Assembly: GCA_965247685.1 (NCBI GenBank) | Contig: OZ252021.1 | Coordinates: 930,001-962,000 of the forward strand | Length of the DNA: 32,000 nt | Reading direction: 5' to 3' | Source: Bdellovibrionales bacterium | GTDB lineage: Bacteria; Bdellovibrionota; Bdellovibrionia; Bdellovibrionales; UBA1609 | Part shown: positions 1-32,000 of the stretch, in pieces | How the letters are laid out: every line of letters starts with the position of its first letter | Position numbering within the stretch: the first letter of the stretch is position 1 | Translations under genes and position numbers: made by a program | Notes under the pieces: generated by a model | What the model was told of the DNA's origin: nothing | Databases searched by the model: none | What the model saw: the letters and a program-made list of their open reading frames with translations, nothing else

Positions 1-1175
1 GAGCTCCTTTAGTGAACTATCAGACTTGGTATCGAGTGGGTGGACAAGATGATCCAAAAGGGCAAACTGGTATAGCCCATTTGTTTGAGCATTTGACTTT
101 TCGTGAAACCAGTAAGAGGGACGGCAAAGATTTTTTAAAAGAAGTTGAGTCTAAAGGGATTGGCTACAACGCTTATACTTCTTTTGATGAAACAGTTTAT
201 TATTTTAATCTCCCTCCTCTAGAACTGGAATTTATTGCTGAGTTAGAGTCTGAACGTATGGTGGATATTGTGATTAATCAGAAAAACTTAAAACTCGAAC
301 AAGAGATTGTAAAAGAAGAACGGCTCTTGCGAGTTGAGAATAGACCTCAAAATATTTGGATCGATTTATTTGAGATGATATTCATGAAAAGTCAGTATCG
401 CCAGCCTGTGATTGGGTATAAAAAAGATATTGATAGTATAACAGTCCAAAATTGTTTAGACTTTTACAATACATTTTATTCTCCTAATAATGCGATACTC
501 GTGATTACAGGTCCGATCGATATTTCCAATACGAAAAAAATTGTTGAAAAATATTATGGTCATTTGAAACCAGCTCAACTGCCTGCAAAAAACTATCCTG
601 TGGAACCTCAGCAAAAAAAGACTCGGTTTGAAAAACTTGTTCGATCGGTTCAAACACCATCTTTAGCTATAGCTTATCCAACAGTTCCTGTGGATTCAGT
701 GGATAATTATGCTTTAGATATATTAAATTTTATCTTAGGAGGAGGGCAAGCGAGTCGATTGCATCAACTTCTTGTCGAGAGCAAGCTAGCTCTTTCTGTT
801 TCATCTTTTTCGTCTCCTATGGAGAATGCGGGCGTGATGATTGTTTCTACAAATCTTCATCCTCAAATTTCTTTAAATAAGGTTCAGGAAATTATTTTGA
901 ATGAGATTCAAAAAATAAGAACACATAATATTTCCGAAGAAGAGCTTGCTCGTGCGCGAACCAATATTATTAAGTTTCATGTGGATTCTTTAAAGACGGC
1001 TGAGGGTAAGGGTTCGCTGCTTGGTTCTTATGAAAGATCTTATGGTCGCTATGATCGTTTGTTCCAAGAGCTGGAATATTACAGCAAAGTCAAGCGGAGT
1101 GATATTCAAAGAGTGGCTCAAAAGTATCTCAGCTCCCATCAACAAAATATTATACAGTTGGACACAAGAAAATGA
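1..1175 (+). CDS. M16 (pitrilysin/insulinase) family zinc metallopeptidase, catalytic-type subunit; 5' end truncated by the window edge
   Basis: The frame is open back to the window start (the GTG at 12 is unlikely to be the true start). The inverted zinc-binding motif HxxEH is present as GIAHLFEHLTF. The stop overlaps the next gene's start (ATGA at 1172-1175). Confidence 0.85.
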   Translation, partial: APLVNYQTWYRVGGQDDPKGQTGIAHLFEHLTFRETSKRDGKDFLKEVESKGIGYNAYTSFDETVYYFNLPPLELEFIAELESERMVDIVINQKNLKLEQEIVKEERLLRVENRPQNIWIDLFEMIFMKSQYRQPVIGYKKDIDSITVQNCLDFYNTFYSPNNAILVITGPIDISNTKKIVEKYYGHLKPAQLPAKNYPVEPQQKKTRFEKLVRSVQTPSLAIAYPTVPVDSVDNYALDILNFILGGGQASRLHQLLVESKLALSVSSFSSPMENAGVMIVSTNLHPQISLNKVQEIILNEIQKIRTHNISEEELARARTNIIKFHVDSLKTAEGKGSLLGSYERSYGRYDRLFQELEYYSKVKRSDIQRVAQKYLSSHQQNIIQLDTRK

Positions 1176-2593
1176 TTCAAGAAATCAGAAATATCCTTTA
1201 TTGTATTTTATGTATGATGATTGCACCTTCGGCATTTGCTTTTAAAGAAAAACCTAAGAAGTTCACCTTATCCAATGGTTTGAAGGTATATTTGCTTTAC
1301 GACGAGAGCCTTCCATACTTCGGGTTAGAGTTGTTAACTCCTATAGGAAGTATTAAAGATCCTCGATCGAAAGGAGGTTTATCTTATGTTTTATCTGAGT
1401 CTATTTCAAGAGGAACGGCTTCTCGATCAGCACAGGATATTTCTAAAGAGTTAGAACAATTAGGTTCTCAGTTCTTTTCTATGACATCAAAAGATTATAC
1501 CATTTTTTCAGCTGAGACTTTATCGTGGAATACAGAAAAATTGCTCAGTATTTTTAGTGATATTCTTCTTCAGCCTCAATTTGATCCTAAAGAAATTGAA
1601 TTTATTAAAAATCAAACTTTATCTCTCATTGAAAAACAACCGGAATCTTCTTCTGTTTTTGCAAATAATATTATGACTCAGATTCTTTTTGAAAACTCTC
1701 CTTATGAGCATAGTTTTTTTGGTCATAAAAAATCGATAAAAAACATTCAGGCTTCGGATGTTCGAGAGCATTACAAAAAACACTTTCAACCTCAAAATTC
1801 TGTTTTAGGTGTGACTGGTCGTTATCCGAAGGATATTAAGAAAAAGTTGGAAAAGTTTTTAGGAGCGTGGACTTCTGAGGCCCAAAATAAAAAATGGTTT
1901 TTTGAAAAATGGTTCAGGGGTACACCGGATATTTTAGTGCCAGTATCCACCCAGCAGCAGTGGACTCAGGGGAAATATATGATTGTTCATCGTGATAAGC
2001 AGGTTCAATCTGATATTCGTATTGGTTTCACAAGTATTCCTCGTTTTTCCAAAGATTTTTTAGCCTTTCAAGTGGCTAATATTGTGCTGGGCGGAGGAAT
2101 GTTTAGTGCTCGGCTGATGGACGAGATTCGAGAGAATTTAGGCTATACTTATACTATTCGCTCTTCGCTGAGTCCTTTGAGGCAAGCTGGGTTATTTAGT
2201 ATTGCTACTCCTACAAGGTTGGATGTGACTCGAAAAGCTGTGGATCGAATTCAAGAGTTGTTAAAGGATTTTCATGAAAAGGGTATCACAGAAGAGGAAA
2301 TGATGAATGCAAAAGAATATTACCGTGTGAGTTTAATGAAAGCTTTAGAGATGCCGGAGAATCGTTTATCCAGAAGAATGAGATTAGAATATATGGGAGT
2401 CTCTTATGATTTTGATCACCTTCAAAGGAGATTAAGCCAGATTTCTTTAAATCGAATTCAGAAAGTTATTCGAAAATATTTTATACCTTCTGGGCTGACT
2501 ATTATTGTTCTTTCGGACTATAAGAAGATTCAGTCTCAGTTTAAAGATATAGAAAAAGAAGTTACGATCAAAAAATTCGATCAATTCTTATAA
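1172..2593 (+). CDS. M16 family peptidase-like protein, non-catalytic-type partner subunit with signal peptide
   Basis: 473-aa ORF translationally coupled to the upstream M16 gene. N-terminal hydrophobic leader (ILCMMIAPSAFA). The position equivalent to HxxEH reads LSYVLSES, so the zinc ligands are absent. This is the typical active/inactive M16 pair layout. Confidence 0.75.
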   Translation: MIQEIRNILYCILCMMIAPSAFAFKEKPKKFTLSNGLKVYLLYDESLPYFGLELLTPIGSIKDPRSKGGLSYVLSESISRGTASRSAQDISKELEQLGSQFFSMTSKDYTIFSAETLSWNTEKLLSIFSDILLQPQFDPKEIEFIKNQTLSLIEKQPESSSVFANNIMTQILFENSPYEHSFFGHKKSIKNIQASDVREHYKKHFQPQNSVLGVTGRYPKDIKKKLEKFLGAWTSEAQNKKWFFEKWFRGTPDILVPVSTQQQWTQGKYMIVHRDKQVQSDIRIGFTSIPRFSKDFLAFQVANIVLGGGMFSARLMDEIRENLGYTYTIRSSLSPLRQAGLFSIATPTRLDVTRKAVDRIQELLKDFHEKGITEEEMMNAKEYYRVSLMKALEMPENRLSRRMRLEYMGVSYDFDHLQRRLSQISLNRIQKVIRKYFIPSGLTIIVLSDYKKIQSQFKDIEKEVTIKKFDQFL

Positions 2594-2597
2594 ATTT

Positions 2598-4046
2598 TTA
2601 CTTTTTGATTGTGATTTTTTCTAGGTTGTATCGACCAGGCTGATCAAACCGCAGCACTTGTAAAATATTAATCTTTCCAGACTTAATTCTGCTGATAACG
2701 TCATTTGTTGTTTGCACATTTTTATGGTTCACACTAAAAACAATATCTCCCTTAAGAAGTCCTGCTCTTTGTGCCGGTGAAGATTTTTTCACATTCACCA
2801 CAATAGGTCTATTTGTGTACACAACAGGCAAGCCAAACTTTCGAGCGACGATAGAATTGGCCTGTGCAATACTAAATCCTAGATCATAAGGAGCTTCAGG
2901 TAATTGTTGAGAGCGTCGAGAGAGGCTTGCAGAAGCAGGGGCATCAGGACGAGGTCTTTCTTTGAGTACAACATTGAGTGTTTTAATATTTTGATCTCTA
3001 AACACTTTTACCTTCACTTTTTCATTCACAGGAATAGAAGAAACAATTTGTGTGAGGTCTCGACTGGAAGTCATTGGTGTGCCATTAAATTTTGTGATAA
3101 TATCGTAGGGTCGAATTCCTCCTCGATCAGCAGGAGAGTTTTTAACTACACTTTCAATGAGAACTCCTTTATGGGAAGCTCCTTTATAATCAAACTCCAC
3201 AGTGTTGATGTTCATCTTAACTCCTAAAAAACCTCTTTTAACATAACCGTGTGCTTTCAGACTTTTTAGAATAGAGCGCACATTAAATATAGGAATGGCG
3301 AATCCAATATTTTGGGCTCTCGGATTAATAGCAGTATTCACTCCAATCACTTGACCTTTTGTATTAACTAAAGGTCCTCCTGAATTTCCAGGATTAATAC
3401 TTGCATCTGTTTGCAAAAAAGGAAGTAAATTCAATTCATCAATATGGCGATCGATAGCTGAAATAATTCCTTTGGTCACGGTATTGGAATGACCAAAAGG
3501 GTTTCCAAAAGCAACCACCCACTCTCCCACTTGAAGTTTGTTGCTATCTCCAAGTTCGGCTACTACAAAGGATTTTCGAGTTCGACTGTCTTTTGCACTG
3601 ATTTTAATTAAGGCAATATCGGTCTGCCTGTCTTTACCAACCACTTTCGCTTTATAGACAGTGGGATCGTCTTTGATATTCACATTGATAGTGTCTGCTT
3701 TATCAATCACATGGAAGTTAGTCACAATTAGACCATTTTTTTCAATAATAAAGCCGGAGCCTAGCGAGTGAGCTTGTGGAATTGAGTTACCTTGAGGTCG
3801 AGGAATAGAGAATGGATCAAATAAATCTAATGGATTATAAAGAAAAGAGGAGCGAGAAGATTGGTTTACTGTAGTGGAGATGTTCACAACAGCAGGTTGA
3901 ATTTTTTTTCCAATTTGAATAAAAAGATCAGCAGGAAGAGATTGTCCTGGCTCTATCTTTGGGATAGTAACATTGTTTTCTTGAGCTAAAATTTTCCAAG
4001 CTGAAGAGCTTATCATCAGAAAGAAAATACAATAAAATAGTCTCAT
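2598..4046 (-). CDS. htrA: HtrA/DegP/DegQ-family periplasmic serine endoprotease with two PDZ domains
   Basis: Signal peptide MRLFYCIFFLMISSSAWKILAQ. Catalytic triad contexts are TNFHVI (His), DIALIK (Asp) and GNSGGPLVN (Ser). About 200 aa of C-terminal PDZ-like sequence in two modules. Confidence 0.9.
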   Translation of the reverse strand: MRLFYCIFFLMISSSAWKILAQENNVTIPKIEPGQSLPADLFIQIGKKIQPAVVNISTTVNQSSRSSFLYNPLDLFDPFSIPRPQGNSIPQAHSLGSGFIIEKNGLIVTNFHVIDKADTINVNIKDDPTVYKAKVVGKDRQTDIALIKISAKDSRTRKSFVVAELGDSNKLQVGEWVVAFGNPFGHSNTVTKGIISAIDRHIDELNLLPFLQTDASINPGNSGGPLVNTKGQVIGVNTAINPRAQNIGFAIPIFNVRSILKSLKAHGYVKRGFLGVKMNINTVEFDYKGASHKGVLIESVVKNSPADRGGIRPYDIITKFNGTPMTSSRDLTQIVSSIPVNEKVKVKVFRDQNIKTLNVVLKERPRPDAPASASLSRRSQQLPEAPYDLGFSIAQANSIVARKFGLPVVYTNRPIVVNVKKSSPAQRAGLLKGDIVFSVNHKNVQTTNDVISRIKSGKINILQVLRFDQPGRYNLEKITIKK

Positions 4047-4088
4047 ATTTGGTCCTCAGAAAAAGACTATATCATGAATCATGGCAAC

Positions 4089-4117
4089 TTGAAAAGTCCT
4101 TAAAATAATTTTAAAAT
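4089..4117 (+). promoter_or_regulatory. Candidate sigma70-type promoter (TTGAAA-N17-TAAAAT) facing the TadE-like gene pair
   Basis: TTGAAA at 4089-4094, a 17-nt spacer, and TAAAAT at 4112-4117, in the htrA/tadE-like divergent intergenic region. Such matches are frequent by chance in AT-rich DNA. Confidence 0.25.
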
Positions 4118-4277
4118 TTAAGGCTCAATTTTTTCACCTTTCGGAAGGAACTGGCAGGTTCATTAAGGATTCTCAAAATAACTTTCTTTTGCTGTGAATA
4201 AGGCTAGTGTGAGTCAAAAATCTTGCTGAAAAGGAATTTTCATTTTATAATGAAGCTTGTACGTCAAGGGGTGTCTC

Positions 4278-4838
4278 GTGTTTCAGTCCTATTGGAAAAA
4301 AAGAGGGAGTCTATCTGTCGACTTTATGTTCGGTGTTTCTACTTTATGTATTGCTTTTCTCTTTATTATATTTACAGGGCTCAGTCTAGTTTATGCTGAA
4401 ATGTCTCAGTATGCGACTTATGCATCTGCCCGCACATATTTTGCCTCTCATAAAGAAAACTCATCTCGTGATAGAACTTTGAATAAATATAACGAATTGA
4501 GAGATATTTTTGATAAAACAAATTGGTTTAATATTGGAATTAACGGCAATCCCCTCTCCCCAGATATTTTTATTACTCCCAGTCCTCCTCATAATATGCC
4601 TTTGAGAGGTACTCCGAAAAAAGCGGTTTTTGGAATTTATACAGAATACACCTCTCAAGTATTTGGCATGAAGATTCCTTTTTTGAAAGATAGCAGTAAT
4701 CCTATGTTTTTCCCTACAGCGACTATTCTAGGTAAAGAGTCGGATCAAAACCATTGTGTGAGTTTTACTCTAAACTTACAAGCAGGATTAAGAGCTGTTA
4801 GTGTAATAAACCAGTCTTTTTTTAGAGGTGGATTCTAG
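4278..4838 (+). CDS. TadE-like (Flp-pilus pseudopilin-type) protein
   Basis: The N-terminus KKRG/SLSVDF followed by a hydrophobic helix (GVSTLCIAFLFIIFTGLSLVYA) resembles the TadE/TadF G/XXXXEF prepilin-peptidase motif, with D in place of E at +5. I prefer the GTG at 4278 because AAGGGG (4266-4271) lies 6 nt upstream. The ORF track's TTG at 4257 is an alternative start. Confidence 0.6.
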   Translation: MFQSYWKKRGSLSVDFMFGVSTLCIAFLFIIFTGLSLVYAEMSQYATYASARTYFASHKENSSRDRTLNKYNELRDIFDKTNWFNIGINGNPLSPDIFITPSPPHNMPLRGTPKKAVFGIYTEYTSQVFGMKIPFLKDSSNPMFFPTATILGKESDQNHCVSFTLNLQAGLRAVSVINQSFFRGGF

Positions 4839-4841
4839 AGT

Positions 4842-5381
4842 ATGAGAAATAGATATCAACGAGGTGTAGCGATTTTTGAGTTTGCTTTTTTACTTTTTAT
4901 TCTCTTGTTCGCCTTTGTACTCATATTAGGATCTTGGGGAATCACTCGTCCAGCCATTTTACACTCTATAGCGGCTCGTACTTATCTTTGGTACGAAGTG
5001 AATCAAAGAGACAATATGATTTTTCTTAGAGATAGAGAGAAAACTGAAGTCGAAAAATTTGCTTATTGGAGTTTAGGCTCTCGTGTTTACAGGATTGTTA
5101 AGCCTAATTCCCATAAAGTATTCATCCCACCTAAGAGAAAAATGGATTTAGGCGGGCGAGATTGGTCGGATATAGATTCTCCGGGCTGGCTTGGCCTTGA
5201 TCCTGACCCTAACAATGAGGAAAGAGGAAATTTAAACAATCTTCCAAGTGAGCTGGCAATCAAGACTGGGAACTTAGATCAAGGTCCTTTTGAAAGAAAT
5301 CAAAGCTATAAAGCGAGTGTTGTCTTTTTACGTATGAGTTATGGTATCTGTGTGAATTCTGAATGCCAAGTAGCACCTTAA
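4842..5381 (+). CDS. TadE-like (Flp-pilus pseudopilin-type) protein
   Basis: The N-terminus MRNRYQRG/VAIFEFAFLLFILLFAFVLILG matches G/XXXXEF exactly (E at +5 after the Gly), followed by a hydrophobic helix. It lies 3 nt after the preceding TadE-like gene. Confidence 0.7.
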   Translation: MRNRYQRGVAIFEFAFLLFILLFAFVLILGSWGITRPAILHSIAARTYLWYEVNQRDNMIFLRDREKTEVEKFAYWSLGSRVYRIVKPNSHKVFIPPKRKMDLGGRDWSDIDSPGWLGLDPDPNNEERGNLNNLPSELAIKTGNLDQGPFERNQSYKASVVFLRMSYGICVNSECQVAP

Positions 5382-5395
5382 ATAAAGATTTTATT

Positions 5396-5692
5396 TTAAG
5401 ATTGTTTTTGAGCTTCTATAAAGGCCAATTTGAGATCTTGGGTGCATTTATTAATCAATTCTGTTTCATCGGCTGTGCGATGACTTTCTGTTTTATTTTT
5501 TAGTACATCCAATAGATCAATATTAAACTGTACAAGTTTTAAATTCTTCTTTTCTTTCATCTGAGGTTCTAAACCCATGTAGACCAAAGCAGTAGATGAA
5601 ATGGATAAAACCAAAGTAGATAAGCTGGCTTGCTCTAAATGTTTTGACAGTTCTTCATTTTGTTTTTTTAAATTTTGATCATCTTGATTCAT
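5396..5692 (-). CDS. DUF1844-family small protein
   Basis: 98 aa. The core LSTLVLSISSTALVYMGLEP...NLKLVQFNIDLLDVLKNKTESH...DLKLAFIEA follows the DUF1844 pattern as I remember it (FxxLVLSLxxSALxxLGxxP...AKQxIDLLxxLxxKTxGNL...DLRxxYVE). The family assignment is from memory. Confidence 0.55.
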   Translation of the reverse strand: MNQDDQNLKKQNEELSKHLEQASLSTLVLSISSTALVYMGLEPQMKEKKNLKLVQFNIDLLDVLKNKTESHRTADETELINKCTQDLKLAFIEAQKQS

Positions 5693-5717
5693 TTTAAGTC
5701 TCCTCTGAAAGATAACT

Positions 5718-6536
5718 TTATATGGGAAAAGATTCTCCTATATGGCGGGTTCTTTCTTCTATATTCGGGTGAATACTCAGATAAAAATGGGAATGAGTCA
5801 AGATATTAATAGGGAATAAAGGAGAGAAACAAAGATTTTTATTCCAATGTTGAAGTTCACAGGCATATTGTATTTTCCACAGTCCTTCGGCATATATTTT
5901 TCGATTTGTAAAATGCTTGAAACCTTCTTGATCCATTTTATAAAAATGTTTTCTCACAAAATATATAAAAGGCGAAGTAAAGATAAAAAACAAAAAAGAA
6001 TAACAAATTCGAAACACTTTCCATTTTGATTTTTGAGAAAGTTTTTCTAAAAGGAAGAAAGGGGATAACAGGAGAAAAAAAAGATAAGACCAGTAAGTTG
6101 CTTTTTGAGCGTCACCTGTCTTAAAATAAGACATTAAAAAAATAAACCACTGTTTTCTTTCTTTATTTTGAAATTTTTTTAAGAATGTTGAGCTTAATAA
6201 AATCTGTTGTTGCCCTAAGAAATGATAAGTGACGAAAAAGGGCAAGTTATGGGAGATGATTTTTATTTTGATCTGGCTTAGATATTGATCTTTTAAAGGT
6301 TTTAAGTGCCAAGGATCATAGCCTTTAATTTCTAGCCCATTGAAAGACCTATGAAAAGAGTAGGAAAACGTAAAAAAGAAAAAAGTAATGAAAATTACAG
6401 TGAGCATAAGGCTTTGCAGCCATAACACAGGGCTAAGGAAATAAAAAAGAAGGGGGAAAACAATGCAAAAATGGCAACACAGAAAAACAAGACCGTATTT
6501 TTTATTCCAAAACCTTATTTTTTCCAATTGATTCAT
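5718..6536 (-). CDS. Polytopic membrane protein, probable catalytically inactive M48 (HtpX-like) peptidase homolog
   Basis: Several hydrophobic segments. SSTFLKKFQNKERKQWFIFLMSYFKTGD lines up with the HtpX segment [29 protein letters not shown], but HExxH is replaced by FLMSY. The C-terminal SIHPNIEERTRHI resembles the M48 THPPLxxRI tail. Confidence 0.45.
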   Translation of the reverse strand: MNQLEKIRFWNKKYGLVFLCCHFCIVFPLLFYFLSPVLWLQSLMLTVIFITFFFFTFSYSFHRSFNGLEIKGYDPWHLKPLKDQYLSQIKIKIISHNLPFFVTYHFLGQQQILLSSTFLKKFQNKERKQWFIFLMSYFKTGDAQKATYWSYLFFLLLSPFFLLEKLSQKSKWKVFRICYSFLFFIFTSPFIYFVRKHFYKMDQEGFKHFTNRKIYAEGLWKIQYACELQHWNKNLCFSPLFPINILTHSHFYLSIHPNIEERTRHIGESFPI

Positions 6537-6577
6537 AGGCCTTTTCTTTTTAATATAAACCTTTATTAGAGGTCTTT

Positions 6578-7552
6578 ATGTCTTCAATACAATCCATTGG
6601 GTCTGATTTCAAGCGTCTTTCTTTGTGCATGGAAGAAGTGCGTAAGGTGATTGTGGGCCAAGATGAAATGATAGAGTCTATTTTTATCGGTCTTCTAACA
6701 GAGGGGCATATTCTCATTGAAGGGCTGCCGGGTTTGGCTAAAACTCTCACCGTTTCTTCTACGGCTCAAGCTTTAAATCTTAAGTTTCAAAGAGTGCAGT
6801 TCACTCCTGATTTACTTCCTACAGATATTATCGGAACCATGATTTATAATTCTTCCATTCATGAGTTTAGTGTCAAAAAGGGTCCTGTCTTTACTCATAT
6901 TTTATTGGCGGATGAGGTGAACCGAGCTCCTGCCAAAGTGCAAAGCGCTCTTTTAGAAGCTATGGGAGAAAAACAAGTCACTATTGCAGAAAAAACTTAC
7001 GAGCTTGAAAAACCTTTCTTGGTTTTAGCCACACAAAACTCTTTGGAGCATGAAGGAACTTATCCTTTACCTGAAGCACAGTTGGATCGGTTTTTATTTA
7101 AAATTTTAGTGACCTATCCGACACGCAAAGAAGAAGAAGAAATTTTTAAGAGAATGTCTATGGAGTCCACCTATCAAATTGTACCTCAACTCACATCTGA
7201 AGATATTTTATCTTTTCAATCTCAGTTGCAGCACATCTATTTGGATGAGAAAATTATGAATTATGTGATTGATATTGTTATGGCTTCTAGAAATCCTGAA
7301 GAGTACGGGTTGTTGGAGTTAAAAGAATGGGTGCAAGTGGGAGCTTCTCCTCGCGCAACAGTGAACTTTCCCAAGGCGTGCCGAGCAAGAGCCTTTCTTA
7401 GGGATAAAAAATTTGTGACTGCTGAAGATGTGAAGGCGGTAGCCTATCCTTTATTGAGACATCGGCTTATACTGACTTACGAAGCCCAAGCTGAAAATCT
7501 TCAGCCTGACGATATTATTGAGATGATTTTAAGAAAGGTGCCTGTGCCTTGA
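6578..7552 (+). CDS. moxR: MoxR-family AAA+ ATPase
   Basis: Walker A GLPGLAKT, Walker B LLADEVNRAPAKVQSALLEAM, and the GASPRA motif typical of MoxR. About 324 aa. Directly followed by a DUF58 gene. Confidence 0.9.
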   Translation: MSSIQSIGSDFKRLSLCMEEVRKVIVGQDEMIESIFIGLLTEGHILIEGLPGLAKTLTVSSTAQALNLKFQRVQFTPDLLPTDIIGTMIYNSSIHEFSVKKGPVFTHILLADEVNRAPAKVQSALLEAMGEKQVTIAEKTYELEKPFLVLATQNSLEHEGTYPLPEAQLDRFLFKILVTYPTRKEEEEIFKRMSMESTYQIVPQLTSEDILSFQSQLQHIYLDEKIMNYVIDIVMASRNPEEYGLLELKEWVQVGASPRATVNFPKACRARAFLRDKKFVTAEDVKAVAYPLLRHRLILTYEAQAENLQPDDIIEMILRKVPVP

Positions 7553-8427
7553 GCTCTCAGCTTTTAAAGACCGTCCTGAAGATTCATTTTCTTATGACGA
7601 GAAAATCTCAAAGGGCATTTTTAGGTTCTTATCGAAGTGTTTTTAAGGGATCGGGGCTGACTTTTTCTGACTTTCGAGAATATTCAGCAGGCGATGATGT
7701 GCGATCGGTTTCTTGGCCTTTAACGGCAAAGATGGGTAAACCTTATATTAAAGTTTTTGAGGAAGATCGTGGCAGTACTTTCGTTTTAATGGTGGATGTG
7801 AGCGCTTCTTCTTTTTTTGGTACAAAAAATCAAACTAAAAAAGATGTGATAGAGCAGCTCTCAGCTTTAATCGCTCTTTCAGCAGAGAAAAATCAAGATC
7901 AGCTCAGTGTGCTTTTATTTTCAAATCGAGTGGAAAAATACATTCCTCCTTCTAAAGGAAGAAACCACACTTTGAATGTGATTCAGCAAATATACAGTCA
8001 TCACCCCGCCTCTAAAAAGACTGATTTTAAAGAACCTTGTCAGCATTTAAGTCGTGTTTTAAAGAAAAGATGTTATATTTTTATTCTGAGTGATTTTATG
8101 GCTCATACTTCTCAGTCTTATCTGAGTCGTTTGAGTCATCGTCATGATGTCACAGGCATTATTGTTCAAGATCCTTTGGAAGAAAAACTCCCTCCTTGGG
8201 GGCTTGTGGACTTACAGGATATGGAGTCTGGAAAAACTCAAACAGTGGATGCTTCTGACTTTGTTTTTCGAAGGCTTTATAAAGAGAATCTGCAAAAAAG
8301 AAAGCAAGATAGAGAGAAAATGCTCAAGCAAGCTGGTATCGATTATTTTTATGTTTCAACACATCATGATATTTTTAAACCGTTTATTCAATTTATGCAA
8401 AAAAAATCAAAGATGAAAATATTTTAA
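7549..8427 (+). CDS. DUF58 family (vWA-fold) protein, MoxR partner
   Basis: FREYSAGDDVRSVSWPLTAKMGKPYIKVFEEDR matches the DUF58 signature (YxxGDxxRxIDWxxTAR). The TTG start overlaps the moxR stop (TTGA). The ATG at 7594 is an alternative start but would cut conserved N-terminal sequence. Confidence 0.8.
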   Translation: MSSQLLKTVLKIHFLMTRKSQRAFLGSYRSVFKGSGLTFSDFREYSAGDDVRSVSWPLTAKMGKPYIKVFEEDRGSTFVLMVDVSASSFFGTKNQTKKDVIEQLSALIALSAEKNQDQLSVLLFSNRVEKYIPPSKGRNHTLNVIQQIYSHHPASKKTDFKEPCQHLSRVLKKRCYIFILSDFMAHTSQSYLSRLSHRHDVTGIIVQDPLEEKLPPWGLVDLQDMESGKTQTVDASDFVFRRLYKENLQKRKQDREKMLKQAGIDYFYVSTHHDIFKPFIQFMQKKSKMKIF

Positions 8428-8429
8428 TT

Positions 8430-9212
8430 ATGAGTGTCTATTGTCAATTTAAAAATACTGCTCCTTTTACAGTGGGCTCCCTTCGAGAGTTGGTGTGCCG
8501 TGGTGATTTTTCTTCTTTAAAACTTCCAATTCAGTTTCAGTTTCAAAATAAAAAATATGCTTTGCATATTTTAGAGGTTAAATCTTTTCAACCTCATGAA
8601 TTAATTCTGACTGTGACTAGTTATCAAGTGGGTTCTTATAAATTGCTTCCTGTTCAAATCACAGATGGTCAAACCACTGCTTTTGTAGAACCTTTATCTT
8701 GGGAGGTTTTCTCCGTTATAAAAGATGAAAAGCAGGCTCCTCACCCTCCTTATGGACCATGGATTCCTTCCCTTCCTTCTTGGTATTTTGGAGCTTGGGG
8801 AATTTTATCTCTTTTTATTTTAGGTTTTGTTTTTATGCGTATTAAAAACTGGAGAAAAAAAGAACAAATGATCCGTAGGGTTCAAGAAAGACTGGGAGAT
8901 TTAACTCCTTTGCAGTATTTTATTAAACAGATGAGTTATTTTATTTCTTATCAAAAATCTTCAAGTTCCGTAAAAGAAGACTTGGGAAGGCTTAATCAGT
9001 GTCTTCGAGAGTTTTTAGAAAATTATCTTTATATTTCCACTGAGGATTCTTTAAAGAATGTGTTTAAAAATGAGAAAATAAAATCGGATCAAAAAATCAC
9101 TCAAATTCTTTTAGAGTTGCAAAAATCTCTGGATAACCGTTATTCTAAAGAGGATGTGGAGCAATTATTGGATATGGTGCGCTCTTGGGTTTTTAAAGAA
9201 GGTAAAAAATGA
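8430..9212 (+). CDS. Hypothetical single-pass membrane protein of the Bat/MoxR operon
   Basis: 260-aa ORF with one TM helix (WYFGAWGILSLFILGFVFM) followed by RIKNWRKK and a helical, charged C-terminal half. It occupies the slot of the small TM protein usually found between DUF58 and batA. The stop overlaps the next start (ATGA at 9209). Confidence 0.6.
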   Translation: MSVYCQFKNTAPFTVGSLRELVCRGDFSSLKLPIQFQFQNKKYALHILEVKSFQPHELILTVTSYQVGSYKLLPVQITDGQTTAFVEPLSWEVFSVIKDEKQAPHPPYGPWIPSLPSWYFGAWGILSLFILGFVFMRIKNWRKKEQMIRRVQERLGDLTPLQYFIKQMSYFISYQKSSSSVKEDLGRLNQCLREFLENYLYISTEDSLKNVFKNEKIKSDQKITQILLELQKSLDNRYSKEDVEQLLDMVRSWVFKEGKK

Positions 9213-11620
9213 AAATAACTCGTTCAAAAGGTCTTCTCTCTATTTTTGGTATATTATTTATTCTAGGTTCTCTGACCATTTTTGGAATGGTGATGGGAGT
9301 TGGTCTTATGGTTCACCATAAGATCAATGTTCAAAATTCTGTAGATATTGGTGCCATGTATGCGGCTCAAAGGCAAGCTGAGACTCTCAGTGTTTTGTCT
9401 CATTTGAATTATCAGTTAAGACAAAACTACAAGCTTTTTTCATATCGATACAATGTTTTAGGAAATATAGGAGCTTATCAAAATCCAGGGGGCGCTACTG
9501 CAAACATGGATCTGATTGGTATAGTTCGACCAAGATCTGTTCCTTCTAAGAATAAAACTGTGTGTCCAAACACTCTTAGCGGATGTTCTACGGGAGCATT
9601 CGATCCTTCACCCATAACAGACTGTCATCAAGGTCACAGTCGTCAAAGTGGTTGCCCTTTCGCATTTTGTGTATGGCATCCTTATTTTGATATTCCAGGC
9701 AAAAACGGTACTGACAATGTTTGCCAGAGGGTTGATCAGCCATACGATCTTCCTCCACTAGCTGGTGGTAGTACTTACGGAGCTCGTTTTGCGAATGCAG
9801 AAGTCAGCAACAGGATAAGTAGTATAAGAGATTCCTGTAGGTATTCAGGTTACGTGAACTGGATGGTAGCTTCTACAACATATTTAAGTTTTTACGAAGA
9901 GCAGAAAAAAAGAAAGGAATTTATCAAAAAATATTTTAATGAAATTATTAGCAAAAAAAGAGAGCTTGGAGGGGCTTATATTGATGTGGGAGTGAAGAAT
10001 ACAATTACTAAGAATTTCACTTATCCTGTGTATGAGAGTTATAGGAGTAGAAATGGAATAATTTATACAAAGACCTCTAATGAGGGAAATTTTGATGAAT
10101 ATTTTGAATGGATAACAATTAACCCCCCTGATCTCGATTTGTTCTATGTTCAAGATAGAGGGAGAAACAATTCCCAAAGTGCTTGTGAAAGAGAGATCAA
10201 AACTATTTTTGAAATTTGTGAAGCTCAGACTTGTAGTTCAGGTACAAGTTGCAATCTGATTCAAAGGCATACTGATAATAGTAATAGCAATATATGTGAT
10301 GGCTTAAAGACAATCAAGAATGAACCAGTAGTGGTTGGTTTTATGAAAAAGCAAAATACACAGAATTTTTTTTACATCCAAATCTTTTTACATATTAATT
10401 ACAAGAGTGCGATATTTTTTCCTTTTAGGGAGCCTATTTCCTTGGTAGCAGAAGCTTACTCTAAGCCTTTTGGATCATCATTTGGTCCATATAAAAATGC
10501 ACTATTACCTACTATACCACCAACATCTAGATACCCTGTTTATTCGCTTAGTTTTGAGAGAGATGACGATAACTATGGTTTACTAGATGGTCAAAGACAG
10601 TATTATTTTAATAAGCTGATTCGAGAAATAATCGATCAAAATGGAGGAATAAGTCCTGGAGGAGGAACTGATGGAGCAAAAGATGCAGGCTTAAGTTTAC
10701 AAAACTATCAACAGCTCCATGGGCTCCATGATGTTAATAACAATAATTCTACCTCTGCTATGGTCTTACCTTACGAGGATGGTTCTTCTAATAATTATGT
10801 ACTGAAGAAAGATAAAATCTTTACTTTGCCTGCTCGTGTTTTAGAGGAGATAGCGATAGCTCCAGATGAGTATGATTTGAACCATTATGCGATTTTGCCT
10901 AACTATATGGTGAGTGCCTATATTCGTCTTATGGAAAGTAAAAATAATCGAGGTGATTATATATTTAACTATGTTCCAGCAGATATTGGTCATTATGCAG
11001 ATGAGGAGTTTTTAAACAAAATTAGGAATTCTCCTTCTCCCCTTTTTGCAGATGATCTGGGTCAAAAATACATGCAACATCTTCGGGCTCCTCCACCTTC
11101 TCTAAAGCCTCAAGGGTTCCTTGAAACAGGAAGTTATAAAATTCCTTTCTATCTGAACTATATTGAAAAACAAATAAACTGGGTGAATGTTATTCGTAAG
11201 GAATATTTTCAGCAGCTATCAAAAATTTTAGAGGAGGTTTATTTTAAGCTTTTTAATATCGATCACCTTCTTACTTCATGGGTTTCCAGTATGGACCCTC
11301 AAGGGCCGACACTCGATGATATATATCCACCTGCTCCAAATGTGATGGGTAATCGAGCAAAAGACTGCAAAGGTAATGATGTTCCCTTTCAATGTTGCCA
11401 TTTAAGAGATACAGAGCTTAAAACAGCTTCCTTAGTAGTCAAGCGTAGGAATGGCGTTCCTTATCTTAGATGGGATAGAAAACAGATCAACAGACATATT
11501 CTACATTTTTCTCATTGTATTGTGGGAGGAAGAACAGGTTTTTCGATTAAAATTATTGATCGAGAGTTTCCTGGAGTTCGAGACCTTTTACAAAATGAAA
11601 AAAGAAGTCACGGATTTTAA
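9209..11620 (+). CDS. Large Cys-rich envelope protein with a TadG/Tad_N-like N-terminal domain
   Basis: The N-terminus SKGLLSIFGILFILGSLTIFGMVMGVGLMVHHKINVQNSVDIGAMYAAQRQAE fits the TadG-type N-domain pattern (TM helix, then vD.g...lQ.aaDaaAlaa). 803 aa with clustered cysteines (for example CPNTLSGCSTG...CHQGH...GCPFAFCVW). No vWA MIDAS recognised. Confidence 0.6.
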   Translation: MKITRSKGLLSIFGILFILGSLTIFGMVMGVGLMVHHKINVQNSVDIGAMYAAQRQAETLSVLSHLNYQLRQNYKLFSYRYNVLGNIGAYQNPGGATANMDLIGIVRPRSVPSKNKTVCPNTLSGCSTGAFDPSPITDCHQGHSRQSGCPFAFCVWHPYFDIPGKNGTDNVCQRVDQPYDLPPLAGGSTYGARFANAEVSNRISSIRDSCRYSGYVNWMVASTTYLSFYEEQKKRKEFIKKYFNEIISKKRELGGAYIDVGVKNTITKNFTYPVYESYRSRNGIIYTKTSNEGNFDEYFEWITINPPDLDLFYVQDRGRNNSQSACEREIKTIFEICEAQTCSSGTSCNLIQRHTDNSNSNICDGLKTIKNEPVVVGFMKKQNTQNFFYIQIFLHINYKSAIFFPFREPISLVAEAYSKPFGSSFGPYKNALLPTIPPTSRYPVYSLSFERDDDNYGLLDGQRQYYFNKLIREIIDQNGGISPGGGTDGAKDAGLSLQNYQQLHGLHDVNNNNSTSAMVLPYEDGSSNNYVLKKDKIFTLPARVLEEIAIAPDEYDLNHYAILPNYMVSAYIRLMESKNNRGDYIFNYVPADIGHYADEEFLNKIRNSPSPLFADDLGQKYMQHLRAPPPSLKPQGFLETGSYKIPFYLNYIEKQINWVNVIRKEYFQQLSKILEEVYFKLFNIDHLLTSWVSSMDPQGPTLDDIYPPAPNVMGNRAKDCKGNDVPFQCCHLRDTELKTASLVVKRRNGVPYLRWDRKQINRHILHFSHCIVGGRTGFSIKIIDREFPGVRDLLQNEKRSHGF

Positions 11621-11647
11621 TGAAATGTAATTTTTACACTCTTTTTT

Positions 11648-11676
11648 TTGACATTTTTGAGCTTTTTATTCATAAT
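11648..11676 (+). promoter_or_regulatory. Near-consensus sigma70-type promoter (TTGACA-N17-CATAAT) for the first LRR paralog
   Basis: TTGACA at 11648-11653, an exact 17-nt spacer, and CATAAT at 11671-11676, 69 nt upstream of the ATG at 11745. RBS AAGGA lies 6 nt before the ATG. The promoter sits just outside the left edge of the tandem repeat (11679). Confidence 0.45.
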
Positions 11677-11678
11677 AA

Positions 11679-13306
11679 TAGTTAACTCACTTTTCAGTTA
11701 TGTTAGGCTAGGTTTAACAACCTTTTTCTAAGCAAGGATTTTAAATGAAATTTTTATCTTTACTTTTGGTTTTATTTTTTATCTCTTCTTCTTTTGCAAA
11801 GCTGTCGATTTGCCAACTGCCAATAGGGATGCAGGATTCTATTGATTGGTCTCTTAGAGAAAATGTACTTACAGAAAAAGAATATAATGAATTAATCGAA
11901 AAATATAATACTCAAGGATGTTCTGCTTTTGACCCATACCTTCATAGAGTGGACTATATTTTCTATGGTAGCTCTGAGATGAACGGTGAATCAGGAAAAA
12001 TAGCACTTAAGTTGGAAAATAAAACTCTTTTACACTTTCCTAACTTAAAGGGAGTGACTATTCGTACCGATCAATCACAGATACCAGAAACTCTTCTTCA
12101 TGGGCTTCCTCATTTAACATATGCTAGAATTGAAGGGGACAATATCGAGACTATACCGACCAAGCTTTTCGCCCAGAATCCACAGCTTCTTGAATTTAGA
12201 ATACATAGTAAAGTATTTAGAGGCATTTCCGATTCTGAGTTTTTTAAACAGATTCCTTTGGTTCAGGTGTTAGGTTTAGTACCAGCTCGGGGAGTCAATG
12301 GAAATTGGCCTGATGATCTATGTGATCATAATAAATGGCTTAATGTCTTGCTTATTGGCTATGAAGATGGCGTGAATAAGTTTCCGTCTTCTTGTTGTTA
12401 TGAAAGGCAATTCCAAATATTTGGAGAACATGGAGCGATTGGTGCTGGAGGTTTTGATGGTCTTTCTAAACTCTGCAACTCTCTCAAAACCCTTAATCGT
12501 GATCCAACCTAGTTAACTCACTTTTAAGTTATGTTAGGCTAGGTTTAACAACCTTTTTCTAAGCAAGGATTTTAAATGAAATTTTTATCTCTTCTTCTTT
12601 TGCGAAGGTATCGTTTTGCCAACTGCCAGATGAGATGGTGTTTTCCATTGAAATATCTCTTAGGGACACACTTACAGAAAAAGAATATAATGAATTAATC
12701 GAAAAATATAATACTCAAGGATGTTCTGCTATTGACCCATACCTTAATAGAGTGGACTTTATTAGATATTATAGCTCTGAGATGAATGGTGAATCAGGAA
12801 AAATAGCTTTTAAGTTGGAAAATAAAACTCTTTTACACTTTCCTAATTTAAAGGGAGTGACAATTCGCACCGATCAATCACAGATACCAGAAACTCTTTT
12901 TCATGGGCTTCCTCATTTAACATATGCTAGAATTGAAGGGGACAATATCGAGACTATACCGACGAAGCTTTTCGCCCAGAATCCACAGCTTCTTGAATTT
13001 AGAATACATAGTAAAGTATTTAGAGGCATTTCCGATTCTGAGTTTTTTAAACAGATTCCTTTGGTTCAGGTGTTAAGTTTAGCACCAGCTTGGGGAGTCA
13101 ATGGAAATTGGCCTGATGATCTATGTGATCATAATAAATGGCTTAATGCTTTGTTTATTGGCTATCAAGATGGCGTGAATAAGTTTCCGTCTTCTTGTTG
13201 TTATGAAAGACAATTCCAAATATTTAACAAACATGGAGCGATGGAGTCTGGAGGTGATGGTACTCTTTCTAAATACTGCAACTCTCTCAAAACCCTTAAT
13301 CCAACC
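11679..13306. repeat. Direct tandem duplication, unit 831 nt (copy 1: 11679-12509; copy 2: 12510-13306, 797 nt after deletions)
   Basis: Both copies start with TAGTTAACTCAC...GTTAGGCTAGGTTTAACAACCTTTTTCTAAGCAAGGATTTTAAATGAAATTTTTATCT and stay collinear through the whole LRR gene. Copy 2 differs by a 25-nt, a 3-nt and a net 6-nt deletion plus scattered substitutions. Confidence 0.95.
11745..12512 (+). CDS. Secreted Cys-containing leucine-rich-repeat (LRR)-like protein, paralog 1
   Basis: Signal peptide MKFLSLLLVLFFISSSFA. LRR-like periodicity in LLHFPNLKGVTIRTDQSQIPETLLHGLPHLTYARIEGDNIETIPTKLFAQNPQLLEFRIHS. It has its own promoter-like site and RBS. Confidence 0.7.
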   Translation: MKFLSLLLVLFFISSSFAKLSICQLPIGMQDSIDWSLRENVLTEKEYNELIEKYNTQGCSAFDPYLHRVDYIFYGSSEMNGESGKIALKLENKTLLHFPNLKGVTIRTDQSQIPETLLHGLPHLTYARIEGDNIETIPTKLFAQNPQLLEFRIHSKVFRGISDSEFFKQIPLVQVLGLVPARGVNGNWPDDLCDHNKWLNVLLIGYEDGVNKFPSSCCYERQFQIFGEHGAIGAGGFDGLSKLCNSLKTLNRDPT

Positions 13307-13309
13307 TAA
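12576..13309 (+). pseudogene. LRR-like paralog 2, frameshifted at the signal peptide (or a leaderless 224-aa product from the ATG at 12635)
   Basis: The ancestral ATG (12576) and RBS are retained. A 25-nt deletion inside the leader means this ATG now opens only a 40-codon frame ending at TAA 12696-12698. The conserved body is read in another frame (ORF 12635-13309). Confidence 0.6.
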
Positions 13310-13625
13310 GAAAGAACTTCTCGCACCTAGCTTATCAAAATCTTTTTGTCATACCGTATAATGATGATGTACCTGTCAGAGAAAAACTAAGAGCTTAAAG
13401 GTAGACGATACAAAAATAAAAAAACTCAGAACAAGGCACCACTTCTTTTGCATGACCTGACTGAAGATCATCTCTTATTTGTCAATAAAGGTGACATATA
13501 ACCCCTCTTTTTTCATAAAGCTGTTATAAAAAAAATCAAAAAAAATTAGGAGTGCAGTGGAACTTATTTTGAAGTAAGATCAAAAATAAGGTATAAACCA
13601 AATGAAGAACAGATGAGGTCAAAAT

Positions 13626-14630
13626 ATGATTTGGGAAAATTCTTTGGCTCTTTGGACTCTTGTTCCTTTTGCTGTTTTATTGGTTTATATCCTTTTTTTT
13701 CAAAAGAAGAACAAAGTTTTAATGCAGTGGAGCTCTTTGGAAAAATGGCCAACTCGTTATTTTTCTTTTCGAGTGTTTTTTGGCCCCATTCCCTTTATTT
13801 TACAACTCATTGCTGTTTTTTTAATGGTATTAGCTTTAGCACGTCCTCAAAAGACAAGCGAACTTCGTTCTCGATCTCTTGAGGGAATAGATATTATGAT
13901 GGTCGTGGATATTTCTTTCAGTATGATGGTGCCAGATATGTCTCCAGGGACTCGTTTATCAGCTTCTCAAGATGTCCTTCGTCAGTTTATCGATGGTTTA
14001 TTATCAGATCGAATGGGTTTGATTTTATTTTCAGGCGAATCGTATACGAAAGTTCCTCTCACTTTAGATTATAATTTGCTGAAAGACACCATTGATCACA
14101 TCGAAACCACCTCAGATATTCAACAAGGGACCGCAATAGGAGTAGCGTTAGCCAATGCTGTGGCTCGCCTCAGACACTCTAATGCAAAAAGTCGAGTGAT
14201 TGTGTTACTCACAGATGGAGAGAATAATGCAGGCAATATTAGTCCTCAAACAGCTATTTCACTTGCGAAAAACTATGGTATAAAAATTTATTCAATAGGT
14301 ATAGGATCTCAAAAAAGATCACGAATTCCTATTAAAACAAAAGATATCTTGGGAAGAGAAAAAATAGTTTATCAAATTATTGATAGTCAGGTGAATAAGA
14401 AATTGTTGTCAGATATTTCTCATCAAACTCAAGGAAAGTTTTATTTAGCTAAGAGTTTAACAAATTTGAAAGATATTTTTTCAGAAATTAGCTCATTAGA
14501 AAAAAGCAGCATTGAAGTCTCTTCCTTTGTTTCTCGTGTGGAAAAATTTCAAGACTATTTAAAACCAGCTTTTTGGCTACTAGTCTTATCCTTGATACTA
14601 TCCGTGACTGTATTTGGAAGGGTGATATGA
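13626..14630 (+). CDS. batA: BatA-like vWA-domain membrane protein
   Basis: Two N-terminal TM helices followed by RPQ. vWA MIDAS DISFSM and the LLTDGENN strand. C-terminal TM helix. RBS GAGGT lies 6 nt upstream of the ATG. Confidence 0.85.
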   Translation: MIWENSLALWTLVPFAVLLVYILFFQKKNKVLMQWSSLEKWPTRYFSFRVFFGPIPFILQLIAVFLMVLALARPQKTSELRSRSLEGIDIMMVVDISFSMMVPDMSPGTRLSASQDVLRQFIDGLLSDRMGLILFSGESYTKVPLTLDYNLLKDTIDHIETTSDIQQGTAIGVALANAVARLRHSNAKSRVIVLLTDGENNAGNISPQTAISLAKNYGIKIYSIGIGSQKRSRIPIKTKDILGREKIVYQIIDSQVNKKLLSDISHQTQGKFYLAKSLTNLKDIFSEISSLEKSSIEVSSFVSRVEKFQDYLKPAFWLLVLSLILSVTVFGRVI

Positions 14631-15658
14631 AAACTTTTATTTTTGCTGACCCCTCTTATTTATGGTTTTTGTTTTTGATTCCTATTCTTATAGGTCTTTT
14701 TCTTATGATGTTTTACTGGAGAAGAAAAAAGTTTTTAAAATTTGTGCACTCTGAAAGAATGGAAACTTTAGTTCCAAAGTTTTCTTTTTTAAGAAAATTG
14801 ATGCGCTATACCTTTGCTCTTCTTTCTATCATGTTTTTAATATTGGCATGGTCTCGTCCTCAAAGATTGAATCAAAAAGTTTTAAAAAAATCAAAAGGAC
14901 TTGAAATTATTTTAATGGTGGATGTGTCACAAAGTATGTTGGTGTCTGATGTTTCTCCAAATAGACTTTATGTGATGAAATCTCAGCTGAATCGTTTTGT
15001 CGAGAGTTCAAGAGGGCGTCATCGTATAGGTCTTATTGCCTTTGCAGGTTCTGCTTTTTTTATTTCTCCTCTCACTCAGGACTTAAACTTAATTCAAAAT
15101 TATTTAACCACTTTATCTGTAGATATAGTGAGCCATCAAGGAACAAACTTTAAGTCCGCTTTAACAAGAGTGGAAAAAGCTTTTCAAGGGGGATCTTTAA
15201 ATAAGGAAGAGATAGCTCGTGTTTTAATCATTGCATCCGATGGAGAAGACCATGAAGTGGGAGCATTAGAGAAAGTGCGCTTGCTCAGTGAACAAGGTAT
15301 TCATATTTTTACTTTAGGGTTTGGAACTAAGGAGGGAGGTTTAGTCCCTTTATCAACAGATGCGAGCAAAGAAAATTACCAAAAGAATGCTCAAGGTCAA
15401 GTTGTCCGATCTCAATTCAAATCTCGAATTTTAAAAGAGTTTGCAAAAATAGGAAAAGGTGTTTTTTATCATGTGACTTCTTCTTCTTCTAATGTAGTGG
15501 AACAGTTACAGCAGGACTTGGATCGTTTTCAACAAATCTCATTCAAAACGAAAAACTCCTTGCAGCATCAAGAGCTTTATATGTATTTTTTAATGGTGAG
15601 CTTGTTTTTCTTCTTTCTTTACCTAGGGATGAGTGAGACACGGAGTGTGAAAACATGA
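14627..15658 (+). CDS. batB: BatB-like vWA-domain membrane protein
   Basis: MKTFIFADPSYLWFLFLIPILIGLF... then RPQ. MIDAS DVSQSM and IASDGEDH. C-terminal TM helix. The ATG at 14627 overlaps the batA stop (ATGA), which I prefer over the upstream ATG at 14573 given in the ORF track. Confidence 0.85.
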   Translation: MKTFIFADPSYLWFLFLIPILIGLFLMMFYWRRKKFLKFVHSERMETLVPKFSFLRKLMRYTFALLSIMFLILAWSRPQRLNQKVLKKSKGLEIILMVDVSQSMLVSDVSPNRLYVMKSQLNRFVESSRGRHRIGLIAFAGSAFFISPLTQDLNLIQNYLTTLSVDIVSHQGTNFKSALTRVEKAFQGGSLNKEEIARVLIIASDGEDHEVGALEKVRLLSEQGIHIFTLGFGTKEGGLVPLSTDASKENYQKNAQGQVVRSQFKSRILKEFAKIGKGVFYHVTSSSSNVVEQLQQDLDRFQQISFKTKNSLQHQELYMYFLMVSLFFFFLYLGMSETRSVKT

Positions 15659-16371
15659 ATCGAAAGGAATGGATACTGATTTCTTTTTGCAGTGCGATTT
15701 TAGTGTTCTTAGTTGCTTTTTATTTTTATAACTTCTTTTCTTTTTCTGCAGGTCTTAGCCATTTCAAGCAGGGAAACTATAAAGAAGCAAAAAAAGAATT
15801 CTTGAATGTTTTGTCTCAAGAACCTTTTTTATATCCTGCTCGTTTGAACTTAGGTTTAATTCATTCATTGATGAAAGATTTTAAAAGTGCTCTAGGAGAG
15901 TACAAGGTGGTGTTTGAAGAGTCTTCTCGTTCAGAGGAGCGATTTCAGGCTTATTTTAACTCGGCCTATTTAAAAACTTTAAAAGGAGATCAAAAAGAAG
16001 AAGCTTTGTATGACTATCAGCAAGCTCTGAAGGAAAATCCGAATTCTATAGAGGCGAAAACAAATATTGAATTATTGATGAAGCATTCTCAAGAGTCTCA
16101 ACCCAATAAATCTCAAAAAGATCAAAAACAAAATCAGAAGCAAGATTCTCAAACTGCAAAGGATCCAGAGGATTCTTCTCAAGGCTCATCTAAAACAGAA
16201 GAACAGTCTCAAGAAGAAAATATTAATAAAAAAGATGGAAGTTTAGAATCTAGTGAAGGATTAAGTGCCGAACAAATGAAATGGATCTTAGAAGAACTTG
16301 AAAATAGAGAAAGAAAACTAAGGACAAAATTGCAAGAATCTCAAAAAGGTCGTAGAGGTAAAGCATGGTAA
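15655..16371 (+). CDS. batC: BatC-like TPR-repeat membrane-anchored protein with an acidic, Gln/Ser-rich tail
   Basis: N-terminal TM helix. TPR-like segments (GNYKEAKKEFLNVLSQEPFLYPARLNLGLIH; EEALYDYQQALKENPNSIEAKTNIELL). ATGA overlap with batB. Confidence 0.7.
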   Translation: MNRKEWILISFCSAILVFLVAFYFYNFFSFSAGLSHFKQGNYKEAKKEFLNVLSQEPFLYPARLNLGLIHSLMKDFKSALGEYKVVFEESSRSEERFQAYFNSAYLKTLKGDQKEEALYDYQQALKENPNSIEAKTNIELLMKHSQESQPNKSQKDQKQNQKQDSQTAKDPEDSSQGSSKTEEQSQEENINKKDGSLESSEGLSAEQMKWILEELENRERKLRTKLQESQKGRRGKAW

Positions 16372-18143
16372 GAGGGATAGCTTTATTTTTTCTATTCAGT
16401 ATTTCCTTTGCAAAGGCTGTTCAAGTCACAGCTCAGGTTTCTCCTCAAGAGGTGCAGCCTGAGGATTCCGTAGTCTTCACGATACGCGTTTCTTTAGAAG
16501 GGAATGAATCGGTGGAGTCTCCCCAGCTTCCAGAAGACTTAGATGTGCAGTCGCAGAGTCAGTCCGAACAGGTGACCCATTCTTTTTCATCTATTTCAGG
16601 GACTCAAAAAACGATCAATAAAAGTTTTCAATATTACCTCATCAGCCCAGCTCAAGAAGGTCTATGGACTATCGATTCCGCTTCTATTCAAGTAGGAGGC
16701 AAAATGTATAAGACTCAGCCCTTGAAGGTGACTGTTTCTAAAAATGCAAAGAGTAAACCTCAAAGTCCTTCTTTTGGTCCTTTTGATCTGTTTTCCAATA
16801 AGTACCCCCCTGTTCTTTTTCCAAACAAGAAAATTCCCTCAAAAGAGAATATGAAGTTAAAATCTTTTGCCCCCTCTCGCCCCGTTTATCTTTATGAAAG
16901 GGTTCCTGTTGAATGGTTTTTATATAAATTTGTGAATGATCCTTTCTCTCTGAATTTAACGAATCGGGAATTAGTGCAGCCTGAAAACTTTTGGACTGAA
17001 GTTTTGAGTGCTCCTCAAGATTTAAGATTTACAGAAAAGGAAAAAATTGGTCAGAAAGAATATTTAAAATCTTTAATTTTATCTTATGTTTTTTTCCCTT
17101 TAAAGACAGGGAAACTCACGATCGATCCGCTGAAAATTGAGCTTCAAGTGATTAATCGTAATTTGTTTTTTGCTTTGAATTTCGATCGATTTACCCTGCA
17201 AGATAAACCTTTGATCATGGAAGTTATTCCTTTACCCTCTAGAGGAAGAGGAGAGTTTACAGGTGCTGTAGGATCGTTCATCATCAGTGCGCAGAAAGTG
17301 AAGAAAGAAATTCAAAAAAATGATCTCTTATCTTATAAAATTCTTTTTGAAGGGGAGGGATTAGTTCAAAATATTAAATTGCCTGCTTGGCCTACATCTT
17401 CGGACTTTAAAGTTTATGATATATTGGAATCTCAAAACTTTTCGGCAAAAAAAAGTTGGAAGGAATTTGAAGTTTTACTCTCTGCGAAACGTACGGGTGT
17501 TCTTCAGATTCCAGAATTTTATTGGACAACCTTTGATCCAGAACTCAAAAGTTATGTGACTCAATATATTGAATCTCAAAAGGTAAAGGTGCGTCAGGGC
17601 TTATCGGCAAAAAAAACGGAAAAAGAAAGTTATTTGAGTCCAAGCAATGAAGCTTCTTCTTCTGTACCTCAAAAAAAATATGATATTCAACCTATAGACA
17701 CACATCTTTCTTTTTATAAGAGATATAAGAACTGGATATGGGTAAGTCTTTATATTTTTATTTTGTTGGGAATTCTTTATAAAAACAGATTTCGTAAAAC
17801 GTCTAAGAGAAATTTAAAGAAAATTTATCAAAAGGCCTATCAGCTTTGTCAGCAAGAGCAGTATCAAGATGTAGGGACTCTTCTCTTAAATTTAGTGGAT
17901 CAAATCTGGTTAGAAATTTCAGGTACAGGGGGTCGAGAATTGGAAAAGCTTTTAGAAAAATGTCCTCCAAGTATGCGACATGAGTTTGGCGTCAAGATTC
18001 AAAATTTAGTACAAAATTTAGAAAATTTAAGCTTTGCACCTCAGCATAACATAGAATATCAAAAAAAATGGAATGACCAGAAAGTGAAGGAGCAAATTCA
18101 AAACTGTGAAGAACTTGTACGGCATCTCCTTCAGCTAAGATAA
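16365..18143 (+). CDS. batD: BatD-like protein
   Basis: 592 aa. Signal peptide MVRGIALFFLFSISFAKA, a long beta-rich ectodomain, one C-terminal TM helix (WIWVSLYIFILLGILY) and a helical tail. Its position after batA-B-C matches the canonical bat order. It overlaps the batC end by 7 nt. Confidence 0.7.
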   Translation: MVRGIALFFLFSISFAKAVQVTAQVSPQEVQPEDSVVFTIRVSLEGNESVESPQLPEDLDVQSQSQSEQVTHSFSSISGTQKTINKSFQYYLISPAQEGLWTIDSASIQVGGKMYKTQPLKVTVSKNAKSKPQSPSFGPFDLFSNKYPPVLFPNKKIPSKENMKLKSFAPSRPVYLYERVPVEWFLYKFVNDPFSLNLTNRELVQPENFWTEVLSAPQDLRFTEKEKIGQKEYLKSLILSYVFFPLKTGKLTIDPLKIELQVINRNLFFALNFDRFTLQDKPLIMEVIPLPSRGRGEFTGAVGSFIISAQKVKKEIQKNDLLSYKILFEGEGLVQNIKLPAWPTSSDFKVYDILESQNFSAKKSWKEFEVLLSAKRTGVLQIPEFYWTTFDPELKSYVTQYIESQKVKVRQGLSAKKTEKESYLSPSNEASSSVPQKKYDIQPIDTHLSFYKRYKNWIWVSLYIFILLGILYKNRFRKTSKRNLKKIYQKAYQLCQQEQYQDVGTLLLNLVDQIWLEISGTGGRELEKLLEKCPPSMRHEFGVKIQNLVQNLENLSFAPQHNIEYQKKWNDQKVKEQIQNCEELVRHLLQLR

Positions 18144-18299
18144 TAGTCTAGGATGCAGTGTGACTTTTTTGATCAGTTTTTTGTATATAAAACAGTTTCA
18201 TATGGGCTATAATATCTTGGGTGTTATTTCAATTCCATGTGAGAAATATAGTTTTCTTATTTAAACTTATGTTCCAACCGATATTATAGGTGAGAGTTG

Positions 18300-19775
18300 A
18301 TGATGAATTATTTACTTTTTTTTCTTTTATCGTTTTTTTATCTGTCCTGTCAGAGTATGCCTCAAAAGGCTCAAAGCTTTAAGGATTTACGAACTGTAAA
18401 GCAAACGGCTTCAGTTCAAGATAAAAAAGCAGCGAGCCCTACTCAGCAGAGTAAATCTAAAAAAGCAATCTCCTTTGATAAACTGTTGATCGAGGATAGG
18501 CCTGAAGTTCAGGTGTGGATTAAGTATTTTACAGGGCGTGGTCGAGACCGAATGAAACTTTATCTCGAAAGATCTTATCGTTACTTAGATTTGATGCGTT
18601 CTATTTTGAAGAAAGAAGGTTTACCTGAAGAACTTGTTTATGTAGCAATGATTGAATCTGGTTTTAGTTTTAAAGCAAGAAGCCGGGCGGCGGCTGTAGG
18701 GTACTGGCAGTTTATTGAAGCAACAGGTCGTCGTTATGGATTAAAGATTGATGGCTTTGTGGATGAAAGAAGAGATCCTTTACTGTCCACTCAAGCTGCG
18801 AGCCAATATCTCAAGGATTTATACGAATTATTTGGAACATGGTATTTAGCTATGGCTTCTTACAATGCAGGTGAGTATCGTGTGAATCGTGCGATGATGA
18901 GACATTACACACGAGATTTTTGGTATTTAAGAAAAAAGCGCAGTATTCCAAGAGAAACAAGAGAGTATGTTCCGAAGTTTATGGCGGCACATATTATTGC
19001 TTCCAATCCTGAAAAATACGACTTCTATAATTTGAATTATCAAAAACCTATTCAGTTTGAGTCGGTAGCGGTGAATAGGCCCGTCAGTTTGAAGAAGATG
19101 GCTCAGTCTATTAATGTGGATTATAAAAAATTCAAAGCATTAAATCCCAAGTATTTAGGCGACTACGTTCCATTGAAGAAAAATCAAGTGGCTGTGCTTC
19201 GTGTTCCAGTCGGTTACTCTCAAAAGGTGACTCAACAAGTGGTAGCGGCTTCCTTCATGAATCGCCCTAAATACTCTAAGACTTATGTGTATTATAAAGT
19301 GCGGTGGGGTGATAGTTTATATAAATTAGCTTCGAGAAATAGAACAACAGTGAATACGATTGCACGTATGAATGGTTTTTCTTCTTCTAAGAAACTCAGA
19401 GCAGGTCGAGTGATTAAACTTCCTCGTCTTTATGGAGGCAGCAAACCTCGTCAAATGGCCTCAGCAAAGAGTGCTAAATACCACAAAGTGAAGAAGGGAG
19501 AGAATTTAACTTTCATAGCAAAAAAATATGGTGTGAAGTCTTCTCAGATTCGATCTTGGAATAACTTGCGTCATTCTACGATACACCCCTATCAGATTTT
19601 AAGGGTGCGAAAACCTTCAGCGAAGGATAATGCTCGTTTGCATATTGTGCGAAAAGGGGAGACGCTGATTAGTATTTCTAAAAAATATAAAGTGCCTTTA
19701 ATATCTTTGATGAAGCATAATTCCTTAAGCTTTCGATCGATACTGCGTGTGGGCCGTACGATTCGTATACCTTAG
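18300..19775 (+). CDS. mltD: MltD-like membrane-bound lytic murein transglycosylase lipoprotein with three C-terminal LysM repeats
   Basis: Lipobox LSC in FFLLSFFYLSCQS. SLT catalytic region VAMIESGFSFKARSRAAAVGYWQFI and ASYNAGEYRVNRA. LysM units begin at YYKVRWGDSLYKLA, YHKVKKGENLTFIA and LHIVRKGETLISIS. Confidence 0.85.
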   Translation: MMNYLLFFLLSFFYLSCQSMPQKAQSFKDLRTVKQTASVQDKKAASPTQQSKSKKAISFDKLLIEDRPEVQVWIKYFTGRGRDRMKLYLERSYRYLDLMRSILKKEGLPEELVYVAMIESGFSFKARSRAAAVGYWQFIEATGRRYGLKIDGFVDERRDPLLSTQAASQYLKDLYELFGTWYLAMASYNAGEYRVNRAMMRHYTRDFWYLRKKRSIPRETREYVPKFMAAHIIASNPEKYDFYNLNYQKPIQFESVAVNRPVSLKKMAQSINVDYKKFKALNPKYLGDYVPLKKNQVAVLRVPVGYSQKVTQQVVAASFMNRPKYSKTYVYYKVRWGDSLYKLASRNRTTVNTIARMNGFSSSKKLRAGRVIKLPRLYGGSKPRQMASAKSAKYHKVKKGENLTFIAKKYGVKSSQIRSWNNLRHSTIHPYQILRVRKPSAKDNARLHIVRKGETLISISKKYKVPLISLMKHNSLSFRSILRVGRTIRIP

Positions 19776-19839
19776 AACATAAATTCTTGAATTTATAAAC
19801 GGACTTGTATAGTCTTTGAAATCGTTGTAAGGATGAGCA

Positions 19840-20763
19840 ATGATTCAGGTTCAAAATTTAGTTAAAAAATATATGGATCGAACTGTGCTTCGTCAGCTTT
19901 CTTTTAATATTGAAAAAGGCGAAGTAGTGGGCTTCCTAGGACCTAATGGTGCAGGAAAAACAACTACAATGAGAATACTTGCAGGCTGCTTAGGACCTAC
20001 CTCGGGTGAAGTAAAAATTAATGGAAAAAATATCTTAGATGCACCGATTGAGACCAAAACAAAGGTGGGCTATCTTCCTGAGACTCCACCTGTGTATGGA
20101 GATATGAAAGTTGAATCTTATCTAAAGTATATAGGAAGATTAAAAATGTGTACTTCTCTTCAAGAGAGTGTTTCTTATGCAATGGAAAAAGCTGGATTAA
20201 AAGAAGTTCGTCATCGTTGGATTCAGAATTTATCTAAGGGGTATCAACAAAGAGTGGGTATTGCTCAAGCTTTACTAGGCAATCCAGATGTGCTTATTTT
20301 TGATGAACCTACAGTAGGACTCGATCCTTCCCAGGTGATTGAAATTCGAGAACTCATTGGAAATCTCAAGCATCGTCATACAGTTCTTTTGTCTTCTCAT
20401 ATTTTATCTGAGGTGGAGGCCAACTGTGAGAAGGTGATCATTATTAATAATGGGGAAATTGCTGTTTCCGGAAAACTTTCAGATCTCAAAAGAAAACTTC
20501 ATTTGAAAAACTTAAGAGTGAGGGTTCAAAAGCCTTCTTCTCAGTTGGTTTCAGAGCTTCAAAAGTTAGAAGGAGTTAAAGATGTGTCGCAGGTGCAATC
20601 TAATGCTTATGAAGTGACTATGAGCCAAGATGTTCATGATCAAGTGGCAAAAGTGGTAGTGGATTCTAAAGCAGGGTTGATGGAGCTTAAAGAAGATGAG
20701 TTTATGTTAGAAGATGTTTTCATCAACATCACTCGACGAAGAGATAAGGGAGAGCCATCATGA
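19840..20763 (+). CDS. ABC-2-type transporter ATP-binding protein (GldA-like)
   Basis: Walker A GPNGAGKTT, signature LSKGYQQRVGIAQAL, Walker B LIFDEPTVGLD. Followed with an ATGA overlap by an ABC-2 permease. Confidence 0.85.
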   Translation: MIQVQNLVKKYMDRTVLRQLSFNIEKGEVVGFLGPNGAGKTTTMRILAGCLGPTSGEVKINGKNILDAPIETKTKVGYLPETPPVYGDMKVESYLKYIGRLKMCTSLQESVSYAMEKAGLKEVRHRWIQNLSKGYQQRVGIAQALLGNPDVLIFDEPTVGLDPSQVIEIRELIGNLKHRHTVLLSSHILSEVEANCEKVIIINNGEIAVSGKLSDLKRKLHLKNLRVRVQKPSSQLVSELQKLEGVKDVSQVQSNAYEVTMSQDVHDQVAKVVVDSKAGLMELKEDEFMLEDVFINITRRRDKGEPS

Positions 20764-21554
20764 GTGCTCGTTCATGGAGTATGAAATTAAATCAAGTTTG
20801 GGCGATTACTAAAAAAGAATTTTGGCAAATTGTTACAAGTCCTATGTTTTTAATTATTTTAGGGGTGGCTTGTTTTCTTTGGAGTTTTATATATGTTCGC
20901 CATTTTATCGAATTTGCAGAAAGAAGTGTGATTATTTCCGCTCAAGGTCAAGAGGGAGGTAATATTCATTTTGATGTTTTTGTTTCCCTTCTTGCACAGA
21001 TGAATCTTTTATTAATTTTTATTATTCCTGCTCTGACAATGAGATTATTTGCAGAAGAGAAAAAAATGAAAACTTTTGATTTATTAATGTCAGTTCCTAT
21101 CACACCTTTGCAGATTGTTTTAGGTAAATTTTTTGCGGCTTACCTATGTTCCATAATTGTGATTGGAGTTTCTTTTATCTATATTGTGATTACATCTTTT
21201 TTTGCTGATTTTTCTTGGACTCTTCCTTTACTTTCTTATTTGGGAATGCTTTTGTTGGCGGCAGTGTATGTCTGTTTGGGTTTACTCGCTTCTGTGATCA
21301 CTCAATCTGTTGTGTTGAGTACTATTTTAGGCATTTTATTTAATATGTTTATTTGGTTTTTTGGTCAAATTTTGGATATGGTCAGTCATCCCGTAGCGGT
21401 TGCTGTTTTAGAGTACTTGATGATTCCGCAGCACTTAGAGAAGTTTATCAAAGGGAAATTAGTTATATCTTCTTTGGTGTTCTTTTTAATTTTTACTGCA
21501 TTTTTTATTTTTTTAATTACAAAAATTATTCAAGCTTCAAAATGGAGATCATAA
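20760..21554 (+). CDS. ABC-2-type transporter permease (GldF-like)
   Basis: 264 aa with about six hydrophobic helices. It sits between the ATPase and a GldG-like gene. Confidence 0.75.
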   Translation: MSARSWSMKLNQVWAITKKEFWQIVTSPMFLIILGVACFLWSFIYVRHFIEFAERSVIISAQGQEGGNIHFDVFVSLLAQMNLLLIFIIPALTMRLFAEEKKMKTFDLLMSVPITPLQIVLGKFFAAYLCSIIVIGVSFIYIVITSFFADFSWTLPLLSYLGMLLLAAVYVCLGLLASVITQSVVLSTILGILFNMFIWFFGQILDMVSHPVAVAVLEYLMIPQHLEKFIKGKLVISSLVFFLIFTAFFIFLITKIIQASKWRS

Positions 21555-21555
21555 A

Positions 21556-23160
21556 GTGAATACTTTTTATTTTAAATGGATTTCTCGAATTTCTCTTGGG
21601 TTGAGTGCTATTTGTTTTTTGATTGTCATTTTAACCCGCCTATTTTTAGGAGGATGGATTGATCTTTTATGGTGGCCTCTTGCTTTATTCCTTATTGGTT
21701 TAGTGGTACATATTATTGTTGATATTCGAATGTATTGGGCTTTTCTGACATCAAAGACAGCTCGAAGCGGTATGAGCTTTGGAATGTCTTTGTTGACGGT
21801 ATTGGTGATTTTATCTTGTATAGGTTATTTGAGTGTTTTAGAGGATAAAAGTTTTGATCTCACTGAAGAAAAGCTTCACTCTTTATCTCCTCAAACTATT
21901 TCTCTTCTTCAATCTATGGTGAAAGGGGATTTAAAGATCGTTATTCTTTACAATGGCAAGCCGGCTCTTGCAGCTAAAAATAACGTTCGAAGAGCTTTTG
22001 ATGTTTACAAAGAAACCGTTCCCCAGCTTCAAATAGAGTCTGTGGATGCTTTAGTGAAGAATCAAATTGCTAAAGAATATTTAGGGTCACTCAGCCAAAG
22101 AGCTAGCTTTAATGTCTTCGCATTTGCCGTTTATCAATCCAAGAAAGCTCATATTGAAAATCCCGTGGATGAAAATAGCGTCCTTAAAGCTTTTACTCAA
22201 GTTTCCATTCGTGTTCAAAAAAATGTGTACTTTACAATAGGTCATGGAGAAAAGGATTTTAGCTCTCAACAAAGTAGTGGCGTTTCCTTTTTGAAAAAAT
22301 TATTAGATGAAGCTTCGTTTAATGTTATCGAGTGGAATTTTATTGAGAAGCAAGCTCCTTTGCCAAAAGATGCAGCCGCTTTGCTTATTATAGGACCAAC
22401 TAAACCATTTTTTGAACAAGAGATAAAATGGATTCGAGAATATATTCAAAAGCAAGGGCGAGTATTTTTCGCTTTAGACCCTGGTGTGAATCACAATCTA
22501 ACGCCTTTATTGAAAGAGTCCTTAAGTGTTGACTTTAAAAATAATTTTTTATGGAGTGCGGTATCTCGTCTTGTGGGCAAAAGTCAATCTTCTGTGTTTG
22601 GAATTCAGTATAGTCCGCAACATCCTATCACTCGTCTTTTTGAATCTCTTAAAATAGGAAGTTCTATTTTTGATGAAGTGAGTGAAGTATCCATATCTAA
22701 TTCTGTGAATCCTCAATGGAAAACTTTTAATTTGGTTTATTCTGTTCCCGCGGCGGCTTTATCTTCTTTAGGGGTTTCATCAAAGTCGAGTCAGGTTAAA
22801 AATGCGGTGATCGCAATAGCTGTCCAAGAAAGAGATGAGCAGTCTCAGGAGACTTCTCAAACAGAATCTAAAGATAAAAAATCTATAGAAAGAGGGTTTG
22901 CAGGAGTGGTTTTTGGCGACAGTGATTTTTTAAGTAATGCTTCTTTAGGTATTGGTATTCATAAAGATTTAGTTTTGAATTCTATTTCTTTTTTAGCTGA
23001 TGAGATGAATTTAGTGAGCCTGCGACCCAAACAACCTAAAGGCACTCAAGTGGTGCTGACTCAAAATGCTCAATATCTGTTTGTGATTTCTTCTATTCTA
23101 CTTCCTTTGATTTGTTTTATTCTAGCAGGAATTTCTTGGTGGCTTAGGAAGAGAAATTAA
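21556..23160 (+). CDS. GldG-like ABC-transporter accessory protein
   Basis: N- and C-terminal TM helices flank a large soluble domain that contains the TIGHGEKDF and VVFGDSDFLSNA motifs characteristic of GldG-family proteins. The GTG start lies 1 nt after the permease stop. Confidence 0.7.
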   Translation: MNTFYFKWISRISLGLSAICFLIVILTRLFLGGWIDLLWWPLALFLIGLVVHIIVDIRMYWAFLTSKTARSGMSFGMSLLTVLVILSCIGYLSVLEDKSFDLTEEKLHSLSPQTISLLQSMVKGDLKIVILYNGKPALAAKNNVRRAFDVYKETVPQLQIESVDALVKNQIAKEYLGSLSQRASFNVFAFAVYQSKKAHIENPVDENSVLKAFTQVSIRVQKNVYFTIGHGEKDFSSQQSSGVSFLKKLLDEASFNVIEWNFIEKQAPLPKDAAALLIIGPTKPFFEQEIKWIREYIQKQGRVFFALDPGVNHNLTPLLKESLSVDFKNNFLWSAVSRLVGKSQSSVFGIQYSPQHPITRLFESLKIGSSIFDEVSEVSISNSVNPQWKTFNLVYSVPAAALSSLGVSSKSSQVKNAVIAIAVQERDEQSQETSQTESKDKKSIERGFAGVVFGDSDFLSNASLGIGIHKDLVLNSISFLADEMNLVSLRPKQPKGTQVVLTQNAQYLFVISSILLPLICFILAGISWWLRKRN

Positions 23161-23187
23161 GAATGATGAAAATTTAGGAGAAATTCA

Positions 23188-24192
23188 GTGGGTGGTTTTT
23201 TTATTCGAAAGTTTCTACTTTCTTCTCGGTTTGGTTTTTTGGTTCTCGCTGGAGTTTTATTAGTCTTTACTATCTTTCAACATAAGAAAAATGAAGAGGT
23301 AGAAGAACAAGAAAGAAAAGATTCTTTAGTGTTTAATTCCAATTTTCAAGATATAAAACGTATTTCTATTCAAACTTTAAATGAGCAGGTTTTTGTTGCA
23401 GAAAAAGAAAAAGATGATTGGATGATTCTTCGTCCTATTCGTGAATTTGCATCCGCAATCAAAATAGAAGATTTTATTGATCGCTTGTTGAATCAAGAAG
23501 CTCAACTTGTGCTGAGTGAAGATGTTTCTTGGCCTGAGTATGATTTAAGTCCTCCTTTTTCTGTGATTGAAATTCAGACTGCGAATCAAAAAAAATCCTT
23601 AGGTATTTCTTCTGAACCAAATTATGAGGGTCAATTTTATATTCAAGATGGGAAAAATCTTCTTATTGGCTCTTCAGATTGGGAGCGGTTTTCTCAACTC
23701 AATTTTCATGACTATAGTAGTAAAAAACTTTATCACTCTTCAAAAGATCCAGTTCAAATCACTTATAAGATGGATCGTGTAGAGTATAAATTTAAAAAAA
23801 ATAAAGAGAAGTGGGAATGGGTCGGAAAGAAACGTTTTCCTCTTTCTCAACAAGCGATTGAAGATTGGCTTAGTTTGTTTCGACAAGATATGATCGCATC
23901 ATTTACAAATAATGAAAAATCAAACAATGAAAAAAAGAACTTAAAAGCAGATTTGACTGTAGAGTTTCGTTTTGAGAATCAATCTACTCCTTGGTTTTTA
24001 AAGTTTCAATCTGTTTCGGAAGCTCGAGATCAAGTGATTGTTTCGGATCGCCCTTATGTATACGAATTGAAAAAAAAACATGGTTTAATGAATGTGGATT
24101 TTCAAGAACACCCACCTTCGAAGAAAGAAACTAAAGATGTTAAAGGTTCTGCTACAAAATCCGACGATGCTCCAAAAAAGAATTCTAAGTAA
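23188..24192 (+). CDS. DUF4340-like membrane-anchored protein (usual partner of GldG-type systems)
   Basis: N-terminal TM helix (FGFLVLAGVLLVFTIF) and a repetitive beta-rich body. Its position immediately after the gldG-like gene supports the call. RBS AGGAG lies 7 nt before the GTG. The family call rests mainly on synteny. Confidence 0.5.
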   Translation: MGGFFIRKFLLSSRFGFLVLAGVLLVFTIFQHKKNEEVEEQERKDSLVFNSNFQDIKRISIQTLNEQVFVAEKEKDDWMILRPIREFASAIKIEDFIDRLLNQEAQLVLSEDVSWPEYDLSPPFSVIEIQTANQKKSLGISSEPNYEGQFYIQDGKNLLIGSSDWERFSQLNFHDYSSKKLYHSSKDPVQITYKMDRVEYKFKKNKEKWEWVGKKRFPLSQQAIEDWLSLFRQDMIASFTNNEKSNNEKKNLKADLTVEFRFENQSTPWFLKFQSVSEARDQVIVSDRPYVYELKKKHGLMNVDFQEHPPSKKETKDVKGSATKSDDAPKKNSK

Positions 24193-24274
24193 TGTATTCG
24201 TGCTTTAGTGTCGATATCTTTGCTTGTTCTATATCTTATTTTATTGTAGTGTAGCCTAAAAACCTAAGAAAAAT

Positions 24275-24961
24275 ATGACTGCTCAACCTATTTTAAAAGC
24301 TCGAAATATTCATAAGGAGTTTCACCAAGGCTCTCAAGTTTTACATGTACTCAAAGGCTTGGACTTTGAAATTCAGCAAGGGGATGCTGTATGTATTGTA
24401 GGTCCTTCAGGAGCAGGAAAGAGTACTTTTCTACATATTCTAGGTGTTTTAGAAGACAGCACTCAGGGAAGTGTATTTTATAAAACTCAAAACTTATCTC
24501 AATCCAACGAGAAAGATAAAGCTTTATTTCGAAGAAAAAAAGTTGGATTTGTGTTTCAATTTCACTATTTACTCAATGAGTTTAATATGATAGAGAATAT
24601 TATGATTGCTGGTCAAATCGGAGGAATGGAAGTTCAAGAGGCTCGACAAAGAGCTCAATATTTAATGGATCTTTTAGGTATCAGTCATCGTCAAGATCAT
24701 TTTCCTAATACTATGAGTGGTGGAGAAAGACAAAGGGCTGCGATTGCTCGTGCGATGATGAATCAACCTGAAATTTTATTAGTAGATGAACCTACGGGGA
24801 CGTTGGATAAAAAAAATTCCATTAAAGTATTAGATATTTTATTTGAGATGAAGGCGCGACTCTGTTTAACATTGGTTGCTGTCAGTCATGATCCTTTATT
24901 TTCAAAACCTTTCCCTAAAATTTTAACGATGGAAGATGGTCAATGGCTCAACAGCAAATGA
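24275..24961 (+). CDS. lolD: LolD/MacB-type ABC ATP-binding protein
   Basis: Walker A GPSGAGKST, signature MSGGERQRAAIARAM, Walker B LLVDEPTGTLD, 228 aa. No cognate LolC/E-type permease is present in the window. Confidence 0.75.
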   Translation: MTAQPILKARNIHKEFHQGSQVLHVLKGLDFEIQQGDAVCIVGPSGAGKSTFLHILGVLEDSTQGSVFYKTQNLSQSNEKDKALFRRKKVGFVFQFHYLLNEFNMIENIMIAGQIGGMEVQEARQRAQYLMDLLGISHRQDHFPNTMSGGERQRAAIARAMMNQPEILLVDEPTGTLDKKNSIKVLDILFEMKARLCLTLVAVSHDPLFSKPFPKILTMEDGQWLNSK

Positions 24962-27504
24962 ATCTGAACATTTCGAAATACTTAGGACTCTTTTTTGTAT
25001 TTGTACTGTGTGCAGAGGTGATGGCCTCTTCTGCGGTTTATCGAGTTCGTATTCAAGGTCAAAAAGAAATTACTCAACAGGCTATCCGTGGACAACTTCA
25101 AACTCGCTCAGGTCGAAAACTTCGTTCGACTGTGGTGACCGAAGATGTAAAACGTTTATATCAAATGGGTTATTTTAGTCATATTTCTGTAGATTCTCAT
25201 AAAGATGCTAAAGCTCGTCTCATTGTGACTTTCAAAGTGAAAGAAAAACCAAGGGTGAAATCTATAAGTTATAAAGGTTACTCTTCATTAACTAAGGCGA
25301 AGCTCGAAGAGATGTCTGAACTTAAAGAATATGAATTTTTGAGTATTATAAAATTAAAAACAGCTATTAAAAATATTGAAAATTATTATAAAGAAAAAGG
25401 GTATTTCTTAGCACAAGTCACCTACTCCTTGAAAGAAGTTCCATCCACTCGAAAAGTTGAAGTGGTGATTCATATTACAGAAGGAGAGAAGGCTTTAATA
25501 AAAAGAATTTTCTTTGTAGGTAATGAAAGTATTTCTAGTTCTCGATTGAAATCTTTTTTGATTAATAAGGAAAAAAGTATTTTTAGTTTTATTTCTGATT
25601 CTGGAACATACAAGGAAGAAAACTTGTCTAGAGATTTACAAGTGATCAAATTGATCTATATGGAACAGGGTTATATGGAAGCTTATGTGGGCGAGCCTCA
25701 AGTCACTTTATCTCCGGCACAAGATGGCATCTATATTACTTTTTTTATTCGAGAAGGATCTCAATTTAAAGTTGGGAACATTGATTTTACGGGGGATCTT
25801 ATTTTTTCTAAATCAGACCTTCAAAGGGTACTCTCTTTAAAAAATGGAGATACTTTTGTTTATTCCTATTTTCAAAAAGATTTATTGTCGCTGCAAAATA
25901 AGTATGGTGATGAGGGTTATGCTTTTACTAATGTGATTCCTCGATTTGCTTCGGTGGATGATGAAATACATATTTTATTTAAAATAGAAAAAGGAGATTT
26001 AGCTTCGATTAATCAAATCAATGTTATAGGTAATGACTATACTAGAGATAAAGTGATTCGAAGAGAAATTGGAGTTTATGAAGGAGAACTTTATAACTCT
26101 TCTCTTATTTCGGGGTCTCAGCAGGCGATACAACGGCTTGGTTATTTTGACAATGTTTCGATATTACCTCAGCCGGTAAAAAATCAAAATAATAAAATAG
26201 ATTTAGAGGTTTCAGTTAAAGAAAGAGAAACTTACGGCGAATTTGGTGGAGGTGTGAATTATCGGCAACAGGATGAGAAGTTTTGGAGTTTAGAAAATTT
26301 AGGTGTTAATGCTTCTCTTCATAAGCAAAACATTTTTGGTTTAGGTCAAACTATCCGAGGAAGTGCAAATTTGAATTTTGTGACCATTTGGTTGAATATT
26401 CAATATATAGATCCTCATATATTCGATTCAGATTGGTATGCTAGTTTCGAACTTTTTTATGAAAACTCAGAATTGAGCCAATCCTTAAGGACAAACTTAA
26501 AAGATTATTTAAGTGATTCGTCGTCTTCAAATAAAACTGCTCAAAATAATTCAGAAAAATCATCCGAAGAATCAGAGACAGATCATCCATATCCACTTCT
26601 TTCTGGAAGACCTTACATTATTGAACGAAGGGGTTTTCGATTTGCTTTAGGTTATTGGCTGAAAGATAAATGGAAAATACTGCCAAATGTAGGTTTTATG
26701 GATATGAATATGAGAGAATTGACAGAAAGTCTTTTGATAGGGGTTGGTTCCAGTGTTCGTGAAAGTTTTCAACTAGATGCCTCTGAGGGGTCTCGTGCTT
26801 TAATAGGAGGCTCTGTAGAGTATAATGGAAAAAATGACTCTCTTTTTCCTACAGAAGGGATTCATACTCGGTTGGCCTCAGATTATATTTATAAGTTCCC
26901 TTCTTCTGAATTTCATGCTGTCAATTTGTTCAAAATCGATGGGTTTTTCAGTCATTATGTGAATCTTCAGGATTTATTTTCCTACTTGAATCTAAGCTCT
27001 TTCAAATGGGCGAATTACTTGGCTCATGTCACATTAAAGAATAAGGTGCAGTATGGTCATGTGATCTCATTGGATTCAAATTCATTTATTCCTGTGGATC
27101 TTCTATATCTACTGGGAGGACCTTTAGATTTAAGAGGGTACTCTCTGCTTTCTATAGGAAAATCTATTCGTATTCCAAGACCTAATGGAGAGTTACCTCC
27201 TTATTCTGTTCCTTATGGAGGGGCTCAGCAATGGGTTTATAATTTAGAGTTGCAATTTCCTATTTTGTTAAGAAGCCGCCTTTATGGGATGCTATTTTTT
27301 GGTGTAGGACAAGCAGAGGATTTGTTATTTCAAAAAATTTTCAAAAAAGGCTGGAGTATTTTGAAAAAAGACGTTGGAGTGGGCATTTCTTGGGCTTCTC
27401 CCATGGGTCCTGTACACTTGAAACTTGGATTTCCCATTGGTGATAGTCAAAAAGATTTTTTTGAAGACAAAGAATTTCATTTCAATGTTGGCTATGACTT
27501 TTAG
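24943..27504 (+). CDS. bamA: Outer membrane protein assembly factor BamA (POTRA domains plus Omp85 beta-barrel)
   Basis: Signal peptide, then POTRA-like starts (VYRVRIQGQKEITQQAI, IKRIFFVGNESISSSRL, VGNIDFTGDLIFSKSDL, INQINVIGNDYTRDKVI). Barrel with a loop-6-type LDLRGY motif and a C-terminal FHFNVGYDF. The ATG at 24958 (ATGA overlap with the lolD stop) is an equally plausible start. Confidence 0.9.
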   Translation: MAQQQMNLNISKYLGLFFVFVLCAEVMASSAVYRVRIQGQKEITQQAIRGQLQTRSGRKLRSTVVTEDVKRLYQMGYFSHISVDSHKDAKARLIVTFKVKEKPRVKSISYKGYSSLTKAKLEEMSELKEYEFLSIIKLKTAIKNIENYYKEKGYFLAQVTYSLKEVPSTRKVEVVIHITEGEKALIKRIFFVGNESISSSRLKSFLINKEKSIFSFISDSGTYKEENLSRDLQVIKLIYMEQGYMEAYVGEPQVTLSPAQDGIYITFFIREGSQFKVGNIDFTGDLIFSKSDLQRVLSLKNGDTFVYSYFQKDLLSLQNKYGDEGYAFTNVIPRFASVDDEIHILFKIEKGDLASINQINVIGNDYTRDKVIRREIGVYEGELYNSSLISGSQQAIQRLGYFDNVSILPQPVKNQNNKIDLEVSVKERETYGEFGGGVNYRQQDEKFWSLENLGVNASLHKQNIFGLGQTIRGSANLNFVTIWLNIQYIDPHIFDSDWYASFELFYENSELSQSLRTNLKDYLSDSSSSNKTAQNNSEKSSEESETDHPYPLLSGRPYIIERRGFRFALGYWLKDKWKILPNVGFMDMNMRELTESLLIGVGSSVRESFQLDASEGSRALIGGSVEYNGKNDSLFPTEGIHTRLASDYIYKFPSSEFHAVNLFKIDGFFSHYVNLQDLFSYLNLSSFKWANYLAHVTLKNKVQYGHVISLDSNSFIPVDLLYLLGGPLDLRGYSLLSIGKSIRIPRPNGELPPYSVPYGGAQQWVYNLELQFPILLRSRLYGMLFFGVGQAEDLLFQKIFKKGWSILKKDVGVGISWASPMGPVHLKLGFPIGDSQKDFFEDKEFHFNVGYDF

Positions 27505-29138
27505 TTGATTTTTCTCATATTTTCGTTTAGCTTGTATTTTGATTTTTATAGGGGGAATGATAATGATAAAATATATTTTAATTTCTTTTTTAGTTCTTAA
27601 CTGTGCGTCCGTTTTTGCAAATGTAGGTTATGTTGATTTTGATCAAGTTTTGAAAAAAACTAAAGGTGGCAAGTCCATTAAAGAAAGAGAAACTCACGGC
27701 GAAATTGGCGTAGGTGTGAACTATCAGCAACGGGGTGAGAAGCTTGGGAGTGTAGAAAATTTTGGTGTTGAAGCTTTTCTTCGGCAAAACATCTTTGGTT
27801 TAGATCAAACTATCCGAGGAAGTGTCAATTTGAATTTTGTGACCACTTCGCTGAATGTTCAATATATAGATCCTCATATATTCGATTCAGATTGGTATGC
27901 TAGTTTCGAAGTTTTGTATGAAAACTCAAAGTGGAGCCAATCCTTAAGGACAAACTTAAAAGATTATTTAAATGATTCATCGTCTTCAAATAAAACTGCT
28001 CAAAATAATTTAGAAAATTCATCCGAAGAATCGGAGACAAATCATCCCTATCTACTTCTTTCTGGAAGACCTTACACTATTGAACGAAGGGGTTTTCGAT
28101 TTGCTTTAGGTTACTGGCTGAAAGATAAATGGAAAATACTGCCAAATGTAGGTTTTATGGATGTGAATATGAGAGAATTGGCAGAAAGTATTTCGATAGG
28201 GCTTGGTTCCAGTGTTCGTGAAAATTTTCAACTAGATGCCTCTGAGGGGTTTCGTGCTTTAATAGGAGGCTCTGTAGAGTATAATGGAAAAAATGACTCT
28301 CTTTTTCCTACAGAAGGGATTCATACTCGGTTGGTCTCAGACTATATTTATAAATTCCCTTCTTCTGAATTTCATGCTGTCAATTTGTTCAAAATCGATG
28401 GGTCTTTCAGTCATTATGTGAATCTTCAGGATTTATTTTCCTACTTGAATCTAAGCTCTTTCAAATGGGCGAATTACTTGGCTCATGTCACATTAAAGAA
28501 TAAGGTGCAGTATGGTCATGTGATCTCATTGGATTCAAATTCATTTATTCCTGTGGATCTTCTATATCTACTGGGAGGACCTTTAGATTTAAGAGGGTAC
28601 TCTCTGCTTTCTATAGGAAAATCTATTCGTATTCCAAGACCTAATGGAGAGTTACCTCCTTATTCTGTTCCTTATGGAGGGGCTCAGCAATGGGTTTATA
28701 ATTTAGAGTTGCAATTTCCTATTTTGTTAAGAAGTCGCCTTTATGGGATGCTATTTTTTGATGTAGGACAAGCAGATGATTTGTTATTTCAAAAAATTTT
28801 CAAAAAAGGCTGGAGTATTTTGAAAAAAGACGTTGGAGTGGGTGTTTCTTGGGCTTCTCCCATAGGTCCTTTACACTTGAAACTTGGATTTCCCATCGGT
28901 GATAGTCAAAAAGATTTTTTTGAAGACAAAGAATTTCATTTCAATATTAGCTATGATTTTTAGTTGATTTTTCTCATATTTTCGTTTAGCTTGTATTTTG
29001 ATTTTTTATAGGGGGAATGATAATGATAAAACATATTTTAATTTCTTTTTTGGTTCTTAACTGTGCGTCCGTTTTTGCAAATGTAGGTTATGTTGATTTT
29101 GATCAAGTTTTGAAAAAGACTAAAGGTGGCAAGTCCAT
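26218..29138. repeat. Direct tandem duplication, unit ~1.46 kb (copy A 26218-27679; copy B 27680-29138)
   Basis: Copy A is the bamA barrel-coding part, the 52-nt spacer and the first 41 codons of skp. Copy B repeats all of this collinearly. The offset is 1462 nt at the left edge, 1459 after a 3-nt deletion, and 1460 after a 1-nt spacer indel. It includes a 330-nt identical tract. Confidence 0.95.
27557..28963 (+). CDS. Chimeric Skp-leader::BamA-barrel protein (predicted POTRA-less Omp85-family outer membrane protein)
   Basis: The first 41 codons (MIMIKYILISFLVLNCASVFANVGYVDFDQVLKKTKGGKSI) are nearly identical to the skp 5' end. They are fused in frame at 27679/27680 to KERETHGEIGVGVNY..., homologous to BamA from the KERETYGEFGGGVNY segment to its C-terminus. 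Intact 468-aa frame with the same GGGGGA RBS as skp. The ORF-track TTG at 27539 is less likely. Confidence 0.8.
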   Translation: MIMIKYILISFLVLNCASVFANVGYVDFDQVLKKTKGGKSIKERETHGEIGVGVNYQQRGEKLGSVENFGVEAFLRQNIFGLDQTIRGSVNLNFVTTSLNVQYIDPHIFDSDWYASFEVLYENSKWSQSLRTNLKDYLNDSSSSNKTAQNNLENSSEESETNHPYLLLSGRPYTIERRGFRFALGYWLKDKWKILPNVGFMDVNMRELAESISIGLGSSVRENFQLDASEGFRALIGGSVEYNGKNDSLFPTEGIHTRLVSDYIYKFPSSEFHAVNLFKIDGSFSHYVNLQDLFSYLNLSSFKWANYLAHVTLKNKVQYGHVISLDSNSFIPVDLLYLLGGPLDLRGYSLLSIGKSIRIPRPNGELPPYSVPYGGAQQWVYNLELQFPILLRSRLYGMLFFDVGQADDLLFQKIFKKGWSILKKDVGVGVSWASPIGPLHLKLGFPIGDSQKDFFEDKEFHFNISYDF

Positions 29139-29517
29139 AACTAGTCGATTCGAAAAAGAAGTGATAAAAAAACAAGGTGAGTTACAAAAGCAAGAAAAAT
29201 CTATTCAAAAAGAAAAAGACAAATTAGACGCAGAAATTAATTTACTTTCTGATTCAGAAAAAAGAAACCGCGCACAAAAATTTCAAATGCGTATTGCAGG
29301 TTATGAAAGACTTAAGGTGAATTTTCAAAAAGAACTGAGTGAGTATCAACAAAAACTTGTTTTTGGGATTGTTAAAAATTTAAAACCTGTAGTTCGAAAA
29401 ATTGCTAAAGAGAAAAAATATACAGCAGTAAAAAGGCTTTCTCCAGATACTTTGTGGGTGGATCCTTCTTTGGATATAACTAAAGAAGTCATTAAGGCCT
29501 ACAATAAGAAGTATTAA
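29017..29517 (+). CDS. skp: Skp/OmpH-family periplasmic chaperone
   Basis: Signal peptide ILISFLVLNCASVFA. About 145-aa mature protein rich in K/E/Q coiled-coil sequence (FEKEVIKKQGELQKQEKSIQKEKDKLDAEINLL). Classic position downstream of bamA. Confidence 0.8.
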   Translation: MIMIKHILISFLVLNCASVFANVGYVDFDQVLKKTKGGKSITSRFEKEVIKKQGELQKQEKSIQKEKDKLDAEINLLSDSEKRNRAQKFQMRIAGYERLKVNFQKELSEYQQKLVFGIVKNLKPVVRKIAKEKKYTAVKRLSPDTLWVDPSLDITKEVIKAYNKKY

Positions 29518-29539
29518 TTTCATCGCCTAAAAAAATACA

Positions 29540-30475
29540 ATGAAAGTTTACAGTAACCACTCTTTGTACGATGGGGAGACTCCTTGTGCTTTAACATTGG
29601 GAACTTTTGATGGAGTTCACCTAGGTCATCAAAAAGTTATCAAGCAAATGGTTCAATATGCTCAAAAGCATTCTTGTCCTGCGGTATTGTTTACTTTTGA
29701 CTCTCATCCACTGGAATGGACTCAACCTGAATCGGGTGTAAAACGTTTGTTTTCTATTGACGAATTGAGCCGAAATATGGATTCGGCTGGAGTTCATCAT
29801 CTGATTATTCAGAAGTTTTCAAAAGGATTTTCTGAAATATCAGCTTCTGTTTTTTTTGAAAAATATGTTTATGAAATTTTTAAGCCTGCTTGTATTTTTG
29901 CAGGTTACGATCTGAAATTTGGTCGAAATAGACAGGGAAATATTGAATTTTTAAAAAAATATGCCCAAAAATTTTCTTTTCAAGTGCAAGAAGTGAATCC
30001 TGAGTATTTGGATGGAAAAATTATCTCCAGCTCTCGGATCAGGGAAGCTTTTCATCAATCCGATTTTGAGAAAATTCATCAACTGAGAGGGCAGCCTTTT
30101 TCTTTTGAAGGAGAGGTGGTTTCTGGCGCTGATAGAGGAACTAGAATTGGGTTTCCCACAGCTAATATTCAAACTTTGTGCACTTTACCCCAAACAGGTG
30201 TCTATATTTGTCAACTTTTTGTACATAATCATACCTACCATGGGGTTATGAATATTGGGGTGAATCCCACATTTGAATCTTCCCATCCATCTGGAGAGCT
30301 CAAGGTAGAAGTTCACCTGCTCAACCAAGAAAAGCTGTCTTTAAGAGGGCAAAAAGCACTCATTTTTGTTTTGAAACGATTAAGGAGCGAGAAAAAATTC
30401 AAAGATATTCCTTCTTTGCAAAGTCAAATCAAATCCGATATCCAAAAAGCCCATATTTACTTCAGTAAAAAATAA
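29540..30475 (+). CDS. ribF: Bifunctional riboflavin kinase / FMN adenylyltransferase
   Basis: N-terminal nucleotidyltransferase motif GTFDGVHLGHQ. Riboflavin-kinase motifs GADRGTRIGFPTANI and GVMNIGVNPTF. 311 aa. Confidence 0.9.
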   Translation: MKVYSNHSLYDGETPCALTLGTFDGVHLGHQKVIKQMVQYAQKHSCPAVLFTFDSHPLEWTQPESGVKRLFSIDELSRNMDSAGVHHLIIQKFSKGFSEISASVFFEKYVYEIFKPACIFAGYDLKFGRNRQGNIEFLKKYAQKFSFQVQEVNPEYLDGKIISSSRIREAFHQSDFEKIHQLRGQPFSFEGEVVSGADRGTRIGFPTANIQTLCTLPQTGVYICQLFVHNHTYHGVMNIGVNPTFESSHPSGELKVEVHLLNQEKLSLRGQKALIFVLKRLRSEKKFKDIPSLQSQIKSDIQKAHIYFSKK

Positions 30476-30533
30476 GTTTTATCTCAATATTTGTCAAAAA
30501 GAAACCGATAGCCTCAAAGAAGGTGTGCATATT

Positions 30534-32000
30534 ATGTCAGGATTAGCTCAAAAAAAAAAGACAAATAATATTGGTGAACTTCTTGTTCAGAAAAATATCA
30601 TACCTAAAAGTCAACTTCTAGAGTTGCAGAAAAAATCCGGCTATAAAAATCAAAATGTATTATCCGTTTTATTGGAATCTGGTCATGTTTCTGAAAAAGA
30701 GATGGTTCATTTTTTATCGGAACAATATAGCTATCAAGTGGTTGAATTAGATAATTTTGATATTTCAAAAGATATTATTAAATTAGTACCTCAAAAGTTT
30801 TGTGAAAAATTTGATGTCATTCCTATTTCTCGTTTAGGAGATGTTCTTGTTCTAGCTGTATCTAATCCTTTGAATAATCAAGTACTCAAAGATCAGCTTC
30901 TTTTTACAACAGGTTGTAAGGCGGAATTTGTTCTTACCACTTCCAGTTCTATTCGAAATGCTATTGCCAGATGCTATGAAGACGTGGAAGAGAATATTCA
31001 TAGACTTTATGCAGATATTGAGGCTTCGGGTGCACGTTTTCAAAGGAATATGGCGGAACAAGAAGCTGCAGGCGAAAATGAAGATGAAAATGTAGGTATT
31101 GTTTACCTCAATAATAAAGATGAGGAGCCTGTTATTCAATTTGTGAATCGAATGATTACAAGTGCTCAAAACAAAAGAGCGTCAGATATACATATCGAAA
31201 CATATGAAAAATCTTGTCGAATTCGTTTTCGTATTGATGGCAGATTGCATGAAATTTTTAATCCTCAAAAATCTATTTCTAATTTTATTGTGAGTCGTAT
31301 GAAGATTATGTCTAAGTTGGATATTGGTGAGAGAAGAAAACCACAAGACGGAAGAATGAAAGTGAAATTTAAAAATGGAAAAGAACTTTCGTTCCGTGTA
31401 TCGACAACGCCGACTATCGCAGGCGAAAAAATCGTGATGCGGATATTAGATGATACGGCAGTGTCTTATGGTTTAGGAGAGCTTGGAATGAATGAAAGGG
31501 AAGCCGGATTATTTGAAGGTAATTTAAATCGACCTCAGGGTATGGTTCTGATTACTGGACCGACAGGAAGTGGAAAGACGACGACTATCTACACAGGTTT
31601 GAAAATTTTAAATACACCTGACAGAAATATTTCTACTGCAGAAGACCCTATCGAGTATAATATTGAAGGGCTCAATCAAGTACAAATAAATGCTAAAATT
31701 GGCCTCACTTTTGCGAGCACTCTTCGTGCTTTTTTAAGGCAAGATCCAGATGTTATTCTTATTGGTGAGATTCGAGATCATGAAACAGCAGAAATTGCTT
31801 TTAAAGCAGCTGCAACAGGTCACTTAGTGGTGAGTACTTTACACACCAATGATACTCCGTCATCTGTGACTCGATTATTGGATATTGGAATTCCTGATTA
31901 TTCTATTTCTGAGAATGTGAGTCTTGTCGTAGGACAAAGGCTGTTAAGAAGGTTATGTCCGAAGTGTCAAGTTCTTGACTCTACTGTTTCTAAAGAATCT
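30534..32000 (+). CDS. pilB: Type IV pilus assembly ATPase PilB / GspE family; 3' end runs off the window
   Basis: Not in the ORF track because there is no stop before the window end. I translated it manually from the ATG at 30534 (RBS GAAGGTG upstream), giving 489 open codons. T2SSE_N-type N-domain (IGELLVQKNIIPKSQLLELQ...), Walker A GPTGSGKTTT, Walker B DPDVILIGEIRD, His box GHLVVSTLHTND, then CPKC. Confidence 0.9.
   Translation, partial: MSGLAQKKKTNNIGELLVQKNIIPKSQLLELQKKSGYKNQNVLSVLLESGHVSEKEMVHFLSEQYSYQVVELDNFDISKDIIKLVPQKFCEKFDVIPISRLGDVLVLAVSNPLNNQVLKDQLLFTTGCKAEFVLTTSSSIRNAIARCYEDVEENIHRLYADIEASGARFQRNMAEQEAAGENEDENVGIVYLNNKDEEPVIQFVNRMITSAQNKRASDIHIETYEKSCRIRFRIDGRLHEIFNPQKSISNFIVSRMKIMSKLDIGERRKPQDGRMKVKFKNGKELSFRVSTTPTIAGEKIVMRILDDTAVSYGLGELGMNEREAGLFEGNLNRPQGMVLITGPTGSGKTTTIYTGLKILNTPDRNISTAEDPIEYNIEGLNQVQINAKIGLTFASTLRAFLRQDPDVILIGEIRDHETAEIAFKAAATGHLVVSTLHTNDTPSSVTRLLDIGIPDYSISENVSLVVGQRLLRRLCPKCQVLDSTVSKES

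Follow-up and report, generated by a model that had tools for sequence, protein, structure and literature searches.

The DNA analysed, referred to below as the window, comprises 32,000 nt from a Bdellovibrionales bacterium (assembly GCA_965247685.1, contig OZ252021.1, positions 930,001-962,000 of the forward strand). The bamA gene (24943-27504) encodes a protein of 853 aa with five POTRA domains (Pfam, E=1.6e-63) followed by an Omp85 domain (E=3.2e-33), and has orthologues in seven relatives. A spacer (27505-27562) carrying a TTGATT-17nt-TAGCTT promoter-like motif and an AGGGGG ribosome-binding site (RBS), both conserved in an alignment of the spacer with those of four relatives, separates bamA from a chimeric gene (27563-28963), the 466-aa product of which is identical to database protein P0001. 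As defined by alignment of the copies, the spacer recurs at 28964-29022, differing by a single T within a T-run only, and precedes the authentic, intact skp (ompH) gene (29023-29517; 164 aa; Pfam OmpH, E=8e-26, 91 bits). All of these features are on the + strand, as are those given below. No terminator was found on this strand between bamA and ribF, nor any RNA family or terminator within 24000-30600. A second tandem duplicate, in which the signal peptide is damaged or deleted, lies at 11679-13301 in the same window.

An earlier note on this DNA had described a head-to-tail, in-frame duplication of ~1.46 kb, and a repeat search, self-BLAST of the window and a check of the reading frame all bear this out. 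A single, collinear direct repeat was found at 26216-27678 and 27678-29138, the two copies being 95.36% identical over 1464 columns with 64 mismatches and 2 gap openings (E=0). This answers the alignment check of 26218-27679 with 27680-29138 that the note had proposed: the copies are collinear, and are diverged rather than identical. In a base-by-base alignment, copy 2 lacks 3 nt opposite 26321-26323, which leaves the frame unchanged, and the second indel is the 1-nt difference in the T-run of the non-coding spacer (27543/29002). A divergence of 4.6% between the copies means that the duplication is an old event and no trivial product of assembly.

Copy 1 includes bamA codons 426-853, the stop codon, the 58-nt spacer and the first 39 (or 41) codons of the skp leader. 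The unit was thus correctly said to begin at the barrel region of bamA, with position 26218 being the first base of codon 426 (K of KERET) at the POTRA5/barrel boundary, and sequence and ORF analysis agree with the note that it extends through the bamA stop, the spacer and its RBS into the skp leader. At the novel junction, GGCAAGTCCATT / AAAGAAAGAG, the break falls at 27679/27680, and ..TCCATT/AAAG.. (27678-27681) joins the skp-leader Ile (GGKSI) to Lys426 of bamA, with GGKSIKERETHGEIGVGVNYQQR as the predicted junction peptide. Position 27680 is in the frame of the ATG at 27557, and the fusion point was accordingly given before as skp codon 41. That number holds from ATG 27557, but the likely start is the second ATG (27563 and, for skp itself, 29023), a choice that fits both the Skp length of 164 aa in relatives and the 466-aa gene call in the database, and from there the fusion point is codon 39.

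The locus therefore presents a collinear head-to-tail pair, one novel junction and a single-copy ancestral state in relatives, as expected for a tandem segmental duplication, and a 1.46-kb in-frame tandem duplication within the bamA-skp operon is confirmed as real. Given that microhomology at the breakpoints amounts to 1 nt (T), either replication slippage or illegitimate recombination would have produced the duplication, the unit being ~1,462 bp and the breakpoints lying at bamA codon 425/426 and skp codon 39. A unit that stretches from the linker between POTRA5 and the barrel to just beyond the signal peptide of Skp would have restored both parental genes and created a third between them. 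The finding that bamA (853 aa) and skp (164 aa) are both intact agrees with the earlier statement that a new ORF was made and none destroyed.

The arrangement bamA-skp-ribF without an intervening gene was found in 7 of 7 related genomes, with 164-aa skp orthologues directly downstream of bamA, which settles the synteny question that the note had raised and makes the duplication lineage-specific. A first BamA alignment against species-representative genomes and JGI metagenomes returned no close relatives, and with a broader one the yield was confined to "Bdellovibrionales bacterium" MAGs (46% identity), none with more than a single copy. In the set of the 120 best BamA homologues, no protein other than the chimera lacks POTRA, and no other close barrel-only relative was found among 1.84e9 representatives. 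Two candidates, P0122 and P0123, were rejected as N-truncated fragments that still include POTRA. The chimera is known from one genome, of 1.28 Mb.

The chimeric protein consists of the Skp signal peptide MIKYILISFLVLNCASVFA, with n, h and c regions and a VFA/N site read from the sequence, 18 mature Skp residues, the BamA linker and a complete 16-stranded barrel. Residues 78-468 match Pfam PF01103 (Omp85) with 124.2 bits, above the gathering cutoff of 24. No other Pfam family was matched at E<=0.01, neither POTRA (5 in the parental BamA, 0 in the chimera) nor DUF5982, and there was no match to OmpH (PF03938), the Skp part being confined to the signal peptide and the 18 mature residues. An AF2 model (pLDDT 83, pTM 0.81) shows 16 strands and the L6 hairpin, with residues 1-45 disordered, and in Foldseek its top matches are the barrels of BamA and TamA (probability 1.00, E down to 8e-19); PDB entries 4n75, 6qgx and 7nre are among its structural matches. 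Residues were mapped by the AF2 model and motif positions, as a PDB sequence search yielded only weak TamA matches (E ~1e-7). The (V/I)RG(Y/F) motif at the L6 tip reads LRGY in both bamA and the chimera, and its R346 and G347 do not vary throughout the alignment of 121 sequences. The chimera retains the terminal Phe, and its FFDVG conforms to the (F/G)xDxG lid lock of strand β13, whereas FFGVG in full-length BamA does not. By architecture (signal peptide, ~24 disordered residues, barrel) the chimera is a noNterm Omp85 as defined in PMC4104836; it is not one by descent or by the DUF5982 motif (PMC11358297), its nearest relative being its own BamA with 89% aa identity.

As it inherited the spacer, RBS and signal peptide of skp, the chimera is probably expressed and exported. 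Given its position in the operon, downstream of a complete duplicate of the spacer, it most likely shares the mode of transcription and translation of skp. Export would then most likely be through Sec, with cleavage following VFA, and the resident BAM complex would most likely insert the protein into the outer membrane via the retained C-terminal β-signal-like end.

The differences between the copies (44 transitions and 17 transversions) are graded along the repeat, with 27 within the first 200 nt and none across 330 nt at 26946-27275 (partner 28405-28734), a tract that covers β10-L6-β12. In the 5' third, copy 1 agrees with outgroups at 26 of 27 polarised sites; at 8 sites copy 2 is ancestral and copy 1 derived. 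Polarised non-synonymous and synonymous changes (N:S) number 30:8 in the chimera and 8:4 in bamA (asymmetry p=0.0005), which corresponds to ~4x faster protein change in the chimera. The dN/dS of the chimera is ~1, as compared with a long-term value of ~0.15 for the barrel, and its 30:8 ratio does not differ significantly from the neutral expectation (p=0.29). Codons 426-600 hold 26 of the 30 amino-acid changes in the chimera versus 1 of 8 in bamA (Fisher p=2e-4). These 26 fall in β1-β7, the lateral-gate half, and are densest at the β1-L1-β2 hairpin; overall, the 5' 40% carries chimera-specific changes at ~6-fold the density of the remainder. The 26N:5S of the gate region was considered as a sign of positive selection, and this was not significant against neutrality (p=0.07-0.09).

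The hot spot of divergence in the chimera (27695-27805) takes in turn T1 as well as the β1-L1-β2 hairpin. Within it are the deletion of 3 nt at 27783 and the substitution G468D at 27803-27805, in the NxxGxG turn after β2, where Gly is present in 119 of 119 homologues. A second glycine, at the kink of β16 (position -4) and present in 118 of 118 homologues, is replaced by Ser in the chimera (G850S; AGC at 28949-28951, GGC in bamA at 27490-27492). By position (FNIGKTW versus FNVGYDF) this site would be equivalent to E. coli G807, the phenotypes of which are listed in PMC10135246. A proposed parallel between G436V in the chimera and the darobactin-resistance mutation G429V of E. coli (PMC10135246) was rejected, since column 436 is normally L/V/I (121 sequences) and the invariant Gly 437 is unchanged. 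As judged by these sequence features, the chimera is not conserved as an insertase. The tract without differences is significant by permutation over all sites (p<1e-5) and not over synonymous sites only (p=0.10), and synonymous divergence is roughly 3-fold lower in the 3' part, which suggests that the tract is a candidate for gene conversion or a strongly constrained core. The divergence, the lack of BamA-type constraint on the chimera, its place in a known POTRA-less class and the change of an invariant motif in the parental BamA are additions to the earlier note.

We give about even chances to the reading that the chimera is a young barrel-only (noNterm-type) Omp85 paralogue that has been retained and is no longer a β-barrel insertase. 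It would then be at an early stage of neofunctionalisation, as an outer-membrane barrel with a passive or accessory role, and gene conversion, constraint on the barrel core or the two together would keep its 3' 60% near bamA. Recombination between the copies normally removes unselected tandem duplications fast, and persistence to 5-13% divergence, in a 1.28-Mb genome, thus favours retention of the duplicate. The differences themselves look biological because of the 44:17 transition bias and the presence of only two indels, one of them in frame. Their origin might also be sought in the assembly, if two strain haplotypes or a chimeric read had been joined in tandem, and the source proteins are indeed found on a single contig in databases. 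However, assemblers do not join sequences on an overlap of 1 nt, the in-frame fusion lies at a domain boundary, and the polarised, region-specific differences fit paralogues rather than alleles. Given the transition bias, the polarisation against outgroups and the 1-nt junction homology, an artefact of this kind is unlikely, and we put its probability as very small.

A considerable share of probability, short of an even chance, goes to a real duplication that left a functionless relic, in which the chimeric ORF has yet to acquire a stop or frameshift and has been partly re-copied from bamA. The dN/dS of ~1, statistically the same as in neutral decay, counts against a retained paralogue, as does the loss of two glycines invariant across all homologues, which is the expectation for a decaying copy; the non-synonymous excess in the N-terminal third is not significant. 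The intact ORF is weak evidence of retention, as an ORF would remain open by chance with a probability of 0.16-0.21 after 38-44 random substitutions (~40 are present here) and gene conversion from bamA, with which the identical tract and the lower 3' synonymous divergence are compatible, could keep repairing it. The confinement of the gene to one genome also agrees with a relic, and the duplicate at 11679-13301, with its deleted signal peptide, shows that imperfect duplicates can linger here. Against a relic stand the persistence noted above and the fact that the sole coding indel is a multiple of 3. Furthermore, the breakpoints yield exactly a signal peptide and a whole barrel, an outcome to which we assign a prior of ~0.5% for random breakpoints, and this suggests that selection acted as a filter. 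Retention extends to the L6 motif, the lid-lock motif and the terminal Phe, and the 5' concentration of changes rejects pure uniform neutrality unless gene conversion is invoked.

We regard as improbable a third reading, in which the POTRA-bearing BamA and the barrel-only copy became complementary or interdependent after duplication, for example with the former taking substrates and the latter providing a barrel or membrane-destabilising activity. It is prompted by bamA codon 787 (GGT at 27301-27303), which unexpectedly encodes Gly at the Asp position of the lid lock (D787G); that Asp is shared by the chimera (GAT at 28760-28762) and 119 of 119 homologues. We take this position to be the equivalent of E. 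coli D740. The motif was defined in PMC4490367, and its role is treated in PMC4490367, PMC3871556 and PMC12712708. Two residues derived in bamA, E792 and I815, adjoin site 787 on β13 and β14, and the 8:4 ratio of bamA after duplication is high against the long-term dN/dS of ~0.15 (binomial p ~0.004, our estimate). However, these counts are tiny and dN/dS is inflated on very recent branches, while the gate region of the chimera (β1, β16 Gly) is its most degenerated part. Moreover, 26 nt separate site 787 from the identical tract, and the assembly could for that reason have assigned the variant to the wrong copy. The literature searched yielded no precedent.

From its sequence, the chimera appears to represent the birth of a barrel-only Omp85 protein of putative function. 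Such proteins are widespread, and the origin of one can here be read straight from the DNA: one in-frame tandem duplication captured from skp its signal peptide, its RBS and what is probably its promoter, and harmed neither essential gene. In so young a copy, the parts of the barrel freed first after POTRA loss can be seen, namely the β1-L1-β2 gate hairpin, turn T1 and the β16 glycine, with the L6 motif and lid lock persisting. The value of the case is limited by its being known from a single genome. The locus is a natural test of whether a cell tolerates or benefits from a POTRA-less BamA barrel in vivo, and of whether the lid-lock aspartate is dispensable in full-length BamA. Were the two proteins interdependent, with the aspartate lost from BamA but kept in a chimera that remodelled its lateral-gate hairpin, they would form a natural two-polypeptide BamA machine, or the chimera would be a barrel-only accessory buffering an impaired essential insertase.

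The retained-paralogue reading places the chimera beside the noNterm Omp85 proteins, a described POTRA-less class (Heinz & Lithgow 2014, PMC4104836; Bettin et al. 2024, PMC11358297), and Omp85 subfamilies have been proposed to arise by duplication of BamA (PMC4104836). Shared features are the signal peptide, a short periplasmic tail (~24 residues, as compared with 22-43 aa in Leptospira LIC12252/12254/12258; PMC11358297), the 16-stranded barrel, the L6 RG(Y/F), the absence of POTRA and co-existence with a canonical BamA. However, the known noNterm proteins belong to divergent families of great age, in some cases with DUF5982, and their genes are located apart from bamA, whereas the chimera shares 89% identity with the barrel of its own BamA, lies within the bamA-skp operon and owes its signal peptide to skp.

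Plant Toc75-IV and OEP80tr are similarly POTRA-less products of a recent duplication of a full-length Omp85 and also keep the sequence preceding β1 (Day et al. 2014, PMC4195282). Of the two, Toc75-IV localises to the membrane, and its knockout causes a mild phenotype and is not lethal (PMC4195282). Unlike the chimera, they are encoded in the nucleus of eukaryotes and targeted to organelles, and they lack an in-operon tandem origin and a borrowed signal peptide. The full-length paralogues bamA2 of Pseudomonas (PMC4104836) and BamK of Klebsiella (PMC13059784) are also recent bamA duplicates beside the essential copy, and BamK is reported to be able to replace BamA. In contrast, the chimera is missing the whole POTRA arm and has altered gate residues, and hence would not be expected to substitute for BamA. 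The domain boundary is shared with engineered barrel-only constructs of E. coli BamA (e.g. 4n75, 6qgx, 7nre), which also begin shortly before β1 and in which the barrel folds alone; those are laboratory-made, whereas the chimera is a natural gene.

The bamA-skp region contains one collinear direct repeat, identified both by a repeat search and by self-BLAST of the window, in which 26216-27678 (copy 1) corresponds to 27678-29138 (copy 2). The copies are 95.4% identical over 1,464 alignment columns, with 64 mismatches and two gaps. As judged by base-level alignment, copy 2 lacks 3 nt opposite 26321-26323, a deletion that keeps the frame, and a T-run in the non-coding spacer is longer by one T in one of the copies. 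The novel junction at 27679/27680 reads ..GGCAAGTCCATT|AAAGAAAGAG.. and keeps the frame, with bamA codon 426 beginning at 26218; the peptide spanning it is SIKERETHGEIGVGVNYQQR. As the two breakpoints have only one T in common, the sequence points to duplication by illegitimate recombination or slippage, rather than by homologous exchange. An in-frame head-to-tail tandem duplication had been read from the DNA in an earlier note, and the repeat search, self-BLAST, junction sequence and frame check all agree with that reading, the self-alignment that the note proposed giving collinear segments. Its account did not include the divergence between the copies or the gradient of this divergence, with 27 differences falling within the first 200 nt and none across 26946-27275. 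We consider the duplication, together with its origin and architecture, close to certain.

The bamA gene (24943-27504) encodes an 853-aa protein in which five POTRA domains precede an Omp85 barrel. It is followed by a middle ORF (27563-28963), in which Omp85 is the sole domain and which is referred to here as the chimera, then by skp (from 29023), encoding an OmpH domain, and by ribF. The second ATGs, at 27563 and 29023, are taken as the real starts because Skp in relatives is 164 aa long and the database gene call identical to the chimera (P0001) is 466 aa; both ATGs sit seven bases after AGGGGG. The chimera reads MIKYILISFLVLNCASVFA|NVGYVDFDQVLKKTKGGKSI, then KERETHGEIG... as far as the BamA C-terminus, and consists of a typical Sec signal peptide, 18 mature Skp residues and a junction Ile, the linker between POTRA5 and barrel, and the complete barrel. 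A confident AlphaFold2 model of the chimera, based on an alignment of 121 homologues (pLDDT 83, pTM 0.81), predicts 16 strands and a disordered N-terminal segment of 45 residues, and its top structural matches are the barrels of BamA and TamA. The β5-β6 loop (L3) carries a Ser/Asn/Glu-rich low-complexity insert (26500-26590 and 27960-28050; BamA aa ~520-547), which is variable in length or missing in relatives and is disordered in the model.

Among named relatives, the nearest are 'Bdellovibrionales bacterium' MAGs, whose chromosomes measure 1.0-1.4 Mb; the source contig is 1.28 Mb. The more distant matches are Bdellovibrio BamA. Seven relatives were compared: four (L001-L004) have BamA identities of 65-72%, and three (L005-L007) are at 46%. 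Each has the order lolD-like, bamA, skp, ribF, one barrel only and a spacer of about 55-60 nt, and, as the synteny check suggested in the earlier note now confirms, no gene lies between bamA and skp. The duplication is therefore specific to the source lineage. At synonymous sites the copies have diverged by 0.06 overall and by 0.14 over the first 70 codons, compared with about 1 or more to the closest relative, and the event is thus recent on the scale of the relatives, yet not new. Of the 120 best BamA homologues, only the chimera has no POTRA domain, and 1.84 billion representatives, scanned in full with HMMER, yielded no further close relative of the barrel-only type. Divergence in this clade is much more rapid in the barrel than in the POTRA arm, the identities between the window bamA and L005-L007 being about 35% and 56%, respectively. 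BamA entries in the PDB are barely detectable by sequence with the window bamA, the best match being TamA (E about 1e-7). The first 19 nt of bamA (24943-24961) are shared with the 3' end of the upstream lolD-like ABC ATPase gene. This arrangement, also present in relatives, implies translational coupling and an operon.

The two barrels differ by 16.5 synonymous and 45.5 non-synonymous changes (pairwise dN/dS 0.74). When each difference was polarised with four outgroups, 30 non-synonymous and 8 synonymous changes were assigned to the chimera branch, 8 and 4 to the bamA branch, with 6 and 2 ambiguous; the asymmetry in amino-acid change between chimera and bamA is significant (p=0.0005). The ratio in the chimera fits the neutral expectation (70% non-synonymous; p=0.29) and is far from the long-term dN/dS of orthologues, about 0.15. 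Codons 426-600 hold 26 of the 30 chimera changes but only one of the eight bamA changes (Fisher p=2e-4). Mapped on the model, 16 chimera changes would lie in strands, 11 in extracellular loops (L1, L3 and L4) and three on the periplasmic side; the β1-L1-β2 hairpin alone holds ten. The N-terminal third of the chimera (N:S 26:5, p=0.07) hints at dN/dS above 1, though not significantly. Synonymous sites have diverged about 3-fold more in the 5' third, and the 330-nt identical tract greatly exceeds the length expected by chance when all sites are counted (p<1e-5), though not for synonymous sites alone (p=0.10); these patterns would fit gene conversion in the 3' part, which is plausible but unproven.

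Both copies were compared with 119 homologues at invariant sites. The chimera has lost two glycines. G468D alters the N-x-x-G-x-G turn after β2 at its second Gly, a position with Gly in 119/119; G850S falls in β16, four residues short of the C-terminus, where Gly occurs in 118/118. This second site matches E. coli G807 by position (FNIGKTW versus FNVGYDF). Substitutions at E. coli G807 cause antibiotic sensitisation (PMC10135246). The L6 LRGY, the β13 FFDVG and the terminal Phe are retained in the chimera. There is good support for the view that its product is not being preserved as an insertase of the BamA type. Unexpectedly, the full-length BamA has FFGVG, with Gly at codon 787 (27301-27303), where all 119 homologues and the chimera (28760-28762) have Asp. 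The two copies differ here by G at 27302 against A at 28761. In every solved Omp85 structure this Asp, part of the (F/G)xDxG lid lock, is salt-bridged to the arginine of L6 (PMC4490367); in E. coli it is D740 (PMC3871556, PMC12712708). The bamA-derived residues E792 and I815 lie near this site, on β13 and β14. D787G in the essential bamA copy is the most intriguing loose end; it may reflect drift in a small population or a compensated change, may hint at interplay between the two barrels, or may be a single variant mis-phased beside the identical tract.

No terminator-like site was found on the plus strand from bamA to ribF. The bamA-skp spacer is conserved in five genomes (the window and L001-L004) as TTGATT, 17 nt, TAG(C/G/T)(T/C)T, then AGGGGG (TAGTTGATTTT ... 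TTTAGCTT ... AGGGGG, i.e. TTGATT-17 nt-TAGnnT), and this motif is a candidate internal promoter for skp. The spacer was duplicated whole, its window copies (27505-27562 and 28964-29022) differing by one T, and the chimera consequently has all of the translation signals of skp and possibly its transcription signals too. Judged from these signals, the chimera is probably expressed and exported.

A second tandem duplication lies elsewhere in the window (11679-12498 and 12510-13301, 89.5% identical). What is duplicated there is an entire gene, encoding a secreted Cys-rich protein (11745-12512, 255 aa) with no Pfam match. In copy 2 of this gene, a 25-nt deletion right after ATG AAA removes or frameshifts the signal peptide; the ORF at 12635-13309 (224 aa) is intact, every later indel being a multiple of three. 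The upstream region 6578-18143 is ordinary in appearance and syntenic with relatives, comprising a complete Bat-type operon (MoxR AAA, DUF58, two VWA, TPR, BatD), then an SLT-LysM transglycosylase and a gldA/F/G-like ABC system.

That the repeat was created by the assembly is very improbable, and evidence internal to the sequence argues strongly against it: the copies differ mostly by substitutions with a transition bias (44:17), the junction offers no overlap that an assembler could use, and the polarised differences form a pattern that only paralogues would give. Decay of the chimera is a more serious alternative, a real possibility though a somewhat doubtful one, in keeping with its neutral-looking dN/dS, the two lost glycines and the deleted signal peptide in the neighbouring duplicate (11679-13301). 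The intact ORF is weak evidence on this point, since 38-44 random substitutions would leave an ORF open in 16-21% of cases. Tandem duplicates without selection are, however, usually lost fast, the breakpoints fall so as to give precisely a signal peptide and a complete barrel, the single indel within coding sequence preserves the frame, and the core motifs are kept. For these reasons we lean slightly towards retention of the chimera for a new role, to which we give an even chance.

No account of a tandem duplication within bamA-skp, or of a signal peptide taken over from skp, turned up in a limited literature search. The locus is a real and neat case of gene birth via in-frame tandem duplication. 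The chimera has the same architecture as the noNterm (barrel-only) Omp85 class defined by Heinz and Lithgow (PMC4104836) and studied in Leptospira (PMC11358297). By descent, however, it falls outside these old groups, its nearest relative being its own BamA, and it has no match to DUF5982. Pseudomonas bamA2 and Klebsiella BamK differ from it in being full-length BamA paralogues. The closest evolutionary analogues are Toc75-IV and OEP80tr of Arabidopsis, which are likewise POTRA-less copies that arose via recent duplication (PMC4195282).

Follow-up and report, generated by a model that had tools for sequence, protein, structure and literature searches.

A chimeric gene, skp'-'bamA, lies between bamA and skp in the window analysed here, a stretch of 32,000 nt (27563-28963, 466 amino acids plus stop; this and all other features below are on the + strand), and is a genuine, intact and lineage-specific gene. 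Its product joins a putative Sec-type leader borrowed from Skp to a complete, POTRA-less Omp85 barrel of 16 predicted strands, an architecture that the sequence-only reading had proposed and that Pfam, AlphaFold and sequence comparison bear out. Judging from the signals in the DNA, the gene is probably expressed. It may be new in function as well (a porin, decoy or modulator), and any benefit to the cell is hypothetical. The explanation we favour, with a probability of about one half, is that the chimera is an expressed, tolerated passenger of a duplication.

Origin of the chimeric gene

The open reading frame spans 27557-28963 (468 amino acids) and, as had been claimed, is uninterrupted in spite of dozens of substitutions: relative to the BamA barrel there are 44 amino acid differences and 62 nucleotide substitutions, and the only indel relative to bamA is a 3-nt in-frame deletion that removes His460. 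The likelier start is the ATG at 27563, six bases past the Shine-Dalgarno sequence, which lines up with the Skp starts in relatives and gives the product of the public gene call P0001 (466 amino acids, on a 1.28-Mb contig); the start at 27557 adds two residues. From Lys42 onward the 468-residue chimera is collinear with BamA residues 426-853, and its barrel is 89.7% identical to that of the resident BamA. The first 41 residues of this frame (MIMIKYILISFLVLNCASVFA followed by NVGYVDFDQVLKKTKGGKSI) reproduce the beginning of skp, at 29017. Peptides specific to the chimera are, for instance, THGEIGVGVNYQQR and, at the junction, SIKER.

Positions 26218-27679 are repeated in tandem at 27680-29139 (1.46 kb, 95.6% identity, repeats spaced 1459-1462 nt), and the full alignment of the two copies has 65 substitutions and 2 indels in 1463 columns. 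Copy A (26218-27679) holds bamA codons 426-853, then the spacer of 58 nt and the 39 skp-type codons that open the chimera; in copy B (27680-29139) the barrel of the chimera is followed by the spacer and by the beginning of the genuine skp. At the junction (27679/27680), skp codon 39 (Ile) is joined in frame to bamA codon 426 (Lys, in the KERET hinge), and the breakpoint lies exactly at the hinge between POTRA5 and the barrel. Direct reading of the three sequences gives a microhomology of ~1 nt. The gene originated by an illegitimate tandem duplication with this ~1-nt microhomology, reaching from the POTRA5/barrel hinge of bamA to skp codon 39.

Both parents are present alongside. The barrel parent is the resident full-length bamA (24943-27504, 853 amino acids), in which Pfam finds five POTRA stretches and the Omp85 domain and which scores 481 bits against TIGR03303 (cutoff 297). 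The leader donor is the resident skp (29023-29517), which is intact, matches Pfam OmpH with 91 bits and is syntenic with the skp of relatives. The chimera holds only the first 39 residues of Skp and has no Pfam match to the OmpH domain (PF03938). The surrounding genes form the array lolD-bamA-skp-ribF, and the host is a small-genome Bdellovibrio-like bacterium.

In six related genomes bamA adjoins skp with nothing between them, in agreement with the proposal of a recent skp/bamA chimera, and the gene is therefore lineage-specific. Neither a search for chimeras nor profile searching across 5.8 billion proteins returned anything but the self match, and an exact-sequence contig look-up of P0001 gave no match. 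Two scans of GTDB genomes recovered only BamA proteins of 20-28% identity and two scans of JGI metagenomes recovered nothing; as these scans yielded no close relatives, they could not have shown another chimera. Two candidate POTRA-less relatives, P0034 and P0037, were rejected: each is a bamA gene interrupted by frameshifts, and the assemblies have low coverage and many other broken genes nearby. Neither Rfam nor tRNA scans gave a match in the window, and the literature searched holds no report of a bamA-skp duplication.

Expression signals, leader and barrel

The duplicated bamA-skp spacer (27505-27562) carries a promoter-like motif, TTGATT-N17-TAGCTT (27505-27533), and the Shine-Dalgarno sequence AGGGGGA (27550-27556). 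The earlier observation that the ribosome-binding site of skp had been copied is thus correct, the copy including the whole 58-nt spacer. A second copy of the promoter-like motif is at 28964-28992, and TTGATT-N17-TAGnnT together with a G-rich Shine-Dalgarno sequence is kept in the spacers of four relatives. A generic promoter scan gave only background-level signal, and neither spacer contains terminator-like sites.

The leader MIKYILISFLVLNCASVFA (27563-27619) is a copy of that of the resident Skp, from which it differs only at position 4, where the chimera has Tyr, the ancestral state, and skp has His. By eye it divides into MIK, YILISFLVLNCASVF and VFA, followed by N; residues 4-18 have a mean Kyte-Doolittle value of 2.15, and the same n-h-c layout with an A-F-A/S site is found in Skp of four relatives. 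Of the Sec signal peptide suggested from the sequence, the copied leader and the small residues before the site stand, and cleavage after VFA is a prediction only. A lipobox reading was ruled out, with Asn before the Cys and the Cys unconserved. Downstream of the predicted cut, 20 residues of the mature Skp N-terminus (NVGYVDFDQVLKKTKGGKSI; 27620-27679) form a short periplasmic tail that is modelled at low confidence by AlphaFold (pLDDT 53-64). The periplasmic stub as a whole has 26 residues and follows a leader of 19.

The hinge and 16 predicted strands of the barrel occupy 27680-28960. The only Pfam match in the chimera is the Omp85 barrel (PF01103, residues 78-468, 124.2 bits against a cutoff of 24), confirming the absence of POTRA domains, and against TIGR03303 it scores 111.8 bits (cutoff 297.15), over model positions 391-741 only. 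AlphaFold predicts 16 strands (pLDDT 83.9, pTM 0.82), with the same topology and confidence profile as in the model of the parental barrel, and the best Foldseek matches in the PDB are the barrels of BamA and TamA. Structure prediction was discarded as a test of barrel closure, since chimera and parent behave alike, both with low confidence in strands 1-2, and the result does not discriminate.

The LDLRGY and C-terminal FHFNISYDF motifs were both found, as reported earlier. The loop-6 lid motif, as defined previously (PMC4490367, PMC11358297), is present as LRGY (28589-28600, residues 343-346), with the Arg in 84/84 and the Gly in 83/84 aligned homologues. Relative to the signature (V/I)RG(Y/F) it begins with Leu, as do 48 of 86 homologues and the motif in Leptospira (PMC11358297). 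The Asp of the strand-13 motif (F/G)xDxG pairs with the loop-6 Arg to form the lid lock (PMC4490367); it is kept in the chimera as FFDVG (FxDxG, 28754-28768), and Asp or Glu occurs there in 84/84 aligned homologues. The resident BamA instead reads FFGVG, with Gly (27301-27303) in place of the lid-lock Asp, the lone case among 86 homologues. The beta-signal-like C-terminal motif (28934-28960) ends in Phe, and its Gly, present in 78 of the 86 homologues, has become Ser, a residue seen in one other. This G850S change is one of two replacements of near-universal glycines in the chimera, the other being G468D in the turn after strand 2.

The tandem duplication put the whole BamA barrel, in frame, downstream of a second spacer and a second Skp leader. 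The most likely path from there to a membrane protein can be sketched. Transcription would run together with that of lolD, bamA, skp and ribF, begin at the copied spacer motif, or both, and translation would start at the duplicated Shine-Dalgarno sequence. After Sec export and cleavage after VFA, the C-terminal motif would cause the protein to be handled as an ordinary BAM substrate, and the end state would be a free 16-strand BamA-like barrel with its 26-residue periplasmic stub. Lacking POTRA domains, the chimera cannot dock lipoproteins or take substrates in the manner of BamA, and so is not a second BamA.

Divergence, gene conversion and competing explanations

Divergence falls away from the junction, with differences per 100 nt that begin 15, 12, 6, 7, 3. 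The fast-diverged third on the gate side (27680-28200; 12-15% nucleotide divergence near the junction) covers strands 1-7 and loops L1-L3, and L1 is the only heavily changed loop. Polarisation of the changes assigned 22 to the chimera and 0 to BamA in the N-terminal third, 4 and 7, respectively, in codons 601-853 (Fisher P = 8e-5 for the contrast), and 26 and 7 in the whole barrel (relative-rate chi-square 10.9, P = 0.0009). The N-terminal replacements, among them W448G, W483S and G468D, together with a one-residue deletion within strand 2, are as radical as random mutations (P = 0.33), whereas those in the C-terminal part are more conservative than random mutation would give (P = 0.02). The pairwise dN/dS between chimera and BamA is 0.74, with values of 0.82-0.93 for the first 245 codons. 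On the chimera branch it is ~0.9-1.2 if the two branches have equal dS (outgroups resolved 8 of 14 synonymous changes, split 4:4). A foreign source of the diverged 5' barrel segment was ruled out (dN/dS ~0.9; derived states that match no outgroup), and mutagenic repair synthesis at the duplication, a possible cause of the 15% divergence, was dropped as an inference from its magnitude. Diversifying selection on surface loops was likewise rejected, with no overall enrichment in loops (17 of the 44 differences) and L5-L8 identical.

Synonymous and non-synonymous divergence drop together along the repeat unit. A 330-nt tract (28405-28734) covering strand 11, loop 6 and strand 12 is identical to bamA 26946-27275; it is the longest identical run, and 0 of 100,000 uniform placements of the differences gave one as long (P < 1e-5). 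This pattern indicates that gene conversion probably took place between the chimera and bamA. The intact frame had been taken as a sign of selection, a view that did not hold up: in simulations, 40-45 random substitutions leave the frame stop-free in 16-19% of cases (P = 0.16-0.19), and the evidence is weakened further because gene conversion from bamA also mends part of the frame. Some constraint on the chimera is nevertheless suggested by the sequence comparisons, with the C-terminal 60% no faster than BamA and the lid-lock motifs intact. Changes in the chimera fall on outgroup-invariant sites in 24% of cases against 43% expected (whole barrel, P = 0.03), and a neutral chimera is rejected for codons 601-853 unless the dN/dS of BamA is at least 0.5 (P < 0.005 at 0.3 or less).

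An origin of the chimera in the metagenome assembler, which would have joined two strain haplotypes of the bamA-skp region head to tail, would accord with a gene seen once in public data, apparently from one 1.28-Mb contig. We regard such an artefact as highly improbable: the junction unites non-homologous sequence in frame (skp codon 39 and bamA codon 426), a second haplotype is absent from the flanks, and a gradient from 15% to 0% divergence with dN/dS near 1 and radical replacements of conserved residues is unlike two functional alleles of an essential single-copy gene. A real gene could be a tolerated passenger, and with equal odds for and against we picture it as a young paralogue in limbo, whose strands 1-7 have drifted at the neutral rate and whose remainder stays BamA-like mainly via conversion; the duplication may persist since the upstream region of skp was also doubled. 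Several results sit uneasily with drift, namely the smaller number of derived replacements in the chimera than in the essential BamA over codons 601-853, the avoidance of outgroup-invariant sites, the retention of the lid-lock Arg and Asp and of the ancestral Tyr of the leader, and the lack of any frameshift in spite of eight 6-7-nt homopolymers, when an indel of 1 nt has already arisen in the 58-nt spacer. Unselected tandem duplications in bacteria generally collapse fast by recombination, and this one has lasted to a synonymous divergence of 0.06-0.14 although recombination between the copies is evidently active. A second explanation, which we consider possible but clearly less probable, is that the POTRA-less barrel is itself useful, either by mimicking BamA at the surface or serving as its decoy, or as a noNterm-type accessory barrel that thins the membrane. 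Its details are equally tentative: loops L4-L8 would be held BamA-like by conversion and purifying selection, and the gate strands would diverge with their insertase duties gone. The strong contrast between 4:7 and 22:0, the conservative C-terminal replacements, loops L5-L8 that are the same as in BamA, the intact signal peptide, frame and lid-lock motifs and, partly by inference, the survival of the duplication all point this way, as do the Leptospira noNterm Omp85 proteins, which are expressed and matter (PMC11358297), and Sam50/Tob55, which works without POTRA (PMC4104836, PMC5159795). A branch dN/dS of ~1, random-looking N-terminal replacements with the strand-2 deletion, the loss of the near-universal Gly of the C-terminal motif and the occurrence in one genome only argue against it, and the C-terminal asymmetry amounts to 11 changes, which a compensatory burst in BamA around D787G could also yield.

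The unusual state of the resident BamA raises the further idea that the two proteins act jointly, for example by pairing laterally as two Sam50 barrels do in the SAM complex of mitochondria, with the properties of the barrel split between them. Each copy has its own defect at a near-universal site, the chimera keeps the Asp for which the resident BamA, alone among 86 homologues, has substituted Gly where Asp or Glu is otherwise found, and the BamA-derived changes cluster in strands 13, 14 and 16 near the lid-lock motif. If this were true, an essential insertase would have been caught dividing the functions of its barrel over two copies, one with POTRA domains and one a free barrel. Such a partnership is unlikely in our estimation, given that D787G may have been fixed by drift and then compensated, in a lineage of small genomes, and that POTRA domains are essential in E. 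coli (PMC3871556), making the chimera no substitute for BamA. We attach similarly little credence to the specific form in which the chimera is the second half of a two-barrel BAM core, through lateral pairing or with its N-terminal strand, of Skp origin, offering Skp a handle. That the chimera is a tolerated passenger remains the explanation we prefer.

Relation to known Omp85 proteins

POTRA-less Omp85 proteins are, as the sequence-only reading had stated, a known class, the 'noNterm' Omp85 (Heinz & Lithgow 2014, PMC4104836; Leptospira LIC12252/12254/12258, PMC11358297), and the birth event at bamA-skp adds a legible case of that type. The chimera resembles them in its predicted signal peptide, its stub (26 residues here, 22-43 in Leptospira, PMC11358297), its predicted 16-strand barrel without POTRA, a loop-6 motif of the (L/M)RG(W/Y) type, the strand-13 Asp and a canonical BamA alongside. 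Those proteins are old and diverged, form sequence groups of their own and lie at separate loci, whereas the chimera has 90% of its barrel sequence in common with BamA, stands in tandem with it, still swaps sequence with it and has its leader from Skp. Expression and a phenotype have been shown for the Leptospira proteins (PMC11358297); the chimera is known from sequence alone. Common descent with the noNterm clusters (Heinz & Lithgow; Bettin et al.) appears unlikely because the resident BamA is by far the nearest relative (90% identity).

BamA typically has five N-terminal POTRA domains, of which POTRA5 docks BamD (TIGR03303 equivalog). With BamA the chimera has in common the barrel type, the KERET hinge, loop 6, the lid lock and the C-terminal motif; it differs in lacking POTRA domains, in its TIGR03303 score below the cutoff and in its heavily altered strands 1-5 and loop L1. 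Plant Toc75-IV and OEP80tr also are POTRA-less, inserted in the outer membrane and derived by partial duplication of a full-length Omp85, retaining only sequence that corresponds to the last strand of the last POTRA where the chimera retains the KERET hinge; unlike the chimera they are old eukaryotic proteins that lack a borrowed signal peptide and are inserted without processing, and knockout of Toc75-IV has a mild phenotype (PMC4195282). POTRA-less Sam50/Tob55 likewise is an Omp85 barrel, and one that inserts substrates (Stroud 2011 as cited in PMC4104836; PMC5159795), but as an engineered truncation inside the SAM complex, and bacterial viability needs at least one POTRA (PMC5159795, PMC3871556). 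Klebsiella BamK resembles the chimera in being an additional BamA-like gene that accompanies the essential one in a restricted lineage, but it is non-chimeric, is full length with POTRA and can replace BamA (PMC13059784). The Drosophila chimeras formed at tandem-duplication breakpoints offer the parallel of a fusion frame at the junction with both parents intact; such chimeras have mostly been described from eukaryotes (PMC4069613), and the one described here captures a putative Sec leader and the complete barrel of an essential bacterial gene.

Although Omp85 barrels lacking POTRA domains are widespread, their origin and role are obscure; here one birth can be read base by base, with the intact parents alongside, the breakpoint at the hinge and a putative Sec leader taken from the neighbouring chaperone gene. 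The locus also serves as a natural experiment that tells where insertase function constrains the BamA barrel, with the gate-side strands freed at once upon POTRA loss and the lid-lock side conserved. If the product is made, it would provide a handle on the tolerance of a free BamA barrel and on the titration of BAM or of BamA-targeting agents and, given the lost lid-lock Asp of the resident BamA, on whether an essential BamA can relax beside the chimera.

Structure and origin of the chimera

A lineage-specific tandem duplication fused skp and bamA in frame into a chimera whose leader is intact and whose barrel is complete. In the window, bamA (24943-27504; 853 aa, five POTRA stretches and Omp85 in Pfam), the chimeric ORF first listed at 27557-28963 (Omp85 alone at 124 bits, no POTRA) and skp (29017-29517; OmpH) are three neighbouring genes on the + strand. 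A repeat search and full alignment revealed a head-to-tail duplication (26218-27679 and 27680-29139, 95.6% identity); across 1463 alignment columns its copies differ by 65 substitutions and by two indels, of 3 nt and 1 nt. Each copy is made up of codons 426-853 of bamA, the 58-nt spacer between bamA and skp, and skp codons 1-39, and at the junction, where GGCAAGTCCAT meets TAAAGAAAGAG, skp codon 39 runs in frame into bamA codon 426 with ~1 nt of microhomology. Together with the Pfam matches, these analyses bore out every sequence statement of the sequence-only reading, including the POTRA-less Omp85 barrel and the borrowed Skp leader with a copy of its ribosome-binding site. The frame it had described is indeed open, but the ATG at 27563 is a better start, lying six bases past AGGGGGA, aligning with the Skp starts of relatives and giving the 466-aa public call P0001.

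Relatives share the gene order ABC transporter, DUF4340 protein, lolD-like gene, bamA, skp, ribF, pilB. In the loci compared, four complete (L001, L016, L017, L018) and two fragmented (L014, L015), skp directly follows bamA with nothing between. The BamA proteins of relatives are 55-64% identical to the chimera, and the nearest of the relatives compared (MoxR 92% identical) is without it, indicating that the duplication is younger than the split from that relative. No orthologous chimera turned up among the relatives, and a second skp-bamA chimera was not found in two protein searches; neither GTDB genomes nor JGI metagenomes, when scanned, gave close relatives. The chimera is known from one genome, and the exact BamA and chimera sequences are present together on one contig in public data. 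For the MoxR of the window, the best named matches are 'Bdellovibrionales bacterium' MAGs (77% identity).

In the whole 32 kb (1-32000; G+C 35%), neither tRNA genes nor Rfam families at gathering score were found. Co-directional envelope genes are densely packed there (M16 peptidases, DegP, MoxR/Bat, MltD-like, gliding-type ABC, BamA, Skp), and within an envelope-related moxR, VWA, batD-type cluster an ORF of 803 aa (9209-11620) is without a Pfam match (E <= 1e-5). The lolD-like ABC ATPase gene (24275-24961) overlaps the bamA start (24943) by 19 nt, as also seen in relatives (e.g. L001, 7336-8013 and 8001), an arrangement suggestive of translational coupling between bamA and an ATPase of lipoprotein-sorting type.

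Predicted product and expression signals

The chimera consists of the Skp leader, twenty mature-Skp residues, a KERET hinge that in BamA is the end of POTRA5, and the whole barrel. The leader, MIKYILISFLVLNCASVFA, combines a basic n-region with a hydrophobic core of 15 residues and a V-F-A site, a layout kept in four orthologous Skp proteins. Its Tyr4 (27572-27574), in place of the His4 of the true skp (29032-29034), is also found in the Skp of two relatives, and thus the state kept in the chimera copy is ancestral and that of the parent skp derived. AlphaFold, run with an 88-sequence alignment, predicted 16 strands (pLDDT 83.9, pTM 0.82), the same as for the parental barrel modelled likewise (86.2 and 0.83); strands 1-2 had lower confidence (65-72) in both, and the best PDB matches were TamA and BamA barrels. 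The proposed structural check therefore gave no sign of lost foldability, which such a model could hardly detect. Both signature motifs of Omp85 that make up the lid lock (PMC4490367) occur in the chimera, LRGY in loop 6 and FFDVG in strand 13, and the C-terminus, FHFNISYDF, is retained as claimed. The product would be exported by Sec and inserted BAM-dependently as a free barrel. Loop L3 of both barrels (~26500-26560 and 27960-28020) carries a Ser/Asn/Glu-rich low-complexity insertion, extracellular and with pLDDT below 50; a similar one occurs in the nearest relative's protein (P0006) and is missing in P0002 and P0007.

A TTGATT-N17-TAGnnT motif followed by a G-rich Shine-Dalgarno site was found in the bamA-skp spacer of all five genomes, this one and four relatives (L016 8575-8633, L001 10461-10512, L017 6521-6577, L018 6470-6526), whose BamA proteins are only 55-70% identical. 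Both elements are duplicated in the window (27505-27533 and 28964-28992); the motif, of which this genome thus has two copies, probably serves as the skp promoter. As neither copy of the spacer contains a terminator-like hairpin, the chimera is part of a co-directional array and has a copy of its own of any signals that drive skp; judging from these signals, its transcription and translation would be the default expectation.

Divergence of the two barrels and ongoing exchange

Between the two barrels we counted 16.5 synonymous and 45.5 non-synonymous differences (dS 0.063, dN 0.047), and the suggested comparison with bamA gave a pairwise dN/dS of 0.74. Differences per 100 nt from the junction run 15, 12, 6, 7, 3, 6, 3, 1, 0, 0, 2, 5, 4, 3, 2, with an identical 330-nt tract (26946-27275 and 28405-28734; P < 1e-5 under uniformity). 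Synonymous and non-synonymous divergence drop in parallel along the repeat unit, and the gradient thus reflects time since the last homogenisation by gene conversion, not local selection alone. Sequence exchange with bamA is ongoing.

Polarising the amino-acid differences with four outgroups assigned 26 to the chimera and 7 to BamA over the whole barrel (codons 426-853), with 11 ambiguous (relative-rate test, P = 0.0009). The corresponding counts were 22, 0 and 10 for codons 426-600 and 4, 7 and 1 for codons 601-853 (Fisher P = 8e-5 for the contrast), and resolvable synonymous changes split 4:4 between chimera and BamA. The gate-side third has diverged at a neutral rate, in the chimera only. 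Replacements in the N-terminal part match random single-nucleotide mutations in how radical they are (mean BLOSUM -0.19 vs -0.33, P = 0.33) and include W448G, W483S, G468D, P551L and one residue lost inside strand 2. In the C-terminal part, replacements are conservative beyond random expectation (P = 0.02), and 24% of chimera changes fall at outgroup-invariant sites, against 43% expected (P = 0.03). The chimera lacks the near-universal Gly468 of the NxxGxG turn and Gly850 of the C-terminal motif (Gly in 77/86 and 78/86 homologues, respectively). At the strand-13 lid-lock position, Asp in 79 and Glu in 5 of 84 aligned homologues, the chimera has Asp and the resident BamA Gly (FFGVG; GGT at 27301-27303, codon 787); further BamA-derived changes, D792E, V815I and I849V, lie in neighbouring strands 13, 14 and 16.

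Branch dN/dS, assuming equal branch dS, is ~0.9-1.2 for the chimera and ~0.2 for BamA. The interpretation in the sequence-only reading finds partial support: the recent chimera stands, and a new gene in the functional sense would be a possibility. The uninterrupted frame does not by itself point to selection, since a frame would stay stop-free after 40-45 random substitutions with a probability of 0.16-0.19. Eight homopolymer runs in the chimera are without frameshift; the spacer copies are already a 1-nt indel apart.

Interpretation and relation to known Omp85 proteins

We judge it slightly likelier that the chimera protein is a tolerated passenger (probability about 0.5) than that it is selected. 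As a passenger, it would be held BamA-like by gene conversion, and the duplication may persist by doubling the skp upstream region. Selection on the protein itself, though a less favoured possibility, is not a weak one: a neutral chimera is rejected by the 4:7 split in the C-terminal part if the dN/dS of BamA itself there lies below 0.5. Also on the side of selection, tandem duplications without it normally collapse fast where recombination is active, as it is here, and an unselected one would be expected to be lost. A compensatory burst in BamA after D787G could mimic the 4:7 pattern. It seems improbable that the two barrels work as partners, with the lid-lock function passed from BamA to the free barrel. 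An assembly artefact is very unlikely, since the sequences meeting at the junction are not homologous and the copies do not diverge in the way of two functional alleles. POTRA domains are essential in E. coli (PMC3871556, PMC5159795), and the chimera, having none, cannot act as BamA does there.

By architecture the chimera matches the POTRA-less noNterm Omp85 class defined by Heinz & Lithgow (PMC4104836). Paralogues of this class in Leptospira have a periplasmic stub of 22-43 residues and an (L/M)RG(W/Y) motif, and a colonisation phenotype is known for them (PMC11358297). The chimera descends from a BamA barrel (90% identity to the resident BamA) and probably does not belong to those old clusters; on POTRA content and score (112 bits vs a 297-bit cutoff) it falls outside the BamA family. 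In mode of origin it comes closest to the truncated plant paralogues Toc75-IV and OEP80tr, which retain only the last POTRA strand (PMC4195282). Two public 'POTRA-less Omp85' calls in related genomes, P0034 (461 aa; L014 5500-8015) and P0037 (345 aa; L015 6505-9038), were rejected as artefacts, being bamA split by frameshifts in low-coverage long-read assemblies with many neighbouring genes also broken; database surveys could take such calls for noNterm Omp85. That a tandem duplication gives rise to a fusion ORF at its breakpoint is textbook knowledge of gene birth; in the literature we found no report of this yielding an Omp85 barrel with a chaperone-derived leader, in agreement with the sequence-only reading. 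The event can be traced with unusual clarity and prompts testable questions on the constraints acting on the BamA barrel.
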